In this document: positions 1 through 64,000 of the stretch, piece by piece
How the letters are laid out: each line of letters begins with the position of its first letter
Numbering within the stretch: the stretch's first letter is position 1
DNA from: Barthelona sp. PCE
Taxonomy: Eukaryota
Direction: 5' to 3'
Assembly: GCA_040285745.1 (NCBI GenBank)
Contig: JAUFOR010000008.1
Span: 558,001 to 622,000 of the forward strand
Length of the DNA: 64,000 bases
Program-made: the position numbers and the translations under genes
The notes under the pieces: generated by a model
The model's input: the letters and a program-made list of their open reading frames with translations, nothing else
Told to the model about the DNA's origin: nothing
The model's database searches: none

Positions 1-1313
1 GCAGGGGCGCTCATACCTTCGACTGGAACGTAAGTGTTGGCAGGTGCAATCTCACACTGAGCTAACCCACCAGGGGAATAGTAACCCTTGGCACAGTTAG
101 TAGGTGTAGTTGTTGTACCTGGACAGTACTTACCAGCTGGACAGCTTGAACATGAAGTGCTGTTCTCAGAACCCTGATATGTGCCTGGAGCACAAGGCAA
201 CGGCATAACATCAGAAGTGGGAGAAAAGTAACCAGTAGGTGTAGTTTCGCACCAAGCAGCACCACCGAGACTGTATGAGCCAGAGGCACATGCAACGGGT
301 GTGTCGGTACCAACTTCCATACAGTACTTACCAGCAGGACATGCTGAACACGAGCTCCTGCCATCGACAGGTGTGTAATATCCAGCAGGACAATCTGTTT
401 TGCTGCCTTCTACGCAGAAGCTACCTGCTTCGCATACAGTGCATGAAGTCTGTGAGCCACCACTAGTGTAGTAACCGTCGGGACATACCGAAGGGCCTTC
501 ATATGGTGTGGGGCAGTAGAAACCAGCAGTACAAGCAGCACAAGCAGCCTGTCCTTCTTCGAGTTGATATTCGCCAGATGTGCACATAGTGGGAGAATCG
601 TTTCCGGTGCCAGTACACTTGTGACCAACTGGACAAATGATTTGATATCCAAGACCACCGGGAGTGTAGTAACCCTCGGAGGCAGGAGTACAGGAAGTAT
701 CTCCGGGCATGGAATAATCACCAGCGCCACAAGCAGTACAAGCAGACTTGTTGGCGTTGGGGACAAAACCTCCAGGACAAAAGAAACCAGATTGACCTGG
801 TCCAGCAGGGCACACCATACCGCTCTCGCAGTCGGTACACTCCTCAGAACCAGCGCTAGAATACTGTCCGTCAGGGCACAGCGCAGGGGCGCTCATACCT
901 TCGACTGGAACGTAAGTGTTGGCAGGTGCAATCTCACACTGAGCTAACCCACCAGGGGAATAGTAACCCTTGGCACAGTTAGTAGGTGTAGTTGTTGTAC
1001 CTGGACAGTACTTACCAGCTGGACAGCTTGAACATGAAGTGCTGTTCTCAGAACCCTGATATGTGCCTGGAGCACAAGGCAACGGCATAACATCAGAAGT
1101 GGGAGAAAAGTAACCAGTAGGTGTAGTTTCGCACCAAGCAGCACCACCGAGACTGTATGAGCCAGAGGCACATGCAACGGGTGTGTCGGTACCAACTTCC
1201 ATACAGTACTTACCAGCAGGACATGCTGAACACGAGCTCCTGCCATCGACAGGTGTGTAATATCCAGCAGGACAATCTGTTTTGCTGCCTTCTACGCAGA
1301 AGCTACCTGCTTC
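1..1313. repeat. 882-bp (294-codon) direct tandem repeat inside the Cys-rich gene
   Basis: 1-431 is identical to 883-1313; shadow ORFs 62..364 and 944..1246 are identical at offset 882. Confidence 0.95.
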
Positions 1314-1789
1314 ACATGCAGTACATGACGTCTGGTTTGCCGCCGACGTATAGTACCCTGGTTCACAAATAGAAGGTGCAGAGAATACACTGGGTGAATA
1401 GAAGCCAATGGGAGTCTCAGAACAACTGTTTTGTCCTTCCAAATGCTGATAACCGCTTGGACAAATTGTTTGAGAACTTAAGCCAGTACCTTCACAATAG
1501 TGACCTTTAGCACAAAGCGTACAGGTTGTTTGGTTAACAAAAGCATTGTATGTGCCTTCAGGACAATCGTATTTATCGTTTCCGTCACAGTATGATCCAG
1601 CAGGGCAATCTTCACAAGAAGATACGGCGTAACTAAATGTAAGCTCAGTAAAATAGGGAATTATCGATAAAAAACACGTTAAAGCAAGAAAATCGATTTA
1701 ATAACAAACAATTGCATCTCAGGGCATGCAGTAGCCCCAATAGCCAACGCCAAAATGGCTATGAACACAAAAAACTGCAATTTATGCAT
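1..1789 (-). CDS. Cys-rich repeat secreted/surface protein (ephrin-receptor-like/GCC2-GCC3-type CPxGxYC repeats); 3' part runs off the window; exon 1 1789-1710, intron 1709-1633
   Basis: Missed by the ORF track. Manual translation: MHKLQFFVFIAILALAIGATA (signal peptide) CPEMQ/FYAVSSCEDCPAGSYCDGNDKYDCPEGTYN...CPAGKYC..., open to position 1 once a 77-nt GTTTGT...CTTACATTTAG intron is removed. Confidence 0.85.
1633..1709 (-). other. Spliceosomal intron, 77 nt
   Basis: GTTTGT donor and CTTACATTTAG acceptor; removal restores the frame between signal peptide and Cys-repeat ORF; contains an in-frame TAA if unspliced. Confidence 0.8.
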
Positions 1790-2087
1790 ATTAAAGTGCT
1801 CTAGAAAAGGAGTAAAAAAATAAAACGAATTTGTCTTTGTAGCTCTTCACTTTTACGCTTCAGATTCTTACTTTCCCTTGTCGAATACACAGCTTGCGTT
1901 TCAATCGTTGTGATAAGTAATGTTCTACATTCCAAATTATCGTTCCCAAAAACTTTGTGGTATCCAATTAGGGAATTTGTTATTCAATCATAACACTACC
2001 TTACCATAGCCATACTCACACTCTGGAGCAGGTCAGAAAGCTTCAACATAATAAAATATCATTGATAAATAAAATTTACAATCCCAT

Positions 2088-5000
2088 TTAGATGTTTTCC
2101 TGAATCTTATCGTACAACCGATTAGGAGCGACATCGATGAATATAGGGACATGGTTGTTTGCGAAGAAACCTGGGCTAGCCTTCACAAAAAGTTCAAAAC
2201 GATGTTCGTATGCAAGACCATAATGGAAAGTAATAGGAACATAATTTTCGTTTAGATTCTCGCGCAATACAGGGAACGTGTACAACGGAGGAAGAGAGCT
2301 ATAATACTCATTTGGTTGAGAAGGAACAAGGAAACCTTGAGCATTCATATGAGCAGCATTGCATGTACACCCGTAGAATACAGGATGATAAACGTCATGC
2401 GTTTCTGCATCGGGACATTCGGGATCGATTGAAGCAATAATCACGAATTCGTCAATCGAACGTTCGAGCGTGTATGCAAACTGCACCTCAATAACATTCT
2501 TAACATAATTGGGGTGAAGAATACCTTTCACAGGAATCTGTTTGGAGTCAAGAAGTAAATTAGTACCTAAGATTGACTGCATAAAAGAAACATAAGAACG
2601 CATCATAGAAAAGAATTTTGTGATGCTGATTACGCCAAAGGGTAATTTCTTCGTCCAAGACTTTGGTACATAGTCTTGCATTATGCGACGGAGTTTTTCA
2701 CGTGCTATACCGAGTGGTACAGTGTGTGTTTTTAGACAATCAATCAAAAGAGTAATATCCAGCTCTATAATGCTAATACCCTTGCGAAGCTGAGAGTGCA
2801 TTCCAATAACGTAACGGATAGCAGGCTGTAAAACATCAAGCTTCTCCAATTTATCACGAGATAACTCAAACGTCGGAATTTCCTGGAGCATGTCTTCAAG
2901 GCGATCAATTGTGTACTTTTTGATGTAATCAAGTTGACTTGCAACCGGTACTGTGACATTAGCACTGAACAGCGACGCATCTGAAGGGGAAGCGATAAGT
3001 CGATTGACTCCAACAGCGCCCCACGTGCTTTGATACATCTTCTTGCTCTTTGCAATGACATATGATGTGTACTCGAACGACAGCTCCAAACAGCAGCACA
3101 GATTCTCAAGGTCAACAAGCGTCAGCATACCACTTGGAGATGAGAAGTGTTTCTTCACTGCTGATTTGAAAGGTGACTGTGTCAGCGATGTCACTGACTG
3201 TGGGTTGTTAAGCAGCGTGAAGAACTTAATGGTCTTATCTGAGAAGAACTTTGCAAAATCCGGGTTACAAAGTACATACGGCTCAATGAAGAGAGCAGCA
3301 GCTGTCTCCACTGCAATATCACTGATATCACGAAGAGAAATATATCGGGAAACCTGGAATACACCATGACGTAACGCTGAAGGAGGGAGGGTGAAGCGGA
3401 AAACAGGGTTATATGTTTTCAAAGTTCTGAAGTACGCATCGATCATCAAACACGCATACACAAACTGCCTGTGAAGGAGCTCAAGCTGAGTATTGTCGAA
3501 CGCCTTATCGATGAGGTTGCGGTAGGTGATGATGTGCTGAGTCAGCGCTTGTTCGATGTAGTGCACATTCTGATGATGATAAACGTTGATATTGCAGCGC
3601 AGCGTGACTGCAATGTTGGGGATACTGCTTGAGCACACAACAACGTCGGCATTCAACTTTCCACACTGGTGGTAGTGATGCAGGAGATGCAGCACCGAAA
3701 CTCCGATTGTGGGGTTCGTCAGAATCGTGACGGAAGCATTGCTGGTAAGGCAATTGTGCAGCGCCTGGCGTTTCTCATGGGACACAACGTAGACAGGGTG
3801 TCTGTCGATCTTTATGAAACGACAGTGTGGCCTAATATCGTGTTCGGGCCAAGGCCCAATCCTGAGCGTGACATAACCGTTGGTGGAGGGCTTGGAAATC
3901 GAAAACGGACGGATACCAAAGAGCTGATGGATGAAGTGCACCAATACCGAGACACCACAGTCTTTGACGAGCGTCTGGATGATAATGAGCCTATCGAACG
4001 GTTTGAGTGATAGGCCCAGCTCAGATGGAAGTTCAAGCTTGAGATACATACCGTGCTCATACCACTCTTGCCACATACCGTGCTGAGTCTTGTTAATGAG
4101 AGATCTGAATATAGTAACGTATGAAGAGTCTGCACCAGCGTTGATTATGTCAACGAACGCATAGAACGCCTCCGTATTGATGAAACTGGGCAAGTTTTGA
4201 TCAGGAACATCGGTGATTACTGCGTTTGAAGGACCTTCCTCATCATCAGAACTATGATCTAAAGGAGCCTTGTTGAAGTCGTTTGCGTGCCATGGAATGA
4301 ACGATTCACAAAGAATGCTTCTCTCCATAACGTTGGGAAGACAAAAATCAAACTCAAACTCAATGTTAAGGAAGCGTAAAAGACTGTACAGCACCTCTTT
4401 CCCGACAATCTGTGTATGGTACGCAATGATGAGAGCAATTGAAAGACAAGTTGACAAGCGGTCTTGCTCTGGTAACAAAGGAAGTACACCGTTCTTCAAA
4501 AACTTCTTTGTGAACGTGAGAGCCACCTTTCTTCTGATTGCGACAAAGTCCAGAGCAGGATCATTACTTGCATCTTCATTGCCGAGACCGTTCATCTGTG
4601 CCATGAGAGATGACATGTCGTGCTTAACACTCTTGAGAGCAAACACAGAAGATCTTCTTCCATCTTTAGGATTTTTGAGTTGTGAAACCACCTCCTTCTT
4701 GATCTTATTACACGCCTCGTCGAATAAGATGACGATCTTTGCGGGATTGAAATTCATATTACACACCGAGCTTGTCTTCTGGATGATGTGTAACAAACAT
4801 GGTCCAATCTCCATAATTGACTGACGCTGTGCAAGTGCACTCTCAAATGCGCTCTCAAACTTTGTGAGCTGAGATTTGAGCTCTGCATATGAAATCTTGA
4901 GTGTACGCAGCTGATCTAAAACGTCAGGGTGAGCTAGCTTGTCAACAGAGACATCCTCCAACGAAAGAACGTCGAGGATCTCCTCTTCTAGACGCTGTTC

Positions 5001-8000
5001 CTCAAGAGACTGTTCGTACAACTGCTGAATAAGGTTCCGATAGTTTCCAATAGAAGGATCGTTGAGTTTCTCGAAATAGATGGAATCCAGCTTCATAGAT
5101 AGCTCGTTGAAGTCCGGGAATAAGTTGATTCGATGATTGGGTGAGAAGAAAAGATCAATATCAGCTAATGTATTGACGTTGAAGCTGACGGTCTCATCGA
5201 GAACTATGAAAATACAGCACATAGAATGAATTTCGATTTCACCGCCCGGAGTTGAGATTTGATAGATGGTACCTGCACTGTCATCGATCTCAAGCTGTGG
5301 CACACCATCTGTATCCAGGCACTTGGCCAGTGTCTCAGTGAGTTCGTTATGCTTTAAATCAGCAAAGGCTGTGAACAACCGGGAAAGGGTCTGGAACGTG
5401 CGTAACATGGCCTTGTCCTGCAGATGCAGATCGGTGCAAGGCATGTTATGAATGACAACGACGGTTGGTGACGAGATAACCGTGATCAGCTCATCGAATA
5501 GGTTGGAGTTGAATTCAAAGGTGTGATAATCATCAAAGCACTCATTCATAACATAGGAACACTCTTGATTGGAACTGTTGATTGCAGTGAGTCCCGTGAA
5601 CTGCTTGAGGAACTCGATTCTGTTGATGAGGTAAGTGCTGTGTCTTTGGGTAATAAGGCGGTATGCTCCACTGCGCTCATTCTGCAGGCGGATCAAGGTC
5701 GTAGCGAGCGTCGTACGGGTGAACTTCATGTTATATCTCTTCATAATACTCTTGAAAACTTCCAAGACTTCGAAATTCAGACTTTCATCGCTGCCAACAC
5801 TCAAGATCTCACCAAATAGAGCCATGGCGAGAGAGTCTACGAATGCATTCGTGTAAGACGTATTTGCTTGCTTTAAGTACAAATGCCATCTGGCGCTTTC
5901 AGCCAATAAGATCTGACTCAGTTCAGATACCTGTCTGGAGAGTGTGTCCAGCGTTTGGAGCTTGTTTTCGAGGGTCTCTACATGCTTAGTTGCTTGTGCG
6001 TAGTTATCACGAACATCCTTCAACTCCTTCCTCTTACCTTCGAGTTCCACCTTCTTCTCGCTCAGCGCCTTCAGCTCAGCATCCTTTTCGGCCTCAATCG
6101 TGTTGATGCGTCCCTGCTCCTCTACAGACATGATGTAAGCGTTGAGGTATCCATTCAGACAGTGAATGAATCGAGCGACCTGACTCCACGAAGTTGACAC
6201 ACGTGATATGGACGTCACTGTACAATCAACGTGATCAATGACAGGTGTCATGCGTTGTACAAAGTTTTCGTCAAGGTCATCAATGTGAATAGCCAGCAGC
6301 TGCTGCTTGACGCTATCAAACTTCTCGAGGTGGTGTGTTTTAAACGTGTCCCAGAACTGTTGGTCCTCTCCGTCGATGTCTTCACGGAGAATTGCGACGA
6401 TGACACGTGCTACAATAATGATACGCGGTGGTGGAATCTCCACCTCACCAATGGAGTCAAGGAGCTCGATACCATTGAGCTCGCGAAGCGTATCAAGTGC
6501 TTCGTCGTACTCACCCTTGTGATACTTGACTTGTGCGGCGATATCGGTATTAACCTTTGACGTCTCAGAATAACGCAGTGCGATATCGTCCGAATCAGAC
6601 TGAATCATCTTTGCAAGCTTCTCTACCTCACCAGCAAGTACCTTGTAGCGTGAATTAAGAGAGGATACTCGGAGCGAACCGCTTTCAATACCAGATTCCA
6701 ATCTTTGGCGATCGTTGTCGCTGCTTCCAGCGAGATCTTCGATTTCTTCAAGCACTGTCTTAGCTCTTGTTAGCTTTGAAATGCGCTTATGCTCGGAACC
6801 GCTGAGTTTAACGAAATGATTCACGAGGTTCAAAACGAAACGTTCGATGGATGTATTTGTGATAGCATATTGAGAGTTTTTAGCAATCTTTACCAACAAT
6901 TCAGCAATCGTGCTTAGTAGAGTGTCATCATCTATGTTACTCTCAATTCTAAACTTTTTAACGAGATTATCAGGGATGGTCACGTCATCGTAAACATCTT
7001 CGCCCAATAATTTGCAGAGCCAGACACGAACATACTCCTCGATGTCAAAGACAGAGGGCTCCTCGAAGATAACACGCTGGAAGTTCGTGAGAACGCTGGA
7101 GCAGTGATCGAAAGCCTTTAGGAAGCTTGATTGGTCGAACTGAATGAATACAAAGTGGATATTTTCGCGAATGTGCTTTCTAAACCTGTTGATAGCAATT
7201 GGCAAATCCTGCTCGACATTGAACACAGACGCGCAACGTCGCAGGATGGCAACAGGGTCGAAGAACTTGATTAATACGTGATCGTAGCCAGGGGATATGA
7301 GAGCCTGAATGAACATGGAAATCTCAGTGTTAATATGGGGCAGGAGGATGGTTGCTTTGCGGTGGGTCTGCTCGAATACAAGGTCAAAGATAAGTTCGAC
7401 ACATGATGCGGTGAACTCGTCAAACGCCAAAGATGAAAGGTTGTGGTATTTGTGCCCTAAGAGGAGAGATGCTTGCTCAAGCACAGTGTGCGCCAACTTA
7501 AAGCAGTGCCCGTTGGCGATGATGATATGTGAGTTCTTGAGCGTCAGTAACCTAATGATCGGCAGAATGTGACGCGAACCGTAACCAGCTTGAATGGCAG
7601 GCGACACATCACACTTGTTTTCTTCGAAAGCTTTAATCACGTGTCTTGTTGGATCCTCACACTTGAAATAACAGCGAGCGTCATCGATTTCAACCAGTGG
7701 TGAAAAGAATGTTTGCTCAGAGAGTGAGTTCGGCACGACATCAGAAGCTAAAACATCGAAGTCAACCATAAATGATTGGCTGAACGCCTTCTTGACGATA
7801 GATTTGTCTTCAGGGAGTAGTGCGTCACTGAATATTCGACAACTCTCGTGAAACACCAGTTTAACAAAATCAACGATTCCACTAATGCGCTTGATTGGGA
7901 TCTTACATATAGCCTCAACCATGTGTCCCAAGTGAGTGAAGTTCAGTGACATGCCGAGGTAACCACTTGACGAAGGTATCTTATTACGTAATTCAACAAA

Positions 8001-11000
8001 TAAGTTGGCAATGGAACCCGCATACGTGTCGATCATGCGTCCGAAAAAGTCTGCAATTGAAGAGTTCTCAAAAAGCTTCATGATGATTTCATGATACTGT
8101 TCAACCGGATAGTCATCACAACTGAGGTGGAAGACACGGTTTCTCAGACGGTTTCCAATCATATCAGAACCATAAGCGTTCGAAGCAGTTAGAACCAAAG
8201 ATGTGTTGTTTAACGTCACAAATTCGTTGTCAACGATACACATACCATCTACAAGGAAAGAGAGCATGTTTTCGATGGTGCTGATGTTACGAGTGTCGCG
8301 AACACGGCTGATGAGATAAGCAACCTGTGAACCATATTTGGCACCATAACGGGAACTGCCTCTGCGCATTAGAGGCTTGAAGAAATTACTTCTGATATCA
8401 TCAACAGTGATATTTTTGAAAACACCAATGTGATGTGAGTCGAAGCGATCGTTCTTCTTCTTCATTTCGTTGAGAGTACGCTTTGCAATTATGGTCTTTC
8501 CGATACCGACAGGGCCATCAATGAGCATAGACATGCCCGCATTGGTCAAAAGCTGAACGAGGTTAGCGGTACGTAAGACCTTCAACGTGGGGTATAGCTG
8601 ATGCGTTGAGTCATGCCCAATGAGGGACGATGCACTCACTTCTGAGAACTCCATCCAGACGGGATCAGAGTTACTCACATCTAAGAACAAGTCGTACAGA
8701 GACTGGCCAAATGGAATCTTGATCTTGAAGTGTGGTCTCTTACGGAGTATAGCCGACTTGGTTTGGGTTGCAAGACGATCACGGTCACGTGATGAAAGCG
8801 CTGAGCCAAGACCCCAAATTGTTGAAAACACAATTGCATGATCAATGTTGTTGAGCGCCTGTCGATTTCCGAATTCTGTCTCCAAATCAGGTCGACTGGC
8901 GATGAATTGCTTAATATGGGTTAAAAAGGATGATATCAATGCGAAAACTGAGTTGATGGGCGCAAGGGAGATACTTCCATGTGTACTCAGCTCCAACAAA
9001 GAAGGAAGCATACTCGACAGGACGGTTGAAATGTGCGTCTGATATATTTCGTCGATGTTGAGCAGCTTGGCCTTCTTCTCAATATAGCGCGGGATTGACG
9101 GAGAGCACGCAACGTGCAGCGTCGGAATAGCGCTGATGAGACGAGGGGTTAGCTTCAAATGATCAGCCACTTCTATAATAATTTTAAAGTTTGAAGGTAG
9201 AACCTTGATGGCGTTTTTATGTGACATCTTTGAGTTAACAAACAATAGAGGGTCGGTAACAAGCTGTAGGAAAGGACTAAACCATGATTTCATAACATCT
9301 CCTTCAATTGCCAAAATATACATCTTATCGGGATCATCAACGACGATATTGGAGATGAAACTATGTAAATCGTCCGCAAAACCGTCACCATTGATTCTCA
9401 TATATTTTGTAATGCAAATTTCATCAGCCTCAATGTTATTCTTGAGCGCGTGGTATTTTGAACAAAACTGAACATAAGCATCGACCAGCGTGGACTTACC
9501 CGAACCACTGTCACCCAGCAGCATGCAGATATGTTGCTCCTGGAAGAGCTGGTGGATGTTACGGATACCCTGCGCGATTTCTGTAGAAAGTGTTGTATCT
9601 AGAGCCATGACATTTCTGATTGCAACTTCCATGGTGTCTCTCACAAAGTTCTTGGGACGAACCTTGTTAAAGAAAGATTGTGCAAGGCGAATCAGGAAAG
9701 AGTGAGACTCCTTTGGCAGTTTATACAAGATCTGGTTTCTGAAGTGTGTTAGGATTGTTGAGAACTCGTAATTAGTGAGGTCCTCACACCCGAACTGAAC
9801 GCTGCGCTCTACGGCTGTGTGTAGTGCACAATGTATAATGCGGTGGTATGGATAGATCCTCAGATCTGGCTTGACAATCGTAACCGCAATTGTTGACAGA
9901 GCATAAAGCCTGCTACCAATGATTTTATGGTTTGGCGAGCCGTATGAACGGAATATGGCAACGAAATCGTCTTCTTTCAGTGGTGATGCAGCAACGTTCA
10001 CACCACTAGAGAAAGTGAGTCGGGTGTCAGCACAAAGCAGAACAAGGAACGGTGTATGGAGAGGGATGACGGTATTGTCGTAGACCACCGTTTCTTTTCC
10101 TCCGCGAATCGCCACATCAATGTCATGCAACAGTGAGTTGAACTCGAGTACACATGATGAAGAGAGACTACGGACACCAGAGAAACTGACTATTGAACCA
10201 GACAGAGCTGAACAGTAGATTGCATCAAAGATCTCCTTGAACGTTGTATTGGGACGGCAGACGAACATTCGGAGATTGATGCCGATGAAACACCTGAACA
10301 AACCCAACATTGGGATGAGAGAGAAGACGTCGGAAACCTGAATTGGACAACGTTGGGCGAACGCAAGAACAAGACCTCGGATAAGAGAGGTTCGTTCGTG
10401 CGTCAATGGTAAGAAAGAGAAGTTACTTGAATAATTTGGCTGAATTTTGATAGAAAGTGTTGAGTGCTCAATTACCAAAGCACCGACTTCCTTCTCCCTG
10501 AACTGTGGAAGAGCTGGGAGTATAAATGCCGGAGGCTCGATAGCTGCTCTTACGTCCCAATCTGGTAGCTCTTTAGGGATTGTTGGAGTGAGCAAACGAA
10601 GCTTAATAACCTGGTTGTAGTAGTTGATTCGACTGCCAAAATCATCAAGAGAGATGAACTTTGCAAGTACACCGACACAATACTCAAGAACAATTAAAAC
10701 TGAGCTTGCTACATGACGAAGTCTATTTTCATTATCAATTACAGACACGTCATCGTGAACCATTTCATTTGCCTTTTTCAACAGATGTAAAGAACTGTTT
10801 TGAACTTCATCATACAATTTGGAATATGCTGCCATATAACGTTTCTTAATGTTATTCAGTTTAGTGAAATCGTGCAATAAATAATCGAGATCACGAGTAA
10901 AAGTACAAAAGATGGCTACAATAATTGCCTGTTGTGGGAAGGAGCAGAACCAGTCAATAATATTTTTTTCATAGTTGAAATCAGCACATGCCTTACATGT

Positions 11001-14000
11001 GAAGTACCTAATCTTTTCAGAAAGAGAATCCTGAATCTTGATTGGGAATTCAAAAATTGAACACTCGGGGAAAGGTACCAGGAACGTCTCACCCATTTTT
11101 GTGGAGATACGCACGTAAATGCGGTCATTTGCCGTTTCACTAATGAACTGAAGATGGGCAAGATATGGATACAACATCAGCATCTTATTTGTAAATGCTG
11201 ATGAGTGCATATCTTTAAACCCGTACAATAAGAGTCTGTCAATGTATGAAAGAAGAGACACCCTGTTGAGGAACAGATTAACTGAAAGATTAAGAGTCTG
11301 CTCGTCTAAGAAGTGAATGAATTTCGGGGTTAACTCACGTGCTGTGTTTAAAAGATACGATGTCGACTGGCGCCAGTTTGAGGAGGCAACGACAAGCACA
11401 ATCTTCTTCTCAAGATACTTCTCCTTGACGTATTTATGGAAGCTATCAGCCAACTTTCGATACATCATGTGGAATTGCTTAGTGGCAACTTGTTTGGGAA
11501 AGGCCTGAGCAATAGACTTGATTCCAATGAATAGAGTTTGGAATTTCTGTAGCGTGATGCATACAATATGTAGAACGTTGAGCCATGAGCAGAACTTGAT
11601 TAATATCATGGGATCATCAAGATGAGTATCAGAAAACTGTTCCAATTGTTCAAAACTATGGTGCAGTACGTCTCTCAGTTTCTTGAACGATTTTTCCGAG
11701 AATATCATTGTCTGACTGGTATTGTCCACCTCGAATTCCCATAAAAGGCTTTCCAGAGTAAACTTGCACTGGTCTATCACTGTTTGAATAAGATTCTCTC
11801 GTTTCGCTCTGTTAACTATCTTTCCGACTGCATCTAGTTCCTCAACAATATTGACCTGATCAAGAATTGAACTCAGGGACCCAGAAAGGAAAGAGCGAAT
11901 GTCTTTATCGAAAATATCGTCAATACTAATCCAATGTCTAGTACGCAGCACCGGACAGCGAAGGTACCTGATGACAGGCGCGAGTTGGTTGAAATTAAGG
12001 ATATCCGACTTGAGTTTATCAAGCATTCGTGAATGACCTAAATTTTTGGAGTTTGCAAAGAAGACCTCATTTCTCAACTCACCCAGCTGATCGAGGTAGC
12101 CATCTATCTTGTTGGTGATATCATCTATATTAAGCGTAAGGAAAGAACTAAAGTTCCAATCAAAGTAATTAAGCTGCCAATTAACGCCGATTTCAAACAG
12201 ATTAACAAGTGGAATGAACTCGCTAGGAAGGTCAAAGAGACGCGAAAAGTCTGTTGCGCGACGCTTGAGGAGTCCTTCGTTCTTGGTGATTCTCTGAGAA
12301 AACTCGAAGAGCTCATCGTACTCCTCTTTCAAAGGACGGAGGATACTGAGCTCCCTCTTGTTATCATCGAGTGAATCCTGGTGATAAACGACAACAATAT
12401 CGTTAATCTTCGCCTGTAACGCCAAGAACTGATCATCGAAATCTTTCCTCCATTCTTGTAACTGCGTGTTAAAGTTCTCACGAAGCTGCCTGATATGTGA
12501 GATACGGCTTCTGTTGCTCTGTTCGATGCGTTTCGGCCATGCAAAGAGCTCAAAAAAGAGTTTCCAATATTCATCTTTGATACTCTTGAACAACTCTAGT
12601 TGAAGGAAAACTTCAAATGTTTCACAGAGGAAACTGTACTGTTGAGGCAGGTCTGAGAGCGCATTGTCAATGAACATTGCCCTCTTCTGCAGTTCTTGAG
12701 GATCCTTTGGTTCCATTGCAATGTACTCATCGGCCTCAGTGAACTTATCCTTCAGTTGGCAGAATATTCCATAACAGTGAGTCACCTCATGCTGAACCAG
12801 CGAGCTGACGACCTTGTCCGAAGCTTCTGATACGAGCGCCTTGAAGTTACTGACAGAGACAGAGAAAACACGCTTGATGGGATCCTGATCATGTGAAACA
12901 AAAAAGGAGAGGTCAAGAGCGTCAATGTTTTTAGCGCTAAATCTACTCACATCCTTGAGTACATCCGAAGTTATCTTGAATATATCAATTTTATGGTAAG
13001 CCAAGAAAAGCTCCGAGTAATCCTTGGTTGGCTCAACCATCATCTCCTCAACCTCGGCAACGGCCCTCTCAACAATTTCAAATACTTCCTGTGTTTCGTT
13101 ATTCTGTTCAAAAACTAACAAATCGTGTGTAGGCATGATACCGTTGATAAAACTGAGTGACTGATAAATATCATCAAGGAACTGCTTGAACTTGTGGTCA
13201 ATCTCACTTACTGAAGGACTAATACTGAAACCGCTTGGAGACTTATTGTCGAATAGAACTTCGAGAACAAACAGTGGGGATGATCTCAACAGACCAATTA
13301 GATGGTCCACCAATGCTGCATAGAGAACGGTGATTGCCTCCATTCGTATGAATCTGACAAGTTGATAGAAGCGTTCCCTCTCCGACTTGGGTGCCAGCTC
13401 TTCTGGCTTGGCCCACTCCTCATTGTAACACAAAGGGAGTACATCGACGAGCTCCTTGGTCCACACATCTCTGAGGTACTTTGAAAGTTCAATGAGTTTA
13501 CGGTATTGGAGCCCAAGCCATAGATCAAACGGCAACTGCTGTCTGAAATCAAATATGAGTGAATTTTTGATATTCTCACATGTATTGAACAATTTCTTAA
13601 AAAAGCGCTGATGTGCAACGGTTTTAAAATAAAAAGAAGAATTAATTCGATTCGAAACCTTTTCAAAATCAGAAAAAACTATATAATCTGGACTTTGAAC
13701 TATTTCATTTGGTTTAAATAATGCATTTCTATGAAGTGCAACTGAAAAACATTCGTTAATACCATGATCTAAAACATCCTCCGGTAATATACCAATTCTG
13801 TCAGCCAAGCTCATAAGAAACTTTTGGGGAATGTCAATGGGATGCTTCAGATGGAGATGTGATAAGTACTGCCCTTTAATATAATCTTGCTCTATCTCAT
13901 CACGAATCTTTTCCAATTCTTCCTTGATGACATTCAACTCCTCGTTTGATTGACCATCAAAAAGTAATGAGAAACGACTGACCTTTTTAGTGAACTCGTC

Positions 14001-14807
14001 CATCTTGATCGTAAACTTTCGATTTTCATTATCATAATACTCAACAGAACATTCCTTCCAGTACCATTTATCACCATCGAAATAACGTGCAAAGGCGGTT
14101 GTACGTAACCCTTGAAACGCTTTCTTCTCATTAGGCCCAATGATAAACTTACTGTGTTCATAAAAAAAGTCTAGCGGAATATGAATGCCCTGGAACTTTG
14201 GCAATCTTTCTTGCAACTCTTCTCGTATGAAATCATACCGGTTCGAATGCAGTTCTCTTGCTGTCTGGACCAGGCTGTCTGTGTTTGTCCTCGGTGTGAA
14301 GTCTTCCTTCGTGAAAGTATCCAAACCAGCTCGAGCTGTAGCACTGAGTCGTTGAAGCTCATGTGCTGTATGACTTGATAATAAGGGTACAGGGGGGTCG
14401 ACCACAGCTCCACTGATATTGCTTGTTTGATTTAAATAAACGTTTCCGTCTGAATAGTTCTGGTCCATCTGTCGAGGTTCATTAATCAGTTTTGACCGAA
14501 ATGTTCGATCCTGATAAGTGCGTGCTGGCCTCTTTTGTGGTAAACGTAGGGGAGGTACAGGTGCTTCAAACTTTTCTAATGTCTTTGCTGGCAAATCGGG
14601 GTGCAACATGGGGGGTGGAGTTTCACGACTGAGAAAACTCTTAATGTTTGTTCCTTGTGCCATCCTTCCGGTTGCTAAAAACTCATTACGAGCCACTTTT
14701 TGCTCTGCAAAGGCTAATTGTCGATCAAGATACTGCTTTCGTCTAACAAAGCTCGATGGAGGCCTTGTTGGCAAGCCTATTTCCAAATCCTTGGATTTCT
14801 TTGACAT
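2088..14807 (-). CDS. Highly divergent axonemal (inner-arm, DNAH1-like N-terminus) dynein heavy chain-like protein, probably ATPase-dead at AAA1
   Basis: About 4240 aa; linker motif LRCPVLRTRHW; P-loops GDSGSGKST (AAA2) and GPVGIGKT (AAA3); LVFHESCRIFSDAL; stalk coiled coils flanking an MTBD-like PPPRIIIVARVIVAIL...SRVSTSWSQVARFI; LEEEILDVLS; C-terminal VPKSW. First ATG at 14807. Confidence 0.85.
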   Translation of the reverse strand: MSKKSKDLEIGLPTRPPSSFVRRKQYLDRQLAFAEQKVARNEFLATGRMAQGTNIKSFLSRETPPPMLHPDLPAKTLEKFEAPVPPLRLPQKRPARTYQDRTFRSKLINEPRQMDQNYSDGNVYLNQTSNISGAVVDPPVPLLSSHTAHELQRLSATARAGLDTFTKEDFTPRTNTDSLVQTARELHSNRYDFIREELQERLPKFQGIHIPLDFFYEHSKFIIGPNEKKAFQGLRTTAFARYFDGDKWYWKECSVEYYDNENRKFTIKMDEFTKKVSRFSLLFDGQSNEELNVIKEELEKIRDEIEQDYIKGQYLSHLHLKHPIDIPQKFLMSLADRIGILPEDVLDHGINECFSVALHRNALFKPNEIVQSPDYIVFSDFEKVSNRINSSFYFKTVAHQRFFKKLFNTCENIKNSLIFDFRQQLPFDLWLGLQYRKLIELSKYLRDVWTKELVDVLPLCYNEEWAKPEELAPKSERERFYQLVRFIRMEAITVLYAALVDHLIGLLRSSPLFVLEVLFDNKSPSGFSISPSVSEIDHKFKQFLDDIYQSLSFINGIMPTHDLLVFEQNNETQEVFEIVERAVAEVEEMMVEPTKDYSELFLAYHKIDIFKITSDVLKDVSRFSAKNIDALDLSFFVSHDQDPIKRVFSVSVSNFKALVSEASDKVVSSLVQHEVTHCYGIFCQLKDKFTEADEYIAMEPKDPQELQKRAMFIDNALSDLPQQYSFLCETFEVFLQLELFKSIKDEYWKLFFELFAWPKRIEQSNRSRISHIRQLRENFNTQLQEWRKDFDDQFLALQAKINDIVVVYHQDSLDDNKRELSILRPLKEEYDELFEFSQRITKNEGLLKRRATDFSRLFDLPSEFIPLVNLFEIGVNWQLNYFDWNFSSFLTLNIDDITNKIDGYLDQLGELRNEVFFANSKNLGHSRMLDKLKSDILNFNQLAPVIRYLRCPVLRTRHWISIDDIFDKDIRSFLSGSLSSILDQVNIVEELDAVGKIVNRAKRENLIQTVIDQCKFTLESLLWEFEVDNTSQTMIFSEKSFKKLRDVLHHSFEQLEQFSDTHLDDPMILIKFCSWLNVLHIVCITLQKFQTLFIGIKSIAQAFPKQVATKQFHMMYRKLADSFHKYVKEKYLEKKIVLVVASSNWRQSTSYLLNTARELTPKFIHFLDEQTLNLSVNLFLNRVSLLSYIDRLLLYGFKDMHSSAFTNKMLMLYPYLAHLQFISETANDRIYVRISTKMGETFLVPFPECSIFEFPIKIQDSLSEKIRYFTCKACADFNYEKNIIDWFCSFPQQAIIVAIFCTFTRDLDYLLHDFTKLNNIKKRYMAAYSKLYDEVQNSSLHLLKKANEMVHDDVSVIDNENRLRHVASSVLIVLEYCVGVLAKFISLDDFGSRINYYNQVIKLRLLTPTIPKELPDWDVRAAIEPPAFILPALPQFREKEVGALVIEHSTLSIKIQPNYSSNFSFLPLTHERTSLIRGLVLAFAQRCPIQVSDVFSLIPMLGLFRCFIGINLRMFVCRPNTTFKEIFDAIYCSALSGSIVSFSGVRSLSSSCVLEFNSLLHDIDVAIRGGKETVVYDNTVIPLHTPFLVLLCADTRLTFSSGVNVAASPLKEDDFVAIFRSYGSPNHKIIGSRLYALSTIAVTIVKPDLRIYPYHRIIHCALHTAVERSVQFGCEDLTNYEFSTILTHFRNQILYKLPKESHSFLIRLAQSFFNKVRPKNFVRDTMEVAIRNVMALDTTLSTEIAQGIRNIHQLFQEQHICMLLGDSGSGKSTLVDAYVQFCSKYHALKNNIEADEICITKYMRINGDGFADDLHSFISNIVVDDPDKMYILAIEGDVMKSWFSPFLQLVTDPLLFVNSKMSHKNAIKVLPSNFKIIIEVADHLKLTPRLISAIPTLHVACSPSIPRYIEKKAKLLNIDEIYQTHISTVLSSMLPSLLELSTHGSISLAPINSVFALISSFLTHIKQFIASRPDLETEFGNRQALNNIDHAIVFSTIWGLGSALSSRDRDRLATQTKSAILRKRPHFKIKIPFGQSLYDLFLDVSNSDPVWMEFSEVSASSLIGHDSTHQLYPTLKVLRTANLVQLLTNAGMSMLIDGPVGIGKTIIAKRTLNEMKKKNDRFDSHHIGVFKNITVDDIRSNFFKPLMRRGSSRYGAKYGSQVAYLISRVRDTRNISTIENMLSFLVDGMCIVDNEFVTLNNTSLVLTASNAYGSDMIGNRLRNRVFHLSCDDYPVEQYHEIIMKLFENSSIADFFGRMIDTYAGSIANLFVELRNKIPSSSGYLGMSLNFTHLGHMVEAICKIPIKRISGIVDFVKLVFHESCRIFSDALLPEDKSIVKKAFSQSFMVDFDVLASDVVPNSLSEQTFFSPLVEIDDARCYFKCEDPTRHVIKAFEENKCDVSPAIQAGYGSRHILPIIRLLTLKNSHIIIANGHCFKLAHTVLEQASLLLGHKYHNLSSLAFDEFTASCVELIFDLVFEQTHRKATILLPHINTEISMFIQALISPGYDHVLIKFFDPVAILRRCASVFNVEQDLPIAINRFRKHIRENIHFVFIQFDQSSFLKAFDHCSSVLTNFQRVIFEEPSVFDIEEYVRVWLCKLLGEDVYDDVTIPDNLVKKFRIESNIDDDTLLSTIAELLVKIAKNSQYAITNTSIERFVLNLVNHFVKLSGSEHKRISKLTRAKTVLEEIEDLAGSSDNDRQRLESGIESGSLRVSSLNSRYKVLAGEVEKLAKMIQSDSDDIALRYSETSKVNTDIAAQVKYHKGEYDEALDTLRELNGIELLDSIGEVEIPPPRIIIVARVIVAILREDIDGEDQQFWDTFKTHHLEKFDSVKQQLLAIHIDDLDENFVQRMTPVIDHVDCTVTSISRVSTSWSQVARFIHCLNGYLNAYIMSVEEQGRINTIEAEKDAELKALSEKKVELEGKRKELKDVRDNYAQATKHVETLENKLQTLDTLSRQVSELSQILLAESARWHLYLKQANTSYTNAFVDSLAMALFGEILSVGSDESLNFEVLEVFKSIMKRYNMKFTRTTLATTLIRLQNERSGAYRLITQRHSTYLINRIEFLKQFTGLTAINSSNQECSYVMNECFDDYHTFEFNSNLFDELITVISSPTVVVIHNMPCTDLHLQDKAMLRTFQTLSRLFTAFADLKHNELTETLAKCLDTDGVPQLEIDDSAGTIYQISTPGGEIEIHSMCCIFIVLDETVSFNVNTLADIDLFFSPNHRINLFPDFNELSMKLDSIYFEKLNDPSIGNYRNLIQQLYEQSLEEQRLEEEILDVLSLEDVSVDKLAHPDVLDQLRTLKISYAELKSQLTKFESAFESALAQRQSIMEIGPCLLHIIQKTSSVCNMNFNPAKIVILFDEACNKIKKEVVSQLKNPKDGRRSSVFALKSVKHDMSSLMAQMNGLGNEDASNDPALDFVAIRRKVALTFTKKFLKNGVLPLLPEQDRLSTCLSIALIIAYHTQIVGKEVLYSLLRFLNIEFEFDFCLPNVMERSILCESFIPWHANDFNKAPLDHSSDDEEGPSNAVITDVPDQNLPSFINTEAFYAFVDIINAGADSSYVTIFRSLINKTQHGMWQEWYEHGMYLKLELPSELGLSLKPFDRLIIIQTLVKDCGVSVLVHFIHQLFGIRPFSISKPSTNGYVTLRIGPWPEHDIRPHCRFIKIDRHPVYVVSHEKRQALHNCLTSNASVTILTNPTIGVSVLHLLHHYHQCGKLNADVVVCSSSIPNIAVTLRCNINVYHHQNVHYIEQALTQHIITYRNLIDKAFDNTQLELLHRQFVYACLMIDAYFRTLKTYNPVFRFTLPPSALRHGVFQVSRYISLRDISDIAVETAAALFIEPYVLCNPDFAKFFSDKTIKFFTLLNNPQSVTSLTQSPFKSAVKKHFSSPSGMLTLVDLENLCCCLELSFEYTSYVIAKSKKMYQSTWGAVGVNRLIASPSDASLFSANVTVPVASQLDYIKKYTIDRLEDMLQEIPTFELSRDKLEKLDVLQPAIRYVIGMHSQLRKGISIIELDITLLIDCLKTHTVPLGIAREKLRRIMQDYVPKSWTKKLPFGVISITKFFSMMRSYVSFMQSILGTNLLLDSKQIPVKGILHPNYVKNVIEVQFAYTLERSIDEFVIIASIDPECPDAETHDVYHPVFYGCTCNAAHMNAQGFLVPSQPNEYYSSLPPLYTFPVLRENLNENYVPITFHYGLAYEHRFELFVKASPGFFANNHVPIFIDVAPNRLYDKIQENI

Positions 14808-15015
14808 TTGCACCACAAATGTCGAATAAAAATTGTGAAGAAATGGTGAAAAGGGAAAAACACCTTATGTTTACAGTTTTGGTGGATCTAAAGTATTAAA
14901 GTACACGTCTTATGCTGGTGTAATATCATACATGAGACATAAGTGCAACATGCTTTGTTGAACACATATTTTTTCCCATAAAACGCAATTTATCCTTTTT
15001 CAGATTTGTTAGCAG

Positions 15016-15450
15016 ATGGTTCGTTTTACTCAGATTGATCCCAACACAGGACTTAGCCCCATTGCACACCCTCTTGCCGCAGCGGAATCTAAGAACGCTA
15101 AACTCACATATAAGGTTACTAAGTACTCAGCTCAAGGTAAATTCTGCATCAGAGGCCTCAAGGCTGTCACAAGGGCTATCAAGAGAAGATCTCATCAAGG
15201 CCTTGTTGTTATTGCTGGTAACATTGCTCCTATGGACGTAATCACACACTTGCCTGCACTCTGTCGCAGCTACAACATCCCTTTCGTCTTTGTCCCTAGC
15301 AAGGAAGATCTCGCCAAGTACTCCAAGGTGAGAAACAGTGTATCAGTTGTTTTCATTCCCACTTTCAATGAGGATTACTTAGAAGGTAAGCCAGCCAAGC
15401 GTTTCAACAAGCTTCTGAAGGCCATTAACGACAACACTATTGAGTCATAA
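15016..15450 (+). CDS. NHP2: H/ACA snoRNP subunit NHP2 (L7Ae family)
   Basis: SPIAHPLA...RGLKAVTRAI...GLVVIAGNIAPMDVITHLPALC...IPFVFVPSKEDL matches the NHP2 subfamily. Confidence 0.85.
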   Translation: MVRFTQIDPNTGLSPIAHPLAAAESKNAKLTYKVTKYSAQGKFCIRGLKAVTRAIKRRSHQGLVVIAGNIAPMDVITHLPALCRSYNIPFVFVPSKEDLAKYSKVRNSVSVVFIPTFNEDYLEGKPAKRFNKLLKAINDNTIES

Positions 15451-15688
15451 AGAACCGAAATAAAAAAACCTATGTTTTATTATTCCGTTAATTTTATTGT
15501 TGCTATGGTAAAATGAATCACATAAAAAGCAAATTTTACAGCAGTAAACTACAAAAACAGTTACACTTCGGAGGTTGTTTCAAACAGGTAAACGTACACT
15601 TCATTTTGTACATTTTTTATAAGTAAAAATATCCAATTGGTTGCTATCAATGCTGGAAAACCCGACAAAAAAGTGAAGAAACAAGTCA

Positions 15689-16780
15689 ATGAGAAATTTT
15701 GCTTGTTTTTGCTTTTTGTTCCTATTTGTCCAAATGAAAAGTGGTATAGAAAGAATTGGATATTTTTTAATCACATTTCTGGTGAGTTTGATAGCTTTAG
15801 GCCTTGAAAATATGGGTAATGGAATTACTACCTCATATTTTTCCAGATTTTTCGGTGTTTATGCCGTTTACAGATTGACAATGGCTCTGTTTATATTCTA
15901 TAGTCTGTTGGCGATCTTTGTCTCATGTTCTGATGAAGAGACTTCAAAAGAACTTCAAAAAGGTTTTTTTAAAATGAAGATTCTCATAATATTGGTACTT
16001 ATCATCATCTTTGCGTTCATTCCCAATGGATTCTTTGATGGTTTCTCAAAATTTGCTATTTTTTCTAGTGTTTTCTTTTTATTACTTTCAATTATTTATT
16101 TCATTGATTTTGGTTACTCGTGGAACGAAAACTGGGTCTCCCGTGGTGAAGATAAGTATCTAGTTGCTGTTGTGGTTTGTGCAGTTATTATGTATGTTGG
16201 TGGTATCATAGGCATTGTATACCTTTGGAATAAGTACTCTTGCTCTCTTAACATCGTCCAGTTCATCGTTGTAATCATCCTTGCTGCCATTTCATTATTT
16301 TTGACACTTGTTGCCGAACATGGTGCTATTCTACCTGCGGCTGTTGTATTCATCTATCATGTCTCTCTTCTGTACGGAGCCATGGCCAACTACACCGATG
16401 CCACGTGTAACCCTAACTTTGGCAAATCTGAATTCGCAAGTGAGATTGTTTCAGCTCTTTGGGCTCTTCTTGCTTTGTCTTACACAAGTGTCTCTGTCAG
16501 TTCCTCCTCTAGTAAGGACATCAACCTTGGTGGTGAAGAAGAGGACGAAGAAGTTACTTACAATTATCTCGTTTTCAACCTTACCATGGCACTTGCTGCT
16601 TGTTATATTCCAATGTTATTCACTGATTGGACCCAAAAGAACAGCGCAACACTGTCTATATCAGCTGGTTCTGTTTCTTACTGGGTTAAAATTGTAATGG
16701 GTATCATCACTGCTTTAGGTTTCTTGTGGACTATCATTGGTCCTGTTTTATTCCCTAATATGGACTTTGACTATGTATAG
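15689..16780 (+). CDS. Serine incorporator (Serinc/TMS1) multi-pass membrane protein
   Basis: About 10 hydrophobic segments; AVYR, IDFGYSWNENW, YNYLVFNLTMALAACYIPMLFTDW, SYWVKI, LWTIIGPVLFPN. Start could be 15734. Confidence 0.85.
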   Translation: MRNFACFCFLFLFVQMKSGIERIGYFLITFLVSLIALGLENMGNGITTSYFSRFFGVYAVYRLTMALFIFYSLLAIFVSCSDEETSKELQKGFFKMKILIILVLIIIFAFIPNGFFDGFSKFAIFSSVFFLLLSIIYFIDFGYSWNENWVSRGEDKYLVAVVVCAVIMYVGGIIGIVYLWNKYSCSLNIVQFIVVIILAAISLFLTLVAEHGAILPAAVVFIYHVSLLYGAMANYTDATCNPNFGKSEFASEIVSALWALLALSYTSVSVSSSSSKDINLGGEEEDEEVTYNYLVFNLTMALAACYIPMLFTDWTQKNSATLSISAGSVSYWVKIVMGIITALGFLWTIIGPVLFPNMDFDYV

Positions 16781-16864
16781 AAACAGGTGTACTAATATAT
16801 TGTAAATAGATAATCCAATTGTAAGCCATTCCACAAATTTTCTCGTTAAAGGTTTTTTCCACTT

Positions 16865-17779
16865 ATGCTTAAATTCGAACAACCCTTTGAAGGGAATTTC
16901 GGAGAACTTAATTGGTTAAGCGACCATTCTAACGTTTCTAGTGCTGCTTCGCAAAATAGTTTACATTTTTCCGTTTCAGAGACAGATATTAATGAATTTG
17001 ACTTGGGAAGCCTCCCCTGGATGATGAGCACACCAGTTGCCCTTGATGAAGTACATGAAAATGCAGTTCCTATGTTTTCTGAGGAAATTTCTTCCACTAT
17101 TATTCAAGGAACTTATGATGCGCCCCTGGAGCACCCACCGGTAGCTCTGTCAATCCCATTCAGATTTCCTGAAGAGTTTAAACTGTTTGTTATCAAAAGT
17201 TTTTCTGAGGATGACGTGTTCAAGTCTATCAGATATGGAGTGTGGACATCAACGCTGCGTGGTAACCAAAGACTCAATGAAGCGTTTGAAACATCTAAAG
17301 TACCAATATATCTATTGTTTAGCGTAAATCGTTCCAAAACTTTTTGTGGTTTTGCCCAATTGGTTTCTGGTGTGATAGACCGCAATTTGCCCATCTGGGA
17401 TAGTTCTAAATTCACTTCTTTTTTTAATGTGAAATGGTTATATTTGTTAGATGTACCAAACACTTTATTTGAAGGTGTTTCAGTGGAGAGTAATGATAAT
17501 TTACCGTTCTTCCGTTCGCGTGACACTCAAGATCTCAATCAAGATGAAGGAAATCAAATTATTACACGTTATTTAGGTTATGGTGCAACTAATAAGAATC
17601 CTACCAATATCTTGATGGATTGGAATTTTTATTTAAATCGTGAAGAATCTTTTATGAAAACTAAATGTAATTCTCAAATTTCTATAAGAGGTCAACGTTT
17701 TGGTACAAATAGTTTTGTACTTGATAATACTCAACCTAATAATAGAAAGAGTAGAAAACGTTTTGGTTATGGTAAGTAG
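16865..17779 (+). CDS. YTH-domain m6A reader (YTHDF-like)
   Basis: FVIKSFSEDDVFKSIRYGVWTST.RGNQRLNEAF...YLLFSVNRS..FCGFAQL...IW...F.VKW...DVPN...SRDTQ. Confidence 0.92.
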   Translation: MLKFEQPFEGNFGELNWLSDHSNVSSAASQNSLHFSVSETDINEFDLGSLPWMMSTPVALDEVHENAVPMFSEEISSTIIQGTYDAPLEHPPVALSIPFRFPEEFKLFVIKSFSEDDVFKSIRYGVWTSTLRGNQRLNEAFETSKVPIYLLFSVNRSKTFCGFAQLVSGVIDRNLPIWDSSKFTSFFNVKWLYLLDVPNTLFEGVSVESNDNLPFFRSRDTQDLNQDEGNQIITRYLGYGATNKNPTNILMDWNFYLNREESFMKTKCNSQISIRGQRFGTNSFVLDNTQPNNRKSRKRFGYGK

Positions 17780-17790
17780 ATTTCTTTCTT

Positions 17791-17814
17791 TCATTCATTC
17801 ATTCATTCATTCAT
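17791..17814 (+). repeat. (TCAT)6 microsatellite just after the YTH stop codon
   Basis: tcattcattcattcattcattcat read directly. Confidence 0.9.
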
Positions 17815-18007
17815 TAGTTATATAGATTAATTCAAATAGTTTATTTACTGCTTTCACTCGACATTTTGTCTTTACTTTTTAGTATAGCTCTGTGCAATTC
17901 CTTATTCTTCATTTATCCAAGCACAAATAAATTGTTTAATTAATTTTGGAAGTGTTAAAATTGTTTTTGTTTTATAACTTATTTAGGGGTCAAAAATAGT
18001 GAATATT

Positions 18008-18325
18008 ATGAATCGTGCAAGTCTTCCACTCATGTTACTTTTCGAAACAGAGGGTTTTGAGGTTTTTATTGAGCTTAACAACAATGAATCTTATAGAGGT
18101 GTTGTAGCTCGTGTGCAAGATAATATGAATGTTGTTTTGAAGGATCCCGTGCATACACTCATTGATGGATCTAAAGAACAGTTAAAATCAGTGTTTATTA
18201 GAGGAAGTCAGATTAAATTCATCAGTATACCTGAAATGTTAGTTAATTCACCTGTATTCCAGATGAACAATAACCAGAGACTTGGTATCAGAAGACATAT
18301 TCAACCTATTAAAAAGAATCGGTGA
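18008..18325 (+). CDS. SNRPD3: Small nuclear ribonucleoprotein Sm D3
   Basis: PLMLLFETEG..V.IEL...ESYRG.....QDNMN...VFIRGSQIKFISIPEML.NSPVF; first ATG at 18008. Confidence 0.85.
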   Translation: MNRASLPLMLLFETEGFEVFIELNNNESYRGVVARVQDNMNVVLKDPVHTLIDGSKEQLKSVFIRGSQIKFISIPEMLVNSPVFQMNNNQRLGIRRHIQPIKKNR

Positions 18326-18439
18326 TTATTAAACAAAAAAACACTTTCCATTTTACTTACTGGATTTAAAGAATATTGAACCATAGAAAAACATACATGA
18401 GTCCAAGTATTCAAGATTGAATGATACTAAATAAAGCAA

Positions 18440-18823
18440 TTAACACATCTTAAAACGGGTTTCGAAATCTTGTCGAACTTCAACTTGATGGGGCTGTTCC
18501 ACCTTTGTTGTATCAGAAAATTGAAGCTGAAGATCGTTACCTTGGAGAAACTCTAGACCTAAATTCACCTGTTGATGATTAATATTAGTTTTAGTATTAC
18601 CACCAAACATTTCTTCCTCTAATTCGTACATCTTTGCATATCCAATACCAAAATGTGACTGAAGCATCTTTTTCTTGGTATCTGTGTGTAGTTGTGCCAT
18701 ATGAGAAAGCTCTCTTTGAACATTGGTAACATCAGTATTAAAGTTGATCGTCTGTAAAGGATGATCAAGAGTTTGTTTGGCTACCAATGGAATATTCTGG
18801 TGTACTTCAACGTTTGAGTTCAT
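18440..18823 (-). CDS. UMP1: Proteasome maturation factor UMP1/POMP
   Basis: HPLQ...MLQSHFGIG.A..YELE...NLGLEFLQGND..LQFSD resembles the UMP1 consensus; size fits. Confidence 0.7.
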   Translation of the reverse strand: MNSNVEVHQNIPLVAKQTLDHPLQTINFNTDVTNVQRELSHMAQLHTDTKKKMLQSHFGIGYAKMYELEEEMFGGNTKTNINHQQVNLGLEFLQGNDLQLQFSDTTKVEQPHQVEVRQDFETRFKMC

Positions 18824-19003
18824 CAAAAGAACTAGAATGTATGTGTAAAAGTTGAAAACGAAAAAACATCTTGTTTCTGTAGATAGGTATTATAAAGCAC
18901 ATACAATGGGGCATATATATCATCTTACGGCAGCGAAGGCCGAAGAAGTAAAGTAAAATGCAGCCAAATAGCTTCTTTCACATCTTCACTTTTATTCATT
19001 CAA

Positions 19004-19554
19004 ATGGTATTTTTCTCACACTTTTTTTATAAGAAACGCATCTACGCGGCGCAGTCGTGCTCGTTAGTGTGACAATCTTACTGAAAAGTTGTACTTTTGT
19101 AGATATTTCTAATTCTTAGGTTAGCCGCAAGTCCAAAACTCGTAAGTTAAGAGGTCACGTTTCCGCTGGTCGTGGTCGTATCGGAAAGGGCCGTAACGAT
19201 GGCGCTAATGGTAAGGCTGGTGGTCTTACATTCCTTAGAAACCACTTCGACAGATATCACCCTGGTTTCTTCGGTAAGATCGGTATCCCCGTCTATCACC
19301 GCAACAAGAATCACACTTTCTGCCCCGTCTTGAACCTTGAGAAGCTTATGTCTGTTCTCTCTGTTGAACAACGTACTGAGATTCAGAAGTCTGAAAAGAT
19401 CCCCGTCATTGACATCACCAAGGCTGGTTACTACAAGCTCCTTGGCAAGGGTCTTGCCCCCACTCGCCCTGTCATTGTTCGTGCTCGTTTCGTTTCTGCC
19501 GTTGCTGAAAAGAAGATCGTCGCTGCTGGCGGTGCCGTTGAGCTCATTGCTTAA
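19004..19554 (+). CDS. RPL27A: 60S ribosomal protein L27a (uL15); exon 1 is the ATG only, intron 19007-19119
   Basis: Spliced product MVSRKSKTRKLRGHVSAGRGRIGK...FDRYHPGFFGK...FCPVLNLEKL...GYYKLLGKG...AEKKIVAAGGAVELIA. Confidence 0.95.
19007..19119 (+). other. Spliceosomal intron, 113 nt, strongly structured
   Basis: GTATTT donor directly after ATG; CTAATTCTTAG acceptor; joins ATG in frame to GTT AGC CGC AAG. Confidence 0.9.
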
Positions 19555-19761
19555 TTTAAATTCCGTTTATTTGTTACAGTTTGAGTAAATTGAATGAAGT
19601 TTTTATTTTATCACTTCCCAAATATTCTTGTTCTGTAATGGGATGCAAACACCTGTAATAAAGCGTATTATCCTTCAAATAAGTGCCCTATGTTAAAGTA
19701 CTACAAGAAATTCTTCCTTTTCCTTTATTTACTTTCTCTTATCTTTATTGATTATTCCAGG

Positions 19762-20257
19762 ATGGAAGGTGTTGCTAGTGTCCAAACTTTCGGTCGTAAG
19801 GTATGTTTAAAGCTTCCTACAAGCTTCTAGGAAGAACTTTTTTATTTTTCTTGCTCATATTTAGAAAACCGCTGTTGCTGTTGCCCACGTTAAGACTGGC
19901 CGTGGTCTTATCAACGTAAACGGTTGTCCTCTCGAGCTCATTCAACCTCAAATGCTTCGTTCCAAGGTTGCTGAGCCTATCTGGCTTCTCGGCAGAGAAA
20001 AGTTCGCTGAACTTGATATCCGCATCCGTGTTAAGGGCGGTGGCCGTGTTGCTCAACTCTATGCCATTCGTCAAGCTGTTGCCAAGGGTATTGTTGCTTT
20101 CTATCAAAAGTACGTTGGTGAGCAGGAGAAGCGTGTCATCAAGGAGAAGTTCTTGAAGTACGATCGTTCTCTTCTTGTCGCTGATCCCCGTCGTTCTGAA
20201 CCCAAGAAGTACGGTGGTCGTGGTGCCCGTTCTCGTCAACAGACCTCTAAGCGTTAA
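19762..20257 (+). CDS. RPS16: 40S ribosomal protein S16 (uS9); intron 19801-19864
   Basis: Spliced [33 protein letters not shown]...[22 protein letters not shown]...[20 protein letters not shown]. Confidence 0.96.
19801..19864 (+). other. Spliceosomal intron, 64 nt
   Basis: GTATGT donor and CTCATATTTAG acceptor; phase 0; restores the conserved FGRKKTA motif. Confidence 0.93.
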
Positions 20258-20297
20258 GCTTTTTATTAAAATCTATCCCTATCAGTAAAAAGAGAAG

Positions 20298-20813
20298 TTA
20301 CATTGTTAATAATTCTACATTTATATACCCTAAAACGTTTTCTACAGAATATTCCAAGTTATCACAATCATAGCCAATGTGTTCAAGATACTCTACAATA
20401 TCCACATCCCATTCTAAAGTTGTTTTTAGGTCAAATTGTTCCAAAAAATTGCTAAAATACGGTTCCTCTTCAGTTTTATGAATACTGAATAAACATAACA
20501 TATCTGTTATGGTAGGTTTCGTCCGTTCGATCCCGAGGCTGATTGTTTTTGCTAAAGTAAGTGCAGTAAGTGCTTGTAAATGCCAGCTTTTAACTTTTGT
20601 GAGTTTTCTCATTTGTGTACTTACTACAAATTGTAATACAGCTGATAATATCCTCGTGTCGACAACAAGGGATGCACGACATGCTGCAACCCCATCATTC
20701 GAATTTATACAAGCTTCTAAGAGCTCATCAACATTTTCTGTGGCTTCTACAAATATATATGAAAAACTGTACTCGGGGAAACCCAATATTGCCCATGAAT
20801 CCCAAATGTTCAT
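20298..20813 (-). CDS. KEOPS subunit CGI121/TPRKB-like
   Basis: 171 aa; FPEY.F..IF.....NVDEL, SLVVDTRIL.A, K.KS....AL..L.....ISLGIER align by eye to CGI121. Confidence 0.55.
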   Translation of the reverse strand: MNIWDSWAILGFPEYSFSYIFVEATENVDELLEACINSNDGVAACRASLVVDTRILSAVLQFVVSTQMRKLTKVKSWHLQALTALTLAKTISLGIERTKPTITDMLCLFSIHKTEEEPYFSNFLEQFDLKTTLEWDVDIVEYLEHIGYDCDNLEYSVENVLGYINVELLTM

Positions 20814-21020
20814 CTCAAAAATTCACAAAAATTTAACTTACGTTGTGAAAAAGGTATGGAATGTGATTTCATCTTTTACATATTTTTAGCGCTTCTAAAT
20901 GTTTTTAATGGGGATCATGTTGATCGAAGTCTTCAAAAAAGAAATTGAATAGAGCACATTTACAAAAAAGCCCAATAAAACTGGCTTTCGCTTTTGTATA
21001 CCATTTCAACCTCACACAAA

Positions 21021-21353
21021 ATGGATCCCAATGTCAAATCGGAGTACACTCCTGCGGCGGAAGCGCCTGAACAACCCACAACTGGGGCTAATAGTACAGA
21101 AACAGAAGAACGAATTGAAGTCGTAATTCGTGATCCAAAGGACAACACAGTATATTTCCAAGTCAAAACAACCACCAGGTTTTCCAAAATCTTCACTGCT
21201 TTCTTTAAGTCCTGTGGTATTCCAGAGAATTCAATGCAGTTTACATACAACGGTAATTCTGTTGACCCTAACTCCACAGTAATGGATGTGCAGTTCAGTT
21301 CTGGTGACATCATCGATGCCCACGCGTTCCAATCCGGTGGATATCGATATTAA
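21021..21353 (+). CDS. SUMO: SUMO precursor
   Basis: Disordered N-terminus; VYFQVKTTTRFSKIFTAF, FTYNG, GDIIDA..FQSGG followed by a YRY propeptide. Confidence 0.9.
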   Translation: MDPNVKSEYTPAAEAPEQPTTGANSTETEERIEVVIRDPKDNTVYFQVKTTTRFSKIFTAFFKSCGIPENSMQFTYNGNSVDPNSTVMDVQFSSGDIIDAHAFQSGGYRY

Positions 21354-21371
21354 CGGATATTAAAAAATAAA

Positions 21372-22628
21372 TTATATCAAATCGAGATTAAGCAGTGATC
21401 CTGGTGTATTTTGGTGTTTAGTAAGTATATCTACCTCCATTTCGCGATCAGCCAGTTTCACATAACGTCTACGCCTCCTATAAATTCCCAAACGATCTGT
21501 GTATTTGGGAACATAAAGAGCATCTATCACACAAGCACGTAGCCTAAATTCAGATATGAAACCTTCTCTATATGAGAAATTTTTCGGGAAACGCCAATCA
21601 ATATCATACATATCTTCCTCAAAAGCACAATCCCATAATACCAATGGTTCACCCGGTGCAATAACGAATTGCGGTTTACGAGGAAACTTGGTCAGATCTA
21701 GCATGTCCTCCACAATTGACGGACGCTCCATCCCCCGACCGACCAAAAACAATACAGACATCATGGCTCGAACCTGATGGTAAAGGAAAGAACGACCGAT
21801 AATGATTGCTTCATAATCTCCACTGGGAAGCTTTTTGATGTCCAGCTTGAATAAAGCACGTATAAAATGTCTTGTATTCAAGACATTTGGAGAACAGAAA
21901 TTACGAAAGTCATGCTCGCCGACCAAAAACTTGGCGCCTTCCTGCATCTTACAAAGGTCGTATTCCATGTCCTCTGGATCAGAAAAAAAATAACGATACA
22001 CACGAGCTATGCATGAATGACGTGCATTGAAGCCGATGCTCACAGGTGACCAAGCCCATACCTTTAATGAATCTGGAAGAACCTTATTAAGTATGTCGCA
22101 GTAGTTTAGCTCCTCTTCAACCGAACAGAGCGGATCCTCAATTTTTGATCGTGAGCGGATGCGAAGAGAGACAACCTGACCAAATCCTGAAACACCCTTA
22201 TCTGTGCGACCACAACGTGACCAACGCAGTCCCTCCCAGTCAGAACTAGGGATTAAACAAGTGTGAACAAGTGCTTGCAACAAAACTCCTTCAACTGTGT
22301 TTGGAGACACCCTTTGAACCGAAAAACTGTGAAAATGAGGTCCAAAGTATGAGAACTTCAACGCCACATCCCTGAAATGATACCTCTCATGCTTAAACTG
22401 ATTAGTATTTTGTAACATACGCAAATATCCTCTTCTAAAGCGTTTATAGTGCATTGGTTTATCCTGCTCCAGATCAACGTCGGGGTTCTTCTCGAGAATA
22501 GAGCCTAAAATCTTCAAAATATCACCTTTGCTGACATTAGGATTGTTTAGATAATTTAGATATCCTTCTATCATATCTTGTCGTGTGGGCCCCGTGTCTT
22601 CAGGTTGTTCTGTGTTGTCTGAAGGCAT
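21372..22628 (-). CDS. PUS3: tRNA pseudouridine(38/39) synthase (TruA family)
   Basis: RDVALKFSYFG, SRCGRTDKGVS, FNARHSCIARVYRYFF, VGEHDFRNFC, SFLYHQVRAMM. First ATG at 22628. Confidence 0.9.
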   Translation of the reverse strand: MPSDNTEQPEDTGPTRQDMIEGYLNYLNNPNVSKGDILKILGSILEKNPDVDLEQDKPMHYKRFRRGYLRMLQNTNQFKHERYHFRDVALKFSYFGPHFHSFSVQRVSPNTVEGVLLQALVHTCLIPSSDWEGLRWSRCGRTDKGVSGFGQVVSLRIRSRSKIEDPLCSVEEELNYCDILNKVLPDSLKVWAWSPVSIGFNARHSCIARVYRYFFSDPEDMEYDLCKMQEGAKFLVGEHDFRNFCSPNVLNTRHFIRALFKLDIKKLPSGDYEAIIIGRSFLYHQVRAMMSVLFLVGRGMERPSIVEDMLDLTKFPRKPQFVIAPGEPLVLWDCAFEEDMYDIDWRFPKNFSYREGFISEFRLRACVIDALYVPKYTDRLGIYRRRRRYVKLADREMEVDILTKHQNTPGSLLNLDLI

Positions 22629-23059
22629 GAAATTTCTAGACAGTGTGAAAATGGAAGCAAACCAGAAACAAACCAACTTTCCTCTAAAAATTCATGTATT
22701 TATTCGTATTGCCTTTAACAATACTTTTGCGTTGGATAACATGTTCAAAAACACATAATAAATCTAAAAAGCGACGAAAGTTAAACAGGTACTTCTTATA
22801 CATGTTTTTATCGACATAAATGTCAATTATTCCGCTTTATCCTAAGTGTGGGCATAAATATCACAACAAAAAGCAACTAATTTTGACAGATGCCACCTCA
22901 GTTAAAAACGATGCATTGAACGATACAATCGGTCAATTACCCAGCAATATCATTTTACCAACATTTAAAGGTAGGATACCCACACAAAATATCCAAATAA
23001 TGTCCACAACAGAATATTTTGGATTTTCTTTTTCTCTCCCTTTCAAATTCATATTTATC

Positions 23060-23473
23060 ATGGATCTTTTCCGCCACACATCAAACATCGTCCGTAGTGT
23101 CATTAAGTATACCAAGGACCACGAAAGAATTAATATTGAGGGAAACAAAGGTGTCTTAAGTCTTGCTAAATACGCTGCTGAACATCTTGGTGAGTTGGTT
23201 TACGTAGACGCACCCGAAGTTGGTGATGAATTCTCCGTCAGCGATGAAGTTCTTGCTGTTGAATCAGTTAAGGCTGCTAGCAGTGTCTATGCTCCAGTGA
23301 CTGGTTCAGTTCTCAAGGTCAACGAAAGCCTTGAAGAGGATCCTGGTCTTGCTGGTACTGACCCTTACGGTGCCGGTTGGTTGGTTGAGATTGAGATCAA
23401 GAACGCCGCCGAGTTAGATAACCTTATGGATGAAGCACAATATGCTGAGTTCCTTAAGCACTGTGCTCACTAA
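23060..23473 (+). CDS. GCSH: Glycine cleavage system H protein
   Basis: KYTKDHE, LGELVYV, lipoyl-Lys motif VESVKAASSVYAPVTG, DPYGAGWL; the ORF upstream of 23060 is AT-rich and looks non-coding. Confidence 0.93.
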   Translation: MDLFRHTSNIVRSVIKYTKDHERINIEGNKGVLSLAKYAAEHLGELVYVDAPEVGDEFSVSDEVLAVESVKAASSVYAPVTGSVLKVNESLEEDPGLAGTDPYGAGWLVEIEIKNAAELDNLMDEAQYAEFLKHCAH

Positions 23474-23548
23474 TCGATAATACATTACTGAATTCCTCCC
23501 CTTCCCCAAAAATAAAAAAAATCTGTATTTTATTACCCAGTGTTATTA

Positions 23549-24274
23549 CTAATCCAAACCAAGTTCCTTTGCCCTCCGCACAGCGGCAGTTAAACTAGTG
23601 GGACTCATAAACTTCGAAGGTATCTCAACTTCCTCCCATATTTCATCTGTTAACATTTCTAAAGCCTGTAGTTCTTCTCTGTCCAATGTACGCTCATCAT
23701 TCATGTCGTCCAACATGCTCATTCTGCGGGAATGCTTCATTTCCTGCAATCGTTTGTGGACTTCTTCAAAATACACAGGACTCAATAGCTGACGACTGGC
23801 ACGATCATAAACTTCAGCTTTTGAAGGTGTCTTCTTCTTTGGAGTTGTCGGGTCGATCGCCATAAAGGTACGGTGTTTGTTCAAACCTAGCATCCGATGA
23901 CGATCAGCTTGATTTCCTTGATCAATCAGTGATACTCTTGTTCGGGACTTTGGCACGTCTCTCACCTGTTTTCTTGCCTTTTGCTTGGATGTAAACGTGT
24001 CTAGAGCATAACTTGGCATCTCAAACAGTTCTTCAGACATCATTGATGATTGTTGGTCACTCATGTGTTTCCTGAGTTTATGGTACATCGATTTGTAGTG
24101 CTCTGCCTCCGCAGTCGCCTTTATCAAGCGTGACTCTACCTTAGATAATCGTCCCCTAAGATAATCCTCTGTTGCACGAAATTCAGTGGCTTGCAGTTCT
24201 AAAGCTTGTAGTTTGAAATTGAATTCGGCAAGGAGCCTTTCTTTTAAGATGTTCTTAAGCTGTAATGTTGACAT
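23549..24274 (-). CDS. Coiled-coil protein, possibly a very divergent CtIP/Sae2
   Basis: 241 aa; N-terminal coiled coil; C-terminal EVYDRASRQLL...HSRR...TDEIWEEVEIPS weakly echoes the CtIP C-terminal domain. Confidence 0.4.
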   Translation of the reverse strand: MSTLQLKNILKERLLAEFNFKLQALELQATEFRATEDYLRGRLSKVESRLIKATAEAEHYKSMYHKLRKHMSDQQSSMMSEELFEMPSYALDTFTSKQKARKQVRDVPKSRTRVSLIDQGNQADRHRMLGLNKHRTFMAIDPTTPKKKTPSKAEVYDRASRQLLSPVYFEEVHKRLQEMKHSRRMSMLDDMNDERTLDREELQALEMLTDEIWEEVEIPSKFMSPTSLTAAVRRAKELGLD

Positions 24275-24458
24275 ATCGTATTAAACAAAAAAATAAATGC
24301 AAAATTTGATGAGAAAAGTAAAAAAGATGATCTACAGCTGTTAAAACCAAACAAATACCGATTTAACACCCGTGAAAAGCTTTAAAAAAAGAAAAACAAA
24401 CTTTGTTCTTCAATCGAGCTCATTCAACTTTATTACCTTTAATACATTTTTTAAGAGC

Positions 24459-25820
24459 ATGAAAAACAATTCGGGGGGCACTTTAGTGGAGGATTGGGTC
24501 CCTAAAGAAGAACCAAGTTCACCAAAGGTTATTAGCAATAATGATCAGCCTATGAACAATGGCAAAAAGAGAAGTAATAAGTCCCCTGGGAGTGATACAG
24601 TCAATCGTACTCCTAAAAAGGGTAAAACAAATGCAAATGAAAATGGGCCAAAGCAATTGAATCAAAACGGTGAGCAAAAAAGTAGAGTTCGTATTAGATC
24701 ATCATCAAAGGAAAAGAATGGCAGAAAATCAGCCAAATCCGAAAGGGTTGTCGTTGAAAATTCTAGTCCAAAAGCGAAAAAACCAAAACAAAACCAACAG
24801 CAGGCCAAAAACCAACAGCACCACAATAGCCCTAAGAAGAAGAAGAAGAACAATAGCAATAATAATAATAATAATGGTAACAGTCAGAAGGGTAATAACA
24901 ATCAACAGCCTAAGAGGCAGAATAATAAGCCCAAACAACGTGCTGCTGTGGAGAATAATGGGAATCAGCATCAGAACAAGACCAACAATCAACAGCAGAA
25001 GAAGAACAGACATAAACAAAATGGTAAGTCTGAAGAGTTGAGGCAAGAAAACAGATCGAAGCAACAGAAGAACAAGTCCAAGCAATCAAATCAGCAGCTG
25101 AATAAGTCTAACAAGCAATCTAATCAGCAACAAAGGAACAAGCCTAAGAACAAACCCAAACAACAGCAACAACAAGTAACAAAACCCAAGCAGCCTAAGC
25201 AACAAAGGAACAAGCCTAAGAACCCCCAACAGAACCAACCACAACAGCAAAAGCATAACCAGAAGAACAAACCCAAAAAGCAGGGAACTTCTGAGGTTCA
25301 GGTTAATGCAAAGAAAGAGAAAAAGTCTGTTAAGACCGTTGTACAAGAGCAGCCGATTGTAGAGAACGTGGCAAAGCTCGAGCAAAAGGCAAAGAAGAAA
25401 ATGGCAAAGAGAGTTTTTGATTTTTCCACGACTGATAAGCTACTAGCAACATCTGTTTTCAACAACATGACCATTGACGAGTTCAATGATGTCAACTGGA
25501 CAAAAAGAACCGAAAGATTCCCCGAGCAAGGTAAAATGGAATTTTTATTCGAGTTATATCAACGTTTAGGTATCTCTTTTGCATCAGAGATGATATCTTT
25601 ATTACAAAACGAAGACTTGACACCTGAAGAAAGACTCGAGAAGACTACAGCTATCGCAATGTCCCAAACACTAAGCTTTTCTGATCAAGGGTGGATAAAA
25701 CGCATCGCGTGTGACTCAGAAGAAGAGCCGGTGGCAAAGGCATTGACCAGCGCACTTGTGCACCTCTGTGTGCCATCAGAGAGATCTTTTACCTATGATG
25801 TCAAGTATCCCAAGGAGTAA
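24459..25820 (+). CDS. Q/N/K-rich low-complexity protein with a short globular C-terminus, unknown function
   Basis: Long ORF with poly-N/Q tracts and a repeated QQRNKPKN. Confidence 0.75.
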   Translation: MKNNSGGTLVEDWVPKEEPSSPKVISNNDQPMNNGKKRSNKSPGSDTVNRTPKKGKTNANENGPKQLNQNGEQKSRVRIRSSSKEKNGRKSAKSERVVVENSSPKAKKPKQNQQQAKNQQHHNSPKKKKKNNSNNNNNNGNSQKGNNNQQPKRQNNKPKQRAAVENNGNQHQNKTNNQQQKKNRHKQNGKSEELRQENRSKQQKNKSKQSNQQLNKSNKQSNQQQRNKPKNKPKQQQQQVTKPKQPKQQRNKPKNPQQNQPQQQKHNQKNKPKKQGTSEVQVNAKKEKKSVKTVVQEQPIVENVAKLEQKAKKKMAKRVFDFSTTDKLLATSVFNNMTIDEFNDVNWTKRTERFPEQGKMEFLFELYQRLGISFASEMISLLQNEDLTPEERLEKTTAIAMSQTLSFSDQGWIKRIACDSEEEPVAKALTSALVHLCVPSERSFTYDVKYPKE

Positions 25821-26796
25821 AATCATTTTCACAGCTCAATAGTTCAAATATACGAGTATCACAGTTTCTTTCAAACAGGCTGTCCTCGTCTATACTAACA
25901 AATGCGCCAATCATCACTGGATTTGCTAAATCATCGATATCAACATCAAAACCAAAATTGAACCACTTCTTCTTCTGCTGAACAAAAGTACATGTCATTA
26001 TATACTCAACGAGTAACGGAGGGAAGTCTGGAATATCGGATTTGTTGGGTAAAAACGCTTCTAGTATCAAACTTAACCAGCTTCTTTCCATCTTGAATTT
26101 TCTTGAAAGCAAACCCATGGTCACCATAACCCCGGCTCCGTTCAAAAGGTAGGAATTGAGTAACATATTAGATTGAGCGGAAACTATCTCATGGCCCCTC
26201 TTTTGTAGGATGACTTTGCACTTTGTACATAAATTTTGTAATGCATTGAATTCCCGAACAAAAAATGTATTCAGGGGGCGGGTTAACTGTGATATATCAC
26301 AACCAATAGCAAAAAAGTGCATTAGAAAGTATTCCATCAAAAAATAGGAATGACCAGCACAATAAAACTCATTAAGGCTTAATTCCATCAGCTTCCCATA
26401 GCAAAACTCAAACTTGAGCGTGTCTTCAAGTAGTAAGTAATCAATACACAAATCTTTCACTAAAAAAAAAGCAGATAAAAACGATCCGCTCAGAAAATTG
26501 TCATTAAACACTTTGAACCTTCCTTTAACCGCTCTTTCCCGGTCTTCGACATGATCATTTAGCTTTTGAGTGACAGTATTAGGTAGTTCAAACACTTTGT
26601 ACTTTTTGATGAGATTTAAGGTACAAAAACACTGATTCTCGATCAAATACTGGATAATATTGTGTTTAATGACGGGAAAATCGAACAAATGTCGGTCATT
26701 TAAAATCTTGATCCAAAGGAAATTGAGATGCTGTAAATTGCTACTTAACATGCCCACTGCGTGAACCTCGAGAAAGCCTTCCACGGATACGTTCAT
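25801..26796 (-). CDS. Hypothetical protein
   Basis: About 330-aa ORF filling the gap between neighbours; no motif recognised; 3' end overlaps the upstream gene by 20 nt. Confidence 0.65.
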   Translation of the reverse strand: MNVSVEGFLEVHAVGMLSSNLQHLNFLWIKILNDRHLFDFPVIKHNIIQYLIENQCFCTLNLIKKYKVFELPNTVTQKLNDHVEDRERAVKGRFKVFNDNFLSGSFLSAFFLVKDLCIDYLLLEDTLKFEFCYGKLMELSLNEFYCAGHSYFLMEYFLMHFFAIGCDISQLTRPLNTFFVREFNALQNLCTKCKVILQKRGHEIVSAQSNMLLNSYLLNGAGVMVTMGLLSRKFKMERSWLSLILEAFLPNKSDIPDFPPLLVEYIMTCTFVQQKKKWFNFGFDVDIDDLANPVMIGAFVSIDEDSLFERNCDTRIFELLSCENDFTPWDT

Positions 26797-26873
26797 AAAA
26801 AGATACAACCGTCTAGAAAGAGGATATAACTCACTTTACAGATTTTATCTCATTTCTCCCAAGCTTTTCTGTC

Positions 26874-28106
26874 ATGGGCCGTTCAAAAGAGAAGCCGAGG
26901 AAGTCACTGTCACGGGAAATTGATGAAGAACTCAACCCTGTAGCCAACAAAAAATACGCAAGAAAAACAGCAAATGTGGTTGTAGACGATGAAGATACAG
27001 AGATGATTTCTGAAAAGCTCCGTCAAAAGATTCTTGAAACTGCAAAAGAACAGCAAGAAGAATTGAATCCTGATTCTCAACCCACTCTTTCACGTGGTTT
27101 AAACGTTCACGAAGCGTTTTCAGATGAGGAGGGGATGAACTCCGAGGCTGAGGAGGCGTATTATCGTCACGAAGCAGTTGGTGAAGAAGACGCTGCAACT
27201 TTGGCTGCTTTCTTTGATGATGAAGACGTATTCAGTGGTGAACAGACCGAGGAACCCGCTGCAAACACCATGTGGGCAAGAATTCAAGAACAACTCAACG
27301 CGGAAGAGTACAAACTAGATATCCCTCCCAAGGTCGAAGAAGCTTATCGTATCATCGGTCAACTCATGGCCAAATATAAGAGTGGGAAGCTCCCAAAGGC
27401 ATTCATGGCTATCCCACGTTTCGAAAACTGGGAAGATATTTTAGCAATCACAGAACCTTGGAATTGGACACCACACGCATTCTTCAGGGCTATCCGCAGT
27501 TATGTAGGTCTCATGACTGACAACATGTGCTCCATCTTCTATGGTGAATACCTGCTACCGGCTTGTCGTGTCAATATGGCGAACAACCCAAACAAGAAGC
27601 TAAGCTATCACTTTTATCAAGCACTAAGGAAATCTGTATTCCGACCAAAGGCTTTCTTCAAGGGCCTCCTGTTGCCCCTTATCACGGAGGAACCTACTTT
27701 AAAGGAGGCTGTTGTCTTCGGGTCTATATTGCAAAGATCATCTCTCCCCGCTCACCATTCATGCACATTTATGATGAAACTCATGGAACTGGAGTGGACC
27801 CCGATCGTTGCTTACTTCTTTGACCTTGTTTTAGAGAAAAAATATGCTATTCCTCTTCAGTTTTTGAAGCATGTTATTGATTATTTCTTAGGTTTTTATG
27901 ATCAAGACGAGAAGCTACCTGTCGTGTGGCATAGAGGAGTACATTCTCTTTGTGCCAATTATTGTGAGCACTTTACAAAAGAGAATTGTAAGGATATTTA
28001 TAGATTAGTGAGAAAGCATACACATCATCTTATTACAATTGATATCCGAAAGGAGCTCAACAAGGCTTATCTTCATTTAACTCATGGTATTTCTCTTGAC
28101 GAATAA
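26874..28106 (+). CDS. BYSL: Bystin/Enp1, 40S biogenesis factor
   Basis: KILETAKEQQEE, YKSGKLPKAF..IP...NWE, P..WTPHA, Y.ALRKSVFRPKAFFKGLLLPL, LPVVWH. Confidence 0.95.
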   Translation: MGRSKEKPRKSLSREIDEELNPVANKKYARKTANVVVDDEDTEMISEKLRQKILETAKEQQEELNPDSQPTLSRGLNVHEAFSDEEGMNSEAEEAYYRHEAVGEEDAATLAAFFDDEDVFSGEQTEEPAANTMWARIQEQLNAEEYKLDIPPKVEEAYRIIGQLMAKYKSGKLPKAFMAIPRFENWEDILAITEPWNWTPHAFFRAIRSYVGLMTDNMCSIFYGEYLLPACRVNMANNPNKKLSYHFYQALRKSVFRPKAFFKGLLLPLITEEPTLKEAVVFGSILQRSSLPAHHSCTFMMKLMELEWTPIVAYFFDLVLEKKYAIPLQFLKHVIDYFLGFYDQDEKLPVVWHRGVHSLCANYCEHFTKENCKDIYRLVRKHTHHLITIDIRKELNKAYLHLTHGISLDE

Positions 28107-28268
28107 ATTCAGCTTTTTTCTTTTTTAATCTCAAGAATTAAATGAGAATTGTCGTAAAATAAGGCCTACCAGTGCAATAATTATTGTTAAAACTTTCAAT
28201 GATAAACAACCACACAAAAACTCACTTACGCGAATTTCACTAATTTCACATACTACTGATACCGCATA

Positions 28269-29024
28269 ATGAGTGACGATCTTGTTTGGAGTTGCGTAGG
28301 AAAGGGCTTTTGCAGCTTCCGAGTCAAAGCTGCACACACAGATTTTTGCAGGAACCCACATTCAGTAACGGGTCTTTGCAACAGAAGAAGTTGCGAGCTG
28401 GCAAACTCCCTGTACGCCACTGTTACAGAAGAGAAGGGCAAAGTTTTCTTGATGATTAAACGTCCAGAGCGTGTTAATTATCCTGTACGCACATGGGAGA
28501 AAGTAGAATTGCCTCGTAATTACAACGAGGCTCTTGAAAAGATTGAAGAATTGCTCCAATATCACTCCACATGGCAAAAAGTGAAAGCTAAATATCGCTG
28601 CACGAAAATTTTCAAATATATCACACGTGTGCGTCAACTCAGAAGGGAGTTTGAGCCCCAACTTGAGACAATCAAGAAGAAGGAAGAACGTCGTGAACGT
28701 ATTCGTGAACTCAAGGCTATTGCAGCGGCAAAACTTGAAACCTCCATTAAACAAGAGTTATTAGAGAAATACAAACGGGGAGAGTATGATGACCTTTATA
28801 ACTTTGCACCAGAAGAGTACGAGAAGTTTTTGGTTGAAGAGATTGAGACAACCAAATTTGTTGAAGATGATGCTGATTTTGATGAGTTATTCACTGATGA
28901 TGATTTCACGTCTGAATCCGAGATGGAAGATGAGATTGTTGATATTGAAGATATCTTAGGTAAACAGGAAGTTGAGGTTGAAGTGACTGACGTTAAATCC
29001 GATAAAATTAAAGTTTCCTCTTAA
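28269..29024 (+). CDS. MAK16: 60S biogenesis protein MAK16
   Basis: DDLVWSC...FCSF, FCRNPHSVTGLCNRRSCELANS.YATV, AAKLETSIKQELL, acidic tail. Confidence 0.95.
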   Translation: MSDDLVWSCVGKGFCSFRVKAAHTDFCRNPHSVTGLCNRRSCELANSLYATVTEEKGKVFLMIKRPERVNYPVRTWEKVELPRNYNEALEKIEELLQYHSTWQKVKAKYRCTKIFKYITRVRQLRREFEPQLETIKKKEERRERIRELKAIAAAKLETSIKQELLEKYKRGEYDDLYNFAPEEYEKFLVEEIETTKFVEDDADFDELFTDDDFTSESEMEDEIVDIEDILGKQEVEVEVTDVKSDKIKVSS

Positions 29025-29066
29025 ATAAGTAAATGGAATATACCCCATATGGGGTGATATATTAGC

Positions 29067-30449
29067 GTGAATTCTTTGAGTAAATTGTTTTCCAAAATTC
29101 AACCTATTCTTTCGAAGGAAAACCTTTGTAAGATATCCGTGTCTCCGTTTTACACTGATGCTGGCAGCTATTCGGGGTTTTCTGACCCAATAGCTTCAAT
29201 TCCACTGGTAGCCAGCGTTCCACAGGATAATGTTCCACTTGCATCTCCTTTACCGTCACCCATGCCGAGCCCGACGTCTTTTATGACGCATCAGCCAAAC
29301 CTTCCAACTGTATTAAATCCAGTTAAGCAGGAAGATAATTTCTCTCCTGGTTTGCCTCTAGTTGCTCCTTCGAGCACACCTATGGGGGCTTCCCCGCTAT
29401 TGCAACCGCAGGGAAATATGGAAATGATGCAACAACAACAACAAACAAATCCATATCAGTTTATTGTGCAACCGATATCAGCACAAAATATGCAAGGGCA
29501 GGGGCAAATGCAAGGGCAGGTCCAAGGACAAATGCATAATCAAATGCAGGGGCAACAGCCAGGACAAATGGCATTCATGCAGTACCCTCAAATTGTCATG
29601 CCACAAAACGTACAGGGTGTCCAGGGCATACAGGGTGTCCAAAACATGCAGGGTGTCCAGGGCATGCAGCAGCAGCAATATATGCCTATGTTTATGGGAC
29701 AACAAAGCCAACAGCATATTCAAGCGATGAAACGAACAAGTTCTTCACCATCATATCCGCAACCAGCAAAGAAGGGTTACTCACCGAAGAAGCAGAGGAA
29801 AAGATTGGTGTGGACCCCAGAGCTTCATAAGAAGTTTGTAGATTCAGTCAAAGAATTGGGTATTAAAACCGCTGTTCCACGAACAATATTGAAGAAGATG
29901 GGTGTCAACAACCTGACTCGTGAGAACGTAGCATCGCACCTGCAGAAATACAGAATTTTGGCAAGAAAACAGCACGGTGTCGATAAAAACAACCCCCTAG
30001 AAGATTATATGCTTCCCAGAGAAGATCCTCTTCTCAGTAAGTTCTACGCAGAGTTGCGCGAAAAGGAGCTCCATACAGAAAAATACATGTGCAGGCTGGT
30101 ACTTAACGGCGTGGGTATGTCTCCAATTATTCAGTCACCTGTTGTCGGATCTCCACAGGTGGTGTTCACGACAGCCATACCGAACGGTGTGGGCTCTCCA
30201 TTGATATTAACACCAGTAATGACACAAAACATGGCTGGATCTCCGGGTGCAAACCCACAGCCTACATTTATTCAACAACCACCCTCGATGCTTCATCCAG
30301 TGATCGGAACTCCTACTACCTCAGTGTCTACACCTCAGGCCACACAGCCTTTCCCCACACAGAACATGACAAATGTGCAGCATCCACAGAGTTCCACCAT
30401 ACTCAAAATTTCGATTGATGGAGGAACACCGCCGATATTGGATATGTAG
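29067..30449 (+). CDS. GARP (G2-like/ARR-B-type Myb) transcription factor with Q/P/S-rich regions; true start uncertain
   Basis: [52 protein letters not shown]; first in-frame ATG is 29262. Confidence 0.88.
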
Positions 30450-30468
30450 CAAAGAAACAACAATAAAT

Positions 30469-32919
30469 TTACATCTGAGCGTTACGTAGATACCATGGAA
30501 CCATATCCTGATTCCGTATCATCTGACAGAAATATATGTAACGTTGTAGATCTTCCTTGGCGATATCTTCATCAGTTGCGTACACAGCCTTGATTTCTCG
30601 GAGTGTCAAGGGCTCTCTCCAGCGGAATATCGGCATAGAAATGACGTGGAACGCCAGTTTAATCATGTCATTGTGATTTGCACCTTGGAAACACTTGAGC
30701 GTACTTCTTGGGTCTGGAGCAACCAAATCCGGACATACACGTTCGAAAAAGTCGCCCAGTCTCCTATAACTGATGTTTTCTGCTTCCAAAGACACACGCT
30801 TCTCTGTGTCGTGACCAATGATCTGAGCGGACTTGACGATATTGCAAACACCAAAGAAGAGCGCATGTGAGATGCTCAGGGATCTAGAGACCTCACCATC
30901 ATGCGAGATAGAAGCATCAAACCAGTCAAAAACAAGATGGGGATTCTCACAAAAAACATGGAAATCGGCGAGCAAATCGCCAACCTGCTTTTCTTGATCA
31001 GCTACCTCGTTGATGTCCATGTTGTATGTCAGCAGCGTGAACGCGTCACAGAAGTCCGTTGAACGGTCGACCAACGAAATCTCTTCGAGCATCTTCTTGA
31101 ACTCGTTAAACATTAAAAGATCGTATAGACTCAGCACTCCACAGCAGAGATAATAAAACATGATGAACTCGGGGTATACAAGCCTGTTCTCTTTGATTGT
31201 TACCCATATATTGTAAATTACCATTGGGTCGAACTTTTTCTCGAAAAACGCAAATGCAAAGTGTACAAAACTCGGATGCAGTAGCTCTGCGAGTGTGAAT
31301 TGCTGAGATATCCTGAAGTCGAACAGCGCCTTCACCCCCTTCTGTAAGGATTCAACGTTCATCTGCATCGGTGGTTGTACGTCCAACCCGTTCAGGCGGA
31401 AAGGACTCCAATATGTTGATTTCGACAGTGCTGTCACCGGCTCCTCTTCGTGCACTAGCCGTATGTTGGATAAAACAAGGCGAGGATGAGAAATGCGGAT
31501 TTCATCGACATCATCAGTTATGGGTATGGAAACCTGCCTGTGACGATGCGAGCATATGAAGTTCGGGTCCTCTATCCCAAGGCACAACACGGCCTCGCTC
31601 AATGGCGTCCAAGCCTGGCCCTTCCGAGTGCTAATCAGACACGAAATCTTGCTCTCGCATTTTGTATGCAGGCTCATCTCATACTCTCTTTTAAGCGTCT
31701 CCAGTGCGTCGCGGCACTCATTCAGTGAATGCACGCATTGATCAACGTCTGCACACAGCTCTTTCGGCTTTAGCTGCAGCTGCGTCTTGATGTGATATCC
31801 AGAGTAATCGCTCTGATTCTCCTGGAGAATAGAATCGTCAAGCGGGAGCTGCACTTCATCCCTAATAGACAGCGCATCCAGCTTTCGAAGCACACTTCCC
31901 TCAATTGCATGTGTAAGCAACGATGACTGTGCACTTAGGATTCCATGCAGGTATTTTCGGCCTGTGGCATACTTCTGCTTTGTACATACATAAGAAGTGC
32001 CGTCAGTAACACGCTGTACATCACCGACACCAAGTTTTAGCTCGAGCTCCGTCTCGTGGATTTTCAAGAAATTTCTCAGTTCCTTACCGTAACCCTCTGC
32101 CTCTTTCATGATGGTCTGCTTTGGGTCGACCTTTACGTCTGCAATTGCGCTCTGCAACAGTTTCTTTTGCTCTGCTAACTTGACAACATTATAATCCTTT
32201 AGAGATCTTAACTTATGCTCTGATCGTTCCAGTTCTGTGTTAAGGTTGCCAATAACACTCTCTAGAGCTGTTATCTGCTTCAATAACTTTGTCTCATTCT
32301 CAGTTGAGAAGTTCTTCATGTTCTGATAATTCATATCGTTTGCATCCAATTTCGCCTCCATGATCAGCAAATCGCTGTCCTTCTGCTTGACTACGTTGCT
32401 TAGCTCGTAATTCTTTCTCTTTAATTCCTCTATCTCCTTATTACGCTGATCTATCTCAATCTCAAATTTTCGAGAAATATCGCTGTATCGTTGATTGAAC
32501 GAGAAATACGGTACTTTATCGTCAATGACAAGGTCTTCGTCAACTAAAACAGTCGAACAATCTGAATAAATCGAGGGTACAAGCATCTTAAGTGATTTAG
32601 TCACCAATTCTGCAATACTAGGTTTCATTAACTTCGTTAGGTCAGCCAACACGCCCAGAAGTTGGGCAGTCTTTTGTGGTGTTGGCTCAGGGCTCTCAAC
32701 AGTAAGTTGTTCCAACAGCATTTGATACTGAAGAAATGCTGATCGTTTTGCTGGTGGTGGGGGCGTCATCATTGGAGATCCTGTCCAGTCAGCGATAGAC
32801 TTCGGTAAGAAACTTCCATATGGACTTTTTTGTGGGGTATGTGCTGCAGAACTCATCGCCCGATCGTGTGATGGTGTTACTGGGGTCCCTGTTGGGTCCA
32901 GAACCCTTGTCTTTGACAT
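30469..32919 (-). CDS. Coiled-coil hypothetical protein
   Basis: 816-aa ORF with heptad-rich region at about aa 145-260; family not confidently recognised. Confidence 0.75.
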   Translation of the reverse strand: MSKTRVLDPTGTPVTPSHDRAMSSAAHTPQKSPYGSFLPKSIADWTGSPMMTPPPPAKRSAFLQYQMLLEQLTVESPEPTPQKTAQLLGVLADLTKLMKPSIAELVTKSLKMLVPSIYSDCSTVLVDEDLVIDDKVPYFSFNQRYSDISRKFEIEIDQRNKEIEELKRKNYELSNVVKQKDSDLLIMEAKLDANDMNYQNMKNFSTENETKLLKQITALESVIGNLNTELERSEHKLRSLKDYNVVKLAEQKKLLQSAIADVKVDPKQTIMKEAEGYGKELRNFLKIHETELELKLGVGDVQRVTDGTSYVCTKQKYATGRKYLHGILSAQSSLLTHAIEGSVLRKLDALSIRDEVQLPLDDSILQENQSDYSGYHIKTQLQLKPKELCADVDQCVHSLNECRDALETLKREYEMSLHTKCESKISCLISTRKGQAWTPLSEAVLCLGIEDPNFICSHRHRQVSIPITDDVDEIRISHPRLVLSNIRLVHEEEPVTALSKSTYWSPFRLNGLDVQPPMQMNVESLQKGVKALFDFRISQQFTLAELLHPSFVHFAFAFFEKKFDPMVIYNIWVTIKENRLVYPEFIMFYYLCCGVLSLYDLLMFNEFKKMLEEISLVDRSTDFCDAFTLLTYNMDINEVADQEKQVGDLLADFHVFCENPHLVFDWFDASISHDGEVSRSLSISHALFFGVCNIVKSAQIIGHDTEKRVSLEAENISYRRLGDFFERVCPDLVAPDPRSTLKCFQGANHNDMIKLAFHVISMPIFRWREPLTLREIKAVYATDEDIAKEDLQRYIYFCQMIRNQDMVPWYLRNAQM

Positions 32920-33004
32920 ATATCACAATATACAAATGTTGAAAAAGGTGCTTATTTTGTAACATCCTCCTTCACACACACTTTCTTGTACTATTTTGTG
33001 AATT

Positions 33005-35935
33005 ATGAGCAGTATTGAAGATCTGTTCGATTCTTTGTGTTATCGGGGAACAAAACCAATATTTCAGGGAGAATTCCTGAAAGATGGAAAACCACGGACA
33101 ATTGTCGTAACCATGAGTCGTGTTTGCGTTTGCAGACGCGAAGGAGGCGCCTGGGTATCAAAACGACAATGTTTTATTGGAGATCTTGCACGTATTGAAT
33201 CCAATTCAACAGATACTGTGATTCTATATTTTGACAAGTACTCTATGTCGCTAGAAGGAGAAGTAGACACCCTAATTTGTCATATTCGTGCCCTATACTC
33301 TCATGTATTCGAAGGTTATCCAACAACACCTTCATTATTAATTCCATCTGACCGTATCCGTGCATTTGACCATGTGAAGATGCAGGGTTCAGGCCACATG
33401 TTTGTAGATAAGTGTTTTTTGTATGCGGATAATGAAGAAGATTTTGAGATGGGATTGAATATCGTTAGTGCGTTAAAAAGTATACTTAAAAGTGGGTCTG
33501 CTGGACAGCTAGTGCTCAAATTTGATGAATTTGGACCCATAAACGAGGATGAGATATCTTGTATACTATATGCTCTAAAACACGATGCTTTTTTTTACAG
33601 AATTGAATTTGAATACTTTGAATTTACAAGGAATAGCATCACACTGCTCGCGGATGTCCTCCACTGCAACACTGTTCTCACAGACCTTTATATCAATCAC
33701 AGTCGTCTGACTGACGGTTACGCAGCAATCCTCATCAATGCACTAACAGGGCGTACACAGCTCACAGGGCTGGAGCTCCCGTTCAACGCCTTGTCAAAGA
33801 AGGGGATGCGAACTATATGTCAACGATTATTACAGCTTGAGATTAAATTCAAAAAACTCGACTTTTCATCCTCTGTGCCTATCAGTCTGGTTGACGAAAT
33901 CCTCTTTCTGCTGGATAATTCCATCCTTTCGATGGTGCACCTGAGGTTAAGCGGTCTTAAAAGTGATAACATGCAAAAGTTCCATCGCTTTTTCCAGAAC
34001 GCAGCGAATATCCAAACTCTCGTTCTGAACGATTGTCAGATGAGTATACACTCCCTGCAGATCCGCGGATGCCCCTTCTTAAACAAGTTGAAGCGCCTGG
34101 AAGTTAACGGGAATCCGATGAAATCCCTTGACGTCTCTGATTTACAGAGTCTTATTGGCGACTGCACTTCCCTCCAATATCTGGGCATCGCAGGTATCGG
34201 GCTCGACGCAAAAGACACCGCAAAGATCTTGAGTGGCCTTTCTCGATCACGTGCTTCACCCGTCATTAAGATAGGTGATCCGCGTCTGTTGCCTAATGAA
34301 AACAGCCTTATAATTGAGATGATCCAGCTGAGCAACCTCAAGGGCTTGCACTTCGAGAGCGCCAACCCGAACTTCGTGGGAGCTTGTATGAATAACCTAC
34401 GACATAACAACACCATCGAGGACGTTGGTTTCTATGACATTGATATGACTGACGGATCTGTTCGCAGGTCTGCTGTTGGAACAATGGCAAGTATGCCTCA
34501 GCTCCGGAAAGTATCGATGGTGTCCTCTGTCGGGGGATACGGTGCTGCTTTAGACGATTTGCTCACGTCTATGTCGAGGATTCCCCTTGACTGTCTTTGT
34601 CTTCATGGTAGCTTCGACTCTGGTAACGTTGAAGCTCTGGGTATCATCAAAACATGGCAGATGCGAGAGCTTGATCTCCGTAACTGTTCACTGAATGAAG
34701 AAGCGATTGTGGCTTTGCGCGATTTTGTTGCTGGGTGTGAGCATATGAAGCATCTGCGCATGTCCCCGTTTCTTCTACAGCCTACCAATTCAGTGCGTAG
34801 GTACTGTAGGGACATTTTGAGACAAACACAAACAGTTAGTATAAAGAGGCATTCAAGCAAACCTTCTATTCCGAAATCACCTAAGAAGATGAAACGAACA
34901 AGGAGTAGGCGCAACACCAAAATGCCCCGCCGTGCGCTGGAGAGGCATATGCAGAAGTTGAAATCATGCCCCACCTATATTCCTGAGGAATTTGCAATGA
35001 AATTCTTTGAGATGTTGAAGCGTTCAAAGCATCTTTTCTCAAAGAGCCACATCAATAACCTCAAGAACCATATGTTAGATTGCTACTCTTTAAGAGGGGA
35101 AGAGCTGTTTGAAAAACTCACAGCCATGCTTGACAGTATCGACAAGGTACAGGGTCTCGCAGGATTGCTTGGTAACTTTTACACGAACATTTCGCTCATC
35201 CATGAGAAAATAGAAATCATCAATGAGGAGAAGCAGAAGAAGAAAGAGGAGGAGGAGTCGATTCGATTTGCAGGTCTGGATGAAGAAGAAATTGCAAACA
35301 TCCGCAAACTTGAAGTAATATTCAAGCGTATGGGAATCTTCCAAACCAAAGAAATGAAAGAACAGAGAGAGAAAGAGAAAATGAAGAGACTATCTAATTT
35401 ATTCCTCACAAAGATAAGGAGGAACCGTTTGAAGCGTCAAATGGATCAGGTAGACGTTGAAAGTGATCTTTCCGAATCGGAACCATTGTCTGAAGTCAAT
35501 CTTGATGAACTCGTCAGCCACTTTAGTGAACCTCACTCTAGTGAGCCGTCACAGTTCCGCAAACACGATAGCACTGACTCTGTATCTGCACTGGGACCCG
35601 TACCAGACTCTCCACGGTCAAGCGCAAAGCGCATGTCAAGGAGACCGATGCGCAAGAGCAATAGTCGCCGATTCTTGAACGTTAGAAGCGTTGCGGAGGC
35701 ATCAAAGCTTGCGCAGAAGACATCATATGCGAGCGGCAGCGAGTCTGAATCCTCTGTAGCATCAGTTTCGAAAAAACCGCCACCATATCAACTAGAAAAG
35801 AGTTACCCAGACATAAAGAACGTTGTGTGGGTAGAGAACCCGTTAAAGGGCCGTAACTTAAAGTATAAGCTTCCACAGGCTTATATTGACAAACACTACA
35901 AATACAATAACTCGCTGAGCATGTGGCAAAAATAA
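33005..35935 (+). CDS. CARMIL/LRRC16-like protein (PH-like domain + RNI-type LRRs + basic tail)
   Basis: N-terminal RTIVVTMSRV...LICHIRALYSHVFEG and ILYALKHDAFF resemble the CARMIL PH and LRR cap; many LxxLxL repeats follow. Confidence 0.6.
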   Translation: MSSIEDLFDSLCYRGTKPIFQGEFLKDGKPRTIVVTMSRVCVCRREGGAWVSKRQCFIGDLARIESNSTDTVILYFDKYSMSLEGEVDTLICHIRALYSHVFEGYPTTPSLLIPSDRIRAFDHVKMQGSGHMFVDKCFLYADNEEDFEMGLNIVSALKSILKSGSAGQLVLKFDEFGPINEDEISCILYALKHDAFFYRIEFEYFEFTRNSITLLADVLHCNTVLTDLYINHSRLTDGYAAILINALTGRTQLTGLELPFNALSKKGMRTICQRLLQLEIKFKKLDFSSSVPISLVDEILFLLDNSILSMVHLRLSGLKSDNMQKFHRFFQNAANIQTLVLNDCQMSIHSLQIRGCPFLNKLKRLEVNGNPMKSLDVSDLQSLIGDCTSLQYLGIAGIGLDAKDTAKILSGLSRSRASPVIKIGDPRLLPNENSLIIEMIQLSNLKGLHFESANPNFVGACMNNLRHNNTIEDVGFYDIDMTDGSVRRSAVGTMASMPQLRKVSMVSSVGGYGAALDDLLTSMSRIPLDCLCLHGSFDSGNVEALGIIKTWQMRELDLRNCSLNEEAIVALRDFVAGCEHMKHLRMSPFLLQPTNSVRRYCRDILRQTQTVSIKRHSSKPSIPKSPKKMKRTRSRRNTKMPRRALERHMQKLKSCPTYIPEEFAMKFFEMLKRSKHLFSKSHINNLKNHMLDCYSLRGEELFEKLTAMLDSIDKVQGLAGLLGNFYTNISLIHEKIEIINEEKQKKKEEEESIRFAGLDEEEIANIRKLEVIFKRMGIFQTKEMKEQREKEKMKRLSNLFLTKIRRNRLKRQMDQVDVESDLSESEPLSEVNLDELVSHFSEPHSSEPSQFRKHDSTDSVSALGPVPDSPRSSAKRMSRRPMRKSNSRRFLNVRSVAEASKLAQKTSYASGSESESSVASVSKKPPPYQLEKSYPDIKNVVWVENPLKGRNLKYKLPQAYIDKHYKYNNSLSMWQK

Positions 35936-35944
35936 AAAATTGTT

Positions 35945-37585
35945 TTACTCAAGAGATACCTCTATCTTCTTCAACTTGGCATAGTTTGGGTTGTTCTTCA
36001 TGGAATTCGGTCTTAGTTGCCTAATTTGCTGCTTCGCTTTAACTTCCTGCTTTGTTGTCAATAGATGTATAATGTAGTTGGTCTGCACCCACCCTTTTTC
36101 TTGCTGGCACCGCAATGCCTGCTCGTAGTGGTCCACTGCATCTCGCTCGTGGCCCAATTGTGATGATATGTTGGCTAGGTTGCAAATAGTATCTGCATCA
36201 TTAGGGTTGAGTCGCTTCGCCTCTGTGAAGCACTCATATGCCTGTTGAAGGCGACCACGTGACACAAGAACCACGCCCAAGTTGTTCCACAGCTTTGTGA
36301 GCGGCATGTACGTGATTCCACGTCTGAAAAACTTCTCTGCTACAACGAAATTCCTCTGCTGCATAAACAGATTTCCAATGTTCAAACATGTAATTGCTTT
36401 AAGCAACGGTGTATTACTTTCTTTCTGCAAAAACGCAAGAAGGGTTGCGAGCTTACTGTTGAACTCTTGGTCAAATCTGACAAGAAAGAGATTCTTATCC
36501 AGCTGAGCCATCTTTTCGTAATTGCGCGGGTCCACGTTTGTCTTTTTAGTGCGATATTCAATAATCCTCTTGAGGTTAAAAAAAACTACATGCAGCTTGC
36601 TTTTGAGCTCGATCTTTAACCGACTATAACAGTTGTTCACGATACGCAATGCGCTACTTAGACAATTGTACTTGATGAGAATAATCGCAATGAGAAAAAG
36701 TAAGTAAAAGTTCAAATGGCACTTTGACTTCAATACTAACTTCGCTACATCGACGGCCAGATGGTAGTTGTTCATGCAAACATGGACTGCACAAATATTA
36801 TGCAGTGAAACAAGACGTGTAGGGCCGGCTAAAGCTGTCATTTGAAAACAAACCAATGAATTTTCAAATTTTTTCTGGCTGACAAAATAGATCCCCTTCA
36901 TCAACACGTCTGCGCTGTATGTTGTGTTAAGAGGTACAAATGCACCTGGGTTGGCTGTGAACTGCAGAAATTGAAGTACTGTCTTTATGTTACGATATAC
37001 TGACACTTGTAAACTGTCCGAAACTTCCCTAAACGTCTCGTGTAATGTACCTATCATCGTGATAAAGCGGTCAAACACCTTTTTGTCCACAAAAAATACT
37101 TTTTCTATCGATAAAACTCTTGCGAAAATTAAAAGAAGGTTCAAAATCGGTCTATATGCTCCTTTGTAGGATGATACATTTCGTAGACTGACACATGCAT
37201 GCTCTATAAGCTTACTATGGTCTATATAGTCCAGAAACTCGGTAAGATCACCGTCCTGAAAAAAAGTCAGGTTAAGAATATAATAGGTACTTCTTAAAGC
37301 TGCTGGGAATGCCTCCATTTGACGCTTACATGCCTTGTTGCCTCTTAGAAGTCGAAGACACTTCAAAACAGCCGAATAATTGGATTCATACACTTCCCAT
37401 TGTTCAAACTGTGTTATCAATCGTTCAGAGGTGCTTTCTATGTCACTTCGTATGTTCAAATCAGAGGAAGTCTGCTTCGAAGAGCTGATGTCGATTTGTG
37501 AAAATATAGGAGGCGTAGAATCTAGAACTGTCTTTGAATATCCCTGACTCTGTTGTGTAAATGCACTAAAATACTCAATAGACAT
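35945..37585 (-). CDS. TPR-repeat protein
   Basis: LNIGNLFMQQRNFVVAEKFFRRGI, WNNLGVVLVSRGRLQQAYECFTEAKRLNP, CNLANISSQLG...AVDHYEQAL. Confidence 0.85.
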   Translation of the reverse strand: MSIEYFSAFTQQSQGYSKTVLDSTPPIFSQIDISSSKQTSSDLNIRSDIESTSERLITQFEQWEVYESNYSAVLKCLRLLRGNKACKRQMEAFPAALRSTYYILNLTFFQDGDLTEFLDYIDHSKLIEHACVSLRNVSSYKGAYRPILNLLLIFARVLSIEKVFFVDKKVFDRFITMIGTLHETFREVSDSLQVSVYRNIKTVLQFLQFTANPGAFVPLNTTYSADVLMKGIYFVSQKKFENSLVCFQMTALAGPTRLVSLHNICAVHVCMNNYHLAVDVAKLVLKSKCHLNFYLLFLIAIILIKYNCLSSALRIVNNCYSRLKIELKSKLHVVFFNLKRIIEYRTKKTNVDPRNYEKMAQLDKNLFLVRFDQEFNSKLATLLAFLQKESNTPLLKAITCLNIGNLFMQQRNFVVAEKFFRRGITYMPLTKLWNNLGVVLVSRGRLQQAYECFTEAKRLNPNDADTICNLANISSQLGHERDAVDHYEQALRCQQEKGWVQTNYIIHLLTTKQEVKAKQQIRQLRPNSMKNNPNYAKLKKIEVSLE

Positions 37586-37923
37586 ATACCATTCGCAAAC
37601 TCAAAAGAAAAGGCTACAAAAAAGAAAAGCAAAACTATGTTGACATAATAGCATTTTTAAAATGTGAATGATGTCTATACTTTAAATTATGGCGCTTTCA
37701 ACACAAATTCGGACAATCAAAACAAAAGAACAGGGTTAACAAACTTAATAGACTCGCTACTTTCAAGCGTCTCAAGGACCATTACACCTAGATGACACAT
37801 GCTCGCATAACAGAAAAGATAAAAAAACGCTCATACGAAGTGTTTACACAACTACACCCTTTTACATCATTTTTTGTTCTAATACTGTTTTTAGCGTGTT
37901 AGAAATCCCATCATATCACAGAA

Positions 37924-38961
37924 ATGAACTTTTATCAGGCGATACGGGCAAAGAAGGACGATTTGAACTCTGAATATTTCCAAAAGTTCAAAACACACGG
38001 TAAAAAGCACAAGATGCTCACCAGTGTGGCGAAGTCCATCAGCAAGAAACAAAAATCAGAAGCACAACGCAAGGAATTCACGAAAAATGGAAGGAGCATT
38101 CGAATGATCCAACGGTGGATTATGAGAAGAAATGCACGCAAACTGGTTGAGCAGAAGCGTGCCCAACACGCTTTAGAGGAGCGTAAGGTCATGTTTGACG
38201 AAATGGCAACCAAAATCCAAAGCGCTTTTCGAGGTTACTTTGTACGACGTTTCACATGTAATTGGAAGGAAAGGCGTGAATACATTAACGCAGTGAAGGC
38301 AAAGAACGAGGAAATGAAGAAAATTCTGGATGAATATCGTGCTGCACAAGAGCACGAGCACTCGGAAGCAAGAAGGAGTGAAGAAGCAAGGAAGGTGATG
38401 GAGTTTGCAGAAAAGAAGCATCACCTTGTCTCCACGAAGTCACAAAGAGGTGTGTACACGGGCTTTGTGACAAATAATGGCGCTAACATTGATAGACTCT
38501 TGAACGAAACCAATCAAAAAATCATCAGTCAGAAAGCCAGCAAATATATACAAGAACAAAGAAGACAGTTCAGGAAGAAGAAGAAGATGGACAAGAGGCT
38601 CGAGACACTAGATGCAACACTCCCTCAAGCACAGGGTCCCTTTCCCAAACCAAGCAAATTGCTTCATTATAAGAAAAATGTCGGTATCTCGACTTCTTTA
38701 CGCAATTCTGTACCATATGAGCTTGTTGAGAAGGAGGCTAAGCTTGACCGTATCACTAGAAAGAAAGCGTTTAAGCACGGTGAGTTTGCATATAAAAAAC
38801 CTAACGAACCAAAGCCTGTACGTTACATTGGTCTGGAGGAGCGCTATGAACCGCAGATGACCACGTTTATCAAACCTCAACCGCAAAAGTGGATATCTAA
38901 GCGTGGTTTCACTAACAATGCAGGAAAAACAGATACTTTTGACGGTAAACCAGCACTATAA
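37924..38961 (+). CDS. IQ-motif axonemal protein, SPATA17-like
   Basis: IQRWIMRRNAR and ATKIQSAFRGYFVRR IQ motifs; HHLVSTKSQRGVY resembles the SPATA17 conserved block. Confidence 0.65.
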   Translation: MNFYQAIRAKKDDLNSEYFQKFKTHGKKHKMLTSVAKSISKKQKSEAQRKEFTKNGRSIRMIQRWIMRRNARKLVEQKRAQHALEERKVMFDEMATKIQSAFRGYFVRRFTCNWKERREYINAVKAKNEEMKKILDEYRAAQEHEHSEARRSEEARKVMEFAEKKHHLVSTKSQRGVYTGFVTNNGANIDRLLNETNQKIISQKASKYIQEQRRQFRKKKKMDKRLETLDATLPQAQGPFPKPSKLLHYKKNVGISTSLRNSVPYELVEKEAKLDRITRKKAFKHGEFAYKKPNEPKPVRYIGLEERYEPQMTTFIKPQPQKWISKRGFTNNAGKTDTFDGKPAL

Positions 38962-38978
38962 TGTTGTAAATTTATTAA

Positions 38979-41513
38979 TTATTCGTTAAGAAGGGGATCT
39001 ATAAATTCTCCTCCTCCTTGACCACTGTTGAGTGCACTTAGGAACTTCCCAAATACATTGATGGATCTTCTCTTCTCAACAGACTTTGGTCTCGACACCC
39101 CCAGTTCAGGAAGCTTGAGGATGGTGAACAGGTGATCCACATTCTGGATCAAAAGCTCGTTGGTCTCAGGAAGCAATGTCACGCTCTCAATCAAAAAAGG
39201 ATAATTATATTCCCACAGCACCTCCTCTGTGAAACTAGGGTTAACCATAATGATGTTTCCGCTCTGTGAGTATACGCACAACGCAGCATCTGAGGGTAGC
39301 ATCAGTATATCACAATGGGACTCAAAAAACTGGTGGCTCGAAATGATACAAAAGTGTGTGGGGAGGACGAAATGCACGGCTCCGCAATCAGTTGATACAA
39401 ATATCAACCTACCGGCCATGATTATATTGGTAACATGGTCCTCAATCACGAGACGACCTATTTGTTTGAACGTTTCCACCGAATAAAACAAAATCTCATT
39501 GTGCGAGCCAACAACAAGAGTATTAGTCAGCGAGTCAAAAACACAGCACTTGACCTCGGCATTGAGCGATTCCTCACGCAAAAGTGAGAGATTAGCACCC
39601 AGACCCCATTGGTTGACAATACCAGCTTCATCAATAGAGATTATTGAAAGATCGCTCTTTTGCGAATTACTGATGACACTGATCACCGGTTCTCGGTGGG
39701 TGGACACTCCAAACACAATGGTATCTGTCATGACGTTGAAAGCAGCGAACTTACCTGACTGAAAACCAATGAAGAGCTGGCTACTGAAAAACATAAAAAA
39801 ATGAGACGTGGGAACGTAATGCACCTTCTTCCGGGCACGGCGTGTGGGTATTGTCTGCTTCTTGGAAGTGTGGAACCTTTGCTTCCCGAAAGACTCAGTC
39901 TGAACATCTGATATCAATTTTTTGCGAGCAATTAATCGATCTATGAGTGAAAACCGAGACACCTCGACCGTCTCGTTGACCATGCGCTGCTGCACAGTCA
40001 CCTGTGCATCCTGCCCAATGGTAACAAAACATCCTGGCTTGAAAGCCTCAATGCCGCTCATATAACCTCTGTCAAGCCACTTCGCCGTAACCTTGTTTAT
40101 CATGGCGGTGCTCGATACCGTGCCGCAATGGTCAGACCCCAGCAAGTGGATGGGTGAGACAAAAGCAGGACACTGATGAATAGAAATTTCCTTACTCTCA
40201 GTTTTAAACTCTAAAGTAAACATATCAAGACTGGTTTCATAGAATACAACAAAGCCACGCGGGTCTGTGGACACACTGCTGATCCCCTTAATTGGTTTCG
40301 GCAAGCGGATAATGTCCAGCTTTGTCAGCCCTTCAAGACTGAGCAAGTGAATATCGCTGTTCACCGCCACAGCGACGCACCCCTCCTTCAGGTGCCTCAG
40401 CAATATCATGCCCGACGGGCGGCCGCCTAGGTTGTAAGTCGCTATCGTCTGATTCAGCATTATCGAAAAAATGCAGCACATTCCGTCATTGCCAATGGTA
40501 CAAACTTGAGAGCTGCTAAGACCAATGACGCACTGGACTGCAAGTGTATGGAGGTCGCTGACCGTTTTGGAACGGTACACGGAGATCAACATAGCTTTCT
40601 TTGAGGTTCCAGAGTTCGACTGTGGTTCAAAAGCAACGCGCTCAACAAATGGTAAGAGCGATCCGGAGAGCTGCTGAATCGTCTCCATCTTGTTTTCGAA
40701 CGCCTCGTCCGACATCTTGCTCTTCTCTCTTGCCTTATCAATCAGCTCAGTCGCAGTAACTCGCGCCTTCTTCTTCTTTGATAGAGAAACATAAGCATGG
40801 TTCCTGCTAACCGGAATATCAACCTCTGATTTAAACACATGCATGTTACCGATGGTATCTACGACAATGAGTCCATCATTAATAAAGCATATTGATGATA
40901 ACCAGACACCCCCCAACTGCTTAATGTCCCTGATGTTGCTGGTAGATACGTCAGACATCCCGCTTGTCGTTGCCTTTGGCAGACACCCCATTAGCCAGCT
41001 CTCTGAGGAAATATTCTTGAAGAAATCAGTGACCGACTGCTTTAGAACGTATATGGGTCTCATAAACTCTTCTCGCTCCTCAGCGCAGTACAGCTGAAGA
41101 GACCCGTCGGTCAGCGCGGCCGCAAGGTAGTTGAACTTGACAGAGTACTTGAGGCATACTACACTGCCATCGATGTCGGCAATGCTTTGTATCCTCTTGG
41201 GCTTCTGTCTGAAAGGATAGGTGTATTCCCATATGTGAATCTGATGATCTGATGAGCCCGTGAAGATAAGACGCATCGAAGGAACGACACATAAACTAAT
41301 AATTGACGTCATATGAGCATTTTCGATTATGAACTTTGGGGTGGAGACGGAATGCGACGCCGATTGTACAAAGCACCCAAAAGACCCGTTGGAAAAGCCC
41401 ACAAACATACAGTCGCGCTCCTGCACCGGTACACAATCGATAATTGTTATCGAAAACTCGCGGTTAAATTGTTTCTGCTTTAATACGTACTGGTGGACCA
41501 ATCTTGTCTGCAT
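38979..41513 (-). CDS. WD40-repeat protein
   Basis: AHMTSIISL...IFTGSSDHQIHIWE, THREPVISV...SIDEAGIVNQWG and other blade-like repeats. Confidence 0.8.
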   Translation of the reverse strand: MQTRLVHQYVLKQKQFNREFSITIIDCVPVQERDCMFVGFSNGSFGCFVQSASHSVSTPKFIIENAHMTSIISLCVVPSMRLIFTGSSDHQIHIWEYTYPFRQKPKRIQSIADIDGSVVCLKYSVKFNYLAAALTDGSLQLYCAEEREEFMRPIYVLKQSVTDFFKNISSESWLMGCLPKATTSGMSDVSTSNIRDIKQLGGVWLSSICFINDGLIVVDTIGNMHVFKSEVDIPVSRNHAYVSLSKKKKARVTATELIDKAREKSKMSDEAFENKMETIQQLSGSLLPFVERVAFEPQSNSGTSKKAMLISVYRSKTVSDLHTLAVQCVIGLSSSQVCTIGNDGMCCIFSIMLNQTIATYNLGGRPSGMILLRHLKEGCVAVAVNSDIHLLSLEGLTKLDIIRLPKPIKGISSVSTDPRGFVVFYETSLDMFTLEFKTESKEISIHQCPAFVSPIHLLGSDHCGTVSSTAMINKVTAKWLDRGYMSGIEAFKPGCFVTIGQDAQVTVQQRMVNETVEVSRFSLIDRLIARKKLISDVQTESFGKQRFHTSKKQTIPTRRARKKVHYVPTSHFFMFFSSQLFIGFQSGKFAAFNVMTDTIVFGVSTHREPVISVISNSQKSDLSIISIDEAGIVNQWGLGANLSLLREESLNAEVKCCVFDSLTNTLVVGSHNEILFYSVETFKQIGRLVIEDHVTNIIMAGRLIFVSTDCGAVHFVLPTHFCIISSHQFFESHCDILMLPSDAALCVYSQSGNIIMVNPSFTEEVLWEYNYPFLIESVTLLPETNELLIQNVDHLFTILKLPELGVSRPKSVEKRRSINVFGKFLSALNSGQGGGEFIDPLLNE

Positions 41514-41583
41514 TTATACGTGGTGACCCATATTTTTATGTATGAAATGGGAGATAATGATGTTAACGAAAATATTTACTTCT

Positions 41584-43524
41584 TTAAAGGGCAACATCAT
41601 CACATTCATTGAGGATGTCTATGGTCGCGTTAAGAACCTTCAGACGCTCATTGAGCACGGCTCTTCTTCGTGTTGTTTCAGGGTCTTCGTTCATCAGGGC
41701 TTCCAGATCATTTGCGATGTAAATCCTGTCAGTAAGGGCTTGGCGCATGTTCTTTTTGCTTCCATTGACGAGGAAATGCATGATAATCTTTGGGATGCTG
41801 TCGCTCACCTTCACTGCAACAATCTCAAAGTAATTAATCAGCATTGACTTCATCAACTCGATAATCTGCGTGTCTCGAGTCGTTGCAGCCATCTGGACAC
41901 TTGGTTGAGAAGGAATGCGTTCCATTTTTTTGGGCTTCTTAGTATTACTTTGCTCATTTTCAATGTCCTGCAGACGTTCGCGGACGCGCTCGTCGACTAT
42001 GCGCTCGACGTGTGCGTTATACCCCTTAAAATGTGGATGCTGCGTGTTTATGTAAGCTATCTCGCACTCAATAGAATCTCTAATAAAAGCCTGTGTTGGC
42101 TGCAGCGCGTCAAAGAGAACCTCCTGCGCAACGTCCTTGATACGCTTCTCGAATTTGCTGAACCTTGCGATCTTCTCAGTTATACAACCGTCGATCATCC
42201 TTCTCAGCTCCTCATATACGTCTTCGGCACACGCGATTGCGGGATTTTCGAGTTCCACAAGCTGTTTAGTCACTAATTGATCAAATGCGTTGCTAGGGGT
42301 GAACAAGAGAGGTTTAACACCGCTAGCGTTGTTAACAACCATCGTGATATGCTCGGGCCGAACGGTTGCATACGGTTGCACCCTGGAGATATTCTTCTGA
42401 AGCTGTTCTGTGAAAATGTTGTTCAGCTTAGCACCTCCAACAAGTTCTTCAGTGATTCGCCCCTGCACCTTGCCTTCGATGTGATCGCAGTATCTTTGAT
42501 AAAATGCATCAATGAGGTCGATTGCGATAGCCTTGTTATCACCTATGGGCGCATCTCCCAGTGTTCGTAACTCGTTCTTGCTTCTGTTTAAGTACTTGTT
42601 TGCTTGTCGACGCATGTTAGGAATGCTACGCTTGATGTGGTGCATAAGATACCTGTTCAGTGTCCGCGTGAGAAACGCTATACCACATCGTTCTGCAACC
42701 GTCGCATACTTCTGGTGGGTCAAAAAGAACTGCTCCTCCAATGCGTGTTGTGCTTCAACAGACTTACCGTCATTGATTGACTGCTGGCTCCTGTTGACGA
42801 CTCCGATATACCCAAGGCGCAGCGGAACCACCCGTCCTTCCAGAATGTCGAGAGCGTCTGTACCATCATCCATCAAATCCAGCTTGGTCACAACGGCCAG
42901 CGTCCTCATTCCCTCAGGGTCGACCTCCTTCGCCAGCTGCAGCGCGTCTGACGTAGCAATGTCAGTGTTTGCAGCGTGTACAGCGAGTATTATGGTTTGT
43001 GGACTGGAAATGTACTCCAAACACATTTGCCTGATCTTGACGTCGATATCCTTCGTCTGGTCACCAACAGGTATCTTTGTGAGGCCAGGCAGATCGATGA
43101 GTGTTAAATCCAGGAAGTGGGAGGAGTGCAGCTTCAAGTTTATAGGGAGTGTGCTTATACCTTTGTTCTGACCTGCAATACGACTTGTATCTTGCTCTAT
43201 CTCCTGCATGATCTCTGCGTAATCGGTGTACACCCTGTTTGGCTTGTGAAGAAACTCACCCCACTCATTGTACTCTTTTCCATCACTAGCCTTCACTTTT
43301 TTGCTTGTTTTGATCAATTGCAGGATGAGAGGACGACGTGTGACAACATTGGATCCGCTGGGGAGAAAGTCACGCCCCACAATGCTCGTCATGATGCTTG
43401 TTTTTCCGCACGACTGGCTTCCGACAACGCAAATTTGAGGAAGAACGATGTTGTTCTTCTGAGACTTGTTGAGAGTCGTATATACGTCCTGCAGCCTATT
43501 TATCGTCGGGATCAATTGTTCCAT
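41584..43524 (-). CDS. Dynamin-related GTPase (Drp1/Vps1 type)
   Basis: MEQLIPTINRLQD, LPQICVVGSQSCGKTS, VTRRPL, LTLIDLPG, TKLDLMD, GED DSIPKIIMHFLVN; no PH or proline-rich domain. Confidence 0.96.
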   Translation of the reverse strand: MEQLIPTINRLQDVYTTLNKSQKNNIVLPQICVVGSQSCGKTSIMTSIVGRDFLPSGSNVVTRRPLILQLIKTSKKVKASDGKEYNEWGEFLHKPNRVYTDYAEIMQEIEQDTSRIAGQNKGISTLPINLKLHSSHFLDLTLIDLPGLTKIPVGDQTKDIDVKIRQMCLEYISSPQTIILAVHAANTDIATSDALQLAKEVDPEGMRTLAVVTKLDLMDDGTDALDILEGRVVPLRLGYIGVVNRSQQSINDGKSVEAQHALEEQFFLTHQKYATVAERCGIAFLTRTLNRYLMHHIKRSIPNMRRQANKYLNRSKNELRTLGDAPIGDNKAIAIDLIDAFYQRYCDHIEGKVQGRITEELVGGAKLNNIFTEQLQKNISRVQPYATVRPEHITMVVNNASGVKPLLFTPSNAFDQLVTKQLVELENPAIACAEDVYEELRRMIDGCITEKIARFSKFEKRIKDVAQEVLFDALQPTQAFIRDSIECEIAYINTQHPHFKGYNAHVERIVDERVRERLQDIENEQSNTKKPKKMERIPSQPSVQMAATTRDTQIIELMKSMLINYFEIVAVKVSDSIPKIIMHFLVNGSKKNMRQALTDRIYIANDLEALMNEDPETTRRRAVLNERLKVLNATIDILNECDDVAL

Positions 43525-43970
43525 TGGATGAAAACAGATGAATATTGTAAACAACTCCTGTAAACCGGCGATATTTCAAATGTCTTGATTTCTTTATTAA
43601 AACGTCTGTGCATGTCTCTGTTCGGCATATTAAGGATTTAAAATAAGCCCACATTAATACATGCAAAGAAAAAATTCCTGTACCGAAATTTCCCAATTAT
43701 TCTCTACCTCCATCTAAAGGTCCGCTGCATCCGTTAAGATGTGAGTGACAAGAATGGAATACTCATGAAAACGCGCAAAAAATTCCAGCAAAAAGGAAAT
43801 ATTACAATGCTCTGAAAAACCAATGCTTCAGCCCACATTTAAGCGCTAAAAGCGCTGCCGAATGTAAAAAGGGATATAATCACAAAAACCGATTGTTTTG
43901 CGTTTCTCACCATTATCAGCATTTATATATAAGTATTTACATTCATTTGCAAGTACATCTAACGTTTAGT

Positions 43971-44624
43971 ATGGTATCGGGCGCATCTGTCATATCTATC
44001 GTCTACAATGGAGGTATTCTCATTGGAAGCGACACAATCTTATCATCGGGCAAAATGTTGCGATACAACAACATCCAAAGGGTTCACAAGGTCACAGAGC
44101 AATGTGTCATGATTGCTTCAGGGGATTATGCAGATTTTCAGCTTTTCCAGAGGGAGATTGATCGTGTCATTCGCGAACAAAAAGTAGAGGAGTACAACTA
44201 CCAACACGACGCAAGGGAAATCCATCAACTGGTGTCTAGAATCCAATACAATGCATCAAGGAGAGTTGAGCCTCTTTATAATGATGTTATAATTGCTGGT
44301 ATTACACATGATGCTGTGCCGTACATCGGCTCTGCTGACCTCCAGGGAACATCGTTTTCATCTGACCGATACATCACGAGCGGCTTTTCACTTTACATCT
44401 GTCAACCTATTTTAGAAGAGAAGTGGGAAGAGAACATGACACAAGACCAGGCCTTTGAGCTGATGTGTGAGCTCTTCCACGTGTTGTACGCACGACATGC
44501 TTTACAAGGAAAGGAATTCCAGGTTACTTGTGTTTCGGAAGACGGTGTAGAGACTTCTGAGAAGATTTCTGCTGAGCTGAACTGGGACTGGGCCGACGAT
44601 GTGATGAGATTCACAAAGGTGTAG
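43971..44624 (+). CDS. PSMB4: Proteasome subunit beta type-4 (beta7/Pre4)
   Basis: MVSGASVI.I.YNGGILIGSD...S.G.MLRY, SGDYADFQ, PLYN, LYARH, NWDWA. Confidence 0.9.
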   Translation: MVSGASVISIVYNGGILIGSDTILSSGKMLRYNNIQRVHKVTEQCVMIASGDYADFQLFQREIDRVIREQKVEEYNYQHDAREIHQLVSRIQYNASRRVEPLYNDVIIAGITHDAVPYIGSADLQGTSFSSDRYITSGFSLYICQPILEEKWEENMTQDQAFELMCELFHVLYARHALQGKEFQVTCVSEDGVETSEKISAELNWDWADDVMRFTKV

Positions 44625-44681
44625 TAAACATTTTGTTTTAATTATTTTTAATTATCAATATTTTTTTTTGAGATTAATTTT

Positions 44682-45905
44682 CTATTGAAGATGTGCTGGT
44701 GGCGATAGGGAAACTGGGCGCATGATTTCAGCGCTTCCAAAAGGACTAATCTCAGGCATTGTGTTGATCACACCATCATCTTCACTGTGAATAGATTCAC
44801 TCGATATACTGCTCACGAGTGATCCCTCTGTCGGGTTGGGGGTCGTACGCCTCACAAATGCCTGGTGCAAGTCGTATAACAACTCAGTATGACTGGGATG
44901 ATGCTGCACAAAGGCTCCCAGAGCTCCAAGAAACCCATGATGCCTGATAAACACTGCACGCTGCTCCGATCCACTGTAGAAGTCAATACCGAACGATAAG
45001 GTCTCCTTCATAACAGTGTGAGATTTCTCCTTGCCTAAAAAGTGACCGCAGAAGACAATATCCTTTGCACCAACGGACGTGGCTGCGTGACTCGCAAGAT
45101 GTGCCACGTTGATACAAACCATAAACATAAGACTTCTTAGGATATCGTTCTTCGTGTGCTCTTTTCGAAAGAGTGAACCAAATGATGCTGCTGGCAGGTC
45201 TGGGTCGATGTTCAGTCCCTCAGCTGCACCTCCGTAGATATCACGGATAAGAAGATCGCAGTTCCTGTAATCTCCTGCTGTTGTGAGCTCTATGATGCGG
45301 TCGAAGTCAGTTTCACCAGTCAACAACTTTGCAAGTGCCAGAAATGTTGCTCCACCAAGACAAGTACCTGACACACGGGAAAATCGGTCAAAGCCCTCAA
45401 CAAGGAGGAAGGAGACACCACTACCAAATGAAACGAGGAGATACGGATAGATGTGAGAGGGAGGCAAAAATGTCTTTAATGGAATGATCTCATGCAGTTT
45501 ATGATTAATAACGAAGCAAGAATTCGGAACTTCGTTAAGGACAAAATTCAAACCCAGAACAAGCGTCGTCATTTCCTCACGCTGGTTTATCGCAACACCC
45601 ATTTGATCCTCAATAAGTTGTGAATATCTGAACGCGCCACCCCCTGTCGCCGTCACATTGGTAATGAGGGAATTAAGCTCATACTTTTTCACAAACATAA
45701 GACACTCATCCAAAGAAGCGCTGCTAAACTTGTATAACCTAAATTTCCCATCAAAATGTGCTGACTCGAACTCTGCATCACCAGGTGGCAGCCTGGATGT
45801 GATGAATGCTGCTTGCTCGTGGTTATTTGGCTCAAAAACCAACAGTTTTGCTAAACTACCACCAATATCAAAGGTCACTGTGGGTTTCCCGCGGAATAGA
45901 GCCAT
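44682..45905 (-). CDS. PANK: Type II (eukaryotic) pantothenate kinase
   Basis: DIGGSLAKL, ATGGGAFRY, EM..LVLG, YPYLLVSFGSGVS, RVSGTCLGGATF, GFLGALGA. An upstream ATG at 46001 is also in frame. Confidence 0.93.
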   Translation of the reverse strand: MALFRGKPTVTFDIGGSLAKLLVFEPNNHEQAAFITSRLPPGDAEFESAHFDGKFRLYKFSSASLDECLMFVKKYELNSLITNVTATGGGAFRYSQLIEDQMGVAINQREEMTTLVLGLNFVLNEVPNSCFVINHKLHEIIPLKTFLPPSHIYPYLLVSFGSGVSFLLVEGFDRFSRVSGTCLGGATFLALAKLLTGETDFDRIIELTTAGDYRNCDLLIRDIYGGAAEGLNIDPDLPAASFGSLFRKEHTKNDILRSLMFMVCINVAHLASHAATSVGAKDIVFCGHFLGKEKSHTVMKETLSFGIDFYSGSEQRAVFIRHHGFLGALGAFVQHHPSHTELLYDLHQAFVRRTTPNPTEGSLVSSISSESIHSEDDGVINTMPEISPFGSAEIMRPVSLSPPAHLQ

Positions 45906-46216
45906 CCTGTTGGTGAGATATAGTTTTAAAATATGATAACACTGTCCTTTCAAAGATAAAACTCGCCTGAGATCTTGATTTTCTATTTTGTACCGCTTCA
46001 TAACTTTAAGAAGCCATTGTTTACCAGATTTGTATCATGAATCGCGAAAATCTCCGAGATTCTATTTTCCTAAATTCTGCGTATTAACTCAAAGGCTTCT
46101 AATTAGTGTAAAAACGCAATGGACGCACCATAAGAACTCAAAGATGGGTCTCTTTCCATGCGATATTAACTAAAACAATACGTTATCCATATTATTCACC
46201 TTCTCACGTTCCGGGA

Positions 46217-48106
46217 ATGAATGGGGATTTGGAGCGCATTAAATCAGAAACAAAAAAGAAAAGGTCTCTCCTTGAGGATCTCAGGGAGCGAAATAAGCAG
46301 CTCACCGAGAGTTTGAGTGATTCATTGGATATTAACAGTCTACTTCACAAATATCTACCTTCAAAACCCATCGTTCTGGGTGAAGTACGCTCCAAGCTTG
46401 AACAAATTAGCAAACCAAAGGAGGAAAGAAGTACTGTACCTGAACATTCAGAAATTCAGGTTCAGGAACCGAGAGCACATAGGGAACCCACCATGGAGGA
46501 CTTCTCTAGTGTCCTATTCACTGCACAGAGTACGAAACCTGCCGTCTATGAGATCGGCCTTCAAGCTGAGATGGTTGAGACCAAAGAATACAGTATTGAG
46601 GAGCCAATCGTTACTGTTGAGCCCGAGTCTGAACCGGAGGACGATGTTTTGAGGCCTGAGGAGCGTGTATTGACTCAGGAAGAAATCGAAATGATTGAGG
46701 AGTCGCCTCAATTCCTTCAATTCTGTGAACGCGTATCCAAACTTTATTCCTCTGTACGCGACAGGCCCGGTGAGGATGTGCAGCTGTTCACATTAACTGA
46801 GACTTTAAAGCAACACACAGAAACCGAAAAAATGTTCGAGGTTCTCAAAACCAGGCCTACGCAGGATCTACAACAAAAGAACAATGAAGCTTACAGTGTG
46901 ACAACGTTCAACCAATTGCGTGGTGGAATGCTTGCTATCGGTATGGGAAGAGGACACGTCCAGCCTGGAATGCTCCCGGAGGACGAGATGTCTGGGCTTG
47001 TTGTGCTTGTTAACGTTGCACAGCCCAATACAGTGCTACGTGTGTGTTGTGTACCACATCCGGTTACAAATATTACTTCACATCCAGAAAAAGCACATTT
47101 ACTGTATGTAGGTACACGATTCGGCACAGTATATGCATTCAACGTTCTTGTTGAGGCGGAAACAACACATCCAGCGTTTTCGTTTCCTCCATTCCGGGGG
47201 TGCACCGTCATCGGCCTGCTTTGGATCCAGAACTCTCTTCTTATTTGCTTATCCACAGGTCATCTCATGCTGTTCCACCTTGACATCGACGGGCGCCCAC
47301 CGGACAAACCAAGCGAGTACTTTAAGATGGTGACCGAAGGAGGATTCTCTGAGTTCACAAACGTTTCGTTTTGTCCAGCCAACAGTATCGTCAGCATGAC
47401 CGCGTCCACGATCACCGGCCGCGTTGTCCACTCGCTCATTGATGATTTCAAGGCTGGCTCGAACTCAACCCCAATAGGTGAAAAGCTCACCGAGGAAAAC
47501 TGCAAGCTCCTTCAGGAACGGGCCATTGGGTTCAAGACACCGGCGCATATGGGGCCTGTGCTTGCAATGGACGTGTGCACTCCGCCAATGGGAAGCACAG
47601 GAAATGAGGCGATTGTCAGATGTAACTTCGAGCAATGGATCGTTACAGGTGGGTCCGACTGGGACGTGCGGTTGTGGCTGCCCTCAAGTGTGGTGCAACA
47701 CTTTGTATCGTCGGTCGAGATGGATTCCAGCATTTTCATGAGAGATCACTTTTGTCTTGCTGTTTTTGAGGCACATGGACCGATAACAGGCGTTGCTTTC
47801 AGCCCTAAGAACCCCTTGGCATTTGTCTCATGCGATGCGAATGGAGTGATTCAGTATTTTGATTTGCATCATGATTTTCATGGTCCCAGGTACGTTTTTT
47901 CCTTAGAAGATGATAAAGTGTGCACATCCCTTGTTATACACAACAATCATATCATTGTGGGCACTATGTCTGGCAATGTTCGAGTTTTTATGGTGCAAGA
48001 AACTGTTCTACCACCACTCACTGAGTTGTGGGAGTCTTTCGGAGAAAAGATCATTAATGTGCTCGAGAACCATAAGCGTGTGGAGTCTGAGCGTACACAG
48101 AAGTAA
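46217..48106 (+). CDS. Cytoplasmic dynein intermediate chain-like WD40 protein
   Basis: N-terminal coiled coil, LTQEE...IEESPQFLQF, AHMGPV, TGGSDWDVRLW, VAFSPKNP. Confidence 0.7.
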   Translation: MNGDLERIKSETKKKRSLLEDLRERNKQLTESLSDSLDINSLLHKYLPSKPIVLGEVRSKLEQISKPKEERSTVPEHSEIQVQEPRAHREPTMEDFSSVLFTAQSTKPAVYEIGLQAEMVETKEYSIEEPIVTVEPESEPEDDVLRPEERVLTQEEIEMIEESPQFLQFCERVSKLYSSVRDRPGEDVQLFTLTETLKQHTETEKMFEVLKTRPTQDLQQKNNEAYSVTTFNQLRGGMLAIGMGRGHVQPGMLPEDEMSGLVVLVNVAQPNTVLRVCCVPHPVTNITSHPEKAHLLYVGTRFGTVYAFNVLVEAETTHPAFSFPPFRGCTVIGLLWIQNSLLICLSTGHLMLFHLDIDGRPPDKPSEYFKMVTEGGFSEFTNVSFCPANSIVSMTASTITGRVVHSLIDDFKAGSNSTPIGEKLTEENCKLLQERAIGFKTPAHMGPVLAMDVCTPPMGSTGNEAIVRCNFEQWIVTGGSDWDVRLWLPSSVVQHFVSSVEMDSSIFMRDHFCLAVFEAHGPITGVAFSPKNPLAFVSCDANGVIQYFDLHHDFHGPRYVFSLEDDKVCTSLVIHNNHIIVGTMSGNVRVFMVQETVLPPLTELWESFGEKIINVLENHKRVESERTQK

Positions 48107-48245
48107 ATAGCAAGTCATAAGTAATATGGTTAGTTGTTCTAAAATTGGTTACTTTATGGTTTATTTACTCGAGAAAACAGGTTTTAATGCACAGATAAGA
48201 GGTGAAGAAGCAAAGAAAACTGAAATAACATTTGCATCCACTTTT

Positions 48246-49244
48246 ATGCAATTCCATAGGGCTTATCAGGTTGTGACCCCCACAAACATCGCTGTTTTAA
48301 AGTATTGGGGCAAGCAGGATGCGTATTTAAACCTCCCAGTCAACAGTAGCATCAGTGTAACACTTCATACTGATGATTTACGCACAGAGACCACAGTAGT
48401 ATTGGATTCATCGTTTACAGAAGACAGAATAACGCTTAACGGCGAAGAAACACCTCTCAATGAACGGGTAAAAAAGGTTTTGCATTTTGCTCGTGAGATG
48501 AGTATATATGAGGGTAAGGACTGTTTCATACACATCAATTCTAGAAATACTTTCCCCACAGCAGCAGGGTTGGCCAGTTCTGCAAGCGGATATTGCGCTC
48601 TTGCACTAGCTGTAATTCATGTGTTGAAAATCGAAGCTTCTCCATACAACAAATCATTTTTAGCTCGTATAGGCTCTGGTTCAGCCTGTAGGAGTTTGTA
48701 TGGCGGTGTAGTGGCGTGGGAGCTCACAGAAAAGAACGACAGCATCTCCTACCAGATTGATAACTGGGAACTATCAGTGTTTATATGCATCGTTTCTGCT
48801 GATAAAAAAAAGGTGTCCTCTACAGATGGTATGAATAGAACACTGGCGACAAGCGACCTCTTCAAAGAGAGAAAAGCAATTGCAAACGAACGATTCGAAC
48901 AATTTAAGGATATTGTTAGCAACCGCGATTTCGAGGCTTTTGCGGAACTGACAATGCGTGATAGCAACACCTTCCATGCGCTGTGTCTCGATAGCTACCC
49001 GCCCATTCGGTTTATGAACGACACAAGCCATGCTATCATAGATTGTGTCCATCATATGAACCAAGCATGTGGCCGCAATGTTGCTTGCTACACGTTTGAT
49101 GCAGGCCCGAATGCCGTTATTTTCTGTCTTCCATCCGATGCCGAGCTCGTGGAGAACCATCTATCAGTTGTTTTAGAATTTAACAATATACAGTTGTTAA
49201 AAACAAAAACAGGAACTGACCCATCAGATAACGAGCTTCTATAA
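48246..49244 (+). CDS. MVD: Diphosphomevalonate decarboxylase
   Basis: PTNIAVLKYWGK, LPVNSSISVTL, FPTAAGLASSASG, ARIGSGSACRSLYGG, YTFDAGPNA. ATG 48246 preferred over 48126. Confidence 0.96.
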   Translation: MQFHRAYQVVTPTNIAVLKYWGKQDAYLNLPVNSSISVTLHTDDLRTETTVVLDSSFTEDRITLNGEETPLNERVKKVLHFAREMSIYEGKDCFIHINSRNTFPTAAGLASSASGYCALALAVIHVLKIEASPYNKSFLARIGSGSACRSLYGGVVAWELTEKNDSISYQIDNWELSVFICIVSADKKKVSSTDGMNRTLATSDLFKERKAIANERFEQFKDIVSNRDFEAFAELTMRDSNTFHALCLDSYPPIRFMNDTSHAIIDCVHHMNQACGRNVACYTFDAGPNAVIFCLPSDAELVENHLSVVLEFNNIQLLKTKTGTDPSDNELL

Positions 49245-49255
49245 TTAATTAGTGA

Positions 49256-50650
49256 CTAATCAAAATAAAAAGGAGTCTCCAGTGCCGCCATTATTTCATT
49301 CTTTCCACCATCGTAAGCGGGGGCGCTTCCTGCATCCATTCTTCGCACATCATCTGAGCTGAAGTCGAACTCCACATTGGGTCTTGCAAACAGCGGTTCC
49401 ACCCATCGAGTACACGACTGTAGCTCAATACGTGACACTTGGACGAACTCTGGTGCGAGTACCCGGTTTCTTGGGGTAAATAGTGTTATCGGACGCATAC
49501 ATGCTACATCAAGATCATCTTCAGTGTTTTCGCCAAAAACAACAAGCTTGCGCCCGTATACCTTGAACAGTTGATGGGGATCGGCGAGGAAGAAGTTGTT
49601 GAGGCATGCGCGGGCGGGGACAGATGGAAGAGACGCCTTAAATTTAGTTACACGCTCGACTCCGGTTTCAGAAAGCAAGTCGAAAACATGCACTGTTCCA
49701 CCAGACATTGAGCTCAACAAGAGGTAACGATCCATTGAGTGGAACTCAAGCCCTATTGGGGTGTTAACTGTAACTCCTCTTACCAGAACACGGGGTTTGA
49801 CAAAGGAAAGCTTTGATGTTTGAATCTCAAAAGAAAGATCACAAACAACAACATAACGTGCAGTAGACTCAACAAAAGCAACCATATTAGCCAAACGACT
49901 GAATGCTATCATGCAGATATCAAAACCAGGAACACCTATGGCGTTACATAAACACGCTCTCTGCAGATCATACACAAATATAACATCATTTTCGGTTGTT
50001 TCCCGCTCGTTATCGGTAACAAGTCGTTTCAACTGAGAAACACCACTGTCAATCAGGCTGAAAACATTCAGGCTTGTTGATACCTTAAAGTCAACAGTTT
50101 CGGCTGATACGTGCGCTTCTGGGCCAGAAAACAGCAGAAAACGATCGCCCACAGTAACGCGATGGTCCACACTACGGATGTTGGTTCGAAAATCGTTAAT
50201 GTGGAAAGTAAAGTCCATAGCCTCTCGGTTAAGTACCATGAGAGATGTCTCTGTGATAAATACGACATATTTGTTTGAAGAACAAACATCAACAACGAGC
50301 TTTCTCCGCGATACATTAAAAATCACCTGCCTTTCAATTAAAGAGTAAATGGTGGCCTGTTGCTTGGATGAGCTGTTAAATACGAGGCATATATCCAGGT
50401 TGTCAACCGATTTCGAGGGCAAGACACGGACTAAAGATAGATTTGGAGCCTCAATGCTTATGAGGCGAGCAAGCCCTTCGAAACGCTCGCTGTTTCCATA
50501 CTCTGGATCGTACAGCACATTAAGCGTGTGATTTTCATAAACAAAGACCAAATAAGGAATGGTTTGATGCGTTGTTGTCTGTGTTAAGGCCCAATAGCTC
50601 GTTTGGGTAAACTGAGGCGCCTTTGAGGGAGATATAAAATGTGGAAGCAT
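49256..50650 (-). CDS. BCAS3/Atg18-related beta-propeller
   Basis: VGDRFLLF, LVRGVT.....LEF...DRYL..SS..GTVHVFDL and C-terminal SRIELQSC....PLFARPNVEF resemble BCAS3. Confidence 0.65.
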   Translation of the reverse strand: MLPHFISPSKAPQFTQTSYWALTQTTTHQTIPYLVFVYENHTLNVLYDPEYGNSERFEGLARLISIEAPNLSLVRVLPSKSVDNLDICLVFNSSSKQQATIYSLIERQVIFNVSRRKLVVDVCSSNKYVVFITETSLMVLNREAMDFTFHINDFRTNIRSVDHRVTVGDRFLLFSGPEAHVSAETVDFKVSTSLNVFSLIDSGVSQLKRLVTDNERETTENDVIFVYDLQRACLCNAIGVPGFDICMIAFSRLANMVAFVESTARYVVVCDLSFEIQTSKLSFVKPRVLVRGVTVNTPIGLEFHSMDRYLLLSSMSGGTVHVFDLLSETGVERVTKFKASLPSVPARACLNNFFLADPHQLFKVYGRKLVVFGENTEDDLDVACMRPITLFTPRNRVLAPEFVQVSRIELQSCTRWVEPLFARPNVEFDFSSDDVRRMDAGSAPAYDGGKNEIMAALETPFYFD

Positions 50651-50691
50651 AACTACATGCCTGAAATGGGAATAAAAAAAACAATCACTTT

Positions 50692-52977
50692 TTACACAAC
50701 AATGTCAATTCTCTCGTTAATTTCCTTCAGATCATCGACCTCATCCTCGATCTCTTCTTCACAGCCTCCACATTCAAGCTGCAGTTCAGTACAATCTGAA
50801 ACAGGACGAGCGTTAATGAAGTTTGTAATGTGCTCAAGGGTGACGCTGTCTCCACAGTCGCGCACTGAAAGGCTCTTGAGGTTCACCAGAGGGGCAAGCT
50901 GTACAAGTGAAGCTCCGTCAAGACCCAAAATCTTAGCGAGAGTGAGTGACTCAAGGTTAGTACATTCGGCGGCTGCATCTACAACAGCACTGGAACACTC
51001 CGTTCCCTCAACGTTGACGAGCATGATGGTTTCTCTAGCAATCTCAAGGATAGGGACGACGCTTGTCTCTGTGATCGAAGGACATCCATCAAGTTGGATA
51101 TCGACGAGCGCAGATGCGAATGGTCCAGATGCGAGCTTGGAAACACCCTCATCGGTGATGTCTTCATTGTTTGAAAGATCAACGTGCGTTAACCCAGTGA
51201 TCTTTGATAGGTGATCAAGTGCTTCATCCTCAACAGAACACCATTCGAGAACAATGTGGCGCAGGGGACACGAAACAAGCTTGGAAAGAATGGTCTCGTT
51301 GAGAGTAAGGCCAGAGAGGTTCAGCTTCTCAAGATGCTTCATATTAGAGAGAATCTTGACCAGCTCCTTTGCTATGCACGACAGTTCCTTAACGTTGAGC
51401 TCCTTAAGCAGGGACAGCTCTGAAATGATTGGTGCACACATTGTTGTGAGACGATTGAGCTGGCTGATATCCAACACTTGCATCTGTCCGACAAAGGGCT
51501 CGAGAGCGGCGTCAAGGAAGGCGTCATCGAGCTTTGTGCAGAGACCCACTCGCAGCTCGTTGAGCATGCCTGCTGAGTTGATCGAGTTAAGGACATCATC
51601 CGCTGTAAAGTTCTTACAACGAGAAATGTTGAGTGATGTGAGGCGATCACTCATCTCAATTAAACCATCATTAAGGACACCACTGATATCAGGGCATCCC
51701 TCAAGATTGACCTGCGATAAGTTCTCAAAAAGAGACATAATTGCAAGCACTGCCTCATCAGTCATCCAAACGTAAGAAAGATCAATACCAACAACCTTCT
51801 CACATTGGAACTTCCACTCTGTGGGTTCGTCCGTCTTGTGGGCGACGTTGGAGAACAAGAGACGGGAAACACCTCCATCTCCGATAGCGAAGGAAACATC
51901 GTCGTCAACATCTTCGTAATCGATAGAATCGTAATCACCTTCGAACTTGGCGTAGTCAATGGTGAACAGAACACGTGTCTTATCCTCCAGCGTGAGGTAG
52001 ATGACATGATCCTCGTCCTCAGCATCTCTCCAGTTACAGACAACCTCAAAGGCTGACTCCCGCTCGACATCATCGATAACACGGCATCTAGGGAAGGCAT
52101 CCTCCCACTCATACTCCTCGTCCTCTCCCTTGTAGACGACGAACTTGAAGTAGAAGTACTCGGGCGCAGCGTTCATTGTGCCGCTGAACACACCGTAGTC
52201 TTCACCTTCCTCCAGCTCGAGAGCACCTTCTACGTCCCATTCACCGAGTTCAGGAATAGAACCGACAACAAAGAGACGATCTCCGTCGTCAACATCGATG
52301 GGTGCGCCATTAACCTCGAAATAAACAGTGTTGGCACCTGACTCGTCAACTTCATCCTCGCCTAAGTCAATAGGTTCGTCAAAATCAACATCCTCGAACT
52401 CCTCAACGGGTTCCTCGGGCATCTCAATGTCTGACATCTCCATATCCTCTGGCTCTTCGTTCAGGAGTTCCTCCATCTTTTCAAGTTCTTCCTTTGCCTG
52501 TAACTCTGCTGACTCGTCCAGCTCCTCAATGGGCTTAATCTTAACCTTGAATCCACGCTCACTTGACACACGTGCTAGCTCATAGATGGTTGTGATAACA
52601 GCGCGTTTGTTGGTAGCTTCATACAATTGACTTGTATCAAAGACTTGTGACTCATGAACTCCCAATTTAACGCATGCTTCGCAGAACATAGTAATGTTCT
52701 CCATCTGCATGAAGGGCATGCTCATCTTGTGAACCCTCTTAATAATCTTGGGCTGAATCTTATTGGCTAAGGAACAAATGATCTGTCCATTGCGAAGAGA
52801 CTCCATCAATGGAAGATCGATCTCTGTCTCGAGTACAAGCTCCATCCAACTGTGAACGCTAGCCTCGAGCAGCGCAAGATCCGCTTCTTGTGTTGCGGAG
52901 ATAACGTCAGAGCCTGTACCAACCATCTTAGAGCGCTCAACGCGACCAATAGCCTTTAATTTACGCTTGGGTGCCAT
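50692..52977 (-). CDS. Calponin-homology + CBM20 + LRR (AMN1/FBXL-type) acidic protein
   Basis: LRNGQIICSLANKIQP...PFMQMENITMF...FDTSQLYE (CH); LFVVGSIPELGEWD..GAL.L...FKFV...EWE (CBM20); LTHVDLSNNEDITDEGV (LRR). Confidence 0.85.
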   Translation of the reverse strand: MAPKRKLKAIGRVERSKMVGTGSDVISATQEADLALLEASVHSWMELVLETEIDLPLMESLRNGQIICSLANKIQPKIIKRVHKMSMPFMQMENITMFCEACVKLGVHESQVFDTSQLYEATNKRAVITTIYELARVSSERGFKVKIKPIEELDESAELQAKEELEKMEELLNEEPEDMEMSDIEMPEEPVEEFEDVDFDEPIDLGEDEVDESGANTVYFEVNGAPIDVDDGDRLFVVGSIPELGEWDVEGALELEEGEDYGVFSGTMNAAPEYFYFKFVVYKGEDEEYEWEDAFPRCRVIDDVERESAFEVVCNWRDAEDEDHVIYLTLEDKTRVLFTIDYAKFEGDYDSIDYEDVDDDVSFAIGDGGVSRLLFSNVAHKTDEPTEWKFQCEKVVGIDLSYVWMTDEAVLAIMSLFENLSQVNLEGCPDISGVLNDGLIEMSDRLTSLNISRCKNFTADDVLNSINSAGMLNELRVGLCTKLDDAFLDAALEPFVGQMQVLDISQLNRLTTMCAPIISELSLLKELNVKELSCIAKELVKILSNMKHLEKLNLSGLTLNETILSKLVSCPLRHIVLEWCSVEDEALDHLSKITGLTHVDLSNNEDITDEGVSKLASGPFASALVDIQLDGCPSITETSVVPILEIARETIMLVNVEGTECSSAVVDAAAECTNLESLTLAKILGLDGASLVQLAPLVNLKSLSVRDCGDSVTLEHITNFINARPVSDCTELQLECGGCEEEIEDEVDDLKEINERIDIVV

Positions 52978-53141
52978 AGTAAGGAATAGAATGCGAAAAA
53001 AAACTGTAAAACAACAATTTCCTTCAATAAGATAACTCTTCTTTATTTAAGACATTTGATGTTCCATTTATAACTCAAAACTAACAATCAATATATAAAA
53101 ATGATAACTTGCACCTCACTAAGTCCAGTCGTCTATTATAT

Positions 53142-54338
53142 CTACATCAGATAGCCGTTCTCATCCTCGATATAAATTCTTTCATGTTCAGGACTTACAT
53201 CATCTTGCCATTCATCTTCAGATGTTGAAAAAGATGAAAAATGATCAACGTCAGAATTATCTAAAACTGGTATGGCTATGGAAACTGGATCCGTATTCAT
53301 CCCATACAGCTGCGTGAAGGATTCCTCAAAGGATTCTGCTGTCTGAACACCTGGTACTTCTTTAGGTGGCAGTTCCAAGAGTTGGGGAGATTCTGATATC
53401 ACATCTTCCTCCTTCTTGATATATTCGATGAATATTGCTACACCCTGCTCCGAAACATGTGTTGTCTCTGAACTACGATGACTCCACAATGAGTCATGTG
53501 CAGTCCAGAAGGGGCGATCAAAGAATTTCATCTGTATGTCTTGAAACGCCAGCCTTCGCCTCTTAACGTCTTTAAGGGATACTGTGCTACATAAATGGAG
53601 AAATGAGGCTGCAATCAACAATGATATGATGTAACTAATGATACCTAAATATATTGTATTCCAATATGCAAAAATCTTCGAGAAATCAAAAAAGCACAAC
53701 CAAAAATAAATCTTAAGCAGATAACGGCCTTGAGATGTGTTGCAATATAAAAAGATGATATGATATATGCTAATTAAAAGACTATGCTTGCACGTGATAT
53801 ACAAACATGAAAACAATGCAACATACCAGGTTGGAGCATAATAAATCAAACTGAATAGGTCACAGAACCACATCATATTAAGGACCAGCAGGTATCTGTG
53901 GGTGTGAACGAGGAAAGCAGCAGAAAAAGCAACAGAATGCCGATGGTAAATTGTTCCAATTTCTGAATTCTCCGTTTCAAAACGCTCAACCTCATCAAAT
54001 GGTCTTCCTGGTCCCTCAAATAGTATGTTCAGCTTCAGTAGGTACTCAACTATTGAACAGGGAAACAAGTAGATGGGGCGGTAGCGAAAAATCCTATAGA
54101 ACTTGAATAATCCCAAACCAATTAGTTTTTCGCTAGTCATCCTTTGTGGGAATATGCCTATGATCGTAGTTGATATAACTCCAACTATCTGTGTTACGAA
54201 CGGGCCTGAAATAAAGAACAATATGATTATAAACACATAGAAAAGCATAGAAATTATCTCTAAGCCCCTAAATCTATATACAAACAACGCTGACACAACA
54301 ACCAACAAAATAAATATACACTCAATCCAGCTTAGCAT
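53142..54338 (-). CDS. Multi-pass membrane protein, unknown function
   Basis: 398 aa; several hydrophobic stretches and an acidic C-terminal tail. Confidence 0.7.
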   Translation of the reverse strand: MLSWIECIFILLVVVSALFVYRFRGLEIISMLFYVFIIILFFISGPFVTQIVGVISTTIIGIFPQRMTSEKLIGLGLFKFYRIFRYRPIYLFPCSIVEYLLKLNILFEGPGRPFDEVERFETENSEIGTIYHRHSVAFSAAFLVHTHRYLLVLNMMWFCDLFSLIYYAPTWYVALFSCLYITCKHSLLISIYHIIFLYCNTSQGRYLLKIYFWLCFFDFSKIFAYWNTIYLGIISYIISLLIAASFLHLCSTVSLKDVKRRRLAFQDIQMKFFDRPFWTAHDSLWSHRSSETTHVSEQGVAIFIEYIKKEEDVISESPQLLELPPKEVPGVQTAESFEESFTQLYGMNTDPVSIAIPVLDNSDVDHFSSFSTSEDEWQDDVSPEHERIYIEDENGYLM

Positions 54339-55127
54339 TCTTAAGAAAAATTATTCAATAAAACCAAATTTTTTGCTACTTAAACAGTTTTCATTGAAGT
54401 ATTAAAATGATTATACAACCTATATTGTAAATCCTAACAACAAATTTCCTGAAAAGGGATGGAATAGAAAAAACAATAATATCGCTCACATGATGAATTG
54501 TATGTGGTGAAAACCCATTTATGCACCTTATAAATACGGGGAATATCTTAATTTGAGCTAATTAAGAAATAATACAATGTCATTCTCTGAAAAAACAACT
54601 CTTGCCATATATAATATAGTCCGACATGTTTCAATTACTGTATATTGATACTTCCTCTGCTATGAGCACAAATTAACCAACTAATTATTAACTTTCCGAA
54701 AGCAGGCAATAATACTGTTTCAGCACTATGCTGAATATTTACAGTATAAAATATATTGCAAACACTCGTTTTTTACAATAATATACAAGTTAATATTATT
54801 CATTATAAGGTAATATACTTATATGAAAAGAAAAATTATATTCGATCAATCAAAAAACATTAAGGCAGTAGTATAAAATGATATAGATGCAGAGATACTA
54901 AATATGGTACAGAGAACAAATAGTTTAACTGGACACTTGTGAATCTTTTTTTTTTCTTTCGATTTTGTGGTATATTATTTGTGAAAATCAACATATTGTG
55001 GTATAGTTGAAGAACAAACATGAATACAAAACCACGAAAAACATTTGAAATAGCATTTCTGATGATCAGAGTATTTTTTTTTTGCTTTGCTGAGCTTTAC
55101 TTTCAAATTTACTTTACTTTAGTGGTA

Positions 55128-56955
55128 TCAATATTCAAAATGGCCAAAAAAATTAAACGTGTTAATAACTTCACAATCTGTGACTAACTTGAGAATATTC
55201 ATATCTCTTTTTTCAACACTGAATGAATGATTCTCTCTGTTATGCTTCAAGATCTCATACTGTTTGGCACTCATATCTGCATTACAAATGACAACATTGG
55301 ACTGAGGTGAGTGTAAATCGCCGTTGATCATTGGGATATTCAACTGACTTTGAATACAGTTTGTATTAAACTCAAGAATTTTATCTCCATAGACTAATAT
55401 ACTTTCATCAATGAAACAAGTTTTCTGTACTGCATCGAATAAAAAACGTTTGTTTCCCATTCAACACCAAGCATTCCTCACCACAATACGGGTTCTCCAT
55501 TAAGTCATCACATCTTCCTTCAAATATGTGCCGCATAGTTCTAATAACTCCTCCCGATTCTCGATCTAAGACATGGACAGTTAACGTTCCATTGCTTAAG
55601 TACCAAATATAATCACCAACAACTTTCAGTTCTCTCACATTTGTGCTGCTAAATAACTCATCATCATTCACTAACACATAAGCAACATTTTCTGCTGCCC
55701 ATGACGCTGCGAAATGATGGTTACTGAATGATATGTTGCTGTATTGGACAGCCCGTGGCTTTTCAAAGCTGCTAACTCTGCGATTTCCAACGTACATATG
55801 ACAGCTATGAAGATCTGTTGTTATAAAACCTATGTTCCATTTTTTGGTTTCGGCATCGTAAATTCTTCTTGAATCATGTAAAACATGGTCCCTATATTCG
55901 GGAGATGACTGTAATAATGTAATTGAATTGTGGAATGTGTTGAAAATAATAGGAAACTTGACAGAAAACGGAGACATTGATTTATCCACGATAAATGCAT
56001 AGCTCACATCTTTCACGCCCATTGGATAGAAATTTGTTACACCGCTTTCCTCCTTATACTCCGAACAATGAACATCTCCATTCAAGGAGACAAAGTCCCA
56101 TTTGTCGCAAATCACGCAGGGGAGTATGTGATCAATGGTACGGGGAATCGCGATGCCTTCAATGTAGGCGAATTCTATATAATAGTTATGAACAGGTAAC
56201 TCGAAAGGGAGCGGAACTGATTTTTTTTCTCCGTTTTCAACCGAACATGTGAAGTATTCACCGTTTTGCTCAATAAGAAAGTGGTTATCACAGGGTGTCC
56301 TGTCGATACCACGGACCTGAATGTGTTTCAGAGGATGATCGTCAACAACTGTGGGGGATCCATCGGCGGTGAATGCGAACATCCTATTATAAACACATCT
56401 GTTACTACGGAACGCCACAATGTAGGCAATACCATCTTGAACAATATAGTGATAATTGCAAAATTCCATTTGCAACGAGAAAACTGTTCTGCCCTCGTTT
56501 TCCAAGTCTGCTATGCGTAATGACGTTTCAAATGCCCGCTCCTCTTCCCTGCTGATCAAAAACCTCCTGTTCAACAGGGTTCCTTCGAACCGCAAATCAA
56601 ATCAAATATCCACTGAATTAAGTGCCCTGAATTCATCCTCAACGAATTCAAATATTTCAATCCTGCGCTTATAAGACTCTTCTATATCCACACGTGAAGT
56701 TCGGTAGAAGATTGAAGGTTCCAACAATGTTGGCTTCAACATATCACATTTACCATCTCCTGGAGCGGGGTTTGGATTTATAGATGGCCCAAGTATCACA
56801 GAGTCTTTATTTGCGTCAACAAAACACATTTTTCGTGTATTTAAAGACTCATTTTTATGGCAAACAGCAATTTTCCCAGAAAACTCAAAAAATGTGAAAT
56901 TTGAATTCCCAGGTGACACATGTGGTGCACCATCAAAGAAAACAGCCTTCACCAT
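55128..56955 (-). pseudogene. Disrupted gene of about 608 codons (in-frame TGA at 56602-56604, frameshift near 55445), unknown beta-rich family
   Basis: ORF 56955-56602 continues in frame through TGA TTT GAT into ORF 56595-55408, which overlaps ORF 55460-55128 in a shifted frame. Confidence 0.65.
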
Positions 56956-57125
56956 GAAATTTTGGTTTTGTGAAAGGTGATATAAAGAAAAACAGAATGT
57001 TTGGAAACAATTTCTAAAATTGCGTGTATTGGAAATCGCCGACGCGAGTTGTCCAATCTTTACTTATGGGATTCGGGTTATGCTATACTGACTAATTATA
57101 GGAAGAGGTATAAGCAAAGCAGGGC

Positions 57126-58493
57126 CTAACTATCAAGTGAAAGAAAACCAATATTGCGATCAATGGCATTCATCATCTTTTCCACCAAAACTTTCTGCTC
57201 GTTCACCTCCTCTTTCAGTGTATTGTGCTCAGTCTGCAAGATACTATACGCTTTCCTTTGCGAGTCAAGCTGCTGTTGCATCTCGTTGATCAAAATCTGC
57301 ATATCTATTAGGTTGCCTTTGCATATGTAGTCACGACCAAAACCATCTTCTTTGGTCCATTCAAGCATCATAATCTTCTCATCTTCGAACTCAACCCTGT
57401 ACAGAATGTCACTCTCTTTTGATACCTTTTTAACAATCCCATTATGTGAACTAAAAATTTTTTCCTTTCTATTTGATACTTGAATAACGCAAGTTGTAAA
57501 AAAAACCATATCCTGAAAGGCCAAACATGGTACTAGTGATGCGTTATCTGTGATAAAATTTGTGTTTTGATATAGCAGTGATCCAAAACATGTGTTTATC
57601 CAGACTAAACCGTTTTTAGGAACATCATAAACAATTTGCCCCCCGACAAAGTACTGAGGAATACGAGAAAGTTGCTGTCTCTGTCGTATTCCCATTAAAT
57701 GAGCGTGTTTCTGATGATGTTCACAAACAACAAAGTGTTTTTCATCAGCAGTAATGTGGACTGAACTTACGCTGTAGTGATTTGATTCAAATCCCCAAAC
57801 ACACCGCCTGGATGAGCGGTCGAATAGCAGAAGCTCAACTCTGTTAACACATAAAAGGAACTTTTCCGAAATCGCAACCCAGTATTGAGAGTAACCCACT
57901 GTTTTTGTGCCAGACATGGTGTATTTCTCCACATCACCACTCCCAATAGGGCATAACTCATACACTGTTGTTTTTTCATGGTATAGAGTTTTAATACTCA
58001 GCGAAAAAATCGTCTCATTGATATTGTGCACGGAAGCATAATTGTTTCCGACTTTAACGAGCTTATCATCCTCAGGGGTACGGGTGTACAGCCAGTCATT
58101 ACTGAGGAAAGCGAATATTGATGGTGTGACAGCTGCCTGTGTAACTTCGAATACATCTTCCTCTACGAATAACCGATCACCTGAGACCAATTCAATAACC
58201 ATGACCTGTGAGGCCTCATAGTTATGCACGACAAGAAGTGTCCCGTCGTGATTAAGGTGAATGAACTCTATTGATTCACACTCTATTTCATGCTGTATTG
58301 TTTCGCTTGCCGTGTCAAACACTTTGACACTTATATTGTCGGCGATTGCCACTGTTGATTCATCGGCTGAAATACAGCTTAGTGAGAAATGTCTAGTGTT
58401 GGGAATCGTTATGGTCCTAGTATCTAATGATCCATTGTTTACCGATTGCTTCACATATGCAGCAAGCCCTTCAACTTTAAAAATATTTAACAT
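57126..58493 (-). CDS. Beta-propeller-like protein with a C-terminal coiled coil
   Basis: ISADESTVAIA...VKVFD, LNHDGTLLVV, ITADEKHFVV; heptad-rich C-terminus. Confidence 0.7.
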   Translation of the reverse strand: MLNIFKVEGLAAYVKQSVNNGSLDTRTITIPNTRHFSLSCISADESTVAIADNISVKVFDTASETIQHEIECESIEFIHLNHDGTLLVVHNYEASQVMVIELVSGDRLFVEEDVFEVTQAAVTPSIFAFLSNDWLYTRTPEDDKLVKVGNNYASVHNINETIFSLSIKTLYHEKTTVYELCPIGSGDVEKYTMSGTKTVGYSQYWVAISEKFLLCVNRVELLLFDRSSRRCVWGFESNHYSVSSVHITADEKHFVVCEHHQKHAHLMGIRQRQQLSRIPQYFVGGQIVYDVPKNGLVWINTCFGSLLYQNTNFITDNASLVPCLAFQDMVFFTTCVIQVSNRKEKIFSSHNGIVKKVSKESDILYRVEFEDEKIMMLEWTKEDGFGRDYICKGNLIDMQILINEMQQQLDSQRKAYSILQTEHNTLKEEVNEQKVLVEKMMNAIDRNIGFLSLDS

Positions 58494-58664
58494 GGAGTGA
58501 GATGGGTGTTTTTTATGTTTTCAAATTTTTCTTGCAACCGATCCTCAAGATCCCAGATTGATGAACAATTAGAGAATGGAACACGAAGCAGGGTTGAATT
58601 TGCTTAGTTCACTTATATCAAGGTTTCCTATTTTCTTTTGTATATTTTATACCTATTTATTAGT

Positions 58665-58802
58665 ATCGAGAGTCGGATTTGTGGACTTCCGCACACCGAC
58701 CTCGGTGACCCCTTCGTGGCACCATACCCAAACTTAGATCTCTGTAAATCATCAAAGTTTCAGGCTTTACTACCGCTGCATATAAGGGAAGGAACTATGG
58801 TG
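58665..58802. ncRNA. Candidate structured non-coding RNA, family unknown
   Basis: GC-richer island in an AT-rich spacer with nested stems atcgag/ctcggt, gtcgg/ccgac, tgtgg/ccgca, caccata/tatggtg, aaactt/aagttt. Confidence 0.35.
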
Positions 58803-58865
58803 AATCAACAAGATGAATAAATTGTTTATTAATACTGTTTTTTGTGGAATTACACATTCTGATGA

Positions 58866-61800
58866 TTAGTTAAAAGGAATGCTTTCCTCAGCATCTGTGT
58901 CGTACTGCGGTCCGCCAGCGATGGTGCCCATCATGATGCTTTTGACATCATTAGCTTCATCTAAATTGATGGCACTCAGCGTTTTCTCCATGCCTTTGAC
59001 ATTGGGCATGTCGTCGAGGGGTGCAAGTGGAGAGTAATCAGAATCAGTAAACTCTGGTACTTCCGAGAGCTCCTCCATCTCCTCCATGTCAAGCGCGAGA
59101 ACATCAACCATGGAGACATCTGTAGCGTCAGCAATTGATTCAAGCTCTTCATCGGAAAGCTCTTCACTTACACATACTCGATCCAACTGCTTCTCATCGT
59201 CTTTTTTCTCCATACGCCAAACGTTTAGCAGCATCTTGACCTTCAGGGTCTCCTCGGTCGTTAGATGTATACTTGAATCAGCCAGTGTGAGCATAGAAGC
59301 TGACCTATCTAACAATCTGTTCTTTTTAGTGAGCTCCTCATCATTACTGCACAGCTCCTTGATCTGGCCGTAGAACATCCATAAGAACAGAATAACGTTG
59401 CTTAAAACGAGAATGAAATCAAGAACACCAATCCAGGTTTTGGAACGATCAGAGATATTGGAATTCATGAGAATCATGGCCAATAGAGTGACGAATAGTG
59501 TCAACAGAGACACAAATTCAAGTAAATTATCGCGATAATCATCATAAGGCAGAAGTCTGGTGTGGGCCAATAAGAATGCAAATAGGAACAGTAACGCAAC
59601 CATAGAACCTTCTGTCTGGTCAGCGAACAGGACAGTGGTCATGATAATGACAAGCTTCTTGCACATGACTGCAATCTCGAACATGTAAGATTCAGGTTTG
59701 TAGTTACTGTACAAGGTACCCAATAAAGCCTTGGCTTTGGGCTTGTCCAGCGCCTTCTTCTTGTTGAGCCTGTTGAGGATGAGCGCCAGTGTAAACGGAA
59801 CACCGATGACATAAACGACAACACCCAGATAGAAGAAGGGTTGGAATGAGTTCCATTTATCGTCGTAACAAGCAATATCAGGTGCTCTGAATAGGACCTG
59901 AAGATCACCATCGGCAGGGGAGTAGCAGTTTCTGATCGAGATAATGCTATCTGAAATAAAAGTGTAGGTATAAATTGCAATGAGCACAAACGCACTGACA
60001 ACCTTGTCAAACACGTTAACAAACGGTTTCTTGCGGTCCTTCATACACTTGCAACATCCCAAGATGCGAGGTAAAAGCCAGATCAAGCAACCAATGAAGA
60101 ATAGCACGGCGAAACAAATTGGAAGAAGCAATAACTTAACAACGTAATAATCATAGAAAGTGAGGGGAGTTACGCACTGAGGGTTGACCGTAAAGCTCAG
60201 GAAATCAAAGCTGAATGTCTCTTTGAAGAAATTAAATATTGAAGAGAAAAAGCTCTGTAAAGCACCTAAATCAAGGTTGAAAGTCTGGAAAAGACCCAAA
60301 ATCTGTGAGAAATTAATGAAAACAGCGAGTTTTGAGAACTTGACCAGACGTCCAATACGCTTCATACCCTTGCTGAATGAATCACTCGAGACCAGCTCCC
60401 AGAAATCACCAATGTCATCGGAAATTTCATCGGAAGCACTCTGCAGAACGATAAGGATGTACATGGCTGTAAGAGACAAGAATGTCATGATGCCAGTCTG
60501 TCCCGAACTAGATGGGCACTCGGCGCAAGATTCATCGGTTTTGTAGTAACCTTCATCGCATGATGCGCAACGGTCGCCAATATATCCACCAGCACATTGA
60601 GTGGTGCATGCATCTGATGAGCAATTGGCAGCAACGAAACCAAGACATGCCTCCTCAGGCTGACACAACGAAATAAGAGCAAAATCCACTTCATCACGGT
60701 AAGCGCCCTCTTCTGGGATTGGCCAGCGGTTGTTAGGCGCCTTGCAAGTGGCGTGGCTAGGACAGCTGTAGCATGGACCACCAACAGCGCCGTAATAACC
60801 ACTGCTACAGTAACAGTCCAAAACTGATGTTGAGCGTTGAGCACTTGATGAATGGTCGGGGCACGTGTGGTATGTGGCTGCTGCTGTCGTGTTCACGTAC
60901 GTTCCTTCGGGAGCGTCCGTACACTCACTAGCTCCACGCTCATCGGAATACGTACCGTTGAGACAATTAGTACACACATCTTCGAACGTAGTTGCATATT
61001 GGCCCAGCTCGCACTTTTTGAACTCAAAAGTCATATCTGTGACTCCATAGTCGTTGGAAAAAAGAGATATGTAAACGTTAGCTACAACGCTATAACGGAA
61101 AGATGGAACCGTAAAGCTTGCATGCGTTGCGTTCATGAATGTTATGATTGCGTCGCTCTCACCAACAAGGCCTTCATAAGTACCATTGAAACGGAGCTTG
61201 GGCTTTGTTGATGTGTCTGAGCCAACGAATGCTGTGAATCCGTCACCGATGAGGTAGTTCACAACCTGACCGTACTGATAATGTTCAGCAAACTCAAGAG
61301 ATGTAAACGTGGGGGGATTGGTCACATAGATCGTTACAGGCTCGAAGCTATAAATGGGCGAAATATTAGCACTCATCTCGATTGTGTACGAGCCGAGAGA
61401 CAGCTTTGCACACATTGAAGAGGTGTTGAACCTAACTATGAATGTCTTCAAGTCCTCGGACACGTTATCTGACGCGATAGTCTGGTTGTGCACAACTTGG
61501 TCAAGATAATCAGTAATTATAATACCAAAAACAGTCTCATTGGTAGCTGTTGGGATGGTAGCTTCGTAAAAAATGGTCAAGTTGACCTCGGGTTCGGATA
61601 CATCACAGAACGGTGTGATAAGGAACTCGCTCAGTTTGGAAATTTCGATCGACGATCCGTCCACGTATGTCAAAGTGGGGTCTGATGAAGAAATCTCGAG
61701 GAAATCAATTCCGTTGGGAGAATACAGCAGACTGACGGTTTTACCCGCGGAGAAGAACGGAGTTACCACGACGATGGTTGCACCGTCGACTGACTTTGGG

Positions 61801-63830
61801 TTGACGTCGATAAATGAAGCTGTGTCATCTACATTAATAAAACGGATTACGCTGTTGACTCCGTTGATGGTGTTAGCAACGCTGTCCATTGTGATCGTGA
61901 GCTCCTTGCCGGACTGGGCAACGCCTATCTCACCGAAACTGATCGACTCAACGCGCTGTGTGATAAATGATCCAATTTCAACAGGTATAGCATTGTTATC
62001 AGAACGCGCTCCAGTCCAAAAAACTTCGATCTCATACGTGTCAATGGTGCTCAGAACGATGTTGGAGCTGGTCTGGACGGTGAACTGAAGATCATGGTTG
62101 ATTGTGGAGTAATCCAAGTCCAGCTCCTCTTCATATATTACCGAACCACCCTTGTAAAGAACAAACTTGGGGGTTAGATCGGTCCAGCGGGAAAGATCGG
62201 GAACCTGTGACGACTGGTAGTTGATCTCAAGTGATGTGTTGACACCAACAGGAAGACTCGTGGTAGATAGTGATATGGGGGCAGGAACAACAAAGAACGT
62301 AACAGAGGAGTTCTCCGCGGAATAATCAACAGGAACATTACCTGACCACCATGATACGGGAAGCTCGAAATCATACGTGGCAAATGTTGTTGTTGAAAAT
62401 CGTTCAACAAGCACATCTCTTTCGAGTTTCAAACCAAGAACACACGTATCAAGGCCGCTGCACTGACCCGGCACATCAACATTGTCTAATGGGTTATCTT
62501 TGCCAATCATGATTCTGGTGACAACTTGTATGGCTTCGTTTGTTGGGTCGGTGTAGGAAGGGAACTCGTTGCTTGTGAAATTACTAATTGTGACATCAAC
62601 AGTAGCCTGGTAGCCGGGATCAGAGCCAATGTATTCCACGAGATATGGCGAAATACTCGTCACCTTTGGAAAACCGAAATTGGTGCTGGCATCGATGAAT
62701 GTATAGAACTGGATACACTCGTAGAAGTCAGTACCCTCATAGCTAACGAAGAACGCATCAGGTTGAATATCATGAGGCCAATCTTGGTTGAAAAAGACAC
62801 GAATCGAAAGATTGCTCTCGCCGTCATCGAAAATCTGTTCATAGCTGAAAAATCCTGTACTATGCTGGCTCAAATCGAGGCTATAGCGATTTGTAATCAT
62901 GCTCTCATGATAAACACACATATGTACCCATCCCTCAACGTTACCCATGCAGATTTTGAGAGTTTCTTCATAGTATTCGAGGTCAGAATACTCAATTCCC
63001 TCCTCAGCAGAGATACGTAACTCAATTATATCAGGAAAGGATGCTTGTTGTATAAATATCTTTGAAGGAGATACTGAAGCAATCTTAACTAATTTTGTCT
63101 GTATACCACCACCCTCTACCATGGTGATTCCCTGATAATTAATGTCATACGTTGTTTTATACCATGGCGTGCCTTGATACTCCAGTGTCACAGGACCAGA
63201 ACTATCTGGTGATATTTGAATATTTTCTGTTGTAGTTACCCACCATCCCTTTTCATTAAGAAAATCCAATGAAGCATAGAAACTCATTGATTCATCATAA
63301 ATATATCCTAACATAGTTAGGCCTACATCATTTTCATTGGTATTTTCAATAAAGAATGCCAGTTTTTCTGCTACAGAATAAAAAATATTGTAGAAGCGAA
63401 GTGGAGATACCACAGGAAAAGCGTATGTAAAGATATCACTGAAAGGTACACCGCTGTTGGTTCCGTTTCTGATCTCAAGCGGAACATGATACAATACAGT
63501 TCCTGATCTTTTCGGTATGTAACAACGGAATAATAGTAAATCTCCAATTATTTCAGGATAAAAGCACGATAATTCCTCTAACTCTCCTCCTGCTGGTGAA
63601 TAAAAGACATTATATGATGTATCAATGTATTCCCATGATTGTTTTTGGATTGGTAGAGTGACTAGAGTAAGTTTGTTTGGATCCGGTGTAGGTACAGGAT
63701 ATTTGGGATCTGTAGACCATTGAAATGCTCCTTTAGTTAAGGAAAACACTACAAAAAGTAAAAAAAGCTTAATTCCCAAGTTTTTAAAAACTGAAATACC
63801 TGATTGCTTAAAATTTGTGCTTTCTCTCAT
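58866..63830 (-). CDS. Large receptor-like membrane protein (signal peptide, Ig/IPT-like ectodomain, Cys-rich repeats, multi-TM C-terminus, acidic tail)
   Basis: LFLLFVVFSLTKG signal; PKVTSISP and VVTP...SPNGIDF (IPT-like); CELGQY...CLNGTYS...CYCSSGYYG; 7 or more TM segments with LYSNYK...YMFE and LPYDDYRDNLLE. Confidence 0.85.
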   Translation of the reverse strand: MRESTNFKQSGISVFKNLGIKLFLLFVVFSLTKGAFQWSTDPKYPVPTPDPNKLTLVTLPIQKQSWEYIDTSYNVFYSPAGGELEELSCFYPEIIGDLLLFRCYIPKRSGTVLYHVPLEIRNGTNSGVPFSDIFTYAFPVVSPLRFYNIFYSVAEKLAFFIENTNENDVGLTMLGYIYDESMSFYASLDFLNEKGWWVTTTENIQISPDSSGPVTLEYQGTPWYKTTYDINYQGITMVEGGGIQTKLVKIASVSPSKIFIQQASFPDIIELRISAEEGIEYSDLEYYEETLKICMGNVEGWVHMCVYHESMITNRYSLDLSQHSTGFFSYEQIFDDGESNLSIRVFFNQDWPHDIQPDAFFVSYEGTDFYECIQFYTFIDASTNFGFPKVTSISPYLVEYIGSDPGYQATVDVTISNFTSNEFPSYTDPTNEAIQVVTRIMIGKDNPLDNVDVPGQCSGLDTCVLGLKLERDVLVERFSTTTFATYDFELPVSWWSGNVPVDYSAENSSVTFFVVPAPISLSTTSLPVGVNTSLEINYQSSQVPDLSRWTDLTPKFVLYKGGSVIYEEELDLDYSTINHDLQFTVQTSSNIVLSTIDTYEIEVFWTGARSDNNAIPVEIGSFITQRVESISFGEIGVAQSGKELTITMDSVANTINGVNSVIRFINVDDTASFIDVNPKSVDGATIVVVTPFFSAGKTVSLLYSPNGIDFLEISSSDPTLTYVDGSSIEISKLSEFLITPFCDVSEPEVNLTIFYEATIPTATNETVFGIIITDYLDQVVHNQTIASDNVSEDLKTFIVRFNTSSMCAKLSLGSYTIEMSANISPIYSFEPVTIYVTNPPTFTSLEFAEHYQYGQVVNYLIGDGFTAFVGSDTSTKPKLRFNGTYEGLVGESDAIITFMNATHASFTVPSFRYSVVANVYISLFSNDYGVTDMTFEFKKCELGQYATTFEDVCTNCLNGTYSDERGASECTDAPEGTYVNTTAAATYHTCPDHSSSAQRSTSVLDCYCSSGYYGAVGGPCYSCPSHATCKAPNNRWPIPEEGAYRDEVDFALISLCQPEEACLGFVAANCSSDACTTQCAGGYIGDRCASCDEGYYKTDESCAECPSSSGQTGIMTFLSLTAMYILIVLQSASDEISDDIGDFWELVSSDSFSKGMKRIGRLVKFSKLAVFINFSQILGLFQTFNLDLGALQSFFSSIFNFFKETFSFDFLSFTVNPQCVTPLTFYDYYVVKLLLLPICFAVLFFIGCLIWLLPRILGCCKCMKDRKKPFVNVFDKVVSAFVLIAIYTYTFISDSIISIRNCYSPADGDLQVLFRAPDIACYDDKWNSFQPFFYLGVVVYVIGVPFTLALILNRLNKKKALDKPKAKALLGTLYSNYKPESYMFEIAVMCKKLVIIMTTVLFADQTEGSMVALLFLFAFLLAHTRLLPYDDYRDNLLEFVSLLTLFVTLLAMILMNSNISDRSKTWIGVLDFILVLSNVILFLWMFYGQIKELCSNDEELTKKNRLLDRSASMLTLADSSIHLTTEETLKVKMLLNVWRMEKKDDEKQLDRVCVSEELSDEELESIADATDVSMVDVLALDMEEMEELSEVPEFTDSDYSPLAPLDDMPNVKGMEKTLSAINLDEANDVKSIMMGTIAGGPQYDTDAEESIPFN

Positions 63831-64000
63831 TCATGGGTTTTTTTAGTCTAAAATGAGCGTGTTAGAAGAAAAAAAAACACGTAATAGGATGAAATGAAAT
63901 ATCTCAAAGTAAAATAGTACACATTCTAAAGGTACATCATGAATATGACCGATGGTGTACATGATGCTTTAAAAATTGTCTTTAGAGAATGGGGATAAAG

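Follow-up and report, generated by a model that had tools for sequence, protein, structure and literature searches.

Barthelona is a tiny anaerobic flagellate and a metamonad. Barthelonids carry a pair of unequal, heterodynamic flagella and vibrate as they swim (PMC13087550). In a 64,000-nucleotide stretch of the Barthelona sp. PCE genome (the window; G000:C8:558001-622000, from a genome, G000, of 10.2 Mb in 8 contigs), a preliminary description had reported a full-length dynein heavy chain, P0001, with an erased AAA1, the primary hydrolysis site of dynein (PMC2706395). Here, we ask whether P0001 has ceased to be a motor, from which kind of arm it derives, and whether it could serve as an axonemal tether, brake or scaffold, the roles first proposed for it.

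Results

P0001 is encoded by a single minus-strand frame with 0 stops (157 and 355 in the strand's two other frames), and the 12.7-kb ORF is as intact as first described (Table 1). A profile of the genome's nine canonical heavy chains matches it collinearly from tail to C-domain (E 7e-60), the top solved dynein structure matches at E 3e-19, and Pfam places DHC_N2, AAA_7 and an AAA lid above the cut-off, with AAA_6 and Dynein_C weak. Tail, linker, six AAA modules, stalk and C-domain follow one another in the order of the dynein heavy chain superfamily; the tail, linker, stalk and segment like a microtubule-binding domain (MTBD) named in the preliminary description are all present in collinear alignment with the canonical chains, AAA5-6 aligning weakly. 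Identity to any dynein is only ~18%, and the branch length of P0001 in the tree is 10, the upper bound.

Table 1. Features of P0001 (window positions) and degenerate paralogues elsewhere in the genome (G000 contig positions)
Feature	Position	Strand	Loci	Detail
Degenerate dynein heavy chain (P0001)	2088..14807	-		One frame, 4239 aa
N-terminal signature of class-7/8 single-headed tails (residues ~210-290)	13938..14180	-		Shared with paralogues
DHC_N2 neck and beginning of the linker (residues 861-1167), the best-conserved part	11307..12227	-		E 2e-17; 11/14 conserved tail columns kept
AAA1 module with its fold pattern preserved and its catalytic residues gone	9573..10439	-		16/79 conserved columns identical; polar 3/29
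Erased AAA1 Walker A, CPIQVSDVFSL	10317..10349	-		Loop ~2 residues short (read by eye)
Erased AAA1 Walker B, SFSGVRS; D,E replaced by S1543,G1544	10167..10187	-		Profile and alignments
Sensor I position with D1594 in place of N; NPGY loop gone	10026..10040	-		Gap-free profile
AAA2 Walker A GDSGSGKST, intact	9489..9515	-		Motif scan
AAA2 arginine-finger position, SR replaced by S1892,A1893	9129..9134	-		Alignment
AAA3 Walker A GPVGIGKT, intact	8493..8516	-		Motif scan
AAA3 Walker B lost, reads YLISRV	8301..8318	-		Alignment
AAA4 P-loop lost, reads ANGHCFK	7497..7517	-		Alignment
Coiled-coil stalk carrying the MTBD (residues 2659-2991), close to normal in length	5835..6833	-		E 1.6e-21
MTBD (residues 2765-2896), core kept, both boundary prolines lost	6120..6515	-		Net charge -14
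Degenerate C-terminal domain (residues 3968-4187)	2247..2906	-		Weak Dynein_C match
Gamma-type degenerate chains (four)	C4:763877-780145, C8:1848069-1864160, C8:2075471-2093122, C6:193523-207943		L032-L033, L036-L038, L052-L056	
Beta-type degenerate chains (five)	C2:586715-602779, C2:556336-571902, C4:948391-962994, C2:1157409-1173155, C1:306735-322124		L040-L041, L043-L047, L049-L050, L061-L062	
Class-9-type degenerate chain	C3:1268637-1278200		L034-L035	3187 aa; tail profile

Each motif quoted in the preliminary description was found in its place, including LPLTHER (minus strand, 10412-10392) ahead of the Walker A and Walker B remnants. Among reference dyneins these sites read GPAGTGKT in 117/117 and DEFNR in 116/117; in P0001 both are gone according to motif scan, profile and hmmalign alike, and the HMM alignment gave neither a GKT nor a DE pair in AAA1 in either register. 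The second register arises from CVLEFNSL, which lies 12 residues downstream of SFSG and mimics DEFNR. MAFFT with canonical chains only placed CVLEFNSL on Walker B in 18/18 runs and, with 7 divergent chains added, placed SFSG there in 6/6 runs. When scored against a gap-free profile (83 columns, 122 references), the SFSG register was the best in the whole protein (14.1, z 5.1), compared with -66.5 (z 0.6) for CVLEFNSL, and hmmalign also picked SFSG (posterior at least 0.7). AlphaFold, run on an alignment biased to the CVLEFNSL register, still returned CVLEFNS as helix (low confidence, mean pLDDT 49.7); two other alignments (A3, A5) misplaced the query and were left out of folding. The AAA1 model had no Foldseek match at E ≤0.001, although ranks 1 to 8 were nonetheless dyneins, and ESM features of the stretch match dynein AAA modules (0.90-0.91).

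The damage extends further than the preliminary description saw. Besides the GxxxxGKT of Walker A and the DE of Walker B, P0001 lacks two other features of an active motor, sensor I and the AAA2 arginine finger, the SR arginine of AAA2 being what completes the AAA1 nucleotide site; these losses strengthen the earlier call of a non-motor dynein. Judged from its residues, AAA1 of P0001 is unable to bind or hydrolyse ATP canonically. Strict Walker A motifs occur only at residues 1765 and 2098, so that the AAA2 and AAA3 P-loops alone survive, and the AAA3 Walker B and AAA4 P-loop are altered exactly as had been read. It is scarcely credible that P0001 is still a motor, working through a shifted Walker B glutamate or through AAA3: CVLEFNSL resembles DEFNR closely enough to attract aligners and the AAA3 P-loop is intact, but the shifted register scores no better than given above, AAA1 has no lysine-threonine P-loop, and the arginine finger and the AAA3 Walker B are both lost.

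Conservation was compared over those columns whose conservation among 45 references reached 80% or more. P0001 keeps 11/14 such columns in the tail, equal to the active class-7 chain, and 16/79 in AAA1, versus 127/134 and 123/134 in two active paralogues; from AAA5 onward the test covers only 2 aligned conserved columns. Hydrophobic positions are still hydrophobic in 149/175 cases (background 45%; the profile alignment used for this count favours hydrophobic matches), and polar positions are kept in 34/123. Codon usage follows that of the canonical chains (r 0.90; off-frame, -0.02). AlphaFold on residues 1745-2940 built three AAA modules together with a coiled coil and MTBD (pLDDT 63, pTM 0.32), and the AAA2-to-MTBD model matched dyneins in Foldseek (E 2e-31, TM ~0.26), a match that is partly circular, with alignments built from dyneins, and that leaves the ring arrangement unpredicted at this pTM. 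The conserved AAA2 and AAA3 P-loops, hydrophobic cores and tail point to selection for shape without catalysis, and P0001 is best described as a maintained fold from which catalysis has been released. That it is instead a functionless duplicate in decay is very improbable: the low identity to any dynein and the failure of our searches to find an orthologue would fit, but a 12.7-kb frame has stayed free of stops at such divergence with normal codon bias, two P-loops, the cores and the tail have been retained selectively, and the compact 10.2-Mb genome holds ten more intact long degenerate frames.

The stalk also departs from active dyneins. MTBD net charge (Table 1) compares with +2.8 on average across 117 references (range, -2 to +7), most of them DNAH1 orthologues, and with -4 to +6 in nine active paralogues; 3.4% of P0001's own 132-residue windows equal the MTBD in acidity. 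Segments H1 (-4) and H3 (-6) are lower than in any of the 117 references, and H6 has normal charge and retains its basic residue; we take helices H1, H3 and H6 to be those that face tubulin. Both stalk boundary prolines are replaced in P0001 and present in 130/130 other aligned chains (this alignment omits 5/9 orphan chains, whose scores did not reach the cut). A literature search on the stalk prolines found nothing relevant. MTBD affinity for microtubules is reported to rise when negative charge is removed (PMC9117880).

P0001 thus has neither the stalk prolines nor the non-acidic binding face of an active motor and is unlikely to grip the neighbouring doublet. As a tether or brake, it would be anchored by its tail with the stalk bound to that doublet without release. 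Stalk length and MTBD core are kept, H6 retains its basic residue, and without AAA1 there would be no ATP-driven release; however, the charges of the whole domain and of H1 and H3 lie beyond those of the 117 references and nine active paralogues, and both prolines are lost. We regard this reading as improbable, since the acidic MTBD and the missing prolines disfavour it. Among the roles first proposed, a scaffold fits better, and tether and brake fare worse.

P0001 has no DHC_N1 match, as in single-headed tails; its tail is short and is placed apart from the two-headed classes, placement with classes 3-6 (outer-arm, I1) being rejected (AU <0.01). By these comparisons the tail belongs to the single-headed inner-arm type, class 7 or 8. 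The N-terminal signature that had been read as DNAH1-like is real; it is not specific to DNAH1, as the genome's class-7 and class-8 chains share it. Of 139 tail matches, 132 map either to the query or to the class-7 or class-8 chain of this genome. An early call of class 8 (120/139 tail matches) was weakened, the class-7 paralogue being long-branched and the tail placement and profiles leaning towards class 7. A PMSF mixture-model tree groups P0001 with class 8 (97), on a saturated branch; tail placement puts it best beside the class-7 chain (RELL 0.87), and tail profiles score 137.5 bits for class 7 and 96.9 bits for class 8. P0001 resembles canonical class 7 (DNAH3/7/12) and class 8 (DNAH1) in tail type, length and domain order, and differs from them in every AAA1 catalytic motif, in the stalk prolines and in the charge of its MTBD. 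Divergence over its N-terminal 600 residues far exceeds that of active chains.

Orthologues were sought in three ways. A search among 1709 candidates returned 3 matches, one of them P0001 itself, and no orthologue; a homologue search with residues 201-1200 likewise returned none (best other match, 79 bits, 25%); and a pattern search gave 157 matches, of which 0 were confirmed. Shared ancestry with the group-A degenerate chains, considered for their similar Walker B remnant, was not supported, P0001 being absent from the group-A profile matches. The homologue search for group B was confined to proteins of 3501-5000 aa and misses chains of group-B size.

P0001 is one of at least 11 degenerate long intact dynein frames in the genome, which also holds nine canonical chains with intact AAA1: outer-arm gamma and beta, classes 6, 7, 8 and 9, class 5 (assigned by elimination) and two putative cytoplasmic chains (so called from low profile scores). 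The other degenerate chains are one of class-9 type, four of outer-arm gamma type and five of beta type (Table 1). The gamma-type chains (4806-5883 aa) have tails scoring 165 bits for DNAH5 versus 89.5 for beta, and the beta-type chains (4867-5354 aa) 173 bits for beta versus 68 for DNAH5. One gamma-type chain retains an AAA1 Walker A; no strict Walker A was found anywhere in the five beta-type chains, and no DEFN-like Walker B in any of the 11 degenerate chains. Members of the two outer-arm-type groups are 16-21% identical (four of each compared), which makes the duplications old.

Several further observations concern these chains. The four gamma-type chains have an IQ-like tail motif in common and retain the AAA2 P-loop, and two beta-type chains stand head to head on C2, ~15 kb from one another. 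The class-9-type chain has a degenerate AAA1 and a shortened stalk and ends soon after it. Altered AAA3 P-loops occur in 4/9 canonical chains (L014, L022, L026 and L028; GTAKT twice, GTSKS and CGKRT), one of which also has an odd AAA3 Walker B. An early idea that class 7 is missing from the genome was abandoned when C1_1000k grouped with DNAH3 and DNAH7 (99). C8_1815k, which we take to be midasin-like, was set aside from the dynein count on its four P-loops and their spacing.

Discussion

Known non-motor dyneins offer partial parallels. DNAHX of sea urchin, a non-motile animal chain found as a heterodimer in the phi conformation, is like P0001 a full-size heavy chain with a disabled AAA1 and an impaired stalk-MTBD, inferred to be non-motile (PMC11785096). 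It differs in being derived from an outer arm, in its length of 5272 aa and in its reported absence from protists, and it keeps Walker B and traps ATP in AAA1, where P0001 has no P-loop (PMC11785096). P0001 shows neither the outer-arm origin, the retained Walker B nor the unusual length of DNAHX and has a single-headed tail and normal length; the four gamma-type paralogues are closer to DNAHX. A role as packaging partner, as proposed for DNAHX, would have P0001 pair temporarily with an active arm, inhibit it and ride intraflagellar transport, with no lasting place in the axoneme. The disabled AAA1 and stalk-MTBD of the phi heterodimer (PMC11785096) favour the analogy, a non-binding MTBD fits it, and four tail types are represented among the dead copies of this genome. 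We nevertheless hold it unlikely for P0001: the ATP in AAA1 and the Walker B of DNAHX go with a pre-stroke state (PMC11785096) for which P0001 lacks the P-loop, single-headed tails lack DHC_N1 and P0001 has no match to it, and four plus five outer-arm-type copies exceed the need of one-to-one packaging.

DNHD1 (class 11) is axonemal and, like P0001, has a poorly conserved AAA1 without Walker B residues (PMC11785096); it differs in being metazoan-specific in PMC5100056, a contrast drawn from its published description. Since class 11 is metazoan-only in that account, an origin of P0001 independent of DNHD1 is likely. The same source lists eight further classes and 75 orphans, with tails of canonical type, and gives no detailed analysis of their ATP sites; P0001 resembles these orphans and classes 10-17 in joining a canonical-class tail to a divergent motor (PMC5100056). 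An erased AAA1 with a class-7/8-type tail recurs, among 20 chains looked up from the tail matches, in full-length chains of Geranomyces (P0188), Thoreauomyces (P0195), Achlya (P0237) and Carpediemonas (P0228); a Thecamonas chain among the matches retains Walker A. Carpediemonas membranifera P0228 has 4361 aa, a single-headed tail and no strict P-loop. P0001 matches it at 62.8 bits, and specific kinship to the erased-AAA1 chains is not supported; nor do the data show that P0001 and the chytrid, oomycete and Carpediemonas chains form a single old family, their grouping being a long-branch pattern. With an intact gene, a canonical-type tail and a disabled AAA1, P0001 has the makings of a non-motile orphan dynein gene, and taken alone it is a lineage-specific instance of a recurring kind.

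The chief novelty is the ratio of eleven to nine across four tail types. No such expansion of dead dyneins in a metamonad was found in the literature searched, mostly open-access main texts; the word dynein is absent from the main texts of PMC11316075 and PMC13087550, and the supplements of PMC5100056 and PMC11316075 may list such genes. Metamonad relatives may hold more dead dyneins.

Our preferred reading, to which we give close to an even chance, is that P0001 is a duplicate of a single-headed inner-arm dynein turned non-motor structural subunit. Its tail would still take p28 (one copy in the genome) and actin and dock within the 96-nm repeat at an inner-arm site, although docking may have changed, given the diverged N-terminal 600 residues. 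ATP at AAA2, and perhaps AAA3, would keep the ring folded; there would be no power stroke, and the stalk tip would leave the neighbouring doublet ungripped. P0001 would then occupy its slot as a passive spacer or platform, and a filled slot would mean fewer active motors per flagellum, region or doublet. Axonemal position is thought to be set by dynein tails, and class 7 fills four slots (PMC5100056); this genome supplies a single active class-7 chain for the four positions, in addition to P0001 and the dead class-9-type chain.

A large scaffold outside the axoneme, at basal-body roots, fibres or the cytopharynx, would account for the extreme divergence (the branch length at its bound), barthelonids have fibres attached to microtubular roots (PMC13087550), and eleven dead chains are many for two flagella. 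It strikes us as quite doubtful, as the neck, the best-kept part, is of inner-arm type and an acidic stalk tip is ill-suited to cross-linking microtubules.

More speculatively, the dead chains could form a parallel kit, the four gamma-type and five beta-type ones pairing into pseudo outer arms and two pseudo inner arms (P0001 and the class-9-type chain) occupying single-headed slots; replacing live arms with dead ones, whether per flagellum, per region or per doublet, would set the different beats of the two flagella and cut ATP use. We think this possible but on the unlikely side. Non-motors would in that case account for the majority of the cell's heavy-chain genes. Eleven dead and nine working chains suggest flagella that use motor shells as structural parts. 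For what orphan dyneins do, human DNHD1 among them, the sole structural case comes from a sea-urchin preprint. Barthelona is a culturable flagellate whose 10-Mb, intron-poor genome has a single active chain for each class beside the eleven dead ones; such a system could tell if dead dyneins take up places in the 96-nm repeat or serve only to ferry the live ones, and what minimum of active arms a beating axoneme needs.

Neighbouring genes

Other genes of the window include a WD40 protein (46217-48106, plus strand) that by eye resembles a cytoplasmic dynein intermediate chain, and a Myb-like protein (29262-30449, plus strand) with an SHLQKY motif, presumably of GARP type. An unusual fusion (50692-52977, minus strand) joins a calponin-homology domain, a CBM20 starch-binding domain and, as read by eye, leucine-rich repeats. 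Two cysteine-rich surface-type proteins lie on the minus strand, one with ephrin-receptor-like repeats (3-1202) and one with several membrane spans at its end (58866-63830, by eye). A glycine cleavage H protein is encoded at 22820-23473 (plus strand); its first ATG gives ~75 extra residues before a second methionine, which may begin an organelle-targeting leader.
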